DNA of 64,000 nucleotides from Candidatus Zixiibacteriota bacterium (GTDB taxonomy: Bacteria; Zixibacteria; MSB-5A5; GN15; FEB-12), in assembly GCA_021163775.1 (NCBI GenBank), contig JAGGTI010000105.1, positions 354-64,353 of the forward strand. Reading direction: 5' to 3'. The translations under genes were made by a program, and so were the position numbers. Under the pieces are notes generated by a model. That model had not been told where the DNA came from. It made no database searches and was given only the letters and a program-made list of their open reading frames with translations. This document shows positions 1 through 64,000 of the stretch, one piece after another. The first letter of the stretch is position 1; each line of letters begins with the position of its first letter.

Positions 1-90
1 CGGAACACCGACCTACAAAATTTTTGCGTGGTGTACGTTACAGTCCACAAACAAGTCCTTGGGGCAGACAGGGCGTCTGCCGCCCACGGA
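1..90. repeat. Direct repeat, copy 1 (possibly truncated by the window edge). Contains hairpin GGCAGAC-agggc-GTCTGCC at 63..81.
   Basis: Positions 1..59 (cggaacaccgacctacaaaatttttgcgtggtgtacgttacagtccacaaacaagtcct) recur identically at 335..393. Both copies continue into a ggggcagac...gtctgccgcccacg hairpin with small differences. Confidence 0.85.
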
Positions 91-110
91 GTAAGTCCAC
101 CAATGTCGAA

Positions 111-210
111 ACCGCCCGAAGCGGTCTGGTTTTGACCTACTATGCTTCTCCGTCTCACCCGCCTTCTCCGTCTCACCCGCGCAGGCGGGTGCCTATGTCC
201 ACTCGCATTA
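111..210. repeat. Cluster of GC-rich hairpins (REP-like): ACCGC-ccgaa-GCGGT at 111..125 and CACCCGC-gcag-GCGGGTG at 174..191, plus the shared tail cctatgtccactcgcat.
   Basis: The inverted repeats were read directly. The 174..210 element reappears almost unchanged at 8636..8670. A 15-nt unit, ctccgtctcacccgc, is duplicated at 148..162 and 166..180. Confidence 0.7.
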
Positions 211-334
211 CATCAGAGATGAAATCGTGTTTTTGAAAAAGAGTTCAATCGAGGGTTTTATCTATCGTGAAAACGGATTGTTTCTGCGATGATTAGGCCG
301 GATGTCGGGTTTCTCCGGTCGCCGAGGCACCCAT

Positions 335-424
335 CGGAACACCGACCTACAAAATTTTTGCGTGGTGTACGTTACAGTCCACAAACAAGTCCTACGGGGC
401 AGACGAGGGCGTCTGCCGCCCACG
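335..424. repeat. Direct repeat, copy 2. Hairpin GGCAGAC-gagggc-GTCTGCC at 398..417, followed by a tandem duplication of ctgccgcccacgaa (413..426 and 429..442).
   Basis: Read directly from the sequence. The offset between the two copies is 334 nt. Confidence 0.85.
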
Positions 425-460
425 AATACTGCCGCCCACGAAACGTCACATTACCGGAGC

Positions 461-1681
461 CTACTCGAACAGCGAGCCGTAATCAAGCAGGTACAACACC
501 ACACCAACCGCAAAGACCACTCCCAGTGGCAGAATGACTTTTTTAATCATACTCCCCACATCACAACCAAAATAATTTGAGGTCACAACCACACATAAAT
601 GCGCTGGTGATATAAGAAAACCGGTGAATCCCGACAGCGACGCCAGCATAATATTGTTCGGGATAAGTTCCGGCTGGTAGAGCAATCCGGCCAGCAATGT
701 GAACCCCAACCCGACATAGGCCGAAATCATCCCGGTCAGGAAACCGATCAAAAAACAAACACTGAAAATAATCATACCTTCCGGCAGATGATACTCTGTC
801 GCTAATTTCGGGATCGACTCCATTCCGCCCGAAAGCTCCAGAATACTCTGGAATGACAGCACTCCATAAATGAACATCAACATCTTGATCGACAGCCCCT
901 GCTTGATCGCACTGGCCATAATCTTTTTCGTCGGATGCGCAACTACAACCAGGCAGAGATTGGCAATCAACAATGAAAGCGATAGTTCAACCTTGAAAGC
1001 TCCGTACAAAGTGACCGCAATAATCACCGGCCAGATCGAACCAATAATCCCGATGACAGCTTTGGCAATTGACGGGTTAGCTGATGGTTGACTCCCCATA
1101 GGTCGAATGAACACAAACAAGCCGACTATGAGCATCGCTACTGTAAGAGGTGATTGTAACAGCGATATTTTGTAAACCGGCATGCCGGTAACCGCCTCGG
1201 TGAGAATTATCCCCGGATAGATCGGCCAGGTCAGTTCGATCAGGTGTCGAAACCAGTAGTTGGTAGCACATTTGAAATGTGGTGTGTATTGCTTGTCGCT
1301 CATGAGCGAATTAACCAGCGGCGCTGACATAAGCGACCCGCCCGGCATAGGCATCACCCCAATAAGTGGCGGAAGGATAACAACTGCGGCCTTGTTGCCG
1401 CCGCGAAGATTCTGGCAGGCATCGGCCATACGATCCAGAAAACCCAGATCCTTGAGCAGACTCCCCATTATGGTCGCCAGTACAATCAGCCCGGTGAGCG
1501 ATATAAACCTGTGAGACAGAGCAACATCGCGATAAGTCACCAACAGTGAATCAAGTGGAATCAGATAAATCAACGCCGTGAACGGCCCTACTGCCATAAG
1601 CGTAATCCCAATCGGGATCTTGCGCCTGAGAGCAACAATGATAGATACGAGGATAAGACCGAGTCGGAGTGATTCCATCAA
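461..1681 (-). CDS. Polytopic inner-membrane protein, permease-like (DUF401-like by recollection only).
   Basis: 406-aa ORF that is hydrophobic throughout, with at least 10 predicted helices (for example LILVSIIVALRR, GIIGSIWPVIIAVTLYGAF, VILPLGVVFAVGVVLYLL). No catalytic motif was recognised. Confidence 0.6.
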   Translation of the reverse strand: MMESLRLGLILVSIIVALRRKIPIGITLMAVGPFTALIYLIPLDSLLVTYRDVALSHRFISLTGLIVLATIMGSLLKDLGFLDRMADACQNLRGGNKAAVVILPPLIGVMPMPGGSLMSAPLVNSLMSDKQYTPHFKCATNYWFRHLIELTWPIYPGIILTEAVTGMPVYKISLLQSPLTVAMLIVGLFVFIRPMGSQPSANPSIAKAVIGIIGSIWPVIIAVTLYGAFKVELSLSLLIANLCLVVVAHPTKKIMASAIKQGLSIKMLMFIYGVLSFQSILELSGGMESIPKLATEYHLPEGMIIFSVCFLIGFLTGMISAYVGLGFTLLAGLLYQPELIPNNIMLASLSGFTGFLISPAHLCVVVTSNYFGCDVGSMIKKVILPLGVVFAVGVVLYLLDYGSLFE

Positions 1682-1768
1682 TACAAGAAACTAATATAGC
1701 CATTGGAAGTCAATCCCCGCAGGTGAGGACTTGACTTTGGAGCTGTTCGGCATAGTTTTCAACCCACT

Positions 1769-3088
1769 ATGGGTCTGCCACAACCAACAATCTCCAGTCT
1801 CACGCTTCTGCCGATCGACTGTTTCGCCCAGATCGCTCGACAACCCGGCTCAGTCTGGCTGGACTCATCACTAACACGCGGCGGCTGGGGCGAGCATTCA
1901 ATTCTGGCCACTAACCCAACTGCCGAGATCATTCTCCGAGGCAATCAGGGGACAATAAGCCAAACCGACAGCAAAGAATCGACCGTTTGTGACCGAAATC
2001 GCATCCTTGCCGAGCTGGAGCAAATCCGACTGGACAAACACCGAATCGCAATCGGGTATATATCATACGAAGCCTGTCTCCCCTGGCTTGAACTGCGGTC
2101 GTCCCACCAAAATTCGCACCGGCCTGAGATTCATTTCTATGTGTATGACCAGGTATTGGAGTATGACCACCAAAGCGGCTGGTTTTCGTCGCCGGGACTG
2201 GCGATGGAGTATCTCGAAACCGACATCGACCCCGCACAACTGGCGGCAATTGATTACCCCTGCCCCACCGAGCTGAAAGACAACACTCCGCGGTCCACCT
2301 ACCTGGACCGGGTGAACCGAGTCAAACAGTATATTTTTGAAGGCGATATATACCAGGCTAATTACACTTGTCGGTTTGAAGCTCAGACTTCGCTTGACCC
2401 GTTCGTAGCCTACTTGAGATTACGGCGATTCAACCCGGCCCCTTACAGCGCATTCATGAATTTCGGCGACTACCAAGTGTTGTCATCCTCACCGGAAAGA
2501 ATGTTCCTGTGGGAAGGCGACCGTATCGTCAGTTCGCCAATCAAAGGGACAATCAGCCGAGGCGAGAATGAACACGACATAGCCGTCAATCTTGAACGTC
2601 TGTTACATTCGGACAAAGATCGGGCCGAGCTGATGATGATCGTTGATCTGGTTCGCAACGATCTGGGCAAACTGGCACCTGCAGGTGAAGTTACGGTTGA
2701 ACAGTTGTATCGTCCCGAGATTTATTCATCGGTGATTCATCTGATATCGGATATCTCAGCCCAAGTGCGACCAGATTGTACATTAAAGAAAGTCCTGACT
2801 GCCTTGCTACCGGGCGGATCAATCACCGGCGCTCCAAAGAAACGAGCGGTGGAGATTATCGACGAACTGGAAGATCAACCCCGGTCGGTGTACACCGGAT
2901 CCATCGGCTATGTCGGGTTTGGCCGGGCTGATTTCAATATCGCAATCCGCACCATGACGCATCGCAATGGCTGTTACCAGATTCATGCCGGGGGCGGCAT
3001 TGTGGCCGACAGCGATCCGACCGCTGAGTATGATGAGATGTTACTCAAGGCGCATAACCTGTTTCGAGCTATTGGGGCAAGAGCATGA
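1769..3088 (+). CDS. pabB: Aminodeoxychorismate synthase component I (chorismate-binding enzyme family).
   Basis: 439 aa with chorismate-utilising enzyme signatures PGGSITGAPKKRAVEIIDELE, SVYTGSIGYVGF and GGGIVADSDP. A 4-nt ATGA overlap with the downstream class-IV aminotransferase favours PabB over TrpE or MenF. Confidence 0.75.
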   Translation: MGLPQPTISSLTLLPIDCFAQIARQPGSVWLDSSLTRGGWGEHSILATNPTAEIILRGNQGTISQTDSKESTVCDRNRILAELEQIRLDKHRIAIGYISYEACLPWLELRSSHQNSHRPEIHFYVYDQVLEYDHQSGWFSSPGLAMEYLETDIDPAQLAAIDYPCPTELKDNTPRSTYLDRVNRVKQYIFEGDIYQANYTCRFEAQTSLDPFVAYLRLRRFNPAPYSAFMNFGDYQVLSSSPERMFLWEGDRIVSSPIKGTISRGENEHDIAVNLERLLHSDKDRAELMMIVDLVRNDLGKLAPAGEVTVEQLYRPEIYSSVIHLISDISAQVRPDCTLKKVLTALLPGGSITGAPKKRAVEIIDELEDQPRSVYTGSIGYVGFGRADFNIAIRTMTHRNGCYQIHAGGGIVADSDPTAEYDEMLLKAHNLFRAIGARA

Positions 3089-3936
3089 CAACAAAGCGAG
3101 CCAGAACGATCACGACTATCAACGGCAAACGAGTCTCAAACGCCAAAGCGCGGGTTTCGGTTTTTGACAATTCACTCCTTTACGCTGAGGGATTGTTTGA
3201 GACTTTTCTGGCCTGTGATAATCGAGTGCTGTATCTGAAATTACATCTGGATCGCCTCTACAAGGGCGCGGCTGTTATCGATCTCAAACCACCGGTCGGA
3301 CGAAGACAACTTACCGAATGGATGCGAAAAACGCTGGAAGCTCACCCGGACCGAATCAACAAACTGAGACTGACGATGACTTCCGGGGAAGCGGAACGAT
3401 GGACCGGAGTACCTGGTAAACCGCAGGTTATCCTCTCAGCGGCCCCCCACACTCTCCCCTTGCAACCATTTCGGGTACAGGTATCTGACTGGCGGGTTGA
3501 CCAGGATTCGAAGTTTCGGCGCATCAAAACCATTTCGTACGCAGTCCATGCGGCCGCGCTCAAGCGGGCAAAAATCGAGGGGTTCGATGATGCTTTGATG
3601 TTGAACAAGAAGAGGCAGGTGGCCGAGATCACAACGGCCAATATCTTCTGGTGTCACCGGGGTCGAATCTATACCCCACCAATCACCGCCGGTTGCCTTG
3701 AAGGGGTAACACGTCAAGTTGTCATGCGGGAAGCCCGTAAACTCGGCCTGCGTATTATAGAAAAGAATGAATCGCTGGATCGACTGGTCGAGGCTGACGA
3801 GATCTTCCTGTCAAGCTCGCTCAAACTAGTACTTGGCATCTCGGAAATATCCTATGGACGGCGACGGTTTTTCTTCGAGCCGGGTGAAATAACCCACACT
3901 CTGGCCAAACACATCCGACATCTGTCCCGAATCTGA
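3085..3936 (+). CDS. pabC: Aminodeoxychorismate lyase / fold-type IV PLP aminotransferase.
   Basis: 283 aa with class-IV aminotransferase-like segments (SLLYAEGLFETF, TANIFWCHRGRIYTPP, GCLEGVTRQ). Translationally coupled to pabB. Confidence 0.7.
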   Translation: MTTKRARTITTINGKRVSNAKARVSVFDNSLLYAEGLFETFLACDNRVLYLKLHLDRLYKGAAVIDLKPPVGRRQLTEWMRKTLEAHPDRINKLRLTMTSGEAERWTGVPGKPQVILSAAPHTLPLQPFRVQVSDWRVDQDSKFRRIKTISYAVHAAALKRAKIEGFDDALMLNKKRQVAEITTANIFWCHRGRIYTPPITAGCLEGVTRQVVMREARKLGLRIIEKNESLDRLVEADEIFLSSSLKLVLGISEISYGRRRFFFEPGEITHTLAKHIRHLSRI

Positions 3937-4071
3937 TTCGGCAGTCATTCTCGTAACACATATGGCAACACGCCGGCACGGTAGGATTTTGTTTGACTTG
4001 ATTTTAGGTGAACGGGTATAATCAATTGAGATGTGAACGTAAGTAGTGATGGGTGAGTTGAGGATGTTGAG

Positions 4072-4875
4072 ATGACCAAATTAAGCAAGACAATCGCAAT
4101 GCTGACAATCGGCTGGCTGACCATAACTTCGGCGAATGCCCAGGATATGGAATTGGACGCCTCCCACACGCTCTACGACTTTGCCCCTCGCAAATTGGTT
4201 GATCTGCCAACGGCAGGCACATTGCCGAAGGGGACATTTCAGATCGGTCTGCGCATCTATGCGGGTGGTGGTGCCCTCGGCTATACCGATATCGGGCTAT
4301 CTAACCGTTTCTCTTTGGGTATCGCCTATGGTGGCACTGATATTGTCTCGAATGGCGACCCGGAGTGGAACCCTCGGATCGGATTCAACCTGAAATTCCG
4401 CATTGTTGATGAACTCGAGTTTTTTCCGGCTATCGCGATCGGTTTCTCTGACCAGGGTTACGGTGGTTATCGTAGCGATTATGAGCGCTACACCTACAAA
4501 TCGCGTGGTTTCTACGGGGTAGTAAGTCGATCTTTCTATTTCTACAAATGGACATCCGGCTGGCACTTTGGGGTAAACTACTCGCGCGAACATGATGTTG
4601 ACAACGACAAAGATATCAATTTCTTTGGCGGATTCGATGCCACCTTCAATTACAACTTAGCTATCCTGGCAGAGTATGATGCCGCCCTTAACGACAACAA
4701 AGGTGACAACGATCATATTACCGGCAAAGGACGGGGTTACCTGAACGTATCGATCAAGTGGCTTTTCGCCGAAAATCTCGAATTGGAATTGTTACTCAAA
4801 GATCTGCTTATAAATCGATGGGAATCGGAAACTCTAACCCGTGAAGTGCGGATGATGTATATCGATAATTTTTAG
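4072..4875 (+). CDS. Secreted protein, probable small outer-membrane beta-barrel (function unknown).
   Basis: 267 aa with signal peptide MTKLSKTIAMLTIGWLTITSANAQ. The sequence is Gly/aromatic-rich with an alternating pattern, and the C-terminal residue is Phe (...MMYIDNF), as in many OM barrels. Confidence 0.5.
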   Translation: MTKLSKTIAMLTIGWLTITSANAQDMELDASHTLYDFAPRKLVDLPTAGTLPKGTFQIGLRIYAGGGALGYTDIGLSNRFSLGIAYGGTDIVSNGDPEWNPRIGFNLKFRIVDELEFFPAIAIGFSDQGYGGYRSDYERYTYKSRGFYGVVSRSFYFYKWTSGWHFGVNYSREHDVDNDKDINFFGGFDATFNYNLAILAEYDAALNDNKGDNDHITGKGRGYLNVSIKWLFAENLELELLLKDLLINRWESETLTREVRMMYIDNF

Positions 4876-4887
4876 AGACGCAGACTG

Positions 4888-5622
4888 TTAGACACCAAGT
4901 TTCGCCCAGCGATTTAGAACCATCTCTACAAAATCGCCAACTTCCTTGATGACCAACTCACGGTATTCGTGTGCTTTTTTGATATCAAATTCGGGATATC
5001 CCACTCCTTCTTCGTACAGGAGAATTGTCCCCGGTACCGGGTAAACATCCGCACCACGCCTAAAGTTGTAGGCAATTTCCGGGTCGTATGAGGATTCATC
5101 AAGATAAGCCGGATCAATCGCCTGAACCAGAGCCGCTTCGTTGGTGCCGGCGTGACCACCGGGATGGCCCCAGAATTTACGATCAAGCCCATCACAGAGT
5201 TCCCACCAATGAACAACAGCCATGTTGCAACCGGTTTCCACATGGAACTCGTACGCGACTTTCTTCAGCGATGTATTATTTCCCCCGTGCCCATTAAGAA
5301 CAATCACGTTCCTGAAACCATTCTTCACCAGCGAGTCGGCAATGTCTCGAACAAAGCCTTCAAAAATTTCCGGATCAATAGTGATACTACCGGCGTAGCG
5401 AAAAAGTGACTTGGTGATACCATAGTTTACTATTGGCGCAATGAGAGCATCGATCCGCTCGGCGATACCATCGGCCAACATTTCCGGGATAAAGTTATCA
5501 GTACCGACACAGGCCGTCCCATGAGCTTCAACGGTACCAATCGGAAGAATAATTGTTTCGATCTTATCAGGGACCAACTCTGCAATAGTGGGCCAGTTTA
5601 GTTTTTGGAGATAACGTTCCAT
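4888..5622 (-). CDS. Creatininase-family amidohydrolase.
   Basis: 244 aa with metal-binding motifs typical of the family: ILPIGTVEAHG, VLNGHGGNN and GGHAGTNE. Confidence 0.8.
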   Translation of the reverse strand: MERYLQKLNWPTIAELVPDKIETIILPIGTVEAHGTACVGTDNFIPEMLADGIAERIDALIAPIVNYGITKSLFRYAGSITIDPEIFEGFVRDIADSLVKNGFRNVIVLNGHGGNNTSLKKVAYEFHVETGCNMAVVHWWELCDGLDRKFWGHPGGHAGTNEAALVQAIDPAYLDESSYDPEIAYNFRRGADVYPVPGTILLYEEGVGYPEFDIKKAHEYRELVIKEVGDFVEMVLNRWAKLGV

Positions 5623-6366
5623 TTAGATATCCAATTTTGTAAGCAATCGTTCCATGACCAGTTCGGTCTCACGCGCAGTTTCATCATCCTGTTCAAATCG
5701 ATACTGGTTAATATCACGCGCCATCAAGTCAAGTTCTTCGGGACTTTCGATAGTATACCAAATATCAAGCTCTGACCAACTCAACTTACCGGTGAAAGCC
5801 GAAGCTACTTCCGAGTATATTGAGGGTGACTTCCAATCAAAATCCGACAGCTTGATGTGATAGGCTCCCGACATTCCGATAGTGTAATATCGCCCTTCGG
5901 GAGTCGGGCCGAATACAGCGTCTGAATCCCGTAACATGCGCAGGGCAGATTTCATCATCGAGGCTGTAAACGTCGGCGTGCGACTGCCGACCAGCAGTAC
6001 ATTGTTGTAACCAGACTTGAAACAATCCTGGAATATCTTTTCGATCCTGATACCCCACCGTTCCAGGGTGAGGGCGTGTGACGAGAAACGAGCTTTCAGA
6101 TCGCTTTTCTTCCCCCCCAGCTTCTTAACGAGGTAGTCGAAAACAATCTTGACCAGTCGAGCACGTTCCGGCTCATCAATAAAGTACAACCTGACATCAA
6201 CCGATGGCAACTTCAACGCTTCGACCACAGTGTCAGTGATGAACGCCTGGTGTAGAAATCTCAGGTTGTCGCCTTTGATGGCACCCAGATCCATCTTCGA
6301 GCCGTCTTCCTTAGGCTCCTGAATACAGATCGCGATAATTGATTGATTCTTTTTTTTGGCAGGCAT
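5623..6366 (-). CDS. DUF2064-like (nucleotidyl/glycosyl-transferase-like) protein.
   Basis: The ORF is open to 6546 (TTG), but the recognisable domain starts at ATG 6366 (MPAKKKNQSIIAICIQEPK...). The AVFGPTPEGRYYTIGM segment resembles the family signature. Start choice is uncertain. Confidence 0.5.
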   Translation of the reverse strand: MPAKKKNQSIIAICIQEPKEDGSKMDLGAIKGDNLRFLHQAFITDTVVEALKLPSVDVRLYFIDEPERARLVKIVFDYLVKKLGGKKSDLKARFSSHALTLERWGIRIEKIFQDCFKSGYNNVLLVGSRTPTFTASMMKSALRMLRDSDAVFGPTPEGRYYTIGMSGAYHIKLSDFDWKSPSIYSEVASAFTGKLSWSELDIWYTIESPEELDLMARDINQYRFEQDDETARETELVMERLLTKLDI

Positions 6367-6552
6367 AAGTATCCGAGTATTTTGTCCTGTGCTTTCTTTA
6401 CTTTCGCCAATATAGGTTACCTTTTCGTACAGGTCAAGATGGTCTGAGACAAAAAAAGACGTATCTAAACAATCAGTAATATCGGTCAACGATGAATAAC
6501 ATTTGACAGGATAGACGTTCAACGCAGGGCCAATCGACCCAAACAAGACTTG

Positions 6553-8460
6553 CTAATGCAGGCGTTGCATCTCGATGATCAGAGATTCAGGTTCCACAAC
6601 ACCGGTTATAATCTTATGCACCTCACCCTGAGAATCCAGCAATAGAGTGGTGGGCAGAGAATAAGCCTTGAGTCCGAACCTTGCTTTGAAAGCGAGGGTT
6701 TCGGGTGAATCACTTTTTTCCAGTTGAACCTTTATAGGCACAAAACGCTCGGCTTCAACCCCAACCTCAGGGTTACTGAAAGTCTTCTTCTCGAGCACAC
6801 GGCAATTCGCACACCAGGTCGCCCAAGTGTCAATAATGACCGGTTTATTCTCGGCACGTGCACGCGCCAGACCGGTTGCCAAATCAGTTTCCCAGCCCGT
6901 GATGCCGGTTTCCTCAACCGTAGACACGGCTCCCATAGATGGGAACCAATGCGAGGCGGACGGCAATAGGAAACCCTGGCTAAACATAAGACCGAGAAGT
7001 AGATAGGTGCCAACAATCAGAGCCAAAATACCGAGAAGTTTTTTGAGACGCGGGAAAAAACCGGATTCAGACGTTAGTCGATCCAGACCTCCGCCAAAAA
7101 CTCCGAACACAAACAGAAGCAATGCGGTAATCAGTGCAGTAATCTCTACACTTATCAACGGTCGCAGGAAATAGATAGCCATCAACAAAAGGATAAAACC
7201 GAAGAATTTCTTGACTGTTTCCATCCACACACCGGATTGTGGCAAACGGTTAATAGCCGAAGAAAACGTGCCTATAATAACAAAGAGGGTTCCCAGACCG
7301 AGTGCAAAGGAAAACAGAGTAAAGAAACCGATAACCGGTGATCCGTTGGTAGCAATATAGAGCAGGATACCAGCCACGAACGGCCCCACGCAGGGAGACA
7401 CGACTAAAGCGGCCACGACTCCGAGTATAATCGATCCAACAACTCCCCCGCCACCCTTGGTTGTACCCAGTTTATTACGCAACGAAGCTGGTATGTTCAG
7501 GTCGTACAGACCAAACATCGACAGCGCGAACACGATAAAGATAATCACAATGCCGATAACCACCGGCGGACTGGCCAGCCAGGCACCAAACACACCACCG
7601 ACCGCCGAAACAACCAGCCCCATGATGCCGTAAATAAACGCCATCGTCCCAACATAAATCAGTGACAGGAAAAAACCCCGCCCTACAGTACGTTCCTGCC
7701 CGGCAAAGATGCTTACCGTTATTGGAATCATCGGATAGGTGCAAGGCGAAAACGACAACAGCAGACCCGTGACAAAGGCAAGACCCAACACCAATACGTA
7801 ACCCCAAGCTCCGTGATCGCGTATCATCTGCTCCAGTTCGGATTCCGGCTCTACCGCCCGTGTGTCGGGCAGGTCGGCCTCTGATGCTTCGCTTTGGCCG
7901 GCAAATACTGTCTCGTTGATCGAATGACCACCAACACCTACAGTGATCTTCAGCGACACATCCACATCTTCGGGTGCCCGACACTCGCGGTCGTTACACG
8001 GCTGATATGTCATTGTGATCGGTAAGGTATAGGTTCCGGCCGACAGGTTAGAGTCAATCGTAACCCGAAACGGAATAATCACCTGGTCGGTGTAGACCGA
8101 CATGCGCTCTTCACCCAGGGTTTCATCTACCCCTATGGGATAAATCAGGTCACCCGGAACAATACCCTCAAGCGAACCAAACGCAACTTCAGCGGCAATA
8201 AGATAGTCCTGGTACGGGGCAGCTGAGTTGATGTGCCAGCCCGGCGCGATATCGACAACAACTGCCGCATCATAGACACCACCCGATTCCGCCACAGACA
8301 TCGAGAAAACCGAGACGACATCAACCAATTCTTCGACATCGTTTTCGCCAAGACTAAAAGACTGTGCAACGCCTGAAGATACACCGCCGATCAAACTGAA
8401 CATAAGCCAGCCGGCGAGTGTTAAGGTCCGCAGAATAGTATTACTTCGAAAGAATCTCAT
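6553..8460 (-). CDS. dsbD: Thiol:disulfide interchange protein DsbD family.
   Basis: 635 aa. It has a signal peptide and periplasmic N-domain, a polytopic core with the Cys motifs CTYPMIP and SPCVGPF, and a C-terminal thioredoxin fold WATWCANCR. Confidence 0.85.
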   Translation of the reverse strand: MRFFRSNTILRTLTLAGWLMFSLIGGVSSGVAQSFSLGENDVEELVDVVSVFSMSVAESGGVYDAAVVVDIAPGWHINSAAPYQDYLIAAEVAFGSLEGIVPGDLIYPIGVDETLGEERMSVYTDQVIIPFRVTIDSNLSAGTYTLPITMTYQPCNDRECRAPEDVDVSLKITVGVGGHSINETVFAGQSEASEADLPDTRAVEPESELEQMIRDHGAWGYVLVLGLAFVTGLLLSFSPCTYPMIPITVSIFAGQERTVGRGFFLSLIYVGTMAFIYGIMGLVVSAVGGVFGAWLASPPVVIGIVIIFIVFALSMFGLYDLNIPASLRNKLGTTKGGGGVVGSIILGVVAALVVSPCVGPFVAGILLYIATNGSPVIGFFTLFSFALGLGTLFVIIGTFSSAINRLPQSGVWMETVKKFFGFILLLMAIYFLRPLISVEITALITALLLFVFGVFGGGLDRLTSESGFFPRLKKLLGILALIVGTYLLLGLMFSQGFLLPSASHWFPSMGAVSTVEETGITGWETDLATGLARARAENKPVIIDTWATWCANCRVLEKKTFSNPEVGVEAERFVPIKVQLEKSDSPETLAFKARFGLKAYSLPTTLLLDSQGEVHKIITGVVEPESLIIEMQRLH

Positions 8461-8635
8461 TGTTTAACTCTATTGTAGTGTTTCATTTAGATGATATCTT
8501 ATTAAGAACCGCCCTGACTCGGCAGACCTTTGCCAATATCTTTTCAGCTTTGGCCGTCCAAACAAAGAACTTTGGGTTCTCCTTGTGTACGGCGATGAAA
8601 CATTCGATTGCTTTGACGAGCGCTTCACTCTGTCA

Positions 8636-8832
8636 CACCCGCGAAGGCGGGTGCCCATGTCCACTCGCATCCCGAAAAAGCAGTCAAGAATCAGCTTGGG
8701 ATAGTACTCCAATATGACCCAAGGCGACTGGGCATTTATTCTACAAAGATTGGCGGTCATGGATTCCGGCCTGCGCCGGAATGACGGTAAGCGAGGATGC
8801 TCTTTGGGGCAGACGGGACGTCTGCCGCCCAC
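8636..8832. repeat. Cluster of GC-rich hairpins (REP-like): CACCCGC-gaag-GCGGGTG at 8636..8653, ATTCCGGC-ctgc-GCCGGAAT at 8763..8782, and GGCAGACG-gga-CGTCTGCC at 8808..8826.
   Basis: The inverted repeats were read directly. Elements 1 and 3 are near-copies of elements at 174..210 and at 61..87 / 395..423. The cluster lies in the 423-nt gap between dsbD and the upstream receiver gene. Confidence 0.75.
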
Positions 8833-8883
8833 AAAACTCTGGTTGGAGATATTATAACACACAGAACAACGACATGTTTCGAT

Positions 8884-10074
8884 CTATCGCGAACTTTTCT
8901 TCTGCCGCTCAAGGATTTCAGATTTGATTAAGCGAAGGAGCTTATCGGAATCAATCCGGGAGGTCATCATCTCGGCCACCTTCTGGCCGACCTCGTGTGC
9001 AAACTCCTTGATGAAGATATCAATCTGAGTCGGCCCAATCTTTTCCATTGTTTCTTCCCAGGCTAGTTCATCACCGAGTTCAGCGGGAGTTTGAGACGGC
9101 ACTTCGGAAAGTGGCCGTTCCTCTTCGTTGGAGCGTACCTGCTCCATCTCCTTTTTGAATTCGTCGATGAAATGCTCAACCCCGATGGCCGGTACTGAAT
9201 TGACGGAAGAAGGCGTGCCCGGGCCGGGGGTAACAGGATCAACCGCCGCCGAAGGATCTGTGATCGACAACGACCCTGAATCTGAATGAGCTGTCGGGTT
9301 AGCCGGATCGACATCGCTTTTTATAGCATCAACAAACCAGTCGTAGTCATGGGCACCACCCTCAGCCGTCTGATCTGAATCGCCCAAACCGAACTGATTA
9401 GTGAGAATCTCGAGTTTGCCGGTCCCTTGGGTCGGCGGCGCTTTTCGACCCGGCTTCTGGTGCCTGACCTGACTGCTATCTTCATCTATCACCAGTGATT
9501 CCACCGTGGAGTTACCCACCTCAGTGCCTTCATTGATAGGAACATCCAAACCGATCAATTTTTCTGCAGTTGCGCCTGATTTGGATCGACTAATCGTAGT
9601 CTTATCCATCACCTCAGAATCGGTAACCTCGAGTTTATCCAGCCCTAATGCGGCATCCAGAAATTCATCATCAACCACAGAGGCATCCGTTTGAGCCGGA
9701 GCCGATTGGCCCAATTTTTTCTGATCACCCAGAAAGACCGAGACTTTGTGCAAAAAATCCCTCGGATCAAACGGCCGAGAAATCATCACTTCATCAGGGT
9801 AAACAGTATCGCTCTGCCCCACCGGTTCAAATAACAAGATGGGGATACCGCTAGTTTTTGAATCCTGTCGAATCCGTTCATGATACGGGGTGCCATCGGG
9901 AGCGGCCAGATCGGCCCCCACGATTATTAGATCCGGATGTGATAGTTCAAGAACCTCGCGCGCCTTTTCAGCCGCTGTGACAGCAATTACATCGTAGCCG
10001 TCCTGCCTTAGGACAGTCTCTGCAATTGACCTTAAAGTGTCGGTCTGTTCAGCAATGAGGACTTTGCGACGCAT
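8884..10074 (-). CDS. Receiver-domain protein (degenerate REC) with a long acidic disordered linker and a C-terminal helical region.
   Basis: 396 aa. The N-terminal ~120 aa has CheY-like periodicity (KVLIAEQ..., PDLIIVGADLAAPDG, IPILLFEP, ISRPFDPRDF), but canonical acidic and Lys positions are substituted. The rest is rich in D/E/S/P. Confidence 0.6.
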   Translation of the reverse strand: MRRKVLIAEQTDTLRSIAETVLRQDGYDVIAVTAAEKAREVLELSHPDLIIVGADLAAPDGTPYHERIRQDSKTSGIPILLFEPVGQSDTVYPDEVMISRPFDPRDFLHKVSVFLGDQKKLGQSAPAQTDASVVDDEFLDAALGLDKLEVTDSEVMDKTTISRSKSGATAEKLIGLDVPINEGTEVGNSTVESLVIDEDSSQVRHQKPGRKAPPTQGTGKLEILTNQFGLGDSDQTAEGGAHDYDWFVDAIKSDVDPANPTAHSDSGSLSITDPSAAVDPVTPGPGTPSSVNSVPAIGVEHFIDEFKKEMEQVRSNEEERPLSEVPSQTPAELGDELAWEETMEKIGPTQIDIFIKEFAHEVGQKVAEMMTSRIDSDKLLRLIKSEILERQKKSSR

Positions 10075-10078
10075 GCTG

Positions 10079-10927
10079 TTACCTGTTCTTCCCTAACCCT
10101 CGGTCCTGTTCAGAGAGTTCCGATGAAGCATCTTCAAGAAAACGTCGTTCCTCGGCAGAAAGGTTCTCTATTCCGACATCATTGATCTTGTCCAGTATGG
10201 CATCAACTCGCTTCATCACGTTCTGGGCTTTCTCACGATTATGTTTCAGCTTAGTTTCATTGCGTTGGTAATGCAAGTTTTTTATCCAACGGCCCATACC
10301 ATACCGAGCCCAATTAATTTTTAGATAAGCCAAGCCATACAGAGCACCCCCCAGGTGAGCCATATGCGCCACCCCACCACCTGAAAAGAGGAAACTCAAC
10401 AGAAACAGACCTGGGATCGCCCACTTGACTTTCACCGGAAGGATCATCCAGATATACAGAACTCGATTAGGAAACATCAACCAGTAGGCAACGAGAACAC
10501 CGTATATAGCACCCGAAGCACCAATCATCGGTATCGATTGACTGGGAAAGATCACCAACGTCAACAGCGCACCGGATAGTCCTGCCAAAAGGTAGAATCG
10601 TCCAAACGACCGGGTTCCCCAGGCTCGTTCGATCTCGGTTCCGAACATCCAGAGAATCAGCATATTAAACAGCAGATGAAAGAAATGCCCCGTCGAATGA
10701 AGGAACATATAAGTAGCAATCTGATACAACCGATTAGGGAACTGCTCAAAGAACAAGGCCGGAGTCAATCCCAGATTTGACTCCAGACGCCAACTCGGGA
10801 TCATCATCTGTAACAGAAAGACCCCACCGTTGATTATAAGCATCCACTTAATAAACGGCGAAGGTCGTCCGGGGCCGAACTGGATCCGTCCGACTTGTCT
10901 TGGTCCTATGGGCTCGTGGTAACTCAT
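10079..10927 (-). CDS. Rhomboid-family intramembrane serine protease.
   Basis: 282 aa and polytopic, with the catalytic Ser motif GASGAIYG and the His helix AHMAHLGGALYG. Confidence 0.85.
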   Translation of the reverse strand: MSYHEPIGPRQVGRIQFGPGRPSPFIKWMLIINGGVFLLQMMIPSWRLESNLGLTPALFFEQFPNRLYQIATYMFLHSTGHFFHLLFNMLILWMFGTEIERAWGTRSFGRFYLLAGLSGALLTLVIFPSQSIPMIGASGAIYGVLVAYWLMFPNRVLYIWMILPVKVKWAIPGLFLLSFLFSGGGVAHMAHLGGALYGLAYLKINWARYGMGRWIKNLHYQRNETKLKHNREKAQNVMKRVDAILDKINDVGIENLSAEERRFLEDASSELSEQDRGLGKNR

Positions 10928-11186
10928 ATAATATCAGTTATCGGCAAATTCCCACCTCTGTCTACTGTCTCCTTCAGATGATTTCTGATGATCTCCCTCC
11001 GGGAGATCACACCTCGAGCTAACTCATATCCCAACACCAAATTTGGGAAAAACCCGGGTGATCAGCAGATACCATACCGCACCGGCAATCACCAGACAGA
11101 CTATATCCAGCCAACTCATATCCACCAACCTTTAATAGGAACAGCTAACCTTATGCCATTCAGATCGCTAACAGCCTTGACACTTT

Positions 11187-11513
11187 TCAGGACAGAACCT
11201 GATTAACTCTGGCCATCAACTGGGCTTTCGGCAGAGCCCCCACAACCTGATCGACAAGCTCGCCGTTCTTAAAGAACAGAAGTGATGGGATTGACATAAT
11301 GTTGTACTTACCGGCCATCACTTTGTTGGAATCAACATCGAGTTTGGCAATTTTGACCTGACCGCCCATCTCATCCGCTACTTCTTCCAGCATCGGTGAA
11401 ATCATTTTGCAGGGTCCACACCAAATCGCCCAAAAATCTACAATCACTGGTTTTTCCGACTGAATCACCTCGACATCAAAGGTATCATCGGTGATAACTA
11501 CTGGCTTGCTCAT
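11187..11513 (-). CDS. trxA: Thioredoxin.
   Basis: WCGPCK active site and typical length from MSKPVVITDDTF... The ORF is open 12 codons further upstream, to 11549. Confidence 0.9.
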   Translation of the reverse strand: MSKPVVITDDTFDVEVIQSEKPVIVDFWAIWCGPCKMISPMLEEVADEMGGQVKIAKLDVDSNKVMAGKYNIMSIPSLLFFKNGELVDQVVGALPKAQLMARVNQVLS

Positions 11514-11795
11514 AAAAAATATTCTCCATTCTTTTATTTCGATTCTCATCCATCTTGCCCTTGTAACCTCAATCTGAGGACAAAGTTCCTAATCGAACAG
11601 TCGGCGGAATCAAAAACTGTCTATCTCTTGCCTATCAAACCATAATCTATAAATATAGTTCCTCAAACTTGCAATTCTCAAGTACAAAATAGGCAAGTCA
11701 CGCGGCCTACGCATTAATTTGGGAGCTGTTCCTGCCGTTTCGCTTGGCGGGTAGTGTGTCGCCCCCTATATTGGTGGTTAATTGAAAGTCCTGAT

Positions 11796-12239
11796 ATGCG
11801 ATTGATACTACAGAGAACCACCAATACCGAGGTTTGGATTGACAACCAATGTCACAGCCATACCGGATCGGGTCTGCTAATCCTGTTCGGCACCAGACAG
11901 GGCGATTCTGAAGAATCCTGCCGGTATCTGGCCGACAAGGCGGTTAATCTCAGGGTTTTCGAGGATTCCCAGGGCAAAATGAATCTGTCGGCGCTTGATG
12001 TCGGTGCGGAAATTATGGTGGTTTCGCAGTTTACCCTGTATGCTGATTGTCGCAAAGGACGCCGGCCTGGTTTTTCAGAAGCCCAGGAACCAGCCCAGGC
12101 AGAAAAATTGTACAATCGTTTTATCGAACTGATAACCGCCACCGAACTCAAAACTCAAACCGGACAATTCAGAAAAAAGATGCAAGTGAAACTGACTAAC
12201 CAGGGTCCGGTTACTATTATTCTCGATCATGATGCTTGA
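11796..12239 (+). CDS. dtd: D-aminoacyl-tRNA deacylase.
   Basis: Contains MRLILQR..., SQFTLYAD and NQGPVTIILD motifs. The ATG at 11796 gives the canonical N-terminus; the ORF is open from 11754. Confidence 0.85.
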   Translation: MRLILQRTTNTEVWIDNQCHSHTGSGLLILFGTRQGDSEESCRYLADKAVNLRVFEDSQGKMNLSALDVGAEIMVVSQFTLYADCRKGRRPGFSEAQEPAQAEKLYNRFIELITATELKTQTGQFRKKMQVKLTNQGPVTIILDHDA

Positions 12240-12834
12240 CGCTCTCCTTCGACTTACTGACCACTATCCGCTTGTGCTGGGATCGGCCTCTCCCCGTCGT
12301 AATCAACTGTTGCGGGAAGCCGGGATATCGTTCCGCAAGGAGGTATCCAACATCGAGGAACAGCTCCGCCCAGGCGAGGATCCGTTCGCTTTCGCCCAAC
12401 GTGTTGCCACTGAGAAGGCAATTGCGGTTGCGACCAGTTGCTACCCCAATGAAATCGTCATAGGTGGTGATACGGTCGTTGTGCTTCGTGGTCAGCTACT
12501 GGGCAAACCGAAAGACCCCTCAGATGCAATCCGAATCCTCGAACTTCTGTCCGGCAAACAGCACACAGTAGGTACCGCGTTGGCTCTTACTTTGGGAGAT
12601 AATCTGTTGGCCTCTGGAATCGAAACTACCCGAGTGTTCTTCAATCCTGTCAGCCGTGATCAGATAGTTGAATACGTTGCGAGCGGGGAGCCTTTAGACA
12701 AGGCTGGAGCCTATGGTATCCAGGGTATGGGGGCTTTTTTGGTTGACAGAATAGAGGGGAATCTTGATACTGTGATTGGTCTGCCACTGATGTTACTGAA
12801 CGACTTAGCCAGGGAAACCAGGCGGCAAATTTAG
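12229..12834 (+). CDS. maf: Maf-family nucleoside triphosphate pyrophosphatase.
   Basis: 201 aa with LVLGSASPRRNQLL, KAGAYGIQG and DTVIGLP motifs. Overlaps the end of dtd by 11 nt. Confidence 0.85.
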   Translation: MMLDALLRLTDHYPLVLGSASPRRNQLLREAGISFRKEVSNIEEQLRPGEDPFAFAQRVATEKAIAVATSCYPNEIVIGGDTVVVLRGQLLGKPKDPSDAIRILELLSGKQHTVGTALALTLGDNLLASGIETTRVFFNPVSRDQIVEYVASGEPLDKAGAYGIQGMGAFLVDRIEGNLDTVIGLPLMLLNDLARETRRQI

Positions 12835-12851
12835 TGTGATACCTGCTTTAG

Positions 12852-13808
12852 ATGAGTAAACTACATATCAAATTCGGTGAATTACTCAAGCTTGAACGCG
12901 AACGCCAGGGAATATCTTTGGCTGACGTTTCCAATGAGTTAAAAATATCTGAAAATGCGCTTATGAGTGTCGAGGCAGGCGATGCTTCCTCGCTCCCGTC
13001 CGAACTGTATTTTAAGATGTTCACCAAATCGTATGCCGAACACCTGGGCATAGACTACGCCAGAACCGTTGAAGCTATCCGCGAGGAACTTGGAGAGCCG
13101 CTGGAACAGAACATTAGTAATGGCACTCAATCCCGCGAGAAGCAGAAACAAAGCTACAGTTCGGATGACGAATCAGAGGAAGAGAAAGAGTCTGCGACAG
13201 GATTACCAGGCAATGTTCGAAGACTTATTATTCTGGTAAGCGTCATTGTAGGCGCATTCATCATGTTTCTGTTAGCCTATCAGATATTCTCCACTGATGA
13301 AACGGGTAATGGCGATGGAGTCGCAACCGAAATGACCGAGGCCGAATCAACAGCAGAAGAAGTGAACGCCGACACAGATCAGACCGCATCGAATCACGAT
13401 GCTTACAACTGGGACGATGTACCCACCTATCAACCACCTGACAGCATAAGGCTGACTCTGGTGGCACAACAGGATAGTTGGGCTACGGTACTGGTTGATG
13501 GCGACACCGTTATTTATCAAACCCTCACCCCCGGCCGCCGATACACCCTGACGGCCAAGTATCGATTCCTGGTGTCAATCGGTGTTCCCAGGGTAGTGGA
13601 TGCCATAATTGACGGTCAACCAGCTTACCTGGCCAGTGTCGAGAGTGGTCGCATATCGCGAGTCGAAATCAATCAGACCAATCGAGATGAATTTCGCTCA
13701 CCGCCTAAACCGCCAACTCCGACTGTGACAATACCAACGAGTTTACCGGATGCCAGTAGTACTGAGGATATAGATTCAACTCAACAGGGAGACTCGGATA
13801 GCATCTGA
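12852..13808 (+). CDS. rodZ: RodZ-like cytoskeleton-associated protein (HTH, TM helix, C-terminal beta domain).
   Basis: N-terminal XRE-type HTH (FGELLKLERERQGISLADVSNELKIS), acidic linker and a single TM helix (LIILVSVIVGAFIMFLLAY). The C-terminal segment IRLTLVAQQDSWATVLVDGD... is typical of RodZ. Confidence 0.65.
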   Translation: MSKLHIKFGELLKLERERQGISLADVSNELKISENALMSVEAGDASSLPSELYFKMFTKSYAEHLGIDYARTVEAIREELGEPLEQNISNGTQSREKQKQSYSSDDESEEEKESATGLPGNVRRLIILVSVIVGAFIMFLLAYQIFSTDETGNGDGVATEMTEAESTAEEVNADTDQTASNHDAYNWDDVPTYQPPDSIRLTLVAQQDSWATVLVDGDTVIYQTLTPGRRYTLTAKYRFLVSIGVPRVVDAIIDGQPAYLASVESGRISRVEINQTNRDEFRSPPKPPTPTVTIPTSLPDASSTEDIDSTQQGDSDSI

Positions 13809-13810
13809 GA

Positions 13811-14398
13811 TTGTTGATTATGGGACTAAGAGATTTTGTGGCCTCGGTACAAATCGGCATGCGAAAAAAGAAAGTTAGGGAACGACAGCTGTCATTCCCT
13901 GCCGACCTGCAGAAACCGAAACATGTCATGGTCTGCCTGCCGGAGGCGCTACGTGAACTGACGCTGGTTAAACAACTTCTCCCGACAATCGCACACCTTT
14001 TCAAACCGGCCGACATCACTTTGCTGGCCCTCCCCGGTGTAAAAGTGTACGACATGTATCCGCGCAAGGGATTTCAGATATTAACCCCCGCGATGGAGCA
14101 GGTTTCCTGGTCCGGCCTACCCAAGAAAAGCTATTTGGCCATGCTGGCCGAACATAAATTTGATACCATACTGGACTTAAATCTCAAAGAGTCCTTTTTC
14201 ATATCAACAGTTCTGCTCTATTTCCCCGAGGCTGTTCGCATCGGGCGTGGCAATCATCTGGGAGCGCCATTTTACAACCTGGAGATAAAGACCAAGTATC
14301 TTCGCGATGAACGGAACATCTATCGTTCATTGCTGGTCACTCTGGGTACGGTCATGAACAAATCGGTAGAGGGGCTATCGCCGCATACCGCTTATTAG
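13811..14398 (+). CDS. Hypothetical protein.
   Basis: 195-aa ORF packed tightly between the rodZ-like gene and smc. No motif was recognised. Confidence 0.4.
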   Translation: MLIMGLRDFVASVQIGMRKKKVRERQLSFPADLQKPKHVMVCLPEALRELTLVKQLLPTIAHLFKPADITLLALPGVKVYDMYPRKGFQILTPAMEQVSWSGLPKKSYLAMLAEHKFDTILDLNLKESFFISTVLLYFPEAVRIGRGNHLGAPFYNLEIKTKYLRDERNIYRSLLVTLGTVMNKSVEGLSPHTAY

Positions 14399-14413
14399 TT
14401 TTCTGGAGGCATC

Positions 14414-17400
14414 GTGTATATTAAGAAAATCGAGCTACTCGGCTTCAAGTCTTTCCCCACCAAAACCATGGTACGCTTTTCCAATGGCGTGACATCTATC
14501 GTGGGGCCGAACGGCTGTGGTAAAACCAACATTCTGGATGCCCTGCGCTGGGTCTTAGGTGAACAAAAACCGACCCTTCTGCGCGGCGGCAAAATGGAAG
14601 AGATTATTTTTAACGGCACCCGCGACATGAAACCACTGGGTATGTCCGAAGTGACCCTTACTATCGTCAACAACCGTGGTATCCTGCCAACCGAATACCA
14701 TGAACTACAGATTACCCGTCGCCTGTTCCGCAGTGGTGAATCAGAATACCTTATCAACAAAGTACCATGTCGTCTGAAAGACATTTCCGACCTGTTTGCC
14801 GATACCGGCCTGGGAGCGCATTCTTACTCGGTAATTCAGCAACAAATGATCGACTCGGTTATCTCGGACAAAGCGGAAGAACGTCGCTTCCTGTTCGAAG
14901 AGGCGGCCGGAATCACCAAATATAAGCAACGACGCAAAGCCGCCCTGAGAAAACTGGAATCCACCGAAAATGATTTCCTGCGACTCAAGGATGTCTACGC
15001 CGAAGTCAAAACGCGGGTCAATTCTCTTCACCGCCAACACAAAAAAGCAGAGCGCTATCAGAAACTGACCGAACGGATCAAGGCCTGGGAACTCTACCTC
15101 GGTTCTTCCCGCCTGAGCCAGTTACAGCAGGATAAGCGGGAATTGAACGCCGAACTTGAAGGGCTGGGCGACGAAAAATCAAACCGGGGAGCTTCACTCG
15201 ACCTGGCTTCCAGTCAGTTAGAGACCGATCGCAAAGAATTAATTGATATTGATCGCCAACTTGCCGAAGTCGGCGAAGAAGTCTACCAGATATCCGAAAA
15301 TTCACACAGGATCGAACGAGATATCTCAGTTCTCACAGAAAAAAAGACTAATGCAAACCAGGTAATCGCTCGTAATCAGTCAGATATCAATAATCTGAAT
15401 GTCCGCTCTGGTGAGATGACGAGTGAGCAAAAGTCAATGCAGGCTCAGATCGAATTCCAGAACCGAGAACTTAGCGAAATCACCGAGCAATTAGCCAAAG
15501 CCCAGGCCGAACAGGTTCGAGTCGATCAGATATTGATAGAGGCTCGTACTCGGAGGGAAATCGAGAACGCAAGTCTGCTGGATCTCGAAGGAAGGCTCTC
15601 GACTGGCAAAGCCGAAGAGAGTAACCTGAGAGAACAAACCGAGGAGTTGGCTAACATGAGCCATCAACTCGAAGAAACTACTGCCTCAATTCTCCCTCGC
15701 CAAAAGGAACTGATCCTGCAGGTTGAGAAAGAACGGTCCGAACTAAGCCAGTTGATTGCTCACCGCTCGGAGTTGGAGTCAAACAAAACTGAGTTGACCC
15801 AAAATATTGAACAGGGTATTGATCGGGGTGAGGAGCTGGCTCTGGAGGTTTCCGACCTCAAGGCCGCATTGGAAGCTGGTGAAGCGCGACGCAACCTGCT
15901 TGAAGATATGATCCTGCACTACGAGGGGTACGAGTCAGGCGTGGTAGCCGCAATGGAGTCGAGCGATAAGTGGCCAAAACTGGTAGGCACCGTTGCCGAT
16001 CATTTCACACCGGTAGCCGGAATGGAAAATGTTCTTGAGGCGGCCCTGGGTGAGATGTCCAAATACTTGATCTGTCATGATCGGCGCGAAGCCGAGATGA
16101 TAATCGCCAACTTGAAAGCGGCGGGAAAGGGCCGCGTGGGAATTCTGGTACCACGCTCAGGTACAATTTCGGCGGCAGTCAAACGTCCGGAGTTGAATCT
16201 TCCGGGAGTAGTCGGATGGCTGGACAGTTATGTATCCACCGACGAGGATCTCCGACCTCTTATGGAGGCTATTCTCTCACGTACGGTAGTATTCGAATCG
16301 AGCACCGATGTTGATCCAATCCTGGAACGTCTCCCCTATGGGTTTGGCGCGGTGTCTACCGACGGTGTCCTGTTCCGCAAAAATCTCATCTCAGGCGGTT
16401 CCGATGATGATTTCCCGCTCTTCCGCCGTAAGGAGAAGGTCGCCGAGCAGGATCGTTTGATAGAAGAGATTCAGACCAAAATGACTGCGGTCGAGGAACT
16501 CAAGAACAAGAACACGGCCGAACTGGCAGAGTTGCGGGCCGAACTGGGACGGATCGTTTCTGAACTTAATGGGCTGGTTGAGGAGATTGAAGCCCAGCAA
16601 CATCAGGTGGCCGAGGCCGAGTTTGCGAGTCGATCACTGACCTCCGAGTTTGAACGCCTTACCAAAGATAAGCAACAACTGGCCCAACGCCTCGAAAGTG
16701 TTCGTGGCCGGCAATACTCGCTCGGTTTGGATGCCAGCGAGTTAGCTTCTCAAAAGGAAAACCTGGTTGGCGGCCTGGGTGAACTCACTGATCAGGTCAG
16801 ACAGTTGGAAGAACAAGCTTCCCACTCCGGACATGAGGTCTCACGCCTGCAGGTTTCGGCGATTGAAGCACGATCGCATACAGAACAAACAGAACACCGG
16901 ATCGGACATCTTCAAGAACTGCTGAAGGAAATCGAGTCCAGTTGGACAGCCAAGACGGCCGAGATTGAACAAGCCCAAACAGATATTGAATATGCCACCA
17001 ATACTCTTGTCACTCTCGAGTCCGAGCTTAAACAGGCTTTTGAGCATCGTGAGGAACGTCAAGGTGAACAGGACAAATTGCGAGCCTTCCAGACCGAATT
17101 AATGGGACGTACTTCAGATCAGGAGGCTCAAGTCAAGCGGCTCCGTCAGGAGAGAGAAGCTGTTGCCGAAAAACTGCACCATACAGACATCAGACTCACC
17201 GCTATCGAATCGGAGATCAGATCACTGGCGGAACGCCTTAAAGACGAATTCGAGGTTGACCTGATTGAGCAACAGTTTGCTCAACCCGAGGAAAAGAACC
17301 CGGTCGAAGACCCCCCTGCGCTGGTCGCAGAGTTGAAAGAGAAACTAAAGAGTTTTGGCGCGGTCAACCTGCTCGCCCTTGAAGAATATGATGTCGCCAA

Positions 17401-18094
17401 TGAGCGCGAAAAATTCCTGGGAACCCAGTTGGCTGACCTGACTACCGCCAAAGCTGATCTCAAGACAACGATTTCCAAAATCAACAAGACCGCCCACCAG
17501 TTGTTCGCGGAAACGTTCGCCAAAGTTCAGGAGAATTTCAGCAAGCTCTTCCTTGATCTGTTTGCCGGAGGAGAAGCCCGGATTAGTCTGGTTGATCCCA
17601 ACGATCCGCTCGAATCAGACATCGAAATCATCGCCCGACCGGGTGGCAAGAAGCTCCTGCCGATAACGATGTTGTCCGGTGGCGAGCGAGCGCTCACCGC
17701 TATTTCATTGCTATTTTCGCTTTATCTGGTCAAGCCGTCACCGTTCTGTATTCTTGATGAGATTGACGCGCCTCTGGATGACGCTAACTGCCAACGGTTC
17801 CTGAAGATCATCCATAGTTTCTCGGAGCAGACGCAGTTCATCATCATCACCCATAACAAGATCACGATGGAAGCTTCCAACAATCTATACGGTATCACGA
17901 TGGAGCAACCTGGTGTCTCTAAACTGGTGGCAGTTAAATTTGCTACCGGAGAGAATGGCAATGAGGCGCAGTTGATAGCAGTTGATGATGTCGAACTACC
18001 AGGCAAGCCTTCAGTAGAGCCGGATGAACTTCCAGAAGTGATCCGCGATCGGATAAATCCGGCAAGTCCGGTGAGACGTGACACCGAAGCCTGA
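14414..18094 (+). CDS. smc: Chromosome partition protein Smc.
   Basis: 1226 aa with a GTG start preceded by GGAGG. It has Walker A GPNGCGKTN, long coiled coils, a hinge, the signature LSGGERALTA and Walker B FCILDEIDAPLD. Confidence 0.92.
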   Translation: MYIKKIELLGFKSFPTKTMVRFSNGVTSIVGPNGCGKTNILDALRWVLGEQKPTLLRGGKMEEIIFNGTRDMKPLGMSEVTLTIVNNRGILPTEYHELQITRRLFRSGESEYLINKVPCRLKDISDLFADTGLGAHSYSVIQQQMIDSVISDKAEERRFLFEEAAGITKYKQRRKAALRKLESTENDFLRLKDVYAEVKTRVNSLHRQHKKAERYQKLTERIKAWELYLGSSRLSQLQQDKRELNAELEGLGDEKSNRGASLDLASSQLETDRKELIDIDRQLAEVGEEVYQISENSHRIERDISVLTEKKTNANQVIARNQSDINNLNVRSGEMTSEQKSMQAQIEFQNRELSEITEQLAKAQAEQVRVDQILIEARTRREIENASLLDLEGRLSTGKAEESNLREQTEELANMSHQLEETTASILPRQKELILQVEKERSELSQLIAHRSELESNKTELTQNIEQGIDRGEELALEVSDLKAALEAGEARRNLLEDMILHYEGYESGVVAAMESSDKWPKLVGTVADHFTPVAGMENVLEAALGEMSKYLICHDRREAEMIIANLKAAGKGRVGILVPRSGTISAAVKRPELNLPGVVGWLDSYVSTDEDLRPLMEAILSRTVVFESSTDVDPILERLPYGFGAVSTDGVLFRKNLISGGSDDDFPLFRRKEKVAEQDRLIEEIQTKMTAVEELKNKNTAELAELRAELGRIVSELNGLVEEIEAQQHQVAEAEFASRSLTSEFERLTKDKQQLAQRLESVRGRQYSLGLDASELASQKENLVGGLGELTDQVRQLEEQASHSGHEVSRLQVSAIEARSHTEQTEHRIGHLQELLKEIESSWTAKTAEIEQAQTDIEYATNTLVTLESELKQAFEHREERQGEQDKLRAFQTELMGRTSDQEAQVKRLRQEREAVAEKLHHTDIRLTAIESEIRSLAERLKDEFEVDLIEQQFAQPEEKNPVEDPPALVAELKEKLKSFGAVNLLALEEYDVANEREKFLGTQLADLTTAKADLKTTISKINKTAHQLFAETFAKVQENFSKLFLDLFAGGEARISLVDPNDPLESDIEIIARPGGKKLLPITMLSGGERALTAISLLFSLYLVKPSPFCILDEIDAPLDDANCQRFLKIIHSFSEQTQFIIITHNKITMEASNNLYGITMEQPGVSKLVAVKFATGENGNEAQLIAVDDVELPGKPSVEPDELPEVIRDRINPASPVRRDTEA

Positions 18095-18116
18095 ACCTGC
18101 CGGGAGACAACCGACC

Positions 18117-19031
18117 ATGACCAACCCGTTTGACAAGCTTCGCAAGTCGCTTGCAAAAACTAAAGACAATCTCATGGGCAAGATCTCGCGCGTCGTCCTG
18201 CGTCGCAAGATCGATGATAACCTGCTTGACGAAATCGAAGAGATTCTCATAGAGGCCGATGTCGGCGTCAAAGCTACAATGCGCTTGATCGACAACCTGC
18301 GTGAGCGTGTTAAACAAAACGGCATTACCGAAGGCGATGCTGTCATACAACTGCTCAAGGACGAAATCACCAACATTATGAGCAGTCGCCCTATGGACTC
18401 ACCCCCCAGCCCTGAAAATAATCTGGAGATTTGGCTGATCACCGGTGTCAACGGGGTAGGCAAAACAACCACGATCGGCAAACTGGCCACACGGTTTGCA
18501 TCCGAAGGCAAAAAAGTGATAATCGGTGCGTGCGATACTTTTCGTGCGGCGGCGATTGATCAGATCGAAATCTGGGCCAAACGGAGCGGAGTTGATATCG
18601 TCCGTTCACAGGAAGGGGCCGATCCAGCGGCGGTAGCTTTCGATGCCGCCAGTGCCGCTCAAGCACGTAAAGCCGACATCCTTCTAATCGACACCGCCGG
18701 CCGACTGCACACCAAGTCGAACCTGATGGACGAACTCAAGAAGATCCGTCGGGTAGTTGAAAAAGCTGCCCCCGATGCCACGATCCTGAGCAAACTGATT
18801 GTCGATGGCAATACTGGCCAAAACGCGATCTCACAAGTGCAGGTATTCACCGAGGCAGTCGGGTGTGATGGTATTATCATCACCAAACTCGACGGAACAG
18901 CCAAGGGCGGCGTGATAATCGCGGTCACCGAAGAACTGAATGTGCCGGTTGATTTCATCGGTCTGGGTGAGTCGGTAGATGATCTACAGCGTTTCGATGC
19001 AAAACAATTCGCGGAGGCATTGTTTGCCTGA
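18117..19031 (+). CDS. ftsY: Signal recognition particle receptor FtsY.
   Basis: SRP GTPase motifs GVNGVGKTTTIGKLA, DTAGRL and TKLDGTAKGG. The ORF is open from 18078, but the ATG at 18117 clears the smc stop. Confidence 0.9.
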   Translation: MTNPFDKLRKSLAKTKDNLMGKISRVVLRRKIDDNLLDEIEEILIEADVGVKATMRLIDNLRERVKQNGITEGDAVIQLLKDEITNIMSSRPMDSPPSPENNLEIWLITGVNGVGKTTTIGKLATRFASEGKKVIIGACDTFRAAAIDQIEIWAKRSGVDIVRSQEGADPAAVAFDAASAAQARKADILLIDTAGRLHTKSNLMDELKKIRRVVEKAAPDATILSKLIVDGNTGQNAISQVQVFTEAVGCDGIIITKLDGTAKGGVIIAVTEELNVPVDFIGLGESVDDLQRFDAKQFAEALFA

Positions 19032-19429
19032 TGACAGTCCTGACGGTCAAGACTTCACACCGGGAAGAACTGGTGGATGTAACTCGCCAGGTCCAGACAG
19101 CGGCCGACAAAACAGGTGTAGAGTCCGGAATCGTAATCTGCTTCGTCCCCCACACCACCGCCGGCATTACTATCAACGAGGATGCTGACCCCGATGTCCA
19201 ACGGGATATTATCGACAAGCTGTCACGCGAGATTCCACGCGATGACGGTTTTCACCATACCGAGGGCAACTCCGACGCACATATCAAAGCTTCATTGATG
19301 GGTTCCTCGGTACAGGTACTTCTCGAAACCGGGCAACTGGTGCTGGGTCGGTGGCAGGGTATTTTCTTCTGCGAATTTGATGGCCCCCGGTCGCGTCAGC
19401 TACTGGTGAAAGTTGCCCGGTTTGCTTAA
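19031..19429 (+). CDS. yjbQ: YjbQ/UPF0047 family protein (secondary thiamine-phosphate synthase family).
   Basis: 132 aa with HTTAGITINEDADPDV and HIKASLMGSS motifs. Confidence 0.8.
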   Translation: MTVLTVKTSHREELVDVTRQVQTAADKTGVESGIVICFVPHTTAGITINEDADPDVQRDIIDKLSREIPRDDGFHHTEGNSDAHIKASLMGSSVQVLLETGQLVLGRWQGIFFCEFDGPRSRQLLVKVARFA

Positions 19430-19892
19430 GGTTCGCCTGCTCTCAATCGGCCACGACCGTGATCGCTGGGTCATTGAGGGGTGTGATCACTACCTCAAAC
19501 TGCTCTCCCGCTTCGCCAAAGTAGAAAATCAGGTTATTCCTGCGCTCAAGGGAGCGGCATCGCTCTCCCCTACCGAATTGAAGACCCGCGAAGCCGACCG
19601 TATCGACAAGGTGCTTGGATCCGATTATCTGGTGGCTCTCCACGACCAGGGCGGTAAGTATAACTCTATGGCATTCGCCAAAATGATCGAGAAACTCCAG
19701 ACCAATTCAGGAGGTCGCCTGACGCTTCTGATTGGGGGGGCGTTTGGTCTTGATAAACGAATACTTGACCGCGCCAATCTGGTAGTGTCACTCTCCGACC
19801 TGACGTTTTCGCACCAGTTAGTCCGGCTTGTAGTTTTGGAGCAACTCTATCGCGGCTTTTCTATCCTGGCCGGCACCAAGTATCACAAATAG
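19413..19892 (+). CDS. rlmH: 23S rRNA (pseudouridine1915-N3)-methyltransferase RlmH.
   Basis: 159 aa with the SPOUT C-terminus LLIGGAFGL...LSLSDLTFSHQLVRLVVLEQLYR. TTG start overlaps the end of yjbQ. Confidence 0.85.
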   Translation: MPGLLKVRLLSIGHDRDRWVIEGCDHYLKLLSRFAKVENQVIPALKGAASLSPTELKTREADRIDKVLGSDYLVALHDQGGKYNSMAFAKMIEKLQTNSGGRLTLLIGGAFGLDKRILDRANLVVSLSDLTFSHQLVRLVVLEQLYRGFSILAGTKYHK

Positions 19893-19893
19893 C

Positions 19894-19928
19894 AAGGCGT
19901 TCGTGCCACAACCCGGCACGAACGCCTT
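19894..19928. terminator. Perfect 14-bp GC-rich hairpin between convergent rlmH and the giant gene (candidate bidirectional terminator).
   Basis: AAGGCGTTCGTGCC-acaaccc-GGCACGAACGCCTT. It sits 2 nt after the rlmH stop and 25 nt after the stop of the 3117-aa gene. The U tract is weak on both strands. Confidence 0.6.
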
Positions 19929-19952
19929 TAGAGGAAAGATGGGAAGACAACT

Positions 19953-22900
19953 CTACTTGAGCAGAATCATCTTCCGGGTGTTCGAATAGTTGTTGGCGTC
20001 CAGTCTATAGAAGTAAACACCGGAAGCTATTGCATCACCAGAGAGGTTATGGCCATCCCAAACCACATCAACCAAACCGCCTTCACTCCGGCCCTGGTGT
20101 TCCCAGACAAGAGCGCCGGTGATATTGTAAACTTTCAAACTCCAGGTCGCCGCAGTCGGTAACGCAAAGCTGATTGTCGTAGCCGGATTGAACGGGTTCG
20201 GGTAGTTTTGCTTCAGATTGTATTCAGCTGGCAATGTTGACGCTATCAGCGACACGTACGGTCTACTCTGATAGTCAACTATCTCGGAATGCGTGAGCGT
20301 CAACTCACCGTCACCGTACACCGGGATCTCGACCAGATCACCCAAGCCTGGTGCTATCCGGGCTGAACCGATGTTATAGACGAGAATCCGAAGTTTGCCC
20401 TCAGAAACACCGCTCTTAACTGTGAACCCATCAGCCGCCGCGAGAGTTTGCGGTTCACCAAAGCTCAGTCCCGGTGCCACATCGTAAACAAAATAAGCGG
20501 CTCCAATACCGTTGTAAGTTTCGGCACTGACACGTATCCGGTCAACGTCACGACTAGTGTGGATACCCGCCACCTGATCATACGGTGTGGTCTTGGGAAT
20601 TGGATTAGCGTCACCAATGATAACCCGGATCAGCAGGGTCAGGTCAGCCACCGTCAGGGTCAAGCCATCGGCATTGACATCAGAAGCGGCAATCTGGCCA
20701 GGGATGCTGATTGTAAAGGCACTAAGTCCGTGAATAAAGTAGTTTGTAAAGACGACAGCATCCGCAATCTCGTAAGCGATATTGTTGAGATTGATGTCAC
20801 CACGATCATCAATGTCACCCGGATCAATAATCTTAATCCCGCCATTGATGAATTCGATACAGCGCACAGCCTGAGACTTCTCACCTATGACCACACAGGA
20901 GTCCGGCGCGCCCAAGTTATCTTCACGCACTGATTCGGGGTAGTTGACATCGTCAAACTCATCCCAGATCAATATGTGTTCCGCGTTGTAAATTCGAGTG
21001 TCGATGAACAGCAAGGTGCCGGTAGTATCTGATACGGCGTTATCGGCACAGTCGTACCAGACGAACGAGATAGGAACAAAGACATCGCCTAAGTTCTGGT
21101 CGTTGGCCACTTGGAATTCGACAAAGAACAGCGAACCGTCGGGGGTGTAGGCCGAGTCGGGCGGGTGAGCCGCGCCGTTATTGCGGTCAGCGATACCAAC
21201 AAACCGCACCAGGCCGGACGGACAGGCCGAGCCGCAGGATTGGTCGTCGACGTTCCAGGTGAAATATTCCCAACTCTCGCCCACGCCACCATCCATTGAG
21301 GCATACTGGAAGGAAAGGGCTGAGACATCAAACCCGATAAGTAGATCAAAACCGCCGATAGCTTCGTTGGTTTCGACGTTGATATCGACCCGTTTGCGCA
21401 AACCAACCGGAGTTTCCCCTCCGCCGTCGATCTCGAACCGGACACAAACATCGCAGTCGTCCCTGGTCACGATATTGACCAGGAAGGAACCGGTGATAAC
21501 ATGACAGCCATCGGTAGCCTCAAAACAGAACTCAATCTGACCGAACGCTTCGGGAACAAAACAAACCGCACCGCTGTCGAGCGTCGGGCCAGAGAAGAGA
21601 CCCGGACCACACACCTGCGTGATCTCCACATCGGATTCAAGATCAGTTGCAAAGATACCGTCGATACAAATCTCATCAATATCATCAGGACAGCGCTCAA
21701 AAGTGAGTTCAGTCGGCAACGTGAGCACCGGGGCTTCATCGGCTGTAACTGTAACCGTGACCTCGCAGGTATCGGCACCGCAACTGCCGTAGGCTATGAC
21801 TTCAAATATATGTTCACCCGGCTCAGAGATCGGCAGGTTCAGAATGCCGGCCGCATAGTACCCAGCCGGGTTGACGTTCACTGACAGACCGGTACCGGAA
21901 ACAGTAATCGGCAGACGCAGAGTGTCGGTCTCGACCAGGCAGAGTACGGTATCGATCGGCTCAGGACATTCAACTACCGGCGCCACACCCATATCGACTT
22001 CGAGGTTGAAGTTACAAGTATCGGAACCGCACTGCGATTCGGCGATGATCGTAATTGGGAATGTTCCGCCTTCGGTTACATAAACACATACCTCACCGGT
22101 TTCCGGCTTGTAGACACCGCCCGGCAGGATTGTGATAGTCTCAGCATCGGTGATTGGCGCCAGGATACAGACCTTATCCGGATCGCAGATCGAAGCATAC
22201 TGAGCACCATCGGGACACATAATAGAAGCAGTAAGACCTTCGGTGTAACTGAGGACAACCTTGTCGGTCGCCGTCTCGTCACATTCATCGGTGACTGTCA
22301 GGATAAATTCATATTCGCCGAAATCCGGCGGTGTGAAACAGACCGCCGTGTCACCGGAGAGAACACCCAGCGACGTCTCCAGCAGACGGATATTAGAATC
22401 GGCATCACTGAAGTATACTGGCAGGCAGATCTCGTGTAGATCACATTCGACCAGCGCGACATCCTCACCAGCGTCCACCGTGGGACCTTCATTGAAAGTA
22501 GCAGTCACATCAAACGAACATTGCACTTCGCCACAGTGATTCGCGGCAGTAAGCGTGATCGTCTGAGTACCTGGTTCGAAAACCGGCACGCAAACCTGAC
22601 CACCATTCAGGTAGGCCGGGGCACTGACAGTTACTTCAGCCGAAAGAGGCCGGTAACTGAAATCATAACAGAGCGTGTCGGAGCCACAAAGGAACTGCGT
22701 ATCGTCCTCAGGACAGGTGACCGCCAGCGGCTCCAGAATCGTTATCGGCACCGTGACCACACAGGTATCGCTGATACACATAGCATCGGCGATTACTGTG
22801 ATCACGTAGGTACCGGAGGTATCGGCAAAGAAGCAAAGCTGGTCATTTTCCCAGGTTCCGAAATCGGTCGACACCATGAAGTTATCGCCACTGACAACCA

Positions 22901-25900
22901 GAGGGTAGCAGACCGTCTCGGGCTGACACAGATCCGGACCAGAATCCGGGAACTCGTTGCAGGTGATTTCGACATAATCGCCATCAATCACTTCGACACA
23001 AACCTGCTCGGTCGCCGTGAGGCCACAGTTATCGGTAACGGTCACGTTGGCGCAGAACGTCCCAAAACCTTCCGGCAGGATACATATCGCCTGCAGGTCA
23101 GCATCGTAGTGACCGCCCGTCACAGAGATATCAACAATGTTTCCATTGACATCGGCGATACCTATCGATACGCAGATTTCTTCGGGAACACATTGTTTGT
23201 ACAGCGTGTCAATGGGCTGGTAGGTTATGATTGGTGCCTCGTTGAGGACAACATCAACAACCACTTCATCAGTGCCTACCGCGCCACACGAGTCGATCGC
23301 GGTAACTGTAAGTGTGTAACTACCGGACTGATCGGGCGTGAAGCAAATCACGTTAGCGTAATCATCGTAGCTACCACCATCGACCTGAACCGAAGTAATA
23401 TTGCCATCAATATCGTCAATACCGACTGGTAGACAAATCTCCTCGAACTGACACTGCATTATCGTGATGTCGGTAGGGAGCATAACCAGCGGCCGACTGT
23501 TGGTCTGGACGCTGACATTGAAATCACACGAGTAAGTACCGCATTGGGTCGTGACTGATACCGTCACCTTGTTCTCCAGACAACAGTCGGAGAAGAAACA
23601 GACCGACTCGGTCACCGGGTTCCAATAGGTGGCCAGGCCGCCAACTGAAACTTCGGCACCTTCGGGAATCCCGCCAATCGGGAAACAAAGCGTGTCCGGC
23701 TCACAGAGGAAAACCGTGGTATCGCCAGGGCAGACCAGCTCGATATCCTGATCGGTGAGGATCGTGACCAGCGCGGTATCGATAACCGTAGCACCACATT
23801 CGTCAGTAGCGGTAACGATTATTTCGTACTCGCCCATGCTATAAGGAACAAAACAAACCTGATCGTTTTCATAGGTTCCGAGCGAAGTCTCAACGCTCAC
23901 CAGATTGCCATCAGGGTCGCTGATCAGCGCATCCAGACAGATCGAAATCGGGTAGCAGATATAAACCGTGGTGTCACGCAAAGGTGCCATTTCCGGTGGG
24001 GTATTAGATCGGACCTGAATGTTGACCGTATCAGCCGCTGTCACTCCACAAAGGTCGGTGGCTTCGACAATAAGCTCATACGTACCGCTGGTTTCCGGCA
24101 GGAAACAAACCTGACCAGTAATCGGATCGTACTGACCAAGACTGGTATAAACCGTGACATCATCGTCATCGGTAATGGTCACATCAACACAGATTTCTTC
24201 AAACACGCAACCAAAGACTTCAAAGTCGTCACCCAGTTCCACGACCGGTGCTTCATTGAACGCGATCGCGACAGTGGTAGAACCCGACGTCTCGTTATCG
24301 CAGGAGTCGGCGACGGTCATGTCAAATATGTAGGTTCCGGCCGTGTCGGCGAAGAAACAAACCTGACCGGTATTTATATCATAGTTGCCGAAATTGAGAC
24401 TGATATTCGTGATATCAAACTCAGCATCTTCCATGACAACGTCGAAACAGACATCGCCCGATCCGCAGAGAGTGTAATCAAGGAATTCCGGCATTTCCAG
24501 AATCGGCGGGTTACCGCCCGTGACCGTCACTATCGATTGACAGGTTGCACTATCGCGGTCGGTGTAGGCCAGAATGTCTATAACATATTCACCCGGTGCG
24601 GAGACTTCAAAACAAACGGCGTCACCGGTAAATACCGCTCCATCGCTGACTTCGACCTGTACATCGGTGCCAAACACCGACACCGGAAGACAGAGTTCAC
24701 GCGGACGAGACAAACACAACAAGGTGTCAACGGTACCGATACAATCAACGTACGGTGGTATGTACTGACCGACTTCAAGCGCAAATTCACAGCTGTCGGC
24801 ATTGCAGTCCGCAACCGCCGTAACCACAAACTGGTGCAGACCTTCAGATTCCAGATAAATCACCGCTTCGCCGGTGCTGTAGTCATAATAGCCGTAAGGC
24901 GCGACCGTGACATCAACGTCAAGCGGATCGACACCAACCGGCACCCGGACGGTGTCCGGAAGGTCAACATCAACTGCCATCACTGGGTCGGGGCAGGTCA
25001 TAGTGACAAACTGCCCCTGAACCACCGACACAACAATAGTATCCTCGTCCATGGCCAGACAGGGGTCGGTGGCAGTGATGATTATTTCGTGATCGCCGAA
25101 CGAATCGGGCGTAAAGCAGATAGTACCATCGGTTATGACTCCACCGAGCGACTCGAGTTGCAGGAGATCAGCATCAGCATCATACGCCTCGTACGGTACA
25201 CAAATTTCAATAAGTTCACAGAGTGTAATTGTAGTGTCAACCCCAAGGCTCACATCCGGAGCGGAGTTAAGATCGATATTGACCACAAAGTTGCAGGCAT
25301 CGATGCTACATTCGTTTTGAACCATGATTGATACTGGGTAGAGGCCTGCGGTATCGATAGGAACTTCTACGAAACTATCGACCAACGGGTACTCCGGAAT
25401 AACCGACACGGTGTATTCGTCACCGGTTATATCAACCGGCATCAAGACTGTTGAATTCGCTTCACTGCAAACGGTTATAGTCGTATCCAGTACGACGCAA
25501 GTAACCCCAACCGGAGCAAGATATTTAACTTCGACAGTGCAAGTATCGCTATTGCATGGCCCTTCAGCAATGATCGTGTACGCGTAGGTACCGTACTGTA
25601 GGTCGGTCAGATCGATACAGAACTGGCCATCCGCCCAGGTAGTTCCTTCCGGAGTCACAACAGTCGCGTCGCCGAAAATCGGCAGATCAATACAGTGCGG
25701 TCCAGGATCACAGAAAACCGATGATGCGGGGCAACCAATCTCGACTACCGGAAGTTCGTTGATCGTGACGTTGATGGTAATTGATGTTTCCTCGCCGCAC
25801 TCGTCAACCGCAGTCAGTGTTACGAGGAATTCGCCAAACATATCAGGTGTAAACTGAAGTTCGCCGGTACCGTTGCTATATGTAACCAGACCATCGGGGC

Positions 25901-28900
25901 TGGTGATATCGACAATGTTGTCTTCAAGATCATAGTATGCGAATGGGATCGTGACCGATTCGAGGAGGCAGAGGTCAAAACTGATATTGTCGGCAGTCAG
26001 CTCCGGCGGAGTGTTGAAGTCTGCTGCCACAGTAAAGCTACAGGTATCAGCCGGGCATGGTGGGCTGGAATAAACCACGGTAACTGTGTATTCACCCGGC
26101 TCAGTGATCGGCAGGTGAACCCAGGCACCCTCGGCGTCCCGGGTAATCCAGGCGGGCGCCACAGCAGTCAACTCTTCCTGGGGGCCCGAACCGGCTACCA
26201 AAGTTACAGGCAAAACCAGCGTATCGGGACCGCAAAGGAGAATATCAACGTTGCCCTGACACTCTACAATCGGTGCCTCGACCACATCAATGGATATCGG
26301 TACGGTGCAGGTGTCGCTGTTGCATTCACCGTCAGCAATTATCGTTACCTCTTCAAACAGGCTGACCTCGGCGTCGATGCACAACTGGCCATCAGCCCAG
26401 GTGCCAAGGCTGGTCGATACCTGAAGAACATCGCCTGTTATCGGGATATCAAAACAGGCCGTCCCCTGACCGCACATAATGGCTCCGGTCGGTTCCGGAC
26501 ACATAATAGCCACCGGTTCCGGCTGTACCAGAGTAAAACAGACCTTGGTCGTGTCAGCCAAACCGCACGGGTCGGTGACCCAAAGAGTAATGCAGTGGTC
26601 ACCGTAACTATTGGGCACATAGTTGACGCCTATGATCGTTGAATCCGGGATACCCATGACCAGCATGGCCATGCCATTTGTCGATTCCCAGCCGAAGTCA
26701 AGCTCGTGGCCGTCAAGGTCCTCGTATTCAAGCCCGAAACTGATCGGACCCAACTCACAAAGCCGCTTAACCGAATCCGTTGGCAGGAAATCGACTGTGG
26801 GCGCAACGTTGAGTTTGATCGTGACTGCCATTTCGTCGGTGACAACCGCCCCACAGGAATCGATCACCTCTACATTTATGATGTAGGTGGTTTCTTCAAG
26901 AGCATCAAAACAAACTGTGTTTTCGTAGTCGTCGTAAGTGCCGCCGGTAACCGTGACACCGGCGATGTTGCCGTCAATATCGGAGATACCAACCGGCAAA
27001 CAGATGGGACCCGGATCACAGAGGAATATCGTAGTATCGGTTGGAAGCATAACCAGCGGCCGACTGTTAGTCTGGACACTGACATTGAAATCACATGAGT
27101 AAATACCGCATTCAGTCGTAACCGAAACAGTCACCTTGTTCTCCAGGCAACAATCCGAGAAGAAACAGACCGACTCGGTCACCGGGTTCCAATAAGTGGC
27201 CAAGCCGTCAACTGAAACCTCAGCACCTTCGGGAATCCCGCCAATCGGGAAACAAAGCGTGTCCGGCTCACAGAGGAAAACCGTGGTATCGCCAGGGCAG
27301 ACCAGCTCGATATCCTGATCGGTTTGTACGTCGAGATAAGCGGTATCGACCGCCTGGTAACCGCACTCATCGGTGACGGTGACGATCAACTCATAGTTGC
27401 CCATGCTGTATGGGGTGAAACAAACGTAACCGTCACGGTACTGACCCTGGTTAACCGTGATAGTGGCAATGTCTCCATCGATGTCAGAGATTTCGAGCGG
27501 CAGGCAGATCTCGACCGGGTAGCAAACATAGACGCTACTGTCGGCAAAACCGCTGATCGTCGGCGCGGAGCCGATAGTGACATTTACTAAGATAGTGTCG
27601 GCAACGACATTGTCGCAGTCATCCTCGACCTGAAGGAAAACCTCATAAGTACCAGACTCTTGAGGAGTGAAACAGACCTGGCTGGTTGCCTCGTTGTAAT
27701 AGGCACCTGTCGAAGTGCTAAAGAAATTGATCCTATTGCCAGTCACAATGGCATCAATACAAATTTCTTCGATTTGACAGAGATCCAGGGTCTGATCCTC
27801 ACCCAGCGATACCGTCGGTGGCTGGTTAAGATCAATGGTAACAATAGTTGAATCGGTGTCCGATGCCCCACATTCATCGGTGGCGGTCATTATGATAACA
27901 TAAACACCTGAGCTGTCGGCATCGAAACAGATGCGACCGCTCGACTGATCAAAATAACCGTAGTTCACTGAGATATCAGCAATATCAAAATCAAGATCAT
28001 CGGCGGTGGCGGCAAAGCAGATTGTTTCAGGAACGCACAAGTCTATGGAATAGTCATCCGCCATAGTCACGTACGGCGTGTTGTTGCCTTTGACCGTTAC
28101 GAGCGTAGTGCAGGTATCGGTGTGGCCACAGGTGTCGGTGCCGATGTAGTCAATCGTGTAAGTACCAAGAGTGTCAGCTTCGAAACAGAGGGTGTCGGCA
28201 TTCAACGTACCAAAGGAGATAGTGGTGGTTTCCCAGGTGCTGATAAAACCGTCAAGACATATTAAAGCCGGAAGTTCGTCCGGCGGTACGCAGAGGTCAT
28301 AAGTTGTATCGGTCGGACAGGTCAGTTCGCCCGGCTGAGTAATATGAACATCAATTCGCACTGTATCTATACAACAGTACGGCTCGGACAGAGCTTCGCC
28401 CAACTGGAGGACACAACTATCTGCGGAACGATAGATAAAGACGTACTGGGCATAACCGACATCGGCCGGCACGAAACAGGTCCGGCCGGAAGTATCCGAC
28501 GTCTGTTCGAAAATACCGAGACCTTCCAGCATACTGATCTCAATCACGTCCCCTTCCGGATCAGTCGCAAATATGTCAAAACATATTTCCTCCAGATCAC
28601 AGAGGAAGATCGTCGAATCAAAACCGATGCAATGTGGCGGGAGATTCAGCACCAGTTCATCGATAAGCGTGGCCGTATCACTGCCGCAGATCCCAGTCAG
28701 GCTGACTTCAAATACGAACGTCCCGGAGGTATCCGGCTGGTAGGTAATCAGACCAGTGGCCGGGTCAATTGTACCCGGACCAGAAAGCAGTTCAAAAAGC
28801 GGATTGCTTCCTGCACCGGAATATATCTGTGATAGGTAACGCTCGGTTCTTAGATCACACAGCTCGCTGAAGAACTGCTGATCCTCAATAACCGGGATTG

Positions 28901-29306
28901 ATCCGATCTCAATTGTATACACCACCGTATCGATTACGATGTGTGCCTGGCGATCCTTAAACTGCCAAATAAACTCATACTCACCTGAACTTTCGGGCCA
29001 GAAACAGACCGTAGTCGTGAATTCGGATCCGAACCGCTGAGGTTCGTATGTGATCGGTCCGCTTACCAGCGACATCAAAATGGAATCGGACTCGTCCGGA
29101 TCCCAAGCCGAGATGTCGTAGCAGATCGAATCAGCAACGCACCAGACGACCAGCGAGTCATCCGGCAATGTCACCGTTGGCGGACATTCGGGATCACCAA
29201 CAACCAGAGAATCAGAACCTGATTGTGCAGTGGCATTAACACCAAAAGCGATCAGCCAAACCAATGTTAACAGTACGAGATTGAGATGTGACCCTCGTCT
29301 CTTCAT
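19953..29306 (-). CDS. Giant (3117 aa) secreted Cys-rich modular surface protein with cohesin-like, dockerin-like and T9SS C-terminal sorting domains.
   Basis: Uninterrupted 9354-nt ORF with GGAGG 6 nt upstream of the ATG and signal peptide MKRRGSHLNLVLLTLVWLIAFGVNATAQ. The body is reiterated ~90-100-aa beta-rich modules with conserved Cys patterns (...LC.P..IC..., VCF.P...G.Y, TD.CG..D.). The C-terminus carries GGFDLLIGFD (cohesin-like), DVNADGLTLTVADLTLL (dockerin-like) and NYPNPFNPATTISF...GVYFYRL...KMILLK (T9SS CTD). Confidence 0.88.
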   Translation of the reverse strand: MKRRGSHLNLVLLTLVWLIAFGVNATAQSGSDSLVVGDPECPPTVTLPDDSLVVWCVADSICYDISAWDPDESDSILMSLVSGPITYEPQRFGSEFTTTVCFWPESSGEYEFIWQFKDRQAHIVIDTVVYTIEIGSIPVIEDQQFFSELCDLRTERYLSQIYSGAGSNPLFELLSGPGTIDPATGLITYQPDTSGTFVFEVSLTGICGSDTATLIDELVLNLPPHCIGFDSTIFLCDLEEICFDIFATDPEGDVIEISMLEGLGIFEQTSDTSGRTCFVPADVGYAQYVFIYRSADSCVLQLGEALSEPYCCIDTVRIDVHITQPGELTCPTDTTYDLCVPPDELPALICLDGFISTWETTTISFGTLNADTLCFEADTLGTYTIDYIGTDTCGHTDTCTTLVTVKGNNTPYVTMADDYSIDLCVPETICFAATADDLDFDIADISVNYGYFDQSSGRICFDADSSGVYVIIMTATDECGASDTDSTIVTIDLNQPPTVSLGEDQTLDLCQIEEICIDAIVTGNRINFFSTSTGAYYNEATSQVCFTPQESGTYEVFLQVEDDCDNVVADTILVNVTIGSAPTISGFADSSVYVCYPVEICLPLEISDIDGDIATITVNQGQYRDGYVCFTPYSMGNYELIVTVTDECGYQAVDTAYLDVQTDQDIELVCPGDTTVFLCEPDTLCFPIGGIPEGAEVSVDGLATYWNPVTESVCFFSDCCLENKVTVSVTTECGIYSCDFNVSVQTNSRPLVMLPTDTTIFLCDPGPICLPVGISDIDGNIAGVTVTGGTYDDYENTVCFDALEETTYIINVEVIDSCGAVVTDEMAVTIKLNVAPTVDFLPTDSVKRLCELGPISFGLEYEDLDGHELDFGWESTNGMAMLVMGIPDSTIIGVNYVPNSYGDHCITLWVTDPCGLADTTKVCFTLVQPEPVAIMCPEPTGAIMCGQGTACFDIPITGDVLQVSTSLGTWADGQLCIDAEVSLFEEVTIIADGECNSDTCTVPISIDVVEAPIVECQGNVDILLCGPDTLVLPVTLVAGSGPQEELTAVAPAWITRDAEGAWVHLPITEPGEYTVTVVYSSPPCPADTCSFTVAADFNTPPELTADNISFDLCLLESVTIPFAYYDLEDNIVDITSPDGLVTYSNGTGELQFTPDMFGEFLVTLTAVDECGEETSITINVTINELPVVEIGCPASSVFCDPGPHCIDLPIFGDATVVTPEGTTWADGQFCIDLTDLQYGTYAYTIIAEGPCNSDTCTVEVKYLAPVGVTCVVLDTTITVCSEANSTVLMPVDITGDEYTVSVIPEYPLVDSFVEVPIDTAGLYPVSIMVQNECSIDACNFVVNIDLNSAPDVSLGVDTTITLCELIEICVPYEAYDADADLLQLESLGGVITDGTICFTPDSFGDHEIIITATDPCLAMDEDTIVVSVVQGQFVTMTCPDPVMAVDVDLPDTVRVPVGVDPLDVDVTVAPYGYYDYSTGEAVIYLESEGLHQFVVTAVADCNADSCEFALEVGQYIPPYVDCIGTVDTLLCLSRPRELCLPVSVFGTDVQVEVSDGAVFTGDAVCFEVSAPGEYVIDILAYTDRDSATCQSIVTVTGGNPPILEMPEFLDYTLCGSGDVCFDVVMEDAEFDITNISLNFGNYDINTGQVCFFADTAGTYIFDMTVADSCDNETSGSTTVAIAFNEAPVVELGDDFEVFGCVFEEICVDVTITDDDDVTVYTSLGQYDPITGQVCFLPETSGTYELIVEATDLCGVTAADTVNIQVRSNTPPEMAPLRDTTVYICYPISICLDALISDPDGNLVSVETSLGTYENDQVCFVPYSMGEYEIIVTATDECGATVIDTALVTILTDQDIELVCPGDTTVFLCEPDTLCFPIGGIPEGAEVSVGGLATYWNPVTESVCFFSDCCLENKVTVSVTTQCGTYSCDFNVSVQTNSRPLVMLPTDITIMQCQFEEICLPVGIDDIDGNITSVQVDGGSYDDYANVICFTPDQSGSYTLTVTAIDSCGAVGTDEVVVDVVLNEAPIITYQPIDTLYKQCVPEEICVSIGIADVNGNIVDISVTGGHYDADLQAICILPEGFGTFCANVTVTDNCGLTATEQVCVEVIDGDYVEITCNEFPDSGPDLCQPETVCYPLVVSGDNFMVSTDFGTWENDQLCFFADTSGTYVITVIADAMCISDTCVVTVPITILEPLAVTCPEDDTQFLCGSDTLCYDFSYRPLSAEVTVSAPAYLNGGQVCVPVFEPGTQTITLTAANHCGEVQCSFDVTATFNEGPTVDAGEDVALVECDLHEICLPVYFSDADSNIRLLETSLGVLSGDTAVCFTPPDFGEYEFILTVTDECDETATDKVVLSYTEGLTASIMCPDGAQYASICDPDKVCILAPITDAETITILPGGVYKPETGEVCVYVTEGGTFPITIIAESQCGSDTCNFNLEVDMGVAPVVECPEPIDTVLCLVETDTLRLPITVSGTGLSVNVNPAGYYAAGILNLPISEPGEHIFEVIAYGSCGADTCEVTVTVTADEAPVLTLPTELTFERCPDDIDEICIDGIFATDLESDVEITQVCGPGLFSGPTLDSGAVCFVPEAFGQIEFCFEATDGCHVITGSFLVNIVTRDDCDVCVRFEIDGGGETPVGLRKRVDINVETNEAIGGFDLLIGFDVSALSFQYASMDGGVGESWEYFTWNVDDQSCGSACPSGLVRFVGIADRNNGAAHPPDSAYTPDGSLFFVEFQVANDQNLGDVFVPISFVWYDCADNAVSDTTGTLLFIDTRIYNAEHILIWDEFDDVNYPESVREDNLGAPDSCVVIGEKSQAVRCIEFINGGIKIIDPGDIDDRGDINLNNIAYEIADAVVFTNYFIHGLSAFTISIPGQIAASDVNADGLTLTVADLTLLIRVIIGDANPIPKTTPYDQVAGIHTSRDVDRIRVSAETYNGIGAAYFVYDVAPGLSFGEPQTLAAADGFTVKSGVSEGKLRILVYNIGSARIAPGLGDLVEIPVYGDGELTLTHSEIVDYQSRPYVSLIASTLPAEYNLKQNYPNPFNPATTISFALPTAATWSLKVYNITGALVWEHQGRSEGGLVDVVWDGHNLSGDAIASGVYFYRLDANNYSNTRKMILLK
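23480..23756. repeat. Intragenic near-identical repeat, copy B (within the giant gene).
   Basis: Aligns without gaps to 27047..27323, an offset of 3567 nt (1189 codons). Hand alignment gives about 18 mismatches in 277 nt, and the last ~115 nt are identical. Confidence 0.9.
27047..27323. repeat. Intragenic near-identical repeat, copy A (within the giant gene).
   Basis: Encodes DQDIELVCPGDTTVFLCEPDTLCFPIGGIPEGAEVSV...NVSVQTNSRPLVMLPTD, which occurs twice in the protein. See copy B. Confidence 0.9.
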
Positions 29307-29811
29307 CTTTCCTCCAAGTGTAATTGCACGCCAGTTAATCGATCATTATCGATTTTAATGTCGAGGCAATTACAAAAAGCCAAAGGACCTCAGTCAAAAA
29401 AACTCCATTGTCATTTTTTCCAGCCAGAGCTTCTTATGTGACCATCGGGTAGTAAGGCCTGAGTAGTAAAAACCATTCAATGCTACAAGCGGTTCAATAT
29501 ACTCGATTCGGTCCGAAAGTCAAGGCATACGGCCGGTTATCGCCCTTATTGCAAGAATCACGCCAAGATTTAAAATGGTTCTAATAGGAGGTTTAGGCGT
29601 CTCGAAAAATCAAGACCGCAGACTGATGACCATTATGTGAAACTGATAGCATACTCCTGTATTTCCCGTTGCCTAAATAGCTAAAATATGACTTTCAGGC
29701 TAATTAGTGAGAAGATCGAGAACCGCAGAAACTGCGCTCCCAGCACAAACGCCTGCCGTAAAAAGCAAGGCGAGAAAACGGTTTGAGGTGGTACTTGAGG
29801 CCCACAACAAA

Positions 29812-29842
29812 CCGGGCCGAACCTCATTATAGTTCGACCCGG
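29812..29842 (-). terminator. Rho-independent terminator candidate downstream of the SPFH gene.
   Basis: On the minus-strand RNA this reads CCGGGUCGAAC-uauaaugag-GUUCGGCCCGG (one G-U pair) followed by UUUGUUGUGGG. It lies 44 nt after the stop at 29886. Confidence 0.55.
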
Positions 29843-29885
29843 ATTTTCTTAGTCAGGTCAGCGGAAACCCGACTTGAATAATTCG

Positions 29886-30692
29886 TTAGTTGTCGGCGCT
29901 CAGGATGATCGGCATAGACTGGGACGAATTGCCGACCACGATGATTTTCGAATTAGGCGACGATGCCAGTTTCTCGGTCGCTTCGATCCCTTTCCACTTG
30001 AGATAAGACGGCGTAATACCAGCCGCCACGATCTTCTGGAAATCGGCGATACCCTTGGCTTCAATCCGTTTGCGTTCGGCCTCAAGTCGCTCTTTCTCAA
30101 TCGTAAACTTCATCTTCTGAGCTTCCTGGTCGGCGGCCAGCTTGAAATTGATTGCCTCCGATATCTTAGCCGGAATCTGAACATCGCGGATTAACACACT
30201 CTTAATGACAATCCAACTCTTGACCGCTTCGGCGATCAGATCGGTCTGAATTGCGGTGGCAACCTCTTCCCGCTTAGTTGAGTACAACTCTTCCGGCTTG
30301 TAGCGACCGGCTACCGCTCGAGCGATACCACGTATATTGGGAGCAACAATATCAGAGTAGTAGTTCTCACCCACCATTACCTGGAGCGAATCGAGTCTGG
30401 CCGCCAGCGGATGATACAAAATCGACACTTGAATGCGAATGGTAGCACCGTCCGACGACAGCACGGTCAGGTCTTCTTTTCGCTCCTGAATCTGAGTCCG
30501 GTATACAATCACCTTGTTCCAGGGAAAGTGCCAGTTGAATCCTTCGCTATAAATGTTCCCGAACTCGGTACCGCCGCCGAAGGTATTGAAGAAAACACCA
30601 CGGTGGCCCGATGGCACCTGCGTACCACAACCCACCATAGTCAGTGCCGCAATGGCCAACAGCAACAACGGCATGCCCTTAATCTTGCTCAT
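29886..30692 (-). CDS. SPFH/band-7 (prohibitin-like) lipoprotein.
   Basis: 268 aa with lipobox LTMVGC. The SPFH core runs GHRGVFFNTFGG...LSSDGATIRIQVSILY...VLIRDVQIP, followed by a coiled-coil tail. Confidence 0.85.
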   Translation of the reverse strand: MSKIKGMPLLLLAIAALTMVGCGTQVPSGHRGVFFNTFGGGTEFGNIYSEGFNWHFPWNKVIVYRTQIQERKEDLTVLSSDGATIRIQVSILYHPLAARLDSLQVMVGENYYSDIVAPNIRGIARAVAGRYKPEELYSTKREEVATAIQTDLIAEAVKSWIVIKSVLIRDVQIPAKISEAINFKLAADQEAQKMKFTIEKERLEAERKRIEAKGIADFQKIVAAGITPSYLKWKGIEATEKLASSPNSKIIVVGNSSQSMPIILSADN

Positions 30693-30833
30693 AATCTTTT
30701 CTCCTCCATATAAGCTTTACGATCCTTGTATCCAACGCATCAGTATAAGTACCCTCAGAATCGAGTGTAATTCAAGCAAAATCTGGCATAATTCAAACAA
30801 AAAAAGGGCCGAGAATAACGAGGGAACCGCAGA

Positions 30834-31742
30834 CTACCAGCGATACGGCACGACAAACGCACCACGAGCCGGAAAAGATGGTTCGATAAGATACTGAATG
30901 AACACCAGATTAAACAGGCGAGGGTTACCGGTAACAGTCTCGTATGAGAGGCTGTCGATGAATTCAATATTATCATAGCGGTACATGGCCCGAGTAAACG
31001 AACCACTTGGGTCATAGTCGGAGATCAACTGAAAGGTCGGCTGTACAGCGGAAGCTTTCCGCGCTGTGACACGCAGACGATTTCCCTGCAAAACGGTATC
31101 CATCTCGGCCAAACGAATGTACGATATCCTCGGTATATACGATGAGTTGGAACGGGGCTCGTCCGGATAAAGCCCCATATCACCCCTAAACCCAACCCCA
31201 GAAGAACTCACCAGCTCAACACTCAGGGGGGGAGAGATCGAACCGACCCCATTGAAACCGTAAAGCACCCAGCCAACAAAAGGACGACTGTCGCTTCCAA
31301 GCTTGAGGAAAAAGCCAAATCGATCAAGAGACATTTCGGTGGTATCGTACAACACTGTATCGCTGTAAGTACGTGACACCTGGACAGTAAAACGGTCCTG
31401 AACCCGCACCATCGCTTCACGTACGAGGCCAATAGGGCTACCGTGGTCAACATACACCTGGGACTGATCAGCATCAAGAGGAACCAGAAAGGTCTCAGTT
31501 CCACGAGTGTGACCAATCAGGCTGTCACGAAACTGGCCACTGTCAAAGGAGAAACGATAGGGGTCGGAATTGATCAAACCAGTTGTCCTAAACAATTCTC
31601 GGGCATCTTCAGATTCGCTGACGTAGCGAATCAACTCGTCGGCGTCGACTATATAGGGGACCTCTTTATCGTCACAGCCAACCATGGTCGCCACAACTAC
31701 TGCCAGAACACTCAGAATTAGATATATTTTCACCGGTTTCAT
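30834..31742 (-). CDS. Lipoprotein of unknown function.
   Basis: 302 aa with signal peptide plus lipobox (LAVVVATMVGC). The mature part is beta-rich with no recognised motif. Confidence 0.5.
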   Translation of the reverse strand: MKPVKIYLILSVLAVVVATMVGCDDKEVPYIVDADELIRYVSESEDARELFRTTGLINSDPYRFSFDSGQFRDSLIGHTRGTETFLVPLDADQSQVYVDHGSPIGLVREAMVRVQDRFTVQVSRTYSDTVLYDTTEMSLDRFGFFLKLGSDSRPFVGWVLYGFNGVGSISPPLSVELVSSSGVGFRGDMGLYPDEPRSNSSYIPRISYIRLAEMDTVLQGNRLRVTARKASAVQPTFQLISDYDPSGSFTRAMYRYDNIEFIDSLSYETVTGNPRLFNLVFIQYLIEPSFPARGAFVVPYRW

Positions 31743-31780
31743 ACTCTCATCGCCTTATGACATTATATAGAATATAGACT

Positions 31781-33847
31781 TCATTTCGACCGCTTTGTTT
31801 TGTCGAATTTCAGCTTCTTCTGCAACTCATCAACCTCGTTACGAATCAGAATCGCGGTCTCAAAGTCAAGGTTTTCGGCGGCGTTTTTCATGGTTCGGGC
31901 CAGAAACACCAATTGATCCTCGGATGACATCAGTTCAAACCCGCTCGGTCTCTCAAATCCGGGATCCTCAGCCGTCTTGCTGTCGGCGAACTGGGTCGAG
32001 CGAAGAATTTCATCCCTGGTCTTAAACACCGTTTGTGGGTCAATACCATGCTCTTCGTTGAACTCCTGTTGCTTAATACGGCGACGTGCGGTTTCATCAA
32101 TAGCCTTCCGCATTGAATCAGTAATCTTGTTGGCATAGAAAATAACCTCGCCGTTCCGATTACGAGCGGCACGTCCAGCAGTCTGAATAAGTGACCGGGC
32201 CGACCTCAGAAAGCCCTCTTTGTCAGCATCCAAAATCGCCACCAATGACACCTCGGGAAGATCAAGACCTTCCCTCAGCAGGTTGACTCCGACCAGACAA
32301 TCGTAACTACGCAACCGGAGGTCACGGATAAGCTCGGTCCTATCAATCGTCTTCACTTCACTATGGAGATACCGCACCCGAACACCCATCTTGTGGAGAT
32401 AGTCGGTTAGGTCTTCGCTCATCCGCTTGGTCAGGGTAGTAACTAAAATCCGTTCGCCGCGTTCGGCTCGCACCTTCACCTGTTCCAAAAGATCATCGAC
32501 CTGGGTCGCCAGCGGTTTGACCGTGATAACCGGATCGAGCAGACCGGTTGGACGGATGACCTGTTCGACAATCACCCCCTCGGATTTCTCCAGTTCGTAG
32601 TCGGCTGGTGTAGCCGAGACGTAGATGACATTCTTCTGAAGTGACTCAAACTCCTCAAAAAACAGCGGACGGTTGTCCAGTGCTGACGGAAGCCGGAAAC
32701 CGTGATTCACCAGAACTTCCTTACGACTGCGATCGCCCGCAAACATGCCGCGAATCTGCGGGATGGACTGGTGCGACTCGTCAATAATAGTCACGAAATC
32801 GTCACCCAGGAAATCTATCAGACATTTGGGGCGTTCACCCTCCTCCCGACCGGTCAAATAGCGGGAATAGTTCTCGACCCCGGAGCAATAGCCTATTTCC
32901 TTGAGCATCTCCAGATCGTACTTGGTTCGCATTTCGAGACGCTGAGCTTCAACCAGCTTATCTTCACGGCGAAAAACCTCCAGTTGAGCGGCTAATTCCT
33001 TCTCTATCTTCCGGATCGATTGCTGGAGTATAGCCCGTGAAGTAACAAAGTGCTTGGCCGGAAAAATAGCTATGTTTGGTCGCTCAGAAAGAACCTCACC
33101 GGTCAGCGGGTCAATCTCGGCAATCCGTTCGAGTTCATCGCCGAAAAACTCAAATCGAAAAGCGGTCTCCTGGTACGATGGGATTAATTCTATGGTATCG
33201 CCCCGTACCCGAAAATTGCCTCGGCTGAAATCAACATCATTGCGGTTGTAATGAATCGCAATCAGGCTACGGATAACCTCATCCCGATCCATCTCGGTGC
33301 CGGTCTCAAACATGAGCATCTGCTTGCGATATTCCTCAGGGGAACCGATACCGTAGATGCAGGAGACCGAAGCTACAATGATAACATCCTGTCGTTGTAA
33401 CAGTGAGGCGGTAGCTCGAAGCCGGAGGCGGTCGATATCCTCGTTTAGCTGGGTGTCTTTTTCTATGAATGTGTCGGTGGTCGGAAGATACGCTTCCGGC
33501 TGATAATAGTCGTAGTAACTGATGAAGAACTCGACCGCGTTATTAGGGAAAAACGATCTCAACTCGCCGTAGAGCTGGGCCGCCAGAGTTTTGTTGTGAG
33601 AGATCACCAGCGCCGGTCTGCCATATTGAGCGATCACATTGGCAATCGTGAAAGTCTTACCTGAACCGGTCACCCCCAAAAGGGTCTGGTGGGGTCGATT
33701 GGATCGCAACCCCTCCAGCAGTTCGGCAATCGCCTGCGGCTGATCGCCTTTCGGCTCATACGTGGATTTGAGCCGGAAAACAGGCTTGGCCTGGTGATCA
33801 GATTCGGGTTGGGCGGGTGATTGGCTGGCTGGCTGGGACAACGACAT
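31781..33847 (-). CDS. uvrB: Excinuclease ABC subunit B.
   Basis: 688 aa with Walker A GVTGSGKTFT, DESH box IIDESHQSIPQ, helicase motif VI QTAGRAARN and the C-terminal UVR motif (LDFETAILIRNEVDELQ). Confidence 0.95.
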   Translation of the reverse strand: MSLSQPASQSPAQPESDHQAKPVFRLKSTYEPKGDQPQAIAELLEGLRSNRPHQTLLGVTGSGKTFTIANVIAQYGRPALVISHNKTLAAQLYGELRSFFPNNAVEFFISYYDYYQPEAYLPTTDTFIEKDTQLNEDIDRLRLRATASLLQRQDVIIVASVSCIYGIGSPEEYRKQMLMFETGTEMDRDEVIRSLIAIHYNRNDVDFSRGNFRVRGDTIELIPSYQETAFRFEFFGDELERIAEIDPLTGEVLSERPNIAIFPAKHFVTSRAILQQSIRKIEKELAAQLEVFRREDKLVEAQRLEMRTKYDLEMLKEIGYCSGVENYSRYLTGREEGERPKCLIDFLGDDFVTIIDESHQSIPQIRGMFAGDRSRKEVLVNHGFRLPSALDNRPLFFEEFESLQKNVIYVSATPADYELEKSEGVIVEQVIRPTGLLDPVITVKPLATQVDDLLEQVKVRAERGERILVTTLTKRMSEDLTDYLHKMGVRVRYLHSEVKTIDRTELIRDLRLRSYDCLVGVNLLREGLDLPEVSLVAILDADKEGFLRSARSLIQTAGRAARNRNGEVIFYANKITDSMRKAIDETARRRIKQQEFNEEHGIDPQTVFKTRDEILRSTQFADSKTAEDPGFERPSGFELMSSEDQLVFLARTMKNAAENLDFETAILIRNEVDELQKKLKFDKTKRSK

Positions 33848-33864
33848 TTCCTCTCACAAGCTCT

Positions 33865-34061
33865 TGTAGGGCAGAAGCCCTTAGCGCTTCTGCCATAATT
33901 CTTGACAAAACCGTAGGTCGGGCCTACTTGAGGCCCGACATATTCTATGTCACGCCCCGAGTAGGAGTGACCTACCTGGTACTACTCAAGTATAGTAGTA
34001 TATTATATTGTGCCCGGCAGATGTCCACATCTGCCGGATGTCAGGTTGCAAGCAACCTGAC
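33865..34061. repeat. Cluster of GC-rich hairpins (REP-like) in the uvrB/rplU divergent intergenic region.
   Basis: GGCAGAAGC-ccttagc-GCTTCTGCC at 33870..33894; GTCGGGCCT-acttg-AGGCCCGAC at 33917..33939; CCGGCAGATG-tcca-CATCTGCCGG at 34014..34037; GTCAGGTTGC-aa-GCAACCTGAC at 34040..34061. Several are flanked by gtag / ctac. Confidence 0.75.
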
Positions 34062-34228
34062 CTACACAAATGCAGTTTAGTAGTATACGCCCGATACCCG
34101 AGCCGGGGCAACCGGATTTCAGCAAATGTGACCCCAATTGCGCCATTTGAACTTGGAACCCAATCCAAACTGGGATGTGTAATGGAAAATAAGGCAACGT
34201 GTTGTAATCGGATGTTACAAGATTGAAC

Positions 34229-34256
34229 TTGACTTAGTCACCATATGAGTTACTAT
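34229..34256 (+). promoter_or_regulatory. Candidate sigma70-type promoter for rplU.
   Basis: TTGACT at 34229..34234, a 16-nt spacer, then TACTAT at 34251..34256, about 50 nt upstream of the rplU start. Pattern match only. Confidence 0.35.
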
Positions 34257-34304
34257 TTGAAGCTTGTTTCGAAACTGACAAAGTTAACTTGACCTATTGA
34301 AAGG

Positions 34305-34628
34305 ATGGCTATGCAGGCCGTTTTTCAACTATCCGGATTTCAGTTCGACGTCGAAGAAGGCGAAGTACTGAAAGTCCCACGCCAGAAGGCAAAAGTCGGC
34401 GATTCATTTGATATCGACGAAATCCTTCTTGTAAAAGACAAAGAAACCACCACGATCGGTACTCCCATCGTTGAAGGTGCTAAAATCGAAGCTGAATTGT
34501 TAGGCAACGGCCGGTCCGATAAAGTGACTGTGTTCAAATTCAAGCGGCGGACTAAGTACCGACGCACCAATGGTCACACTCAGGACTATTCCGAAATTAA
34601 GATCAAGAAGATCGTGATCCCTAACTGA
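34305..34628 (+). CDS. rplU: 50S ribosomal protein L21.
   Basis: 107 aa with the typical L21 sequence (FQLSGFQFDVEEGEVLKV..., KVTVFKFKRRTKYRRTNGHTQ). The start could be the second Met, at 34311. Confidence 0.9.
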   Translation: MAMQAVFQLSGFQFDVEEGEVLKVPRQKAKVGDSFDIDEILLVKDKETTTIGTPIVEGAKIEAELLGNGRSDKVTVFKFKRRTKYRRTNGHTQDYSEIKIKKIVIPN

Positions 34629-34645
34629 ATCGGGAGGATAACCGC

Positions 34646-37147
34646 GTGAGCTTCAGAGCTAGGACGGCTCTCCTTATCGTGCTACTGTCAATGGCAGTCA
34701 CTGTGTCGGTGTCTGCCCAAATCGAGTACTCGGTGGTGGAGCTTGAAGTCGTAGGTAACCGGGTCGCCACCAACTCGTTGATATTAGGGGTTGCATCTAT
34801 TAACAAGGGCGCCGCCCTTACACCGGCTGTCATCCAAAACACGATTCACAGACTCTACGGTCTGGGGATTTTCCGCGATGTGCGTATTAACGCCGAAGAA
34901 GTCCCCGGCGGACTGAAGGTTTATATTATTGTCGAGGAGCTACCCAAACTGGTCGGGCTGGAGTTCTCCGGTAACAAGAAGATCAGTTCCGATGACCTCA
35001 AGAAAGATCTCGGCTTGGGCGTTGGTGGTTATATCTCACCTTTCCTGACTCACCAGAAAAAACAGAAGATTCTCGATAAATACGCGGAAAAAGGGTATTT
35101 CCAGGCAACAGTCGAACCGGAATTGACCTACAACGAAGACTCCACTGAAGCTTCGCTGAGTTACAAAATTGATGAAAAATCGAAGGTCAAGGTTGAGAAA
35201 GTCATCATAACCGGCAACTCCCAGGTGGAAGCGAACGACCTGATCAAGAAAATGCGTAACCGCAAACGGGGATTCCTGAAAAGCTCCACCTTCGCCCAAG
35301 AGAAGTTCGCCGAGGACAAAGAGAAAATTATCACTGAATATCACAAGAAAGGGTTCATTGACGCTTTCTTGATTTCGGATTCGATGACAATCGACACCGC
35401 CACCAATCGAATGACTATTTTTCTCGATGTCTACGAAGGCCCCCGATATTACTTTGGGAATGCTACTTTTGAAGGCACCGAAGTCCTGCCGGCCGATTTT
35501 CTCGCCACGGTGCTCAAACACAAAGCGGGCGAGCCATTCAATTCTGAAGATTACGACGAATCGCTCTATGAGTTATATTCGGCTTACCAGGAAATCGGCC
35601 ACCTGCACATCAGGGTGATTGACGAACGCACGACCCGCGCTGACTCTATTATTGATGTCAATTATCTCATCTCGGAGGGTCAGCCGTCACATATCAACCT
35701 GGTTAATATCGTCGGCAACACCAAGACCAAAGAGAAAGTGATTCGGCGTGAGATTCCAGTCCGACCGGGTCAGGTTTTCAACCGATCGCTTCTCATCCGT
35801 TCGGTTCGCGAAGTAATGGCGCTCAACTTCTTCACCAACGTCGAACCGGTCCCGCTCAATCTTCCCAACGGCGATGTCGATCTGGAATTCCGCGTAGAAG
35901 AAAAACAGACCGGGCAGATTTCTGCCGGCGCCGGGTACAACAGCCAGGATAAAATGGTCGGCACGGTCGGGATGGGTATCCCGAATTTCCGTGGTAATGG
36001 CCAAAATCTGTCATTCAATGTCGACTTTGGTAGTCGGCGCAACTCATTTTCAGTGTCGTTCACCGAACCGTGGATGTTTGGCCGTCCGACTCTCCTGGGC
36101 ATAGATGTTTTTGCCCTGAATCGTACCTGGTACTCCGACTATACCGAGGCCCGACGAGGCGGTTCGCTTCGCTTGGGACGAAGACTACGCTGGCCGGATA
36201 ACTACTTCAGAATGTACGTTTCCTACCGACTGGAACGAAACCGGTTCTACGATTATGATGACAACTTTGAGGCGCTCAATTCCAGTAACACGGCCTATCG
36301 CTACCGCTGGACCGAAGTATCCGACAGCTCAACTATTGAAAACAGGTATTTAGATTCCACCCATGTCGGCGAGCCTCTCCCCGGCTCAATTGTAGCCTAT
36401 AATGAAGAGTGGAATACGGCGTCCAGGGTATCATTTAATATTATTCGTGACTCCCGTAACCTTCCGGAGTTTGCCACAAAAGGTTCTATCATATCTTACA
36501 GCTACGAAAAGACCGGCGGCTTCTTAGGCGGGTTCTGGAGCTATCAGAAACACCGTATCAAATTGGCCAAGTTTATCCCCCTGATCGGCAACCTTGCCCT
36601 GGCAACACGGGTTGAGTACGGCGCACTGATAGGACGGACTGACGATCCTCGTGATCGGCGGATTCTGGTCTCTGAGCGCTTCAATCCGGGTGGCACCGCC
36701 TTTGATGGCACCGTGCGCGGTTATGAGGACGGTACGCTGACGCCAGATTCATTAGTTTATGGCTCTGACACGGTGTTGTACTACTACACGGACCCTGACT
36801 TGGCCGACCATTCTCAGGGCGGCCAAGATTCTATTTATATTAGCCCCGGTTTTAGTACCCGGGTACGCGGCAAATATATGTTAATCGCCAATGCCGAGTT
36901 GCAATTCCCTGTAGTTCCAAATCAGATCTACGCACTACTTTTTCTTGATGCCGGCAACTCCTGGTTGCATCTTCACGATGTGAAACCAATAACTGGACTG
37001 TATAAAGGTTACGGTATCGGTTTCCGGATCGCTGTGCCGGGAATCGGGACAATCGGATTTGACTTTGCCAAGCCGATGGATGACCCTCCAGACGGTAGTG
37101 ACCGAAGCTGGAAACCGCACTTCCAGATTGGTACAACAATACGATAA
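34646..37147 (+). CDS. bamA: Outer membrane protein assembly factor BamA.
   Basis: 833 aa, GTG start, signal peptide ...VSVSAQ. POTRA repeats (for example VNIVGNTKTKEKVIRREIPVRPGQVFN) are followed by an Omp85 barrel with FNPGGTAFDGTVRGYEDGTL. Confidence 0.9.
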   Translation: MSFRARTALLIVLLSMAVTVSVSAQIEYSVVELEVVGNRVATNSLILGVASINKGAALTPAVIQNTIHRLYGLGIFRDVRINAEEVPGGLKVYIIVEELPKLVGLEFSGNKKISSDDLKKDLGLGVGGYISPFLTHQKKQKILDKYAEKGYFQATVEPELTYNEDSTEASLSYKIDEKSKVKVEKVIITGNSQVEANDLIKKMRNRKRGFLKSSTFAQEKFAEDKEKIITEYHKKGFIDAFLISDSMTIDTATNRMTIFLDVYEGPRYYFGNATFEGTEVLPADFLATVLKHKAGEPFNSEDYDESLYELYSAYQEIGHLHIRVIDERTTRADSIIDVNYLISEGQPSHINLVNIVGNTKTKEKVIRREIPVRPGQVFNRSLLIRSVREVMALNFFTNVEPVPLNLPNGDVDLEFRVEEKQTGQISAGAGYNSQDKMVGTVGMGIPNFRGNGQNLSFNVDFGSRRNSFSVSFTEPWMFGRPTLLGIDVFALNRTWYSDYTEARRGGSLRLGRRLRWPDNYFRMYVSYRLERNRFYDYDDNFEALNSSNTAYRYRWTEVSDSSTIENRYLDSTHVGEPLPGSIVAYNEEWNTASRVSFNIIRDSRNLPEFATKGSIISYSYEKTGGFLGGFWSYQKHRIKLAKFIPLIGNLALATRVEYGALIGRTDDPRDRRILVSERFNPGGTAFDGTVRGYEDGTLTPDSLVYGSDTVLYYYTDPDLADHSQGGQDSIYISPGFSTRVRGKYMLIANAELQFPVVPNQIYALLFLDAGNSWLHLHDVKPITGLYKGYGIGFRIAVPGIGTIGFDFAKPMDDPPDGSDRSWKPHFQIGTTIR

Positions 37148-37174
37148 TTTGAATATTATAAAGGAGTAGTTCGC

Positions 37175-37711
37175 ATGCGTGCCCTAACAAAGATCATTTT
37201 CACTCTCCTGTCGCTGGTTCCTCTGCTGGCACTGTTTGGGGATGCCTCACATGCCCAGGGAGTCAAAATCGGCTTTATCAACGATGAACAGATCAAAGAG
37301 TCTTATCCCGAATGGGTCCGTGCCCAGGAACAGATGGAAATCGAGATGAAAGCCTGGGACGATGAGGCCACAACCAAACAGGCCGAGTTGGAAGAACTCG
37401 TAACAGAATACGAGAAACAGAAACTAATCCTCTCGGACGAAAAAAAGCGCGAGCGTGAAGCGGCTATTCGAGCCAAAAAAGAAGGATTAGACGCCTACAC
37501 CCGTCAGGTTTACGGACCGGGCGGCACTGCCGAGCGGAAACAGATGGATCTGATCTCCCCCCTGCTGGAGCGAGTCAATAACGCTATTCAGTTGGTGGCC
37601 GAAGAGAACGGCTTTGATGTAATTTTCACACTTCAATCGGGACTGGGCTATATTAAGCCTACTCTGGATGTTACTGACAAGGTACTCAACAAACTTGAGA
37701 AACTCGAGTAA
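37175..37711 (+). CDS. skp: OmpH/Skp-family periplasmic chaperone.
   Basis: 178 aa with a signal peptide and a Lys/Glu-rich coiled-coil core. Occupies the conserved position between bamA and lpxD. Confidence 0.8.
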   Translation: MRALTKIIFTLLSLVPLLALFGDASHAQGVKIGFINDEQIKESYPEWVRAQEQMEIEMKAWDDEATTKQAELEELVTEYEKQKLILSDEKKREREAAIRAKKEGLDAYTRQVYGPGGTAERKQMDLISPLLERVNNAIQLVAEENGFDVIFTLQSGLGYIKPTLDVTDKVLNKLEKLE

Positions 37712-38729
37712 CAAACCGGAACACCAGCTATCCGAAATAGCAACTCTGGTCGGTGGTACGATCGAAGGCAACCCGCAAACTGTCATTCGATCGGCCGCCC
37801 CAATCCAGAATGCCGGCCCCGACGATCTCAGCTTTGTCGCCAACTCCAAGTATTTAGATTTTATCGCCACAACTAAAGCAGGAGCACTTGTCCTGGCACC
37901 GGGGATTGAGTGTGACCACCTGCCTGTTATCAGGCACGAGAATCCATACCTCGCTTTCGCCACGGCGCTTGATCTGCTGTATCCCGATGAACCAATGATC
38001 CCCGAAGGAACCGATGCCTCGGCGATCACAAGCGAATTATGCGAAATCGACCCAACAGTCCGAATAGGCCCACTCTGCATCGTTGGCCGGGGTAGCCGAC
38101 TGGGAGCGAACAGTCAATTGGTCAGCTCGGTGCATATCGGCGATGATGTGCATATCGGTGAAGACTGTCTCTTGTATCCCGGCGTGAAGATTATGAACGG
38201 TTGCCGAATCGGTGACCGGGTCATACTTCATGCCGGTGTGGTAATCGGCTCCGATGGTTTCGGCTTTGCTGAGTCCCCTGCCGGGCTGAAAAAAATCAAA
38301 CAAGTCGGGTGGGTGGAAATTGCCGATGATGTCGAGATCGGCACCAACACCACTATCGACCGGGGCGCCCTTGGCCCAACTCGAATCGGTCGCGGCACTA
38401 AGATCGACAATTTGGTGCAAATAGCGCACAATGTCGAGATCGGTGAAAATTCAATTATTGTGGCCCAGGTTGGTATTTCCGGCTCGACCAAACTTGGTAA
38501 CGGGGTGGTGCTGGGCGGACAGGTTGGACTGGTCGGCCATATTGAGGTCGGTGACGGGGTCAAGGTGGGGGCTCAGTCCGGCGTATCCAAATCGATCCCG
38601 GCAGGGAAGGTGATGTTCGGTTATCCGGCGCGGGACATCAAGGATACCATGCGAATCGAAGCCTCGCTGGTGCGCCTCCCTGAACTGCTCAAACGGGTGC
38701 GCAAAATCGAAAAGAAACAAGACGATTGA
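37668..38729 (+). CDS. lpxD: UDP-3-O-acylglucosamine N-acyltransferase.
   Basis: N-terminal LSEIATLVGGTIEGNPQ, then a long left-handed beta-helix of hexapeptide repeats (IGDDVHIGEDCLLYPGVKI...). The 44-nt overlap with skp suggests a later start such as TTG 37695. Confidence 0.9.
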   Translation: MLLTRYSTNLRNSSNKPEHQLSEIATLVGGTIEGNPQTVIRSAAPIQNAGPDDLSFVANSKYLDFIATTKAGALVLAPGIECDHLPVIRHENPYLAFATALDLLYPDEPMIPEGTDASAITSELCEIDPTVRIGPLCIVGRGSRLGANSQLVSSVHIGDDVHIGEDCLLYPGVKIMNGCRIGDRVILHAGVVIGSDGFGFAESPAGLKKIKQVGWVEIADDVEIGTNTTIDRGALGPTRIGRGTKIDNLVQIAHNVEIGENSIIVAQVGISGSTKLGNGVVLGGQVGLVGHIEVGDGVKVGAQSGVSKSIPAGKVMFGYPARDIKDTMRIEASLVRLPELLKRVRKIEKKQDD

Positions 38730-39320
38730 TCAGCAGGTCAACTGCTGTTCGATCTCGGCGATACGATCCCAATTCTGCTCCATTTCAGCAACAAAACGCA
38801 ACGCCTGCTCGGTGTCGTTTTCTTCGACTGCCTGGCGTATACGACACAGCACACCCCACTGCTGACGATTGACAACTTTCCAGTGGGCAATCTGATCACC
38901 CAGGTTACCAGCGGCGGCATTAAAAGCGATCCCAACCTCCTTGAGCGGATTATCACCATCAAGGCGGATTCGTGCTGTCAGGTCGCCGTCACTGATATCC
39001 CGAAGCTTGTAGATTATCTGTTCGGCAGGTGCGGCCACTTTGGTGGCAGGCAGAATAGTCAAAACACCGATAGCCGTAATGGTAGCAATAACCGCCGAAA
39101 TCATGTACGGCATAAGCGTCATCGCCGCAAACTCAAACCCGACAGCCGAGTCAACCTCCATCATTTCGTTAACACCACGCTCATAGAAAGCTATAATAGC
39201 GGCAGAAGCCATAATTGCGGCCAAACCCATGAAAGCCGCTTTACGATAGAGCCGCGCCTTGTCCAGAACCGATCCAGTTGATAACGTCGCTGTAGCCATA
39301 AATAGCTTCTCCTCTTGCAA
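38730..39320 (-). CDS. Small membrane protein with a HAMP-like linker.
   Basis: 196 aa with two TM helices, then PAEQIIYKLRDISDGDLTARIRLDGDNPLKEVGIAFNAAAGNL (HAMP-like). Its stop codon directly abuts the lpxD stop. Confidence 0.45.
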   Translation of the reverse strand: MQEEKLFMATATLSTGSVLDKARLYRKAAFMGLAAIMASAAIIAFYERGVNEMMEVDSAVGFEFAAMTLMPYMISAVIATITAIGVLTILPATKVAAPAEQIIYKLRDISDGDLTARIRLDGDNPLKEVGIAFNAAAGNLGDQIAHWKVVNRQQWGVLCRIRQAVEENDTEQALRFVAEMEQNWDRIAEIEQQLTC

Positions 39321-39593
39321 TTCAAATCAATAGATAAAACAGCTATTGCAAACGGTGGGCCAATTCGTAGCCAATAGGTAAGTCGTGCTATGGGCGGGGG
39401 TTACGCACTCTTATAAAAGTGTTACGCAATAGCACGTGATCAGATTTGTCTCAACTTGAAACAGCGTTGCTTAGGAACTGAACATTGGCCAGCAGTCAGA
39501 CCTCTGCATCCACTCGTCACCCATAACAATTCGGGTCAAGTCCAGCTTGAATTTAGTCCAAAATCTGACATTTTGTGTGCATTCACCCAACAG

Positions 39594-39619
39594 AAAAAGG
39601 CCCTACGAATAGGGCCTTT
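39594..39619 (-). terminator. Rho-independent terminator of ssb.
   Basis: On the minus-strand RNA this reads AAAGGCCCU-auucgu-AGGGCCUUU followed by UUCUGUUGG. It lies 25 nt after the ssb stop. Confidence 0.75.
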
Positions 39620-39643
39620 ACGTGTCAATTGTACGACGCCCGA

Positions 39644-40069
39644 TCAGAATGGAAGGTCATCGTCACCGGCGGAACCTTGAGGCGGTCCAGACGGGGGCGG
39701 TTCGGAACCACCGGGTGCCCCACCACCACCAGTATCGCTACGGGAACCAAGGAACTGGATCATCTGCACAACGACTTCCGAGATGTATCCTTTCCCTGAA
39801 CCGTCTTTTTTGTCATACGACCGGTTGTCGATACGACCTTCGATATAGACTTGACGTCCTTTCCGAAGATACTCCTTGGCCAGTTCGGCCTGTTTACCCC
39901 AGGCCACAATATTGTGCCAGGTGGTTCTCTCATTTTTCTGACCGTCCTTACCGGTCCAACGCTCATTGGTCGCCAACGAGAAATTGGCTACCGCTTGTCC
40001 ACCCGGCGTATATTTCAATTCCGGGTCACTACCAAGATTTCCGATCAGGATCGCTTTGTTTACACTCAT
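39644..40069 (-). CDS. ssb: Single-stranded DNA-binding protein.
   Basis: 141 aa with an OB fold (MSVNKAILIGNLGSDPELKYTPGG...), a Gly/Pro-rich tail and the acidic tip DDDLPF. Confidence 0.95.
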   Translation of the reverse strand: MSVNKAILIGNLGSDPELKYTPGGQAVANFSLATNERWTGKDGQKNERTTWHNIVAWGKQAELAKEYLRKGRQVYIEGRIDNRSYDKKDGSGKGYISEVVVQMIQFLGSRSDTGGGGAPGGSEPPPSGPPQGSAGDDDLPF

Positions 40070-40205
40070 AACCCCAAGCCTCCGTTCAAAAAAGGGTGAC
40101 TAATATAACCTCTCTGTGTGGGGGCGTCAAGGTCAGGATAATTAGCTTGAATCACTCCGACCGATTCGCTATCGTTTCCACCAAAGAACATATTAGGAAT
40201 ACGTT

Positions 40206-41009
40206 TTGAATATTGATCAGTCAATCACATTGATAAAGAATTTTATCGCCGAACAGTTGCAGGCAACAGGACTGACTGGCTATGTAATCGGCCTGTCGGG
40301 CGGTATCGATTCGGCCCTGAGTGCCTCTCTCGCAGTAGCGGCGGTGGGACCAGAGCGAGTTTTGGGAATTATTATGCCCTATCAAAGCTCGGCGCCAAAT
40401 TCGCAGACCGATGCCAAAAAGCTTGTGCAAAAACTGGCAATTGACCATCGCATTGTCGACATTTCTCCCATGATAGACGCTTACTACCCGGAGATTACTC
40501 ACGACCTGCGCCTGAGAGCTGGCAACAAGATGGCACGCGAACGGATGTCTATCCTGTTTGACATTGCCCACGAACTCAATTGCCTGGTTCTTGGAACCGG
40601 CAATCGGACCGAGATCTGCTTAGGCTACACCACACTTCACGGCGATGCCGCCTGTTCAATCAACCCAATTGGGGAATTATACAAAACTGAAGTCCGGCTT
40701 CTGGCTCACAAAATGGGTGTTCCCGAATCGATCCTGACTAAACCGCCAAGCGCCGATCTCTGGACAGATCAGACTGATGAGGGGGAAATCGGCGTGACAT
40801 ACGATGATATCGACACAATCTTGCGAAAAATCATCGACGATCAGGTGACTTCAATGCCGAGTCTGCTCGAAACAGGGGTCAGGGAGGAACATATCAAGCG
40901 AGTGGTCGGATTACTCAACCGCAACGCTTTCAAGCGAAACCTCCCCCCTGAAGCTTCCCTCGGTCGGGCGTCGATACCTAACCACGTAACCCTGGACGGA
41001 TCACTCTAA
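40206..41009 (+). CDS. nadE: NH3-dependent NAD+ synthetase.
   Basis: 267 aa, TTG start, with the PP-loop GLSGGIDSALSASLA and the TGNRTEICLGYTTLHGD motif. Confidence 0.9.
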   Translation: MNIDQSITLIKNFIAEQLQATGLTGYVIGLSGGIDSALSASLAVAAVGPERVLGIIMPYQSSAPNSQTDAKKLVQKLAIDHRIVDISPMIDAYYPEITHDLRLRAGNKMARERMSILFDIAHELNCLVLGTGNRTEICLGYTTLHGDAACSINPIGELYKTEVRLLAHKMGVPESILTKPPSADLWTDQTDEGEIGVTYDDIDTILRKIIDDQVTSMPSLLETGVREEHIKRVVGLLNRNAFKRNLPPEASLGRASIPNHVTLDGSL

Positions 41010-41012
41010 ATT

Positions 41013-41723
41013 ATGCAAGAGACTCCCGGCACAATCTATCTGGTTCCAACTCCAATCGGTAACATGGGAGATGTCACGGCACGCGCCGCCGAAGTTCTGG
41101 CATCGGTTGATCTGGTGGCATGCGAAGACACCCGGAACAGTGGCGGATTGCTCAAGAAACTGGATATCAAAAAAAAGCTCATCAGCTATCACGAGTTCAA
41201 TGAGATAGATCGCGCCCAAAAGCTGGTGGATGCTGTTCGCGGTGGCCAAAGCGTAGCAGTTATAACCGACGGCGGTTCACCCGGTATCTCCGACCCAGCC
41301 TACCGGGTAGTACGTGCGGCTATCGATGCCAAATTGAACCTGGTCGCTTTGCCCGGACCGTGCGCAATAATCCCGGCGCTGACAGCTTCCGGGTTACCAA
41401 CCGACCGCTTTTTCTTTGAAGGTTTCCTGCCGAACAAATCGGCGGCTCGGGAAAAACGCCTGACCGAACTTGAGACTCTCCCACATACACTGATTTTTTA
41501 TGAGTCGCCTCATCGCGTTCACAAAAGTTTGGCCGCTATGCTGGAAGTATATGGCGATCGCAATGCCTGCCTGGCACGTGAAATTAGTAAGAAATTCGAG
41601 CAGTTCATCCGGGGACCGTTGAGTGAAATTATCGAAACAATCGACAACCGCACAGTCAAAGGCGAGATTGTCTTAATCGTGGCCGGCACCGGAATGCGAC
41701 GGAAGAAGCCATCTATTGAATAA
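41013..41723 (+). CDS. rsmI: 16S rRNA (cytidine1402-2'-O)-methyltransferase.
   Basis: 236 aa with IYLVPTPIGNMGDVTARA, CEDTR, GSPGISDPAY and LIFYESPHR motifs. Confidence 0.9.
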   Translation: MQETPGTIYLVPTPIGNMGDVTARAAEVLASVDLVACEDTRNSGGLLKKLDIKKKLISYHEFNEIDRAQKLVDAVRGGQSVAVITDGGSPGISDPAYRVVRAAIDAKLNLVALPGPCAIIPALTASGLPTDRFFFEGFLPNKSAAREKRLTELETLPHTLIFYESPHRVHKSLAAMLEVYGDRNACLAREISKKFEQFIRGPLSEIIETIDNRTVKGEIVLIVAGTGMRRKKPSIE

Positions 41724-42642
41724 TGTTGGAGTGAAAACAACACGCGCAGTCTATCTGATTGATCGTATCATCCTGGGTTACTGTTTGCTGATGACAGCTC
41801 TCCTATTGCTCCTGGGACGCCCTATAGGTGAGTATCTGGGTGAAATCGTGTTCTATATCGGCATGGCCGTACTGGTAGTTGTAATAGTGCGCTATTGTGA
41901 TGAATCGACTGGCGGTTGGAGTGCCTTCCTGCGCCTGTTGTACCCCGGTTTCATGTTTACTTTATTCTATCGGGTGACCGGCGGACAGATGTTTCTGATC
42001 TTCGACCAATTCCTTGACGCCGGGTTAGTATCATGGGAACACTCGTTGTTCGGTGAAAATCCAACAATCTATATCGACCGAGAACTGTTAAACGTCTGGG
42101 TAACCGAACTGCTTTCGTTCTGTTATTTCTGCTACTACCTGATGATCCCCGGTTTCCTGACCCGAACTTTCCTTCGGAAGGAGTACCGGATAATAAGACA
42201 ATACCTGGCGGCGGCGAGCCTGACCTTTTTCGCATCGTATCTGCTTTTTTGGCTTTACCCTATCGAAGGCCCCCGCTGGTTTTTTGCCGACCAATACATC
42301 AACAGTGTTGAAGGCCCGTTCTTTCGTCAACTGGTTGAACTGGTTATCGACAATGGTGCGGTCCGAGGCGGAGCGATGCCATCATCGCACACCGGTGTGG
42401 CACTGGTGACGTTGATCTTCTGCTTCCGCTATTTCCGCAAGGCCGGCTGGATTCTCCTGCCAATTGTCACCGGGCTGAGCGTGGGGACAGTCTGGGGGCG
42501 GTTCCATTACGTCAGCGACGTACTGGTCGGGGCATTGCTCGGAGTAGCGGCAGTATGGTTAGTGTGGAGATATTACGACCAAACCGAAACAATCGGATCG
42601 GTCAATCAAATAAAAGAAATGAGGACTGATAATGCATCCTGA
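41716..42642 (+). CDS. PAP2-superfamily membrane phosphatase/phosphotransferase.
   Basis: 308 aa and polytopic, with PAP2 motifs PSSHTG and GRFHYVSDVLVG near the C-terminus. The start codon is uncertain (TTG 41716 or GTG 41731). Confidence 0.65.
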   Translation: MNNVGVKTTRAVYLIDRIILGYCLLMTALLLLLGRPIGEYLGEIVFYIGMAVLVVVIVRYCDESTGGWSAFLRLLYPGFMFTLFYRVTGGQMFLIFDQFLDAGLVSWEHSLFGENPTIYIDRELLNVWVTELLSFCYFCYYLMIPGFLTRTFLRKEYRIIRQYLAAASLTFFASYLLFWLYPIEGPRWFFADQYINSVEGPFFRQLVELVIDNGAVRGGAMPSSHTGVALVTLIFCFRYFRKAGWILLPIVTGLSVGTVWGRFHYVSDVLVGALLGVAAVWLVWRYYDQTETIGSVNQIKEMRTDNAS

Positions 42643-43441
42643 ATTGTTCCATATTGGACCAGTACCAATCCGCGCCTGGGGCGTGTTCTTGGCGTTGACT
42701 TTCATTGTCGGTGTATGGTATGTCAAACGACTATCTGTTCGCGACAACAAACCGTTCGAGACTTTCTTGTCCTTTGCTTACATAATGATTTTCGGCGGGG
42801 TGATCGGTGCCCGGCTATCGTATGCGATTCTGCATTGGTCCGATTTCTCAGATAATCTGGGGGCGATATTCAACCCGTTCCAATCCGGCCAATTCGGGAT
42901 CGCCGGTTTGAATCTGTACGGCGGCGTCCTTTTGGCAATCGCAGGTTCGGTCGTTTACGCCTGGTTTAAGAAGGTGAACGTACTTGATATATTTGACTAT
43001 TTTGCTCCAACCGTTGGACTTGGTTTGGGAATCAGTCGTATCGGGTGTTTTCTCAACGGATGTTGTTTCGGCACCCCGACCGACCTCCCCTGGGGCGTGC
43101 AGTTCCCGGTCGGTTCAATTCCGTATTACACTTTCGGTACTGAGTATTTGCATCCGGCACAGCTATACAGTTCACTCTATGGCTTCGGACTGTTTATCCT
43201 CCTGCACTTCATGATTAAGCGCAGGCAGTTTACCGGACAGGTCGTAGCGATTTTGCTAATGACCGAGGCAGTGTTCCGGTTTGTGATTGAGTATGTGCGG
43301 TATTACGAATCCGAGATGCACTTTGAATTATGGGGTATGCACCCAACCTGGAACCAGGTGGTGTCCTACGGTTTGTTTATAGCTGGGTTGGTGATCTATA
43401 TCCTGGGTGTGGCTAAATTGCGAAAGAAAGCTGAGCAATAA
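42632..43441 (+). CDS. lgt: Prolipoprotein diacylglyceryl transferase.
   Basis: 269 aa with typical Lgt segments (GPVPIRAWGVF, GRIGCFLNGCCFG, HPAQLYSSLYG). Confidence 0.9.
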   Translation: MHPELFHIGPVPIRAWGVFLALTFIVGVWYVKRLSVRDNKPFETFLSFAYIMIFGGVIGARLSYAILHWSDFSDNLGAIFNPFQSGQFGIAGLNLYGGVLLAIAGSVVYAWFKKVNVLDIFDYFAPTVGLGLGISRIGCFLNGCCFGTPTDLPWGVQFPVGSIPYYTFGTEYLHPAQLYSSLYGFGLFILLHFMIKRRQFTGQVVAILLMTEAVFRFVIEYVRYYESEMHFELWGMHPTWNQVVSYGLFIAGLVIYILGVAKLRKKAEQ

Positions 43442-43447
43442 CTGTCC

Positions 43448-45550
43448 CTAACGAAGCACATTTAACTTGGGATACTGTATCTGAAGTTGCCTGACAACGG
43501 CTGAATCAAATCCCATTGAAAGCGCCCGCTGGAAGGCGCGTCCGGCTGGTTCGTACTGACCTCGCTTCAAATAAACCTCTGCCGCTCGGGTGACGTATTC
43601 GAGCGGTGCTTCCTTTAGCCAGGCTATTTCTATCAGGATCGCTTCATAATCCTCCACACGATTCTGTTGCTGATACAATTGTGCCAGGTATTCAAGGAAC
43701 TGGAAATTCTCAGGGGTCAAGTCGATGGCATCTTTCCAGATTTTCTCTGCTTTGTCAAAGTCACCCATACTGTAGTAAACACCGCCAAGATTGTTGTAGG
43801 TGTCAGGGTTGAACGGCATGCGAGCCGCCGCTACTTCAAGATAGTACAGGGCGGAATCATACTGTTCCAGGTTGGCGTAGGCCACGCCGAGATTGGCCAG
43901 GGACGTGTAGAACGAGGGATCAAACCGTATGACCTGTCGAAATTTCATCATCGCGGAATCCATCTGATCCCGTTGGATGTACTCCCACCCCTCTATGTTC
44001 CACCCCTCCTGTGGAAACACCAAATTGTTCTGAAGCTCGCGCCGCCGGGCCTCATCTTCGCGATTATGCTTCTTGAGATACTCTCCGAGAATGAAGCGAC
44101 CAGTCCTATTCTTAATGCGATCCAGCGCGGCGTAGCGGTCAAAAAGCGCGACACCAAGCTCTGGGTCAACCTGTGTCGCCACCCTCGGACCGAGCAGGAG
44201 CAGGCCGAGAGTAATGCCCAAGACAGCGATGCGGACGCCATTCCGTGGGCCGTCACGATCAAGAAGCAGGTAGTAAAATAGCAACGTCAGCGGAATGCCG
44301 GCGAAACTGAACAGATCCCAATCACGCGGCATACCTAAGCCGGGGTTTATTAGAAACACAAGACCAAGCGAAGGCACCAGGACAAATAACAGAAACAGGC
44401 AATCAGGTTGTAGCACACGCGCCCGCGTCCGAGCTGAAAAAAACAACGAAACCAGAATCAGAACCCCCGGCAATAGCAAAAACAGTTGATTGGCGTAATC
44501 GAACAAATGCTTCGCAGAAAGCAACCAGTAACCCTCGACCGTATGTTGATCGGGCCAGAGCGGCACAATTGTGAACCGAAAGAAAAACGAGTTCAGATAC
44601 AGATAGAAAAAGACCGCGAGACTTACGGCAACTATGCCAGCTGATAAAATAACCAGCGTCGATCGTTTCATGGAGGCAATCCGGTTGCCCCAGGAACTGC
44701 CGTGCAACAGAATGAAAATAGCCGCCGGAATCAAAACGACGGCAAAAATGTGAAACAGAGCCGCGAGCGCCAACGGGATCAGCGGAAGCCAGCGAGGCGC
44801 TCGGCCTCGTTCAACCAACAGACCGACTTGCCCAAATAAACCCACGGACATCACGAAAAGCGGGTAAGACTCAAAATAACCGAAGAAAAGTAACATATAC
44901 CCGCCGGTTGCAATTCCAAGTATGAACAACATGCGATCCACAGTAGTATGATACAGGCGAGTAGCGGTGACCGCGGTGGCCAACAACAAGATCAGTCCGG
45001 ATGAACAAGAGACGATCTGAAGTGCAAATCGAGCGGCACTTTCACCGGTGCCACCTAATAGTTGATACACTGAGTTAAGGACCAGAAACGTCCCCTTCTC
45101 CCATGGTTTGTGATTCACCCCGTTCTGGAGCCATGACAACAACTGGTAGCCGTCACCCAAAAAATGAGTCTGGCAACGAAAGAAATAGAACGCGGCACCT
45201 GCGACAATAATTATCAGGAAAACGAGCAGAGGAGACAGAGAACGACCGGACGATGGAGCGGTGTCAGGTCGGTCATAATTCTGACGCCAACCGAACATCA
45301 CGACCGGTACAATCAAGACTGCCACAGCCAGCACGAGCCAGAGGTACCAATCAAAGTACCCGTACCAACTCAGCCCCCAAAGGCGTTGCTCCGGGAAAAA
45401 TGAAGCGGCAAAGATAGCTCCCAGAGTAATCAGATAGGTGATGACAGCGGTGCGTGAAAAGTTGGAACCGGCGGCGGAAATCACTTTCGGAATCCCAGTG
45501 CTTCCGTTCTCAGCCGATTTCGAGCATCCGCTGGAGTGACAGCAAGGCAT
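43448..45550 (-). CDS. Polytopic membrane protein with C-terminal TPR repeats (possible PMT/GT39-like glycosyltransferase architecture).
   Basis: 700 aa. About 480 aa carry many TM helices, followed by TPR units (ANLGVAYANLEQYDSALYYLEVA, YNNLGGVYYSMGDFDKAEKIW). The annotated start overlaps nadA by 41 nt, so the true start may be later. Confidence 0.6.
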   Translation of the reverse strand: MPCCHSSGCSKSAENGSTGIPKVISAAGSNFSRTAVITYLITLGAIFAASFFPEQRLWGLSWYGYFDWYLWLVLAVAVLIVPVVMFGWRQNYDRPDTAPSSGRSLSPLLVFLIIIVAGAAFYFFRCQTHFLGDGYQLLSWLQNGVNHKPWEKGTFLVLNSVYQLLGGTGESAARFALQIVSCSSGLILLLATAVTATRLYHTTVDRMLFILGIATGGYMLLFFGYFESYPLFVMSVGLFGQVGLLVERGRAPRWLPLIPLALAALFHIFAVVLIPAAIFILLHGSSWGNRIASMKRSTLVILSAGIVAVSLAVFFYLYLNSFFFRFTIVPLWPDQHTVEGYWLLSAKHLFDYANQLFLLLPGVLILVSLFFSARTRARVLQPDCLFLLFVLVPSLGLVFLINPGLGMPRDWDLFSFAGIPLTLLFYYLLLDRDGPRNGVRIAVLGITLGLLLLGPRVATQVDPELGVALFDRYAALDRIKNRTGRFILGEYLKKHNREDEARRRELQNNLVFPQEGWNIEGWEYIQRDQMDSAMMKFRQVIRFDPSFYTSLANLGVAYANLEQYDSALYYLEVAAARMPFNPDTYNNLGGVYYSMGDFDKAEKIWKDAIDLTPENFQFLEYLAQLYQQQNRVEDYEAILIEIAWLKEAPLEYVTRAAEVYLKRGQYEPAGRAFQRALSMGFDSAVVRQLQIQYPKLNVLR

Positions 45551-46595
45551 CGGCTCGGTCTGACTCGGGTACCCTGATCGGTTTCAGGTCGGCGTGATGG
45601 TCCAGACAATAAGCCAAATCGTTGAGCGTAGTGCGGTACATGTTGGCACAGACCGGACAAATTTCACCCGACAACTGGAGAATCGTTTTGTCGGGGTATT
45701 CTTCGGCCATGCGGTGGATCAGGTTGACTTCGGTACCAATCGCAATCACCGAACCGGCAGTCGCCTTTTCGCAATACTCAACTATGTACCTGGTAGAACC
45801 GGCCCCATCAGCCGCGTCAACCACATCAGGTATGCACTCGGGATGGACAATAACCTGCACGTCGGGGTATTCTTGTCGGATATGAGTAATTTGGTCTACC
45901 GTAAAATTGGTATGGACATGACAATGACCCTTCCAGAGAATCAGGCGAGCCTGTGCGATTTCGTCTTCGGTCAAGCCGCCGTTCTGGCGAGAGAAATCCC
46001 AGATGACCATTTCTTCCGGTTTAAGACCAAGCTGATTTCCGGTGTTCATACCGAGATTTTCATCGGGAAAAAAGAAAACTTTATCGCGTCGGTCATAAGC
46101 ATATTCCAGGGCGGCCCTGGCATTCGATGAAGTACATATCAAACCACCATTTCGACCGGTAAACGCTTTGAGACCGGCGGTGGTGTTCATATACGAAACC
46201 GGCATAAACTGATCGGCCCCGCCAAACGGTTTGAGGTATTCCCAGGCTTCGAGCACATCTGCCATATCAGCCATATCGGCCATTGGGCAACCAGCTAACG
46301 GGTTGGCCAGGTAGACCATTTGCTGATCAGAGGTGAGGACATCGGCTGATTCAGCCATGAAATGTACGCCGCAGAAAATAATTATCTCGGCGTCTTTTTG
46401 TCCGGCCGCCAGTTTCGACAGGGCATAACTGTCGCCCAGGTAATCGGCGTGGGCAACTATTTCCATTCGCTGGTAGTGGTGCACCAACAAACAAAGTCGG
46501 TGACCCAGCCTGCTACGAGCTTCTTCAATCCTATTATTGAGAGTAGCCGCATTAGCCTCACGGTATTCTTCAGGCAAAGAGAAATACATAGTCAC
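45510..46595 (-). CDS. nadA: Quinolinate synthase.
   Basis: 361 aa with FCGVHFMAESADVL, ICTSSNA and VHPECIPDVV segments and conserved Cys residues for the Fe-S cluster. Confidence 0.9.
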   Translation of the reverse strand: MTMYFSLPEEYREANAATLNNRIEEARSRLGHRLCLLVHHYQRMEIVAHADYLGDSYALSKLAAGQKDAEIIIFCGVHFMAESADVLTSDQQMVYLANPLAGCPMADMADMADVLEAWEYLKPFGGADQFMPVSYMNTTAGLKAFTGRNGGLICTSSNARAALEYAYDRRDKVFFFPDENLGMNTGNQLGLKPEEMVIWDFSRQNGGLTEDEIAQARLILWKGHCHVHTNFTVDQITHIRQEYPDVQVIVHPECIPDVVDAADGAGSTRYIVEYCEKATAGSVIAIGTEVNLIHRMAEEYPDKTILQLSGEICPVCANMYRTTLNDLAYCLDHHADLKPIRVPESDRADALLSLQRMLEIG

Positions 46596-46598
46596 AAA

Positions 46599-48047
46599 TC
46601 ACTTGGCTTTACGCTTGATAAACTCCACGGCCTGTTTCATTCGCTCCACGACAACTGGCTGACCTAATACAACCAACATCTCGTACAATCCAGGCCCTTT
46701 GGAGATCCCGGAAACCGCCAGACGAGTCGGGTGAATGATTTTGGCTTTCTTCAGATCGTGCGACTCAGCCAATTCGGTAAGGGCGGCATCGGTGGTTTCT
46801 TCGGTGAAACTCGTCAACTGCTCAAAACGACTGGTCAACTCTTCAAGAAGTTCGGCACTCTCAGGAGTAAAATGCTTGGCGGCCGCTTTTTCTTCGTACT
46901 CACCATCAAACTTGAAGAAATACCCGCCCTGAACAGCCAATTCCGCGATAGACTTGATGCGTGGTTTCAATAGATCGACAACCTGCCGAAGGTACTCCCA
47001 TCTTGTCTCCAGCCAGTACTTGGTAGTCAGATCTGCCTCGACCAGTATCGGTGCGGCGAGTGCGGCCAGGTCGTGGTCGCTCATCTCCTGAATGTAAGAC
47101 TTATTAAAAGACAGTAGCTTGTCCATATCGAACACGGTATTGGCACTGTTGAGATTATTGATATCAAACATCTCTACCAATTCGGCCGGTGAGTACAGTT
47201 CGCGGTCAGTCTTGGGCGACCAACCCAAAAGCGCCAGATAGTTAAACATCGCCTCCGGCAAAATACCGTCATCACGGTAGTCGCCTATAGCTTTGTCGCC
47301 TTTTCGTTTTGAGACTTTACTCTTGTCCGGACGCAGGATCAACGGCACATGGCAGAAAACCGGCAGATCGTACCCCATCGCCTGATACAAGACCACCTGC
47401 TTAAACGTGTTGGTGATGTGATCGTTGCCGCGAATGACATGCGTGATGCCCATATCGTGATCGTCAACAACCACCGCAAAATTGTAAGTTACACTGCCGT
47501 CTGACCGGGCGACGATGAAATCTTCGATATCGTTGCTACTACGAGTCAGTTGTCCGGCAAGGAAATCATCGTAAACCACATCCCCATCCGGAATTTTAAT
47601 CCGCACCACCGGTTTTTCGCCAGCGGCTATACGTGCCTTAACCTCATCATCAGACAAAGCCAGACAGGTGCGATCGTAGCGAGTATCCCCTTTTTCAGCA
47701 ATAGCCTTCTTGCGCCTGGCGTCGAGTTCTTCCCTGGAACAGAAACAGTAGTAAGCGTAGTCGGTCTTGACAAATTTTTCAAGCTGTTTGGCGTAGAAAT
47801 TTTCTCTCTGCGACTGGTAGATCAAATCGTTGTCCCAATCAAGACCGAGCCACTTGAGGCCATCAATAATCGGTTGAATGAACTCTTCCTTGGAACGTTT
47901 CTTATCGGTATCCTCGATCCGAACCAGAAATTCCCCTCCGGTGTGCCGAGCAAACAGATAATTGAACAAGGCGGCTCGAGCCGTACCGACATGAAGATAT
48001 CCGGTTGGCGATGGGGCAATGCGGACTCTCACGTTGGGGTCGCTCAT
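46599..48047 (-). CDS. gltX: Glutamate--tRNA ligase.
   Basis: 482 aa with RIAPSPTGYLHVGTARAALFNY (HIGH-type) and KVSKRKG (KMSKS-type) motifs. Confidence 0.95.
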   Translation of the reverse strand: MSDPNVRVRIAPSPTGYLHVGTARAALFNYLFARHTGGEFLVRIEDTDKKRSKEEFIQPIIDGLKWLGLDWDNDLIYQSQRENFYAKQLEKFVKTDYAYYCFCSREELDARRKKAIAEKGDTRYDRTCLALSDDEVKARIAAGEKPVVRIKIPDGDVVYDDFLAGQLTRSSNDIEDFIVARSDGSVTYNFAVVVDDHDMGITHVIRGNDHITNTFKQVVLYQAMGYDLPVFCHVPLILRPDKSKVSKRKGDKAIGDYRDDGILPEAMFNYLALLGWSPKTDRELYSPAELVEMFDINNLNSANTVFDMDKLLSFNKSYIQEMSDHDLAALAAPILVEADLTTKYWLETRWEYLRQVVDLLKPRIKSIAELAVQGGYFFKFDGEYEEKAAAKHFTPESAELLEELTSRFEQLTSFTEETTDAALTELAESHDLKKAKIIHPTRLAVSGISKGPGLYEMLVVLGQPVVVERMKQAVEFIKRKAK

Positions 48048-48475
48048 GGTGTCTCCGAATTAGGATTTGATGGCGGTAGGTCAGGGGCCGGTAGTGGCGG
48101 AGGAGGGGGGGGTTGCATCGGCTCAGTATGAACTGGCTGGGTCTGCTCAACCGGATCGAGAGTCATCTCAATGCCACCCACAAACTTAGCAATTAGATTG
48201 TAAGCTCCGATTATGATAAGGCCAAAAAGCGTTTGAAATATGGCCCCACCAACAGCAAAAATGAACGGTAGCAAAATAAAAAACATCGGTCCAATGATGT
48301 CAGTATCAAACGGCATCTGTCCGACATCATCAAATGGCATGGCCGAACTAATAGCCAGCATGAGTGCCATAAAACCGGCATACAGTAAACCGAAAACAAA
48401 ACCGATAATCAGGTTAAGAAAAAACGAGACTTTAACAAAAGCCCAGGCGCCGAGTGACTTTACTTCATAACGCAT
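48044..48475 (-). CDS. Small integral membrane protein with a Pro-rich C-terminal tail.
   Basis: 143 aa with 3-4 TM helices, then ...EPMQPPPPPPLPAPDLPPSNPN. 4-nt overlap with the gltX start. Confidence 0.5.
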   Translation of the reverse strand: MRYEVKSLGAWAFVKVSFFLNLIIGFVFGLLYAGFMALMLAISSAMPFDDVGQMPFDTDIIGPMFFILLPFIFAVGGAIFQTLFGLIIIGAYNLIAKFVGGIEMTLDPVEQTQPVHTEPMQPPPPPPLPAPDLPPSNPNSETP

Positions 48476-48550
48476 TGTAAATCTCCGTAGGAACCGGGGT
48501 CGACTAAATTATCATAAACGCTCGTGCGTAAACTGTGCGTCGGTTCAGTT

Positions 48551-50659
48551 CTACTCCTGTCGCAAAATGAACCGAGCATCAACAGCCACACACTTGCTCC
48601 GATCGTCCGACACAATAAACGGGTTAATGTCGATTTCTGACAGACAGTGGAAGTCCTTAACCAGTTGGGATATACGCAACAGGGTATCTTCAATAATAGC
48701 GATATCCACCGGCGGAGCGCCACGGAACCCGGTCAACAATGGATACGATTTCAGCGACTTGATCATCCTTCGCGCCTTTTGCGGCGTCAGCGGATGGATA
48801 CGGAAAGCGACATCTTTCATAACTTCAACGTAGATACCACCCAAACCGAACATAATCAGCGGCCCGAAAGACGGATCGGTTGTCATTCCGATAACAGTTT
48901 CGACTGATCCTGAGATCATCTGTTGCATTACCACTGAGAACTTATCGCCTTTTTTGAGTTTGCCAACTCTTGAGCGCAATTCGGTGAATGCTTTCCTGAC
49001 CTCGGTATCAGAACGGATATCGACCATCACCCCACCCGCTTCAGTCTTATGAAGAATTGTTGGGGTGTTGATTTTCATCACTACCGGGTAACCCAGCTTT
49101 TTCGCCACAGCTACAGCTTCCTTAACAGTGAAAGCATATTCATAACCAGCCGCTTGAATGCCGTAGGCCTTGAGGATTTCCATAGCGTCCTCACCTACAA
49201 TAGCCGAAGATCCATCGGCTAAATGGCGATCAAAGATACTGCGGGCCGTATCAAAATTAACCTTGAAAGTCTTCAGTTTGCCCTTAGGGCTATCCAGCCA
49301 CTTACGGTAGTTATCTACAATAGACAGTGCCTTGGCGGCCGCTTCCGGAAAAATATAGGTTGGCATTCCGTGAGCATTGAGATAATCAATGCCGGACTTC
49401 TTCTCCCCCGCCCCCATAAGACAAGCGGCCACCGCTTTGTCGGTATTCTTGAGTGCGGTGTGGATATTCTTAGCCACGTCTAACTCATCAACGGTTACCG
49501 GTGCCAGGAAGATAGTCAGAATCGTATCGAAACGGCTGTCTTTTTTGATAACATTGAGGGTTTTGAAATATTCGGTTGGCCCTGCTCCGGCAACCATATC
49601 CATTGGATTGGCATAGGAAGCATCGGCCGAAATGAAATTCTTCATTTCTTTGATCGTGCTCGCTTTCAGATCCGGCATGCTCATGCCATGAGCTATCAGC
49701 GCATCGGTTGCAAGAATACCAGGTCCACCGGCATTGGTCACCACCACAACCCGGTTACCCTTGGGTATCTTTTGGCGTGAAAGGAAAGCGGCGACATCAA
49801 ACAACTCTTCAATCGTATCGACCCGCATGATTCCAGCCTGCTCAAAAAGGGCATCGACACCAACATCCAGTCCGGCTAAAGCACCGGTATGTGATGACGC
49901 CGCCTTGGCCCCCAACATAGTCCGACCAGACTTCACCGCTACGATCGGTTTGAAGCGGGAGACTTCGGCCGCAATACTGGTGAAATTTCGAGGGTTACCA
50001 AAATTCTCAAGATAGAGTAGGATAATCTCTGTCTGATCATCATCCTTAAAATATGTAAGGATGTCGTTCGATGAAATATCAGCCTTGTTACCGATTGACG
50101 CAATCTTAGAGAACCCTATACCGAGTTCGGCCGCCTGGTTCATAACTGCCTCGCCCATAGCTCCGGACTGAGTTATGAAGCCAACATTGCCATGCTTCGG
50201 AAAAATCTTACCAAACGTAACATTGAGACAAATATCCGGATCGGCATTGACCACACCGAAGCAGTTCGGCCCAATCATGCGCATACCGTAATCACGCACG
50301 ACCTTCAACACCTCGCGCTCACGAGCTTTTCCTTCGGTTCCAACTTCGGAGAATCCGGCCGAAATTACCACCAGCCCCTTTACGCCCTTCTCACCGCACT
50401 GACGCACGGTGTCCTGGACATACTGCTTGGGTACAATGATTACGCCCAAATCAACCGCGTCAGGGACATCCAGCACAGTCGAGTAACACTTGACTGAATG
50501 GATAACCTCGTAACGTGGGTTGACGGGAAATACCTTCCCCTTAAATTCAGCCGCAAAGACGTTATTAAGCGTCTCCCGACCAATAGTCCCCGGTCGAGGG
50601 GTAGCACCGATAACGGCTACCGATCGTGGACGAAAAATGGCATCAAGTTCCTGCCTCAT
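48551..50659 (-). CDS. ADP-forming acyl-CoA (acetyl-CoA) synthetase, fused alpha/beta type.
   Basis: 702 aa with an N-terminal CoA-binding segment (RPRSVAVIGATPRPGTIG), the phospho-His loop AASSHTGALAG and a C-terminal ATP-grasp domain. Confidence 0.85.
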   Translation of the reverse strand: MRQELDAIFRPRSVAVIGATPRPGTIGRETLNNVFAAEFKGKVFPVNPRYEVIHSVKCYSTVLDVPDAVDLGVIIVPKQYVQDTVRQCGEKGVKGLVVISAGFSEVGTEGKAREREVLKVVRDYGMRMIGPNCFGVVNADPDICLNVTFGKIFPKHGNVGFITQSGAMGEAVMNQAAELGIGFSKIASIGNKADISSNDILTYFKDDDQTEIILLYLENFGNPRNFTSIAAEVSRFKPIVAVKSGRTMLGAKAASSHTGALAGLDVGVDALFEQAGIMRVDTIEELFDVAAFLSRQKIPKGNRVVVVTNAGGPGILATDALIAHGMSMPDLKASTIKEMKNFISADASYANPMDMVAGAGPTEYFKTLNVIKKDSRFDTILTIFLAPVTVDELDVAKNIHTALKNTDKAVAACLMGAGEKKSGIDYLNAHGMPTYIFPEAAAKALSIVDNYRKWLDSPKGKLKTFKVNFDTARSIFDRHLADGSSAIVGEDAMEILKAYGIQAAGYEYAFTVKEAVAVAKKLGYPVVMKINTPTILHKTEAGGVMVDIRSDTEVRKAFTELRSRVGKLKKGDKFSVVMQQMISGSVETVIGMTTDPSFGPLIMFGLGGIYVEVMKDVAFRIHPLTPQKARRMIKSLKSYPLLTGFRGAPPVDIAIIEDTLLRISQLVKDFHCLSEIDINPFIVSDDRSKCVAVDARFILRQE

Positions 50660-50700
50660 AGATTATTTACAATCTCCGTTGATAGGTCGTAATCACTCTT

Positions 50701-53526
50701 TTATTTCTTAGCCTTCTTCTTCTTTGAAGGTGTATGCCTGATAGCCGCCTGAGCCGCAGCCAGACGGGCGATCGGTACGCGATACGGCGAACAGGAAACA
50801 TAGTTGAGACCTATCCGATGGCAGAAATCAATCGAGGCCGGATCACCACCATGCTCGCCACAAATACCAACCTTCAAATCAGGTCGAACCGAGCGACCTT
50901 TCTCGACACCCATAGTAACCAACTGCCCCACTCCCTCAATATCAAGTGAAACAAATGGATCCTTGGGCAGAATACCGGTTTCAACATAGTAATTAAGGAA
51001 CCGACCCGAGTCATCGCGCGAAAAACCCATAGTCATTTGCGTTAGATCATTGGTTCCGAAACTGAAGAATTCAGCTTCCTCAGCAATCTCATTAGCAGTA
51101 AGAGCGGCGCGCGGTACTTCAATCATAGTACCGACCGTGTAGTTCAGAACCTTGGAGCGTTTGCGGGCCGTGACCTCGCGTGCGATCCGATCCACCACTT
51201 CCTTCTGGTGCTTGAACTCGTTGACATGTCCGACCAGAGGAATCATAATTTCCGGAAAGACGTCCTTCTTCTGTCGTTGCAGATCGCTGGCCGCTTCCAA
51301 TATTGCCCGCACCTGCATTTCAGTAATTTCCGGGTAGAAAATGCCCAGACGACAGCCACGGTGTCCCAGCATCGGATTGGATTCGGCTAATTCTTCCAGC
51401 CGTCCAAGAGTCTTCTCCAACGCTTCAAGGTCTTCTTCGTAATTATCATCCTTCTTATCCAGAGCCGCAATTTTGGCTTCGACCTCGTGGTGTTTCGGAA
51501 GGAATTCATGAAGTGGCGGATCCAGGGTACGGATTGTCACAGGGTAACCCTGCATAACATCAAGCAATCCCTTGAAGTCTTTCTTCTGGAGCGGTAGCAA
51601 CTGAGCCAGTGCCTCTTGACGCTCTTCGGTGCTGTCGGCCAGAATCATTTTCTGTACGATCGGAATCCTGTCTTCTGCAAAGAACATATGTTCGGTGCGG
51701 CACAGGCCGATCCCCTCGGCGCCATATTTTACCGCCTGCTTGGCATCCCGCGGAATATCAGCATTGGCACGTACGCCCAAGGTCCGAGTTTCATCAGCCC
51801 ATTTCATCAGCTCAGCAAATTCACCCGAGAGTTCAGGTTCGATAGTATCGACCTTACCCTGAATGATATCACCTGTTGAGCCATTGAGCGTAATCGTGTC
51901 GCCTTCTTTGATCGTCAAACGACCAACCTGGAATATCTTCTTGGACACATTCACCCGTAACGCTTCGGCACCACTTACACAACACTTGCCCATACCTCTG
52001 GCAACTACGGCGGCGTGCGAAGTCATACCTCCACGTGAAGTAAGAATACCGACCGCGACATTCATGCCCTCGATATCATCCGGGCTGGTTTCCTGGCGGA
52101 CCAGAATCGTTGCATGCTTGGAACCCAGGCGAACAACATCTTCAGCCGTGAACACCACGTGACCAGTCACCGCACCTGGTGAAGCCGCAAGTCCGGTCGC
52201 GAGAACATTGTACTTCGCCTTAGGGTCAATACGAGGATGAAGCAAATGATCGAGCTGAGCCGGATCTATTCTCAGAAGCGCCTCTTCGCGAGTAATCAGC
52301 TTCTCTTTAACCATGTCGACCGCGGATTTGATAGCGGCTTGCGCCGTTCGTTTACCGGACCGGGTCTGGAGCATGAAGAGCTCGTTTTCCTGGATAGTAA
52401 ACTCGAAATCCTGTATATCACGATAGTGCCTCTCCAAGCGGTCGGTGATCTCTTTTAACTGCTTGTACACTTTGGGCATTTCACCCTTGAGCTCCACCAA
52501 AGGCTGTGGGGTACGCACACCAGCAACCACATCTTCACCCTGAGCATTGATCAAGAACTCACCATAGAATTCCCTGTCTCCAGTAGCCGGATTACGGGTA
52601 AAGCCCACACCGGTACCAGAATGTTTACCCATGTTACCGAAAACCATAGTTTGGATATTCACTGCCGTACCCAAGCCAGCCTCAATATCGTTAAGCCTGC
52701 GGTAAGTAATGGCTCGCGGATTGTTCCAACTGCGGAATACGGCATCGCGGGACATTTTGAGTTGCACCCGGGGATCGTCCGGGAACGGTTCTCCGGATTT
52801 CCGCTTAACAATCGACTTGAACTTTTTAATAATATCCTTCAGATCGACAGGCTGAAGCGAACTATCCTGACGAATACGCTTATCTTTTTTCTTCTTGGTG
52901 ATAACATCCTCAAAGAGATCCTTGTCGATACCCAGAACAACATTACCGAACATCTGTATGAACCGTCTGTAATTGTCCAGTGCAAATCGTTCGTTGCCCG
53001 TCTTCTCGCCCAAACCCTTCACGGTTTCTTCATTCAAACCAAGGTTAAGTACCGTATCCATCATACCCGGCATCGAAAATTTGGCACCAGAACGTACCGA
53101 AACAAGGAGCGGATCGGTCGGATCGCCAATCTTTTTACCAGTCACTTTTTCGAGACGTTCCAAATAGGCTTCCATCTCGGTTTCGATCGCCGCCGGCACC
53201 GCCATCCCTTCATCGTAGAATAGGTTACAGACGTCTGTCGTAATAGTAAACCCAGGCGGAACCGGTATACCAGCGTTGGTCATTTCAGCCAGACCGGCAC
53301 CTTTACCACCCAACAGGTCACGCATTTCTGAGTTACCTTCAGCCTTGCCCTTTCCGAAGAAATAGCAGGATTTCGGATATTTGACAGATTTCACTTTTGT
53401 CTTGGCCGAAGCCTTCTTTGCTTTAGCCACAGTTTTTTTGGTCTTAGTCTTGTTAGTTGTTTTTGCTCCCACGCTGGTCTTCCTGCCTGCTTTCGCTTTT
53501 GTCTTCTTCGCCTTCTTTGCTGGCAT
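50701..53526 (-). CDS. ppdK: Pyruvate, phosphate dikinase, with an unusual Lys-rich N-terminal extension.
   Basis: 941 aa with LLGGKGAGLAEM, catalytic His loop GGMTSHAAVVARGMGKCCV, and the C-terminal PEP-utilising barrel GICGEHGGDPAS. The first ~45 aa are K/A/T-rich. Confidence 0.93.
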   Translation of the reverse strand: MPAKKAKKTKAKAGRKTSVGAKTTNKTKTKKTVAKAKKASAKTKVKSVKYPKSCYFFGKGKAEGNSEMRDLLGGKGAGLAEMTNAGIPVPPGFTITTDVCNLFYDEGMAVPAAIETEMEAYLERLEKVTGKKIGDPTDPLLVSVRSGAKFSMPGMMDTVLNLGLNEETVKGLGEKTGNERFALDNYRRFIQMFGNVVLGIDKDLFEDVITKKKKDKRIRQDSSLQPVDLKDIIKKFKSIVKRKSGEPFPDDPRVQLKMSRDAVFRSWNNPRAITYRRLNDIEAGLGTAVNIQTMVFGNMGKHSGTGVGFTRNPATGDREFYGEFLINAQGEDVVAGVRTPQPLVELKGEMPKVYKQLKEITDRLERHYRDIQDFEFTIQENELFMLQTRSGKRTAQAAIKSAVDMVKEKLITREEALLRIDPAQLDHLLHPRIDPKAKYNVLATGLAASPGAVTGHVVFTAEDVVRLGSKHATILVRQETSPDDIEGMNVAVGILTSRGGMTSHAAVVARGMGKCCVSGAEALRVNVSKKIFQVGRLTIKEGDTITLNGSTGDIIQGKVDTIEPELSGEFAELMKWADETRTLGVRANADIPRDAKQAVKYGAEGIGLCRTEHMFFAEDRIPIVQKMILADSTEERQEALAQLLPLQKKDFKGLLDVMQGYPVTIRTLDPPLHEFLPKHHEVEAKIAALDKKDDNYEEDLEALEKTLGRLEELAESNPMLGHRGCRLGIFYPEITEMQVRAILEAASDLQRQKKDVFPEIMIPLVGHVNEFKHQKEVVDRIAREVTARKRSKVLNYTVGTMIEVPRAALTANEIAEEAEFFSFGTNDLTQMTMGFSRDDSGRFLNYYVETGILPKDPFVSLDIEGVGQLVTMGVEKGRSVRPDLKVGICGEHGGDPASIDFCHRIGLNYVSCSPYRVPIARLAAAQAAIRHTPSKKKKAKK

Positions 53527-53616
53527 AATAATGCCCCCTATACCTATATTGGATTGGAGCTACTTTTCTCTTTCTATCGAATGATAAAGTAAACGGCTTA
53601 ACTCCTGAAACGCAAT

Positions 53617-53656
53617 AAAAAAGGGTAGTTAAGAACCCAACCGCCCTCAACTACCC
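53617..53656 (-). terminator. Terminator candidate after the small basic-protein gene.
   Basis: An 8-bp stem, GGGTAGTT (53623..53630) paired with AACTACCC (53649..53656), has an 18-nt loop. On the minus strand it is followed by UUUUUU. Confidence 0.5.
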
Positions 53657-53688
53657 AGACTTATAATTGCCGCCCAGACCTACCAGAC

Positions 53689-54036
53689 TCACATAGTAAA
53701 CAGGCGTTCGCCCTTAATAATTTTCTCCAACATTTTCAGGGTCTTTTCGACCGGAGAATGCATGAGGTCGTTGGTGTTAAATGTTGAACGAACCACCTCA
53801 CGCGAGGCAATCATATTGGATTTACCGTGCCCTATCCGAGCTTTTTTCTTGTGCGTCAAATTGTACTGACGCTGATACTCCTTGGCCTTCTCCTTGTGCG
53901 TCTGGTAGTACCGCCGCTGGTATTCCCGGCGAGCCTCAGCGGTACCCAACTTAGACTCGGGCTGAGGGGGGGGATCCTTCTTGGCAACGGCCTTCTTTTT
54001 CCCTGCCGTTTCTGACTTTTTGGTTCGAGCCATCAA
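53689..54036 (-). CDS. Small basic protein of unknown function.
   Basis: 115 aa with the Lys-rich N-terminus MMARTKKSETAGKKKAVAKK and an Arg/Tyr/Gln-rich helical middle. It has its own flanking terminator candidates. Confidence 0.45.
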   Translation of the reverse strand: MMARTKKSETAGKKKAVAKKDPPPQPESKLGTAEARREYQRRYYQTHKEKAKEYQRQYNLTHKKKARIGHGKSNMIASREVVRSTFNTNDLMHSPVEKTLKMLEKIIKGERLFTM

Positions 54037-54398
54037 ACCACCTCACTTTCCCTGTGTTTCGTCTTGCTACCCTATAAAACAACTATGGCACAATCGACGG
54101 TTCCTTCCACAAGCAACCTTAGGAAATATTTACCTGTATGTCAAGCGAAATTTGTTGTTGCGCTCATTTTTTTATTGATATCTACCTATGGCCTAACAGG
54201 TTAACATGCACAAAAAAGATGACGCGCCACAACCACTTGCGAGACATTCAATTACACGACACAATAATTGACACTTAAGGATATATTGTCCGGATTAGTT
54301 GTACCTCAAGCTATGAAAAATCGAGAGCGAGCCGATTGGTTCCATCTTATTATACAAACAGAAGTACTTTAGGATCAATAGAAATTTGCGCACCGCAC

Positions 54399-54440
54399 AA
54401 AAAAAACCAAAAGAAAAAGCCCGCCTCTTATGAGACGAGC
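54399..54440 (-). terminator. Rho-independent terminator closing the membrane-module array.
   Basis: On the minus-strand RNA this reads GCUCGUCUC-auaa-GAGGCGGGC (two G-U pairs) followed by UUUUUCUUUUGGUUUUUUUU. It lies 35 nt after the stop at 54476. Confidence 0.75.
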
Positions 54441-54475
54441 TTTTCTAAAACAGAGTAGTTCAAACTCTCATGCTA

Positions 54476-55303
54476 CTATTGCGGCGAAGTGACGTCTTTA
54501 GAAGTCACGTGACGGTAGATTTCAATAATCGTATAACCAACCACCACTGCTATTAGCAAATAGAAGAAGAACGGGAAACCCCAATGATACGCTTCGTTGG
54601 GTGTATCCCCCAGATCCAGAGCCGCCACTATCCATTGTTGATCGAGGTACTGCATCCGGTTGATAAACAATGATATTCGCGCCATCACAGTAAAACCGAA
54701 TGATGCGCCAAAACCGATCATCAGGATCCAGATACCGAACTTAGCCATGCCACCAAACACACCGGTATGCGCCTTGGAAAAGAAGAAATAGATCAAGGCA
54801 CAAAGCGTACCGACAAAGACCAGCAGTTGAGACAAACCGGACGTGGCATCGAGAAGATTGAAGCCACCGTGACCGAAGAAATCTGACCAGTTGATCGGTG
54901 CCATCATCGCCACCAATTGTTCGTTCACACGGGCTTTCATCTCAAGTGGCACCGCGGCACCGGCACCGATACCGATATACATTGCCAGAGGCCAGCGCGA
55001 GATCCAGGAATAATTCTTGGAGAACCTGGTCCACATCAACATACCCAGAATGGCCGGCAACAGATACCAGGGAGCGCTGGAATCAAGATATAGGAACCAG
55101 GGACTGCCATCATCCAAACGATCATACATCAGTTTCGGAATCATACCGTTGTGCCATAGAATGATCGTGAAATAGCCGGCGGCGGCGCCCACAACCAAAT
55201 GCTCGGCAAACTTGTAGAACGGATTATCCTTGTAAAGAAATGAGAACGTACACAGCGTCAGGAAAGCGGCAAACGTCGTCCAGAGAAAAGTCGTAAAATC
55301 CAT
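54476..55303 (-). CDS. Module subunit B, paralogue 3 (polytopic membrane protein, unknown family).
   Basis: 275 aa. Shares the motifs SFLYKDNPFYKFAE, RWPLA, LIYFFFSKAHTGVFG and GIWILMIGFGASFGFTVMARISL with 58619..59452 and 62297..62938. It has an extra ~45-aa C-terminal extension with one more TM helix. Confidence 0.8.
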   Translation of the reverse strand: MDFTTFLWTTFAAFLTLCTFSFLYKDNPFYKFAEHLVVGAAAGYFTIILWHNGMIPKLMYDRLDDGSPWFLYLDSSAPWYLLPAILGMLMWTRFSKNYSWISRWPLAMYIGIGAGAAVPLEMKARVNEQLVAMMAPINWSDFFGHGGFNLLDATSGLSQLLVFVGTLCALIYFFFSKAHTGVFGGMAKFGIWILMIGFGASFGFTVMARISLFINRMQYLDQQWIVAALDLGDTPNEAYHWGFPFFFYLLIAVVVGYTIIEIYRHVTSKDVTSPQ

Positions 55304-55305
55304 GA

Positions 55306-56190
55306 CTATCTCCCTTCCCGTTGCATACGTTTCTTTTGTCGTCGATTCATGAAATACCCCACGTTGCCAATAATCACAAAGCCAATAATCACCAAGTGAG
55401 CGGCCAACTGTATTCGCATGGAATCTTTGGCATTACCCGGATTGTCGGCTAACTCTTCGTATTCAGCCGCACCAAGCATACCGCCCATGATACCGAATAT
55501 CTGTCCTGACCCAAGATACGGATAGTACTGAGCGGTCGAAACCCCGGTCACACCAATTGCCAGCGGGAAATTAAACCTGCCCTGAGCGTAGGAAATCCAG
55601 TAGTCAGTTGAGTTGGTGCCGGAGATATTAACCGCCCCGGCGATATCATCAAAGTTGTTAACACCCTGCATCATTGGCAGTGAATCCAGCGGTACGCCGT
55701 AATAGTCGAGCGGGAACGGCAGACGGAAATTCTGCCCCATAGCCAACATAACCATCGAAGGATATGGTTTGTAACCTAAGAAACAGTAGTCGATACCGTT
55801 GATAATTTCGCGTGGCGGGTAAGTGACACCGTTGTAGGTCTTCTCCACCAGCATCGAATCGGCAATATCACGCAATGCCTGATCGGCCATGCCCGGCCCG
55901 TTCTGCGACAGGGCAGTCATAAGCACTTTCAGTTCCTTGCGCCAACATTGCTCGACAATGGCCCAGGTCATCGGATGCAACTCCGCCATTGAACCTGGAT
56001 CATAGTCAAGAGGTATGAACATTATCGCACCTTTAGGCAGGGTGTCGATAAAGTTGAAGATCGACCGCACTTCCGGTTCTACGATAATTGGAACTTCGAA
56101 TGGCACGATGTAGGCTATGACGCACACAACGATGAGAAATAGGAAGACCCAGCGCCGATCAAGCGACATCATTTTATCAAAAATATTCAT
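55306..56190 (-). CDS. Module subunit A, paralogue 3 (N- and C-terminal TM anchors flanking a ~230-aa extracytoplasmic domain).
   Basis: 294 aa. Shares the motifs DYDPGSMAELHPM, GIMGGMLGAAEYE and AHLVIIGFVIIGNV plus a basic tail with 59449..60393 and 62956..63981. Confidence 0.8.
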   Translation of the reverse strand: MNIFDKMMSLDRRWVFLFLIVVCVIAYIVPFEVPIIVEPEVRSIFNFIDTLPKGAIMFIPLDYDPGSMAELHPMTWAIVEQCWRKELKVLMTALSQNGPGMADQALRDIADSMLVEKTYNGVTYPPREIINGIDYCFLGYKPYPSMVMLAMGQNFRLPFPLDYYGVPLDSLPMMQGVNNFDDIAGAVNISGTNSTDYWISYAQGRFNFPLAIGVTGVSTAQYYPYLGSGQIFGIMGGMLGAAEYEELADNPGNAKDSMRIQLAAHLVIIGFVIIGNVGYFMNRRQKKRMQREGR

Positions 56191-56205
56191 AATCGGTCTT
56201 CCTTT

Positions 56206-57015
56206 CTAACCCATATACTTTCGTTCAATGCCCAGGATCACTTTCAACCCGGTGGCTACAATCCCCAACCCAACCCCCATAACGATAGCTCTCTGAGCGG
56301 CCAGGTTGGGCACGTTCATAAGCCAGCTGGAGGTTTGCGAGATGTAACTGCCAAAAACCGGTTCCAGGTAGGGGTTGAAACGTAACATTACAATAATCGC
56401 CGACAGGAGCAGAAGCGTCGCCATGATGCTCCGCGCTCGGAAAGCGCGATAAGCGGCCGACGCAATGAAGAAAGCCAACAGCGAAAACATGGTGGCGAAG
56501 ATTGGAATCAGGATGAAGTCAAACGAGTGGACGAACATGTAGGCCTGCAACCCCTCGGACGTGGCGAAATGAAAACTGAAGGCTTTGTCGAAGATACCTA
56601 TCAACAGCGCAGTCAGGGCAAACACCCCCGCCAGTCCGGCAAACATTGCTACTTTCGCGCGTGAGGCCATCGCCTGAATGATCATCAGAAACATACCTAC
56701 CACCGACAACACGAAAGGGAAATACCAGCCCCATTCGGCACCGTTTCTAATCGTGAACCCAAAGACGATAAAGCCAACCAGACCGGCCAGAGTAACATAC
56801 GAGTATTGCCAGCCTATTTTCTTGTTCTTGATCTTATCCACGTGCACTCTTATCAGCGACCAGATACCGATTGCAAGGGCAAAGATACCAATGATGATGA
56901 TCCAGTCGAGAAGGTACTCGTAGAGCCACTCGGATTTTTCGTGCGGCATAAAAAACTGGAACAGCAGAAAGGCGCCGAAGACAAGAACCAGTAATCTTGG
57001 AAATTGTTGTTTCAT
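56206..57015 (-). CDS. Module subunit D, paralogue 2 (polytopic membrane protein, unknown family).
   Basis: 269 aa. Shares RVHVDK, LLAFFIASAAYRAFRA, PNLAAQRAIVMGVGLG and ILGIERKYMG with 60359..61030. Confidence 0.8.
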   Translation of the reverse strand: MKQQFPRLLVLVFGAFLLFQFFMPHEKSEWLYEYLLDWIIIIGIFALAIGIWSLIRVHVDKIKNKKIGWQYSYVTLAGLVGFIVFGFTIRNGAEWGWYFPFVLSVVGMFLMIIQAMASRAKVAMFAGLAGVFALTALLIGIFDKAFSFHFATSEGLQAYMFVHSFDFILIPIFATMFSLLAFFIASAAYRAFRARSIMATLLLLSAIIVMLRFNPYLEPVFGSYISQTSSWLMNVPNLAAQRAIVMGVGLGIVATGLKVILGIERKYMG

Positions 57016-57028
57016 TCTCTGCTATCTC

Positions 57029-58591
57029 CTAACCCGACACATGGAAAGCCTCGGCAAAACCGGGCCACCCGAACGCCGTTGTGAGCATACCCACAATAGC
57101 AATAATCACAATCGCCGCTTTAGCCCAATCCTGAGCTTTGAGCGAACCAAGTAGAATCGGCTCACGTCCCAGGTAGGCGGAGGCGGCGTATAACTCTTCA
57201 CCAATAAGCGTGTAATCACACGCCACGATGAAAAACGGAATCTGGGCAATTTCATCGGTGCCAGCGATCTGGATTGATCCGGCCAACGCGCCAGTCTCTG
57301 CCAAAAGCAGTGACTCGGCAAAAAACTTACCCATATATATATTGGTGGCTGGCAGTTCGCGAAGCATGGTTCCGTTCACCGCGGCCACGTAGGCAAACTG
57401 CAGATTGGTAACAAAGTGAACCGCATCTTCATCGTAATCATCCGGACGACCAGCGTCCAGATAAGATGATTTTACCACTTCCTGAGCTACGGCCATAACG
57501 ATCGGATCATAACACGGAACAATGATCGGCGTTTGATACTCGGCCACTTTCTTTGCCACTCGACCCAATATGGTAAACGACGCGATAGTTGCCACCATAT
57601 CGGCAGAACCCAGCCCAAGAACGTACAAGATGGGACGTCCCATTTCGGTAGCACGACCTATGGCATCATCGACAGCCTCAATACCGGCTAATGGTCGGAC
57701 ATACAACTCCTTGCCCTTCTTGGCCACCTGAACAAACAACACCGTGAGTACAAAGAATACCAGCACGAAGATCAGGACCGGAATCTTGCCAGTGTGAAAC
57801 CACTGACCTGAACTATGCACCGGACCAACTAGGATCGCTTCGGAGCGTAGCGTAGTATCAGCGGACACCGCTTCTACCCGGTAATACAAATCAGTGTAGT
57901 CGGGGAAGAAATCAGGCGCAGTGAAATCCTTGGATCCGGAGTTCTCATAGCTGGTGTTGCCAGCCACAACCGCTCCAAGGTATTCCCAGTCTCCGTCGTT
58001 CGGATACTGGTTGTGAGCCTCGGGTAATTGCGCGAGTGCTTCCTCAAATCGAATCTGGAGCGGTTCCAAACCGTCCTTGATTTCCGGCAACCGGGCGGTC
58101 ATCACAGCAATCGTGTCCTGCAGAGCCGTGATAGCATAGTCGGTGGTCAGCACAAACGCACTGTCGTCTGCCGGAATCGATACTTCAAACCGAATCGACT
58201 CAAGCTTGCCGGGGTCTTCCCGCAGTTCATTAAGCGCATGTTCAGCTCTGGGGATATCCGACCGGAACGCCCGCATAGTCGATCGAGCGTTGGACCGCTC
58301 ACCACGCAGTGAGTCAACTTGATCCATCAAAGATGGGAACCAGCGGAATATCTGGTACGACAGGACATTATTCTGTCCCTTACCATCATCGACAGAAAGA
58401 TCCCAAGTCAAAGTTATAGAATGACCGTGATCGTTATCGGTATCGACCGCCTGCAAGTTGGTGACCGGAGCCGGTGGTGGCTGAACCGGGGTAACACCCG
58501 CCGAGTCAACCAAAACCGAATCGGTTTGCGCCAGAGCCGTTGCGCCGACGCATAGCGACAGCACAGCAACAAAAGTAATAATACTTCTCAT
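57029..58591 (-). CDS. Module subunit C, paralogue 2 (signal peptide, FN3-like ectodomain with insertion, TM helix, conserved ~240-aa C-terminal core).
   Basis: 520 aa. Contains AGIEAVDDAIGRATEMGRPILY, YVAAVNG, FFAESLLLAETG and PFFIVACDYTLIGEELYAASAYL, shared with 61035..62318. Confidence 0.8.
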   Translation of the reverse strand: MRSIITFVAVLSLCVGATALAQTDSVLVDSAGVTPVQPPPAPVTNLQAVDTDNDHGHSITLTWDLSVDDGKGQNNVLSYQIFRWFPSLMDQVDSLRGERSNARSTMRAFRSDIPRAEHALNELREDPGKLESIRFEVSIPADDSAFVLTTDYAITALQDTIAVMTARLPEIKDGLEPLQIRFEEALAQLPEAHNQYPNDGDWEYLGAVVAGNTSYENSGSKDFTAPDFFPDYTDLYYRVEAVSADTTLRSEAILVGPVHSSGQWFHTGKIPVLIFVLVFFVLTVLFVQVAKKGKELYVRPLAGIEAVDDAIGRATEMGRPILYVLGLGSADMVATIASFTILGRVAKKVAEYQTPIIVPCYDPIVMAVAQEVVKSSYLDAGRPDDYDEDAVHFVTNLQFAYVAAVNGTMLRELPATNIYMGKFFAESLLLAETGALAGSIQIAGTDEIAQIPFFIVACDYTLIGEELYAASAYLGREPILLGSLKAQDWAKAAIVIIAIVGMLTTAFGWPGFAEAFHVSG

Positions 58592-58618
58592 ATGGCAACC
58601 TTTACCAAAGAGGAAAAA

Positions 58619-59452
58619 CTAACTAATTATTCCTAACCAATCTTTAAACAGAAATGTCAGACGCCCCACCAGGAGAGAAATACGACCCATTACGGTGTAA
58701 CCAAACGAAGCGCCAAATGTAATCATCAATATCCAAATACCGACCCGAGAAGCCTTACCAAACAGACCGGTGTGTTCTTTTGAGAAGAAAAAATAGATCA
58801 ACCCGCAGACAACCCCAAGGAAAATGACCAAATTGGAAAACATCGCAACAAATTGACCGTCAGCGGCGAGTGAGAAGTTGGCAAAGAAATGGCCGAAGCC
58901 ATGCCAATCAACCAGAAGCGGCACAAAAGTAGAAGAAATCTGGCTCATGAAATCTGACCGCAGGTAACGAACCAGATTCAGCCCGGCAAAAGTGCCGACG
59001 ATAAACGCCAGCGGCCAGCGTGACAACCAGCCTACTTTGGGCACCAGACGGAACAGGAGGAAGGCTCCCAGAATGATCGGGATGAAATACAACAGAGGAT
59101 ACGGCAGGGTCAGGAAACCAAAATCAAGTTCGCCGCCCAAATAAGGCACTCCAAACGCCTCCGAAAGTCCCTCGGATAAGCGTGGTACCAAATTACCGAC
59201 AATAGTTGACCAAAAGCCGACACACATCCAGTAAGCCGCCGACACGCCGACGAACAAGTGCTCCGCAAATTTGTAATACGCGTTGTCCTTATACATAAAG
59301 GACATAATTGCCAGCGTCAGGAACGAGGCCAGTGTCACAAGAAAAGCGTCTTGGATCGCATTGTCGCCGTCGATAGTACCCGCCTTGAGTACCCAACTCA
59401 GAACAAAGATGAGACACACCACCGCAAATACGATCAAACTGGTTCGCTTCAT
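58619..59452 (-). CDS. Module subunit B, paralogue 2.
   Basis: 277 aa with the family B motifs (SFMYKDNAYYKFAE, RWPLAFIVG, LIYFFFSKEHTGLFG). It has an extra N-terminal TM helix and an ATGA overlap with the preceding A gene. Confidence 0.8.
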   Translation of the reverse strand: MKRTSLIVFAVVCLIFVLSWVLKAGTIDGDNAIQDAFLVTLASFLTLAIMSFMYKDNAYYKFAEHLFVGVSAAYWMCVGFWSTIVGNLVPRLSEGLSEAFGVPYLGGELDFGFLTLPYPLLYFIPIILGAFLLFRLVPKVGWLSRWPLAFIVGTFAGLNLVRYLRSDFMSQISSTFVPLLVDWHGFGHFFANFSLAADGQFVAMFSNLVIFLGVVCGLIYFFFSKEHTGLFGKASRVGIWILMITFGASFGYTVMGRISLLVGRLTFLFKDWLGIIS

Positions 59453-60393
59453 GACTGGCCTTCCTTCCTCCGGGCCAGGAAGAACAAGACATTGCCTATC
59501 ACGATAAACGCCATAATAACGATGTGAGCTACTGTCTGCGGACCCATCATAACCATCGCCGGCGTCGGCATGTCGCGGTACTGCTCATAGTTGTCGCGGA
59601 AGTGGCTTTCATATTCGGACGCGCCTTTGACGCCACCAAGCAGACCAACCAGTTGGCGCGGATAGTAGGGGTACAACTGCGGTGCCACCACAGCCGCCAC
59701 TCCGGCCCCTATCGGAACGCCGGTCGGATCACCCACAAACAGCACCCATTCTTTCAGACCGGGACGGCCGCCACCCAGCGAGATTATCAGATCAAAGTCC
59801 CCACAGGAGCGAACCCCTCGGAGAATCGGAATGCTGTCAAACGGAATCGAGTTGGCATCAGTAGGGAACATTTTCTTGAAATCGGTGCGGATAACGTTGA
59901 GCACGCCCTCGTTCCCTGCCTTGTAACCCATGTTGACCCAGTCGACACCTTCCACCAGGTTAGGAAAATCAGTTTTAATTACGTCATTCATGGTGATATT
60001 AAACTGCGCCTGCCCGGTAGCCCAGAGAGTCATGCAAATCGCTTGATGTTTTTTGGCAAGCACATGGCGCGTGATCACATCAGCCATCGGCTGTACTTCG
60101 GGTGACATCGGCGGATCAAAATCAAATGACAGTAGTACTCGTGATCCCTCGGGGAGTTCATCAATGGCATCGAAAAGCGCTCTCACGATCGGCGTCGGTT
60201 TTGCCTTAAACGTCACGGGCATAAGCAGTGGCGCCGCCACCGAAACCAGAATAAAGGCAAAGATCACCCTGCGATCTACTTCCTGGCCTTTCAGGGCACG
60301 AAGCAACAGCCAGACAAGACCTGCGGCAATAAGCGCCAGAACGATTATGGGACCGATATTACCCACTGTCTTTACCCAGGTAAGTGCGTTCAA
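59449..60393 (-). CDS. Module subunit A, paralogue 2.
   Basis: 314 aa with the family A motifs (FDFDPPMSPEVQPM, GLLGGVKGASEYE, AHIVIMAFIVIGNV plus RRKEGQS). Overlaps the upstream D gene by 35 nt. Confidence 0.8.
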   Translation of the reverse strand: MNALTWVKTVGNIGPIIVLALIAAGLVWLLLRALKGQEVDRRVIFAFILVSVAAPLLMPVTFKAKPTPIVRALFDAIDELPEGSRVLLSFDFDPPMSPEVQPMADVITRHVLAKKHQAICMTLWATGQAQFNITMNDVIKTDFPNLVEGVDWVNMGYKAGNEGVLNVIRTDFKKMFPTDANSIPFDSIPILRGVRSCGDFDLIISLGGGRPGLKEWVLFVGDPTGVPIGAGVAAVVAPQLYPYYPRQLVGLLGGVKGASEYESHFRDNYEQYRDMPTPAMVMMGPQTVAHIVIMAFIVIGNVLFFLARRKEGQS

Positions 60394-61030
60394 TACCCAG
60401 AATTAACCGTAGCGACATAGACACCACGCCGAGTCCAATGCCAATCATGATAGCACGCTGTCCCGCAAGATTTGGTGAACTCATAATCCAGACCGCTAAG
60501 TTGGGAATCTCCAGAATAGACATTCCTTCCGGCATCCAATTGGTGAGCATCTGGCCAATCGGCGTACTACCAAGTAGGATAATGAAAGCGGCGATGAGCA
60601 ATACGGTCGCTTCGCGATTCTTGGCCCGAAAAGCTCGATAAGAAGCCGAAGCTACAAAAAACGCCAACAGGGCGTACATGGTACTCCCCAGCGGAAGATG
60701 CACATTGTAATAGAGAGTTGAGAACAGGCCTTCGCGGGTGATATCCGAAGTTATACTCTCGGCGCCGATCTTGCCCAATCCAGCCACTAACATAACAAGG
60801 AATCCGACCAAGGTGACAATCGAGAAACCCCAATCTTTCTTGCGCTTGATAAGCTTGTCAATATGAACACGCATCAGGTTGCCGCCACCTAAGAAAAAGG
60901 CAAAGACAGCAATAATATCAAAAAACAGCGTGAAGTCTTCACCCAACGGCTCAAATGGCGGACTGAAAAATGACAGAATCGCCAGGAAACCGACAGAAAT
61001 TGTTATGATGAGGGGTATTTCTCGTCTCAT
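60359..61030 (-). CDS. Module subunit D, paralogue 1.
   Basis: 223 aa with the family D motifs (RVHIDK, LLAFFVASASYRAFRA, PNLAGQRAIMIGIGLG, ILGIERTYLG). Confidence 0.8.
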   Translation of the reverse strand: MRREIPLIITISVGFLAILSFFSPPFEPLGEDFTLFFDIIAVFAFFLGGGNLMRVHIDKLIKRKKDWGFSIVTLVGFLVMLVAGLGKIGAESITSDITREGLFSTLYYNVHLPLGSTMYALLAFFVASASYRAFRAKNREATVLLIAAFIILLGSTPIGQMLTNWMPEGMSILEIPNLAVWIMSSPNLAGQRAIMIGIGLGVVSMSLRLILGIERTYLGKDSG

Positions 61031-61034
61031 GCTG

Positions 61035-62318
61035 TCAATCCGTTACGACAAACCAACTCCTGATCAATTCCGTAGCACTGCTCATCCACTCCGCGCCAGT
61101 GAGGGTCGCAAGCGTGGTCAACGTCACACCAATAATGATCGCCGCCATAGCAATCCCTTTGCCCACATCCTGACCCTTGAGAGATCCTAACGCCTTGGGC
61201 TCATCCGAAAGATAGGCCGAGGCCGCAAACAGTTCTTCACCGATCAAGGTGAAATCACAGGCGGCAATAAAGAACGGCAATTGCGCCGGTCGTGCTGTCC
61301 CGGCAATCTGAATAGCGCCAACCGAGTTGCCCGTTTCGGCTAAGATCAATGATTCGGCAAAGAACGCACCTAAGAGAAAAACCGTCGCCGGCTTTTCACG
61401 CACCATAATACCATTAACCGCCGCCACATACCCAAACTGTTCGTCGGTAATATAACTGACCATGTCGTCGGTGTAAGCATCCGGCCGACCTGCGGTCTGA
61501 TATCCGGCTTTGATCGTCTCACGTGCCGCGGTCATCACCAACGAACGCGCTACCGGCATGCGGATTTTAATATCGTAATTGGCCACTTGCTCGGCCACGT
61601 GTCCCAATATCGTCAATGAAGCCAGCGTCTGGACATCATCCATATCATTAATACCGGGGATATACAGAATCGGGCGGCCCATTTCGGTCGCACGTCCGAT
61701 AGCCTCGTCAACAGCTTCCAGCCCGGCGATCTTCCGTACAAACAGCTTGCGGCCCTTTGTAGCCGTCTTGATGAAAACCATCACCGCCCCACAGACCACT
61801 ATGGTCATAACCATCAGATTCAACCAGTTCCACTTCAGCCACTCCTGTTCCGGGGTGATGGCCGCCGTGACGACCGATTGGGCCGAGGCGTCTTCAGCTA
61901 AAGCTAACACATAGAATTGATACGAGCTGTCACGATGGAGTTCCTCGACCCTGAAAGTTGAGACTTCTGGTAATAGTTCGGCAATACGGTGGGGTTCCCC
62001 GTTGTTACATATCTGATATACTTCATATGCGGTCACCCGACCGGTTACAGGGATATCATCGATTGATGGTACCCAGGTAAGCATAAGTTTGTCGCCATCA
62101 TCGTATTTGAAATCCTGAGCCAGCAGTGATGTCACCGGTGCCAGCGGCGTTGTCGCCGTGGTATCGACAACTTCGGTTTCACCCTGAGCCAGAGATGCGG
62201 AGTTAGTCAGGAATAGAAAAAAGAAAACAAGTGGGATCAACAAACAAGAACACAGGACCGGCGGTCTCGCGCCCGTTGTCGATCGGCGGGGTGACACTAT
62301 TGAATCAGCCCTAACCAA
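61035..62318 (-). CDS. Module subunit C, paralogue 1.
   Basis: 427 aa with a signal-like N-terminus, an FN3-like ectodomain (VTSLLAQDFKYDDGDKLMLTWVPS...TAYEVYQ...YQFYVLA), a TM helix and the conserved core AGLEAVDEAIGRATEMGRPILY. An alternative GTG start at 62297 overlaps the B1 stop as TAGTG. Confidence 0.8.
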   Translation of the reverse strand: MVRADSIVSPRRSTTGARPPVLCSCLLIPLVFFFLFLTNSASLAQGETEVVDTTATTPLAPVTSLLAQDFKYDDGDKLMLTWVPSIDDIPVTGRVTAYEVYQICNNGEPHRIAELLPEVSTFRVEELHRDSSYQFYVLALAEDASAQSVVTAAITPEQEWLKWNWLNLMVMTIVVCGAVMVFIKTATKGRKLFVRKIAGLEAVDEAIGRATEMGRPILYIPGINDMDDVQTLASLTILGHVAEQVANYDIKIRMPVARSLVMTAARETIKAGYQTAGRPDAYTDDMVSYITDEQFGYVAAVNGIMVREKPATVFLLGAFFAESLILAETGNSVGAIQIAGTARPAQLPFFIAACDFTLIGEELFAASAYLSDEPKALGSLKGQDVGKGIAMAAIIIGVTLTTLATLTGAEWMSSATELIRSWFVVTD

Positions 62319-62938
62319 TCCCGGAAGATAAAGTCAACGCGCCCAATCAACAGCGACATACGACTCATGACAGTGTAGCCGAACATCGCTCCGAAAGTAA
62401 TCATCAGGCCCCAGATACCTACACGAGCCGTAGCTCCAAAGGCACCCTTATGTTCCTTGGAGAAGAAGAAATAAATCAGGCCGGTAAAAGTTCCGACAAT
62501 AATGATCAAGTTACCTATAATTTCGCCAAACGACGCCCCGAAGCCCTCACCGAACAGTGGCATTATGGTTGATTGCACCTGCGACATGGCATTCGATGTT
62601 AGGTAGTTCATCATCCACAGACCGGAAGTAGCTCCGACGATGAAAGCCAGAGGCCATCGAGCAATCCATCCGATTTTGGGAACCAATCGCATCAGCATCA
62701 TCAGCCCAAGTATGGCTCCGATCCAGAGCATAGGCTCTTCTCCACGACCCACCCAGAACTTGCCGTAAAAATTATCGAAGAAAAGTACCACAACCCAATA
62801 ACCAGCTGAAATACCGATAAACACAGCTTCAGTAAACTTATACCAGGGATTATCCCTATAAAGGAATGAGTAAATTCCCAAGGTTAGAAAGGCGGCTACC
62901 CAAACTCCAAAATGTCCCCAAAAGGTAAGGTGTTCCAT
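62297..62938 (-). CDS. Module subunit B, paralogue 1.
   Basis: 213 aa, the shortest B, with the family B motifs (SFLYRDNPWYKFTE, RWPLAFIVG, LIYFFFSKEHKGAFG). Confidence 0.8.
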   Translation of the reverse strand: MEHLTFWGHFGVWVAAFLTLGIYSFLYRDNPWYKFTEAVFIGISAGYWVVVLFFDNFYGKFWVGRGEEPMLWIGAILGLMMLMRLVPKIGWIARWPLAFIVGATSGLWMMNYLTSNAMSQVQSTIMPLFGEGFGASFGEIIGNLIIIVGTFTGLIYFFFSKEHKGAFGATARVGIWGLMITFGAMFGYTVMSRMSLLIGRVDFIFRDWLGLIQ

Positions 62939-62955
62939 TCTTTGCCTACTCCAAC

Positions 62956-63981
62956 CTACTCACCCTTGAGCTTTGACTTGCGGCCGCCCCGGAAGTACGC
63001 GACGTTACCGATAATAATGAACGCGATCACAATAACATGGGCAAAAGACTGCGATAACATAAACAGCGTAGCCTTGCCCTTCAAGTTGGTCAGTTTCTCT
63101 ATCTCCGCCGCGCCGCTCATGCCGCCCATCAGTCCAACCAGCTGACCGGGTTTTTCCAAAGTACCCATGTAAGGATAAACTGTGGGAGCCTGCACCGCCG
63201 TATTACCAGCACCCAATTTTATTCCAAACCGATCAACCCCCACCTGAACCCATTCGACAGTACCGGGAAAACCGGCAGACAGATTAACCGAATAATCTAT
63301 ATTAGAAAAGTTTTTAACATTCTTAATAATGGGTAAATCCTGGTAAGGTGTCCCGCGAAAATCTGATTTGAACATAGACTCAAAACTGGAGCCCATCCGT
63401 TGGATAACAAACTCCCCGCCCGCCTGGTAGCCCAAGTTGACAAAGTCTTCTCCGTAGACAACATCCTGCTCAGTTAAACCCATCCGAGACATTACGCTAT
63501 CTAACGCCATTGTCGCCTGTTGCGGTCCCATCGGCCAAAGCCCCAGGACAATCATATCTAAATCGCGCTCGATACACTCACCAAGGATAGCTTCGGCCAT
63601 CGGTTGTAACTCTGGAGCCGAGGCCGGATCATAGTCAAAAGAAATCAGAACTTTAGAACCAGGCTGGAGATCCACAAGACCTTGATAGACCCCGCGCACC
63701 TCATCGGAAACCTTGATAGGCTGATCAATAGACATAAATAGCGGCAACGACAGCGCTACGCCGATATAAAGGAAGACTATTCGGCGACCAACCAGCTTGT
63801 CTTGCAAAGTACGAATAAGTATCCACACCAGCGACAATGCCAGCAAAATCATGATAACGAGCGATACCGATGACGAGAAAACAAAACCATGATGCCAACC
63901 GTTAATTTTACCAACATAGGCCCAGACTGAAGAAATAACCAGCAGAGCTAAAACAATCATTTCAATTGTTCGAGTTTTCAT
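62956..63981 (-). CDS. Module subunit A, paralogue 1.
   Basis: 341 aa with the family A motifs (FDYDPASAPELQPM, GLMGGMSGAAEIE, AHVIVIAFIIIGNV plus a basic tail). It has extra N-terminal TM helices, and GGAGG lies 9 nt upstream of the ATG. Confidence 0.8.
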   Translation of the reverse strand: MKTRTIEMIVLALLVISSVWAYVGKINGWHHGFVFSSSVSLVIMILLALSLVWILIRTLQDKLVGRRIVFLYIGVALSLPLFMSIDQPIKVSDEVRGVYQGLVDLQPGSKVLISFDYDPASAPELQPMAEAILGECIERDLDMIVLGLWPMGPQQATMALDSVMSRMGLTEQDVVYGEDFVNLGYQAGGEFVIQRMGSSFESMFKSDFRGTPYQDLPIIKNVKNFSNIDYSVNLSAGFPGTVEWVQVGVDRFGIKLGAGNTAVQAPTVYPYMGTLEKPGQLVGLMGGMSGAAEIEKLTNLKGKATLFMLSQSFAHVIVIAFIIIGNVAYFRGGRKSKLKGE

Positions 63982-64000
63982 AACTTAATCGCCTCCACCC

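Follow-up and report, generated by a model that had tools for sequence, protein, structure and literature searches.

The window, meaning the whole 64,000-nucleotide stretch of Candidatus Zixiibacteriota DNA that was analysed, ends in a compact array of genes for membrane proteins. An earlier sequence-only reading had described ten packed minus-strand genes followed by a strong terminator, and both are indeed there. Ten minus-strand ORFs lie between 54476 and 63981 in the order A-B, C-D-A-B, C-D-A-B, all of them intact and with the GC content of the rest of the window. The intergenic gaps are -35 to +27 nt when the longest ORFs are taken; if the genes are called as in an overlapping contig, they are about -8 to +27 nt. 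Unit I is represented by A1 (62956..63981, 341 aa) and B1 (62297..62938, 213 aa, a polytopic membrane protein). Unit II consists of C1 (61035..62318, 427 aa from a TTG start), D1 (60359..61030, 223 aa, about six TM helices), A2 (59449..60393, 314 aa from TTG, or 305 aa from the start at 60366 chosen by the gene caller) and B2 (58619..59452, 277 aa). The true start of C1 is likely to be at 62297, which gives 420 aa and a stop/start overlap of 1 nt with B1. Unit III consists of C2 (57029..58591, 520 aa), D2 (56206..57015, 269 aa), A3 (55306..56190, 294 aa, a minimal A form with a single N-terminal TM helix) and the final gene of the array, B3 (54476..55303, 275 aa). An intrinsic terminator on the same strand, with a 14-bp stem at 54445-54414 and then a T run, closes the array.

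By BLASTP the ten proteins fall into exactly the four families that had been proposed, and no cross-family match is better than E 0.18. The paralogues are 28 to 36% identical in A (E 6e-40 to 3e-68), 39 to 48% in B (E 1e-45 to 3e-68), 49% over the core in C (E 2e-84) and 32% in D (E 4e-36), so that divergence is greatest in family A and smallest in the C core. Comparison of cross-phylum profiles with hhalign revealed no relation between B and D and none between A and C. The repeat unit had been taken to be C-D-A-B, with a missing C0-D0 pair predicted beyond position 64000. This prediction was borne out by JGI contig L001, which differs from window positions 52956-64000 by 3 mismatches in 11,045 bp (99.97% identity) and extends 2,520 bp further. 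Immediately upstream of A1 it carries C0 (421 aa, DUF6754/PF20539) and D0 (215 aa), so there are three full units, two and a half of them in the window. A fragment of an IS30-like transposase lies 535 bp upstream of C0.

The C, D, A and B genes are co-inherited in a fixed order in at least a dozen phyla. When C genes with at least 3 kb of downstream sequence were counted, 139 of the 143 had D, A and B after them in the same orientation; independent occurrence of the families, which would have refuted the idea of a module, is thus not what is seen. The arrangement is present in Zixibacteria, Planctomycetota (including Gimesia, Singulisphaera and Planctomicrobium), Acidobacteriota, Gemmatimonadota, WOR-3, Cloacimonadota, Fermentibacteria, Aegiribacteria, Coatesbacteria, Eisenbacteria and Marinimicrobia, and the motif islands quoted in the sequence-only reading match invariant columns of the cross-phylum alignments. 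Zixibacteria have three or four whole units in which the order I-II-III is kept, and the best match of each unit gene is the corresponding unit of the window. The three tandem C-D-A-B copies are ancient duplications.

The sequence-only reading had matched none of the four families to a characterised transporter, secretion, motility or respiratory family. A, B and D have no Pfam, NCBIfam or PDB entry, but C does have a name in Pfam, PF20539 (DUF6754), itself an uncharacterised family. The PF20539 entry gives no function, structure or literature, and it is silent on the obligatory D-A-B partners and on the E, F and G neighbours discussed below. C1 consists of a signal peptide, an FN3 domain, a TM helix, the DUF6754 core and a C-terminal TM helix. 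The ectodomain (about residues 56-150; 61869..62153, minus strand) is a fibronectin type III domain, judged by a profile match together with a seven-strand sandwich, which AF2 models with a pLDDT above 90. The family C profile matches FN3 domains of titin and neogenin in the PDB search with E values from 6e-32 to 1e-4; a single C sequence scores 18.8 bits, under the Pfam cut-off of 25 bits. In C2 the FN3 domain holds an insertion of about 100 aa. The DUF6754 core matches PF20539 with E 1.2e-122 and 408 bits in C1 (residues 157-408; 61095..61850, minus strand) and with E 3.3e-115 and 384 bits in C2 (57050-57808, minus strand), over positions 2-255 of the 257 in the HMM and with a gathering score of 27 bits. 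It is the most conserved stretch of the entire module, with about 55 invariant columns across phyla. Its fold is unresolved, because the AF2 confidence for this part of C1 is only 30-50. At 50% identity the core falls into 2,060 clusters, and it is almost always C-terminal, after ectodomains of 60 to 750 aa that include six FN3 repeats or propeller-like repeats. In one orphan C, an S49 (SppA-type) peptidase follows the last TM helix at the C-terminal end, which fits a periplasmic C-terminus of C. No homologue of the core was found in plasmid or phage collections, and on this basis the module is not mobile.

A1 is an exact match to the Zixibacteria MAG protein J7J98_08480 (NCBI). Its Rossmann-like domain, in the periplasm, lies between three N-terminal TM helices and a single C-terminal one that carries a basic tail, and its AF2 model reaches a pLDDT of 92.3 and a pTM of 0.87. 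According to the AF2 secondary structure, the alpha/beta/alpha ectodomain covers residues 93-298 (63088..63705, minus strand). D116, P119, E124, P127, G152, G184 and G259 are invariant in it across phyla; the residues that are conserved between phyla sit in loops after the strands, and there is a crevice at the C-terminal edge of the beta-sheet. Q311, H315 and N326 are conserved in the C-terminal TM helix. Foldseek with the A1 model returned only generic GT-B/Rossmann matches (best E 2.6e-3, none below 1e-3), and the TM-scores do not exceed 0.30 when normalised to the query or 0.44 when normalised to the target. A GT-B glycosyltransferase-like ectodomain was rejected, as the TM-scores are below 0.5, the E values are 2.6e-3 or higher and the domain is predicted to be periplasmic. 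The likeness to GT-B is generic to Rossmann-like folds. A, B and D gave no Pfam or NCBIfam match, either as single proteins or member by member in the cross-phylum alignments. The FN3 domain of C was the sole match in PDB profile searches of the module families, and no ABC, MFS, RND or other permease family was consistently matched in A to D. Some unit-III copies of D carry an FG-GAP insert. A match to a characterised complex would also have refuted the sequence-only reading; none emerged from Pfam, NCBIfam, PDB, Foldseek of A or hhalign against RsxA/C/E and TolQ/R.

C-D-A-B is only the membrane half of the full operon, which is (H)-G-E-F-C-D-A-B. In most lineages the four genes come after G, E and F. 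In about 37 of 80 genome loci E and F either immediately precede the module or diverge from it. Roughly half of the genome loci, the window included, have C-D-A-B without E/F within 10 kb, so the coupling cannot depend on operon structure everywhere. In the reverse search, starting from F, 61 loci had room for the array; F was followed directly by C in 41 and lay divergent from an array in 4. Only about 5 of the roughly 50 F loci that were assessable on both sides lacked C-D-A-B, which means that the link back holds in about 90%. G, a small protein, is encoded before E in 17 genome loci, which belong to five phyla. F is soluble; its N-terminus is a barrel-sandwich hybrid and its C-terminus is KOW-like. 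E matches Pfam PF13941 over its full length (E 1e-127, 426-432 bits) and has additional N- and C-terminal regions. The ASKHA motifs ATDCGSTTTKA, GVDIGGATTDVFSV and SGGVLSHAP are conserved among 80 E sequences, and from these sequences E is predicted to be a GlmL-like ASKHA (actin/Hsp70-fold) ATPase with intact nucleotide-binding motifs. Its scores are 233-238 bits with the GlmL equivalog model (cut-off 475) and 163-178 bits with TIGR01319 (cut-off 204), and there are no mutase genes next to E here, its neighbours being membrane or Tol-Pal genes. Because the equivalog cut-offs are missed and an adjacent mutase is lacking, E is read as a distinct subfamily. The scan of recurring neighbours (E, F, G, H and lineage-specific flanking genes) turned up no ABC ATPase. 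In Zixibacteria a single E-F set is common to three or four membrane units.

The module also recurs near Tol-Pal and ExbBD genes. In Zixibacteria E-F head the Tol-Pal operon, in the order E-F-TolQ-TolR-(TolA)-TolB-Pal-CpoB, with the C-D-A-B array running divergently from it in loci L150, L157, L160, L007 and L032. Gimesia-like Planctomycetota have TolQ/ExbB and two ExbD genes and then G-E-F-C-D-A-B, and WOR-3, Fermentibacteria and Aegiribacteria have ExbB with two ExbD genes about 3 kb downstream of B. About 24 of 160 loci show such adjacency; they reduce to roughly four lineages, and the significance of the adjacency depends on a rough background estimate of about 2% per 20-kb window. Other flanking genes are lineage specific: one lineage has genes for an M28 peptidase and an alpha/beta hydrolase, and two loci, L063 and L075, have a TonB-dependent receptor with ExbBD downstream.

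C-D-A-B is best read as the membrane part of a widespread, undescribed and probably ATP-coupled envelope system, a function that we infer and have not demonstrated. C, D, A and B, with one copy each per unit, may form a hetero-oligomeric inner-membrane complex, for which co-inheritance is the only evidence. The FN3 domain of C and the Rossmann-like domain of A would be exposed to the periplasm, and the DUF6754 core would lie in the cytoplasm between the two TM helices of C and could serve as a docking site for E/F, both by inference only. The positive-inside rule and hydropathy support this orientation, and the AF2 models of C1 and A1 are consistent with it. ATP turnover by E could then drive a conformational cycle that the membrane subunits relay to the periplasmic domains, possibly in partnership with the proton-driven motors of the Tol-Pal or ExbBD type, in an envelope process reaching from the inner membrane to the outer layers. 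This might be the tethering, trafficking or remodelling of envelope components; a nutrient-specific pathway seems less likely. The three or four membrane units of Zixibacteria would be specialised versions sharing one E-F set, with the periplasmic parts varying most. As a whole, this explanation, an inner-membrane module with an E-driven cycle that works alongside Tol-Pal/ExbBD in an envelope process, has in our judgement about an even chance of being correct. It counts against it that, to our knowledge, proteins of the GlmL family are known only as accessories of B12-dependent mutases and never as ATPases of membrane machines. Also, the M28 peptidase, alpha/beta hydrolase and TonB-dependent receptor neighbours would suit an uptake system equally well.

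It is possible, but unlikely, that the module is a new solute importer or exporter, in which the cargo would cross by way of B, D and the C core, A would be a tethered substrate binder and E would provide ATP energy or phosphorylate the cargo. The three units of Zixibacteria would then handle different substrates. The conserved crevice of A, and its being the most divergent family between units, speak for this reading. A single E-F set for several membrane units recalls the energising module of ECF transporters, and the TonB-dependent receptor with ExbBD in L063 and L075 and the peptidases beside the module in one lineage also point towards transport. However, no catabolic genes or regulators are consistently linked to the module, no riboswitch was found upstream of it in 14 loci, and the neighbours that recur across phyla are envelope (Tol-Pal) and not metabolic genes. 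Moreover, the TM helices of D and B contain few conserved polar residues, and we know of no transporter with an ASKHA ATPase. The actin/Hsp70 fold of E could also indicate a positioning or scaffolding system following the logic of MreB-MreCD or FtsA, which we consider quite improbable. E would be an actin-fold organiser and C-D-A-B its anchors, and FN3/propeller domains would hold periplasmic partners such as Tol-Pal at division or growth sites without any transport or mechanical work. The ectodomains are indeed protein-interaction modules (FN3, FG-GAP and propeller-like repeats), and in Zixibacteria E shares one operon with TolQRAB-Pal-CpoB, which in E. coli acts in division-linked envelope constriction. 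Yet the conservation of charged residues in the DUF6754 core, with its invariant columns, looks catalytic or mechanistic and not purely structural; Pfam finds no homology to MreC/D, RodZ or PilN/O, and we are not aware of polymerisation by any GlmL-type ASKHA protein.

A device that uses the ion-motive force, either a stator or an ion-translocating complex, is very doubtful. Carboxylates of the C core, where E322, E328, D355, E361 and E362 are conserved in hydrophobic stretches, would form the ion path together with the conserved Gln, His and Asn (Q311, H315, N326) in the last TM helix of A, with E/F as regulators, and the subunit composition does resemble that of Rnf/Nqr. The hhalign comparisons of D with RsxA and of B with RsxE were nevertheless negative, as were those of B and D with TolQ and of A with TolR, and F shares with RsxC only the barrel-sandwich hairpin (6.8%). 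Conserved Cys residues and cofactor motifs are lacking, and B and D are unrelated, unlike NqrD/E. That there is no functional unit at all, and that the array arose when unrelated membrane genes were duplicated in tandem in one lineage or is a mobile or defence island, is effectively refuted: the transposase fragment near C0 is set against a gene order kept in 139 of 143 cases over more than ten phyla, unit-wise orthology, intact genes with window-like GC content and the lack of plasmid or phage homologues.

Returning to the E-driven envelope module, we think it quite possible, and propose tentatively, that (H)-G-E-F-C-D-A-B represents a new class of envelope machine, in which a GlmL-type ASKHA ATPase drives a four-subunit inner-membrane complex that acts, together with Tol-Pal/ExbBD motors, on the outer layers of diderm cells. 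If this is true, a complex made wholly of uncharacterised families would be powered by a fold that is not known in this role from any other membrane machine, and entire membrane units would have been duplicated and specialised in Zixibacteria. Like Tol-Pal and ExbB-ExbD-TonB, it would be a diderm envelope machine that has both polytopic and bitopic subunits in the inner membrane, along with parts that span the periplasm, but those systems have no cytoplasmic ASKHA ATPase, and homology to TolQ/ExbB is not seen in B and D, nor homology to TolR/ExbD in A. B or D as a MotA/TolQ/ExbB protein was rejected, with no PF01618 in 35 B and 33 D sequences (E up to 1) and 0.2% in hhalign against E. coli TolQ, and so was A as TolR/ExbD (no PF02472 in 44 A sequences, hhalign probability of 0.6% against E. 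coli TolR). With Rnf/Nqr the module has in common a soluble subunit whose N-terminal domain is a barrel-sandwich hybrid (F matches RnfC/NqrA in Pfam with E 4.5e-4), two subunits of about 200 aa with six TM helices each, and a bitopic one whose periplasmic part is an alpha/beta domain. This likeness is only superficial: nothing but the barrel-sandwich hairpin aligns, homology is not seen in the membrane subunits, the module is without flavin and Fe-S motifs, and B and D are mutually unrelated, unlike NqrD/E. Membership of Rnf/Nqr was rejected, as hhalign gave at most 0.3% for D against E. coli RsxA and B against RsxE, and 40 residues at 6.8% for F against RsxC. The MreB-MreC-MreD, FtsA and PilM-PilN-PilO systems similarly have a cytoplasmic ASKHA-fold gene beside bitopic or polytopic inner-membrane genes with periplasmic domains, whereas E is on the GlmL/MutL branch and A to D match no MreC/D or PilN/O model. 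To the GlmL/MutL accessory proteins of glutamate and ornithine mutases, E is alike in its full-length PF13941 match and in keeping the ASKHA motifs. An ABC, ECF or classical ATP-driven transporter was rejected, as no ABC nucleotide-binding subunit turned up in A to D or among the scanned neighbours and no recognised permease family was consistently matched in A to D. With ECF transporters there is no homology, the module has no ABC ATPase and no EcfT, and the likeness is one of genetic organisation only: in Zixibacteria one E-F(-G) set is present for three or four paralogous membrane units.

Within the window the array comprises ten intact ORFs on the minus strand between 54476 and 63981, in the order A1, B1, C1, D1, A2, B2, C2, D2, A3, B3, with gaps between genes of −35 to +27 nt if the longest ORFs are assumed. 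BLASTP of the ten proteins sorted them into four families, with the A copies sharing 28 to 36% identity (E values of 6e-40 to 3e-68), the B copies 39 to 48%, C1 and C2 49% over the core (2e-84), and D1 and D2 32% (4e-36), and detected no similarity across families. Kinship between B and D or between A and C was also ruled out, as hhalign of cross-phylum profiles found them unrelated. A minus-strand terminator at 54445-54414, with a 14-bp stem and a T run, closes the array. The ten genes in four families proposed in the sequence-only reading were borne out. The GC content of the array is that of the remaining window. The same reading had taken C-D-A-B as the repeat unit and predicted a further C0-D0 pair past position 64000, and this pair was indeed found on L001, a JGI contig that is 99.97% identical to window positions 52956-64000 and runs on for another 2,520 bp. 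This extension encodes C0 (421 aa, DUF6754; 46 to 50% identity to C1 and C2) and D0 (215 aa; 31 to 48% identity to D1 and D2) directly upstream of A1, and the array therefore consists of three complete C-D-A-B units, or twelve genes. The assembly ends upstream of C0, after a 535-bp spacer, in the N terminus of an IS30-like transposase. The window derives from a Zixibacteria genome: A1 is identical to a protein of a Zixibacteria MAG at NCBI, and the top homologues of C come from Zixibacteria.

Several other genes in the window deserve mention. Directly downstream of the array, a Lys/Arg-rich ORF of 115 aa (53689-54036, minus strand), without a Pfam match, is kept at the same position in eight Zixibacteria loci and has its own terminator (53656-53623, 14-bp stem). 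At 50701-53526 on the minus strand lies a pyruvate phosphate dikinase gene whose product is extended at its N terminus by about 50 Lys-rich residues; in 16 related loci a gene for this enzyme likewise comes after the array, a pattern that resembles synteny within Zixibacteria. Further away, at 19953-29306 on the minus strand, a protein of 3,117 aa contains PKD repeats and, at its C terminus, a sorting domain for type IX secretion, and because of this domain the organism probably has a T9SS.

Scanning a C alignment against one genome per GTDB species yielded 80 loci, which span Zixibacteria, Planctomycetota, Acidobacteriota, Gemmatimonadota, WOR-3, Cloacimonadota, Fermentibacteria, Aegiribacteria, Coatesbacteria, Eisenbacteria, Marinimicrobia, and others. 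HMMs derived from the proteins of the window placed D, A, and B behind C, all on one strand, in 100 of the 103 cases with room, and in 39 of 40 independent metagenome loci. The four families thus co-occur in a fixed order across phyla, as a conserved-neighborhood check of the proposed module would have it, with only four exceptions. One of the exceptions has F-C-D (L067:1299-3331), with A and B undetectable within 9 kb downstream. Most phyla have one unit and Zixibacteria two to four. The order of units I, II, and III is kept in Zixibacteria and each gene finds its best match in the corresponding unit of the window, which indicates that the duplication is old and involved whole units. An origin from a mobile element or defense system was rejected, as plasmid and phage collections contained no homologues of the DUF6754 core.

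Clustering of the flanking ORFs showed that two further genes, E and F, adjoin the module in about 37 of the 80 loci; the full operon is (H)-G-E-F-C-D-A-B. E, of about 620 aa, matches Pfam PF13941, "MutL protein," a GlmL-like ASKHA ATPase family, with an E value of 1e-127, and scores under the NCBIfam GlmL cut-offs. Judged from these profile matches, E holds as a member of the Pfam GlmL/MutL family that forms a distinct subfamily. The phosphate- and adenosine-binding motifs of ASKHA proteins are kept in 80 E sequences. F is a soluble protein of about 380 aa with a weak match to the RnfC_N/NqrA_N barrel-sandwich domain in its N-terminal part and a weak NusG/Spt5 KOW match at its C terminus. The small protein G is encoded ahead of E in 17 loci from five phyla, and H, a protein with two TM helices and a weak PH-domain match, ahead of G in seven. 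In a reverse search of metagenome contigs starting from F, C was directly next in 41 of the 61 loci with room and a divergent array was present in 4; only about five F loci with ample flanks on both sides lacked C-D-A-B. Orphan E-F loci, without C-D-A-B, are nearly all Zixibacteria-like. C-D-A-B without E and F was seen in one Eisenbacteria-like lineage (L017, L018, L023, L044, and L045), flanked by a PA-domain M28 peptidase gene upstream and an alpha/beta hydrolase gene downstream. The GlmL link raised the idea of riboswitch or B12 control, which was rejected, as Rfam searches were negative upstream of the operon in 14 loci and over 1 kb upstream of C0. One cobalamin riboswitch (96 bits) does occur at L061:19530-19759, noteworthy because E belongs to a family of B12-mutase accessory proteins; it is 6 kb away on the downstream side, with convergent genes in between, and we judge it unrelated to the module.

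A second type of neighbor is the Tol/Exb system. In the orphan E-F loci, and also where the array is divergent, the genes after F are TolQ, TolR, a TolA-sized ORF, TolB, Pal, and CpoB, with BLASTP E values against the E. coli proteins down to 1e-32 for TolQ, 1e-51 for TolB, and 1e-39 for Pal. In the Zixibacteria loci L119, L134, L148, L150, L157, and L160 (also L007 and L032), E and F head a complete TolQ-TolR-(TolA)-TolB-Pal-CpoB operon, which in several of them is divergent from a C-D-A-B array. In Gimesia-like Planctomycetota, G-E-F-C-D-A-B is directly preceded, on the same strand, by genes for one TolQ/ExbB homologue and two TolR/ExbD homologues; in L073, L089, L093, L097, and L105 (at about 4.5 to 7.5 kb in each), an ORF of about 270 aa joins the TolQ/ExbB and TolR/ExbD genes. 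In WOR-3, Fermentibacteria, and Aegiribacteria, one ExbB gene and two ExbD genes come about 3 kb after the B gene. As three differing arrangements occur in about four lineages, we favor a link in function over synteny passed on by descent; the background frequency of Tol/Exb genes, about 2% per 20-kb window, is a rough, inferred estimate. No E, F, G, or Tol genes were found inside the window. The IS30-like fragment upstream of C0 (MGKKYNQLTIEERCEIARLRSSGCSLRK; L001:1-84, minus strand, about 2.4 to 2.5 kb beyond window position 64000, at the contig end) has the position that the divergent E-F-Tol-Pal operon occupies in related Zixibacteria, and for this reason an IS element may have inserted between array and operon in the source genome.

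The sequence-only reading could not recognize any of the four families. This stands for A, B, and D, which have no Pfam or NCBIfam family, also when 33 to 44 cross-phylum members were scanned singly, and not for C, which is Pfam DUF6754 (1e-122 and 3e-115) and has an FN3 ectodomain. Beyond these two domains, scanning the ten proteins against Pfam and NCBIfam gave nothing. Sequence and profile searches of PDB sequences found no relative of A, B, or D, and over A to F returned only FN3 matches for C and a weak KOW match for F. The AF2 model of C1 (46 homologues) resolved the signal peptide region, an FN3 sandwich with a pLDDT above 90, a TM helix, and C-terminal helices; the DUF6754 core, at a pLDDT of 30 to 50, was unusable. 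For A1 (122 homologues) the model was confident (pLDDT 92.3, pTM 0.87), with N-terminal TM helices, a six-stranded Rossmann-like alpha/beta/alpha domain (residues 93 to 298), and a C-terminal TM helix. Foldseek of this model against the PDB gave no match below 1e-3, and generic Rossmann and GT-B half-domain matches, some of them GPCR fusions with a glycogen-synthase domain, were rejected as nonspecific. The charge distribution places the A and FN3 domains in the periplasm and the DUF6754 core in or at the cytoplasmic face. An orphan C homologue with an S49 (SppA-type) peptidase C-terminal to its last TM helix agrees with this topology of C; such a fusion of the core to an S49 (SppA/NfeD-type) peptidase is found at L035:10010-12397, on the complete Zixibacteria chromosome CP070824, with no D, A, or B genes adjacent. 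Among 2,060 clusters at 50% identity, the DUF6754 core is nearly always C-terminal, behind a variable ectodomain of 60 to 750 aa (for example, six FN3 repeats or propeller-like repeats). Two unit III D proteins (L013:15223-17004 and L016:14929-16713) carry an inserted FG-GAP/VCBS propeller (4e-28), so D too can display a large extracytoplasmic domain. The A residues conserved across phyla fall in loops after beta-strands, the usual ligand crevice of Rossmann-like folds; their place at such a crevice is inferred from secondary structure in the model, with no measured pocket.

C, D, A, and B are co-inherited and strongly linked to E, F, and G, the ATPase motifs of E are intact, and the periplasmic parts vary whereas the core is constant. 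We infer that the four proteins of each unit would form one inner-membrane complex, that the DUF6754 core may serve as a cytoplasmic docking and transduction element for E and F, and that ATP turnover would drive a conformational cycle that is passed on to the FN3 and Rossmann-like domains in the periplasm. The system would act with the Tol/Exb motors in an envelope process, and in Zixibacteria a single E-F set may serve three or four specialized units. For this reading as a whole we see about an even chance. A new kind of solute transporter, in which A would bind the substrate, is possible though unlikely; the inferred crevice in A would speak for it. We find a noncatalytic scaffold slightly less likely still. 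We regard an ion-translocating device as improbable; kinship with known devices of this kind is considered below. That C-D-A-B is no functional unit whatever is effectively refuted, with the fixed order across phyla among the evidence against it.

The seven co-inherited families, six of them without a characterized relative, make up a conserved operon. The phyla that carry it, among them Zixibacteria, Planctomycetota, Acidobacteriota, Gemmatimonadota, WOR-3, and Marinimicrobia, are dominant in sediments, soils, and oceans. Should the system prove to be an ATP-coupled envelope machine allied to Tol-Pal/ExbBD, an ASKHA ATPase would represent a new energy-coupling principle in envelope biology. 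It might then explain how the outer layers are maintained or supplied by trafficking in these poorly studied diderm lineages, and several large families that now lack a function would gain roles. MAGs assigned to Gimesia, Singulisphaera, and Planctomicrobium, planctomycete genera with cultivated members, contain homologues, so the question is directly testable.

With regard to known systems, the idea of a stator paralogue was rejected, as hhalign did not support homology to E. coli TolQ or TolR, and the Rnf/Nqr idea was rejected in the same way for E. coli RsxA, RsxC, and RsxE. Pfam scans of A, B, and D members gave no consistent match to classical transporter families. Literature searches on DUF6754, on PF13941, on GlmL with ASKHA or actin-like proteins, on Tol-Pal with ASKHA, and on Zixibacteria with Tol-Pal found no paper, and broader ones around GlmL brought up nothing relevant. 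Though its function has not been established and its best-conserved domain has no resolved fold, the (H)-G-E-F-C-D-A-B system is rated as new, and membership in described families, as far as sequence comparison goes, holds only for C, with DUF6754 and FN3, and for E, with the Pfam GlmL/MutL family.

Follow-up and report, generated by a model that had tools for sequence, protein, structure and literature searches.

The locus described here raises the question of what a variable, secreted domain contributes to a membrane protein that is encoded several times in the same genome. An earlier note on this DNA (a stretch of 64,000 nucleotides, hereafter called the window) had described subunit C as an invariant membrane core coupled to a variable head resembling a fibronectin type III (FN3) domain, and had seen in this the pattern expected of a specificity-determining subunit. 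Our analysis suggests with fair probability that the copy C2 serves as DUF6754 subunit in the third of three C-D-A-B inner-membrane modules arranged in tandem, and that its FN3 domain carries a helical arm.

The tandem modules and the conserved part of subunit C

According to the list of open reading frames (ORFs), positions 54476-63981 of the window hold ten minus-strand genes of four protein families, and the contig (C3, the positions 354-64353 of which make up the window), which belongs to a Zixibacteria metagenome-assembled genome (MAG), carries three C-D-A-B modules in tandem. The first module consists of C0 (425 aa, just beyond the window), D0, A1 and B1, the second of C1 (427 aa), D1, A2 and B2, and the third of C2 (520 aa), D2, A3 and B3. 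A terminator-like hairpin past B3 ends the array. The relevant features are:

57029..58591, minus strand: C2 gene, 520 aa, DUF6754 subunit of the third module (ORF; PF20539 at E 3e-115, residues 262-514)
56206-57015, minus strand: D2 of C2's module (ORF)
55306-56190, minus strand: A3 of C2's module (ORF)
54476-55303, minus strand: B3 of C2's module (ORF)
54414..54445, minus strand: strong intrinsic-terminator-like hairpin, a 14-pair stem followed by a T run
61035..62318, minus strand: C1 gene, 427 or 420 aa, insert-less paralogue of the second module (ORF; PF20539 at E 1e-122)

Two lengths are given for C1 because its public database copy starts 7 codons later and comprises 420 aa. The source MAG consists of 130 contigs and is 77% complete. 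It contains two further single C-D-A-B modules on contigs C74 and C7, the C proteins of which (298 and 310 aa) lack an ectodomain. Searches of Pfam, NCBIfam, PDB and PADLOC gave no match for D2, A3 and B3; the PADLOC anti-phage defence models matched none of C1, C2, D2, A3 and B3, and profile searches of PDB sequences yielded nothing for C, A, B or D. No glutaminyl cyclase of the plant/bacterial type (PF05096) was detected in the genome, which is 77% complete.

Both C1 (408 bits, model positions 2-253) and C2 (384 bits, model positions 3-255) match the 257-position Pfam model of DUF6754 (PF20539, gathering threshold 27 bits) end to end, with the same layout of two transmembrane (TM) helices and a conserved domain. 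Members of this family are named "DUF6754 domain-containing protein" or "fibronectin type III domain-containing protein" in the databases. We know of no described function or structure for PF20539; a full-text literature search found no paper naming DUF6754 and nothing relevant for PF20539 or PF13941.

In BLASTP, the C-terminal parts of C2 and C1 are 46% identical over 306 columns (E 3e-86), and the short blocks that had been called nearly identical were recovered (AG.EAVD.AIGRATEMGRPILY, YVAAVNG, FFAESL.LAETG and PFFI.ACD.TLIGEEL.AASAYL), all within DUF6754 cores. A separate N-terminal match joins residues 4-83 of C2 to residues 27-102 of C1 (33% identity, E 5e-9), and residues ~84-212 of C2 are unmatched in C1. 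Taken as a whole, the two cores are ~51% and the mature ectodomains ~35% identical. In global alignments among the paralogues of this genome, identity amounts to 46-59% for the C core (five paralogues), 42-56% for B, 36-51% for D, 27-39% for A and 24-35% for the mature C ectodomain. Within the module, the C core is hence the most conserved part and the C ectodomain the least. The term "invariant" fits the short blocks, but not the core in its entirety. Subunit A, which also possesses a periplasmic domain, diverges almost to the same degree as the C ectodomain.

The features of the core are:

57719..57793, minus strand: TM helix 1, C2 residues 267-291, followed by KKGK (Kyte-Doolittle peak 272-290; helix in the model)
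57128..57694, minus strand: predicted cytoplasmic Rossmann-like alpha/beta domain, C2 residues 300-488 (C1-core model, conservation, positive-inside rule)
57068..57124, minus strand: TM helix 2, C2 residues 490-508, followed by a short periplasmic tail (hydropathy, model, charge count)
61038..61871, minus strand: C1 core, residues 150-427, with TM1, predicted Rossmann-like domain and TM2 (AlphaFold2, pLDDT 94.2)

A first AlphaFold2 (AF2) run on full-length C2 with an alignment of close relatives gave a pLDDT below 50 for the core. The C1 core (residues 150-427), modelled with 101 diverse sequences from related loci, reached a pLDDT of 94.2 and a pTM of 0.85. This model comprises a TM helix, six beta-strands alternating with helices, and a long C-terminal helix whose end forms TM2. 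The block FFAESL.LAETG forms a helix, IQIAG a strand, and PFFI.ACD.TLIGEEL a helix-strand-helix unit. Across the 101 sequences, which represent several phyla, 34 columns of the core are invariant. In the same homologues, the 14 residues past TM1 contain on average 4.2 Lys+Arg, compared to 0.75 in the 13 residues before it, and the segment before TM2 contains 2.1, compared to 0.8 in the tail beyond. Owing to this charge bias, the ectodomain and the tail are placed outside and the conserved domain inside.

Model and positive-inside rule thus agree that the conserved DUF6754 part is most probably a cytoplasmic Rossmann-like domain of ~190 residues between two TM helices, and not the constant membrane core that had been proposed. 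Foldseek revealed no significant structural neighbour of the core (best E 5e-3, TM ~0.3), and no superfamily was assigned; the matches were generic Rossmann folds such as GT-B halves, Moco carrier/LOG-like proteins, SIS domains and MurG.

The FN3 domain of C2 and its helical hairpin

The secreted part of C2 is divided as follows, with the corresponding domain of C1 for comparison:

58529..58591, minus strand: predicted signal peptide, C2 residues 1-21, A-L-A/Q motif (hydrophobic segment 3-21)
58463..58528, minus strand: Pro-rich linker, C2 residues 22-43 (sequence VTPVQPPPAPVT)
58334..58462, minus strand: predicted FN3 strands A, B and C, residues 44-86, with D50-x3-D54-x-G56...W63 (AF2, conserved motif)
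58013..58333, minus strand: predicted alpha-helical hairpin in the FN3 C-C' loop, C2 residues 87-193 (AF2, pLDDT 94-98)
57818..58012, minus strand: predicted FN3 strands C', E, F and G, residues 194-258 (AF2, conserved columns)
61869..62147, minus strand: predicted FN3 domain of C1 without insertion, approximately residues 58-150 (sub-threshold Pfam fn3 match)

The residues A21 and Q22 are conserved to at least 90% in 108 homologues, and the signal peptide is most likely cleaved between them. For the full-length protein, AF2 was run with an alignment of 108 homologues. Residues 22-33 have a low pLDDT, residues 40-260 a pLDDT mostly above 90. In the model, strands A to C span residues 44-50, 58-64 and 78-86, and the strands after the hairpin span residues 200-209, 214-218, 235-242 and 253-258; the latter segment includes the base motif Y196-P197..G200.W202 and YYRVEAV as strand F. 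A linker of 8 residues joins the domain to TM1. The ectodomain of C2 is accordingly modelled as a seven-strand FN3 sandwich (A-B-E / C-C'-F-G), the C-C' loop of which holds an antiparallel alpha-helical hairpin.

Structural and sequence comparisons also point to an FN3 fold. Foldseek against the PDB gave probabilities of 0.94-1.00 for 3t1w, 1uen, 6tpu, 8dh9 and 1a22, which comprise domains of fibronectin, LAR, KIAA0343 and cytokine receptors. As the query was the complete 520-aa model, the E-values of these neighbours reach only 0.04-0.3; for the entire C2 ectodomain, no neighbour reached significance in Foldseek (E of at least 0.04). In Pfam, the fn3 model did not match C2, whether the insert was removed or kept. 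The C1 ectodomain matched it at E 1.8e-4 with 22.1 bits, below the gathering threshold of 25 bits, and 17 of the 73 family ectodomains gave fn3 matches at E ≤0.01. Some C1 orthologues have matches to PF00041 or are named "fibronectin type III domain-containing protein".

Furthermore, in an exhaustive search by phmmer the C2 ectodomain retrieved giant proteins whose sequences match its N-terminal half 5-25 times over. One of them (P0243) matched at E 2e-58 and itself matches PF00041 at E 2e-77 in 8 stretches, and the giants that were checked are multi-FN3 proteins. At the sequence level, the C2 ectodomain therefore resembles repeats present in giant surface proteins with many FN3 domains from uncultured bacteria. 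Like FN3 domains (PF00041) in general, it has seven strands, a Trp in strand B, a Tyr in strand C and a Y-Y-x-V-x-A strand F; unlike ordinary FN3 domains, it falls below the Pfam threshold, occurs as a single domain on a TM helix, and bears a hairpin of ~107 residues in the C-C' loop. The assumption of an FN3-like, secreted N-terminus thus finds good agreement in the structure prediction, the Foldseek probabilities near 1.0 and the phmmer matches.

The insertion of ~110 residues between FN3 strands was likewise confirmed. Its size was determined with an HMM built from 140 insert-less ectodomains, which splits C2 into residues 5-83 and 198-251 and so reveals a single insertion of ~114-124 aa; AF2 places it in the C-C' loop. 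The helix-prone character attributed to it corresponds to two predicted helices of ~45 residues each (87-132 and 150-193) with a tip at residues 133-149. Both helices are amphipathic at 100-103 degrees, and the fractions of shuffled sequences reaching the observed moment were 0.001 and 0.016.

In the phmmer search, the hairpin portion matched only C2-type proteins. Full-length C2 orthologues of 519-533 aa (60-90% identity) from independent JGI, NCBI, ENA and Logan assemblies possess the insert, the identical 520-aa protein is recorded on 4 contigs, and the named homologues originate from Zixibacteria MAGs. The insert is consequently genuine and no artefact of assembly. Shorter versions of the hairpin occur in relatives of 451-471 aa and of ~500-506 aa. 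Alignment occupancy falls to ~42% at C2 residues 121-160, the hairpin tip, and the length differences among orthologues are deletions at this tip. By size, the inserts form clusters near 60 and near 120 residues, between which forms of ~105 occur. While the hairpin sequence of the homologues is only 30-48% identical to that of C2, the base is conserved on both sides (F-R-W84-x-P86 and A-H-x-x-Y196-P197-x-x-G200-x-W202).

In a FastTree phylogeny calculated from core columns only (insert excluded, midpoint root), all 58 hairpin-bearing proteins fall inside one clade of 59 leaves with a support of 97; the sampling is biased to C2-like proteins, half of the sequences having been recruited by similarity to C2. 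According to this quick, midpoint-rooted tree, the hairpin appears to have been inserted once, in the C2-type paralogue lineage, and it is retained in many genera of Zixibacteria. Four apparent inserts outside the C2 clade were rejected, as they represent tandem FN3 domains (L046, L082) or C-terminal extensions (L050). The subfamily with a hairpin in its FN3 domain is an undescribed variant of a catalogued but uncharacterised family, and the annotations seen do not distinguish it.

Distribution of the modules and their association with ATPase genes

PF20539 was found in all 61 sampled genomes of the phylum Zixibacteria, mostly in five copies. In many of them, a copy of ~420-460 aa is followed ~3.5 kb downstream by a copy of 490-684 aa. 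A scan of one genome per species provided 79 related loci from Zixibacteria, Eisenbacteria, Cloacimonadota, WOR-3, Stahlbacteria, Edwardsbacteria, Rifleibacterium and others. As far as the genes are present, the order C-D-A-B on one strand is preserved in 79 of 79 loci, as it is in the array of the window.

The length of C ranges from 284 to 814 aa over these loci, and D, A and B are mostly of constant length; D2 bears an insert of ~45 aa. The ectodomain may be absent, as in two paralogues of this genome and in many of its relatives, or may consist of a single FN3 domain, two FN3 domains, FN3 with hairpin, or FN3 with a C-terminal extension. A domain of 556 aa that is probably propeller-like and disordered segments rich in Ala, Pro and Glu were detected as additional types. 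Across the family, the ectodomain is thus a hot spot of domain change. The alignment of homologues confirmed that it is less conserved than the core and variable in architecture, and from these comparisons of sequences the C ectodomain emerges as a presumably accessory, exchangeable element.

The description of C as carrying a variable head holds only in part. The ectodomain is divergent and changes its architecture across the family, but D50, D54, G56 and W63 (C2 numbering) are conserved to at least 90% in FN3-bearing members across phyla, and the ectodomain of each paralogue type is conserved among its own orthologues.

In about 25 of the 79 loci, genes for an actin-fold ATPase of the MutL/GlmL family (~600 aa, PF13941 at E 2e-123) and for a second protein of ~375 aa with a weak barrel-sandwich-hybrid signature adjoin C-D-A-B, usually immediately upstream. 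In the source genome, the four families and their gene order are the same. It differs in that the module is tripled in tandem and accompanied by two single copies, and in that the ATPase pair lies elsewhere: both genes (63% and 55% identity to the queries) were found on another contig, C83, beside tolQ/tolR/tolA/tolB-like genes. One ATPase pair together with five membrane modules is reminiscent of transporters with a shared energising module; a function in transport would follow from this analogy only.

Possible functions of the hairpin-bearing subunit

Removal of the signal peptide would leave a mature C2 with its FN3 domain in the periplasm. TM1 would lead into the cytoplasmic Rossmann-like domain, and TM2 would return a short tail to the outside. 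The cytoplasmic domain of C may be the working or docking part and probably meets the GlmL/MutL-type ATPase and the hybrid-barrel protein that adjoin the modules in other phyla. The FN3 domain would be an accessory, paralogue-specific periplasmic element that docks on the complex via the invariant loop motif, and in C2 it would extend an arm of ~65 Angstrom to a partner, i.e. another subunit, a neighbouring complex or a component of the envelope. Such an arm would give the third module a distinct periplasmic reach or partner.

A role of the C2 ectodomain as a paralogue-specific periplasmic adaptor is plausible. It may also determine specificity, as the earlier note had expected, but C is not uniquely marked as the specificity subunit because A varies almost as strongly (27-39% identity).

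A canonical FN3 domain has its A-B and C-C' loops at the pole where the C-terminus lies. Since the C-terminus of the domain is only 8 residues away from TM1, both the hairpin base and the D-x3-D-x-G part of the motif, in the A-B loop, probably lie close to the membrane. Contacts inside the complex or along its side are thus more likely than a straight outward spike, and by analogy with the canonical topology the hairpin may run along the membrane or the complex instead of pointing outwards.

It is possible, though rather unlikely, that the ectodomain and hairpin are structural only. The FN3 domain would then stabilise or oligomerise the complex, for example by bundling the hairpins of the protomers, and the variation would reflect neutral drift of a scaffold. 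A common docking role is indeed suggested by the motif D-x3-D-x-G...W, which all FN3-bearing paralogues share across phyla. The existence of paralogues without an ectodomain, the poor conservation of the hairpin sequence (30-48%) and the drift of its length between size classes within one clade would also suit a scaffold. However, the paralogue types and the hairpin have been kept across many genera of Zixibacteria, the amphipathicity of the hairpin has been maintained, and the ectodomain architectures differ radically by lineage (e.g. propeller-like or two FN3 domains), which is more typical of adaptive modules.

Returning to the adaptor reading, a far-reaching version of it is doubtful: the C2-type hairpin FN3 domain would be a new kind of periplasmic adaptor, in which the hairpins of several protomers form a strut or conduit connecting an ATP-driven machine of C-D-A-B and the ATPase to the outer envelope, and paralogous modules with different heads would serve different substrates or envelope partners.

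That the hairpin is an arm like those of the membrane fusion proteins (MFP), by which copies of C2 form a helical barrel or strut to an outer-membrane or peptidoglycan component of a trans-envelope machine, appears improbable. The design is comparable to that of AcrA, MacA and EmrA, as a beta domain of a periplasmic protein in an inner-membrane complex is split by a long antiparallel alpha-hairpin; these adaptors and prefoldin occur in the Foldseek list, and the length classes of the hairpin would suit a spacing function. The Foldseek matches are weak, however (E 0.04-0.4, probability 0.1-0.7, TM ~0.1), and the domain that hosts the hairpin in C2 is FN3 instead of a lipoyl/barrel-sandwich domain. 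Neither a beta-barrel nor a membrane-proximal domain is present, and searches of Pfam and NCBIfam gave no match to the HlyD/MFP family, which is characterised by a lipoyl domain split by a hairpin, a beta-barrel and a membrane-proximal domain. Moreover, the ORF list shows no gene for an outer-membrane factor in the operon, ~65 Angstrom alone is too short to cross the periplasm, and canonical FN3 topology puts the C-C' loop at the pole nearest the membrane.

Finally, the computational evidence leaves hardly any probability for an insertion that arose from assembly, frameshift or mobile DNA, or for a core that forms a membrane-embedded ion pathway: the MAG, at 77% completeness, is split into 130 contigs, and hydrophobic stretches of the core contain invariant Glu and Asp residues, but the frame is intact, the identical protein is recorded on 4 contigs, full-length orthologues in independent assemblies bear the insert, the insert is modelled at pLDDT >94, the core is a predicted soluble alpha/beta fold (pLDDT 94) whose hydrophobic stretches are helices and strands, and the charge bias puts it in the cytoplasm, so that both readings were rejected.

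Modules with DUF6754 occur in all 61 sampled genomes of Zixibacteria and in several other uncultured phyla. The cytoplasmic Rossmann-like domain, the exchangeable periplasmic FN3 domain and the arm of tunable length in one paralogue lineage offer handles for experiments, namely a bait for the ATPase, a part to swap or delete in studies of specificity, and paralogues to compare. If the analogy with efflux-pump adaptors is valid, the beta-sandwich split by a long alpha-hairpin may represent an independent reinvention of their design.

Size differences across the modules

The elaboration of module 3 extends to the whole module and is not confined to C2, its DUF6754 subunit. The partner subunits differ in size as follows (window coordinates, minus strand):

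56206-57015, D2, 269 aa (D0 and D1, 215-223 aa)
54476-55303, B3, 275 aa (B1, 213 aa)
58619-59452, B2, 277 aa (B1, 213 aa)

Beyond the array, a long C is paired with a long D in some related loci (L041, L044 and L083), whereas this pairing is absent in L056. Extreme C variants occur at L078:4318-6762 (Candidatus Bruticola MAG), L047, L083 and L048. One has an ectodomain of 556 aa, which is probably propeller-like, and another comprises 795 aa with approximately 360 residues C-terminal to the DUF6754 core. Further variants possess an apparently disordered ectodomain rich in Ala, Pro, Glu and Thr and lack FN3.

N-termini of the C subunits

The signal-peptidase site of C2 is predicted at A21|Q22 (window 58526-58531), and predicted cleavage at A|Q would yield an N-terminal Gln in all four paralogues bearing a signal peptide (C2, C1, C0 and the copy on contig C74). 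Among 108 homologues, A21 and Q22 are conserved to at least 90%. This site recalls by analogy the 'Q-rule' of Bacteroidetes, which was reported as not valid across the whole FCB group (PMC5837995). A PF05096 glutaminyl cyclase was not found in the genome, which is 77% complete.

C1 has two candidate starts in window 62297-62318. The longest ORF begins with TTG at 62318 and encodes 427 aa; the public protein record has 420 aa, implying a start about seven codons later, beside the stop of B1.

Neighbouring genes

In about 25 of the 79 loci, from several phyla, the C-D-A-B modules are adjoined by a MutL/GlmL-family actin-fold ATPase (PF13941, ~600 aa) and a hybrid-barrel protein of ~375 aa (L039, L040, L043, L050, L055, L064, L065, L068 and others). 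In the genome studied here, both genes lie outside the window at C83:4042-7898, separate from the contig of the array. A gene for a secreted protein of 264 aa is located between them, and tolQ/tolR/tolA/tolB-like genes follow directly downstream of this region.

The neighbourhood of the ectodomain-less module is conserved in Zixibacteria (C74:4987-10991; loci L006-L025): a phosphosugar isomerase and a PEP-utilising enzyme resembling PtsP/EI are encoded upstream, and a nucleotidyltransferase, metK and ahcY downstream. Window 50701-53526 and 53689-54036, directly downstream of the array, together encode a pyruvate phosphate dikinase, whose N-terminal extension is rich in Lys, Ala and Thr, and a small protein rich in Lys.

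FN3 subtype of the ectodomain

Within the FN3 domain of C2, the N-terminal half (P-x-P-V..L.A.D..ND.G..I.L.W..S.DD) matches 5-25 repeats per protein in giant metagenome proteins of 1,000-7,000 aa (P0242-P0261 and others). All four representatives scanned with Pfam were multi-FN3 proteins, one with a FlgD_ig match close to the C-terminus that stays below threshold (23.2 bits against 27). The FN3 domain of the DUF6754 proteins is a member of the FN3 subtype found in these giant multi-FN3 proteins.
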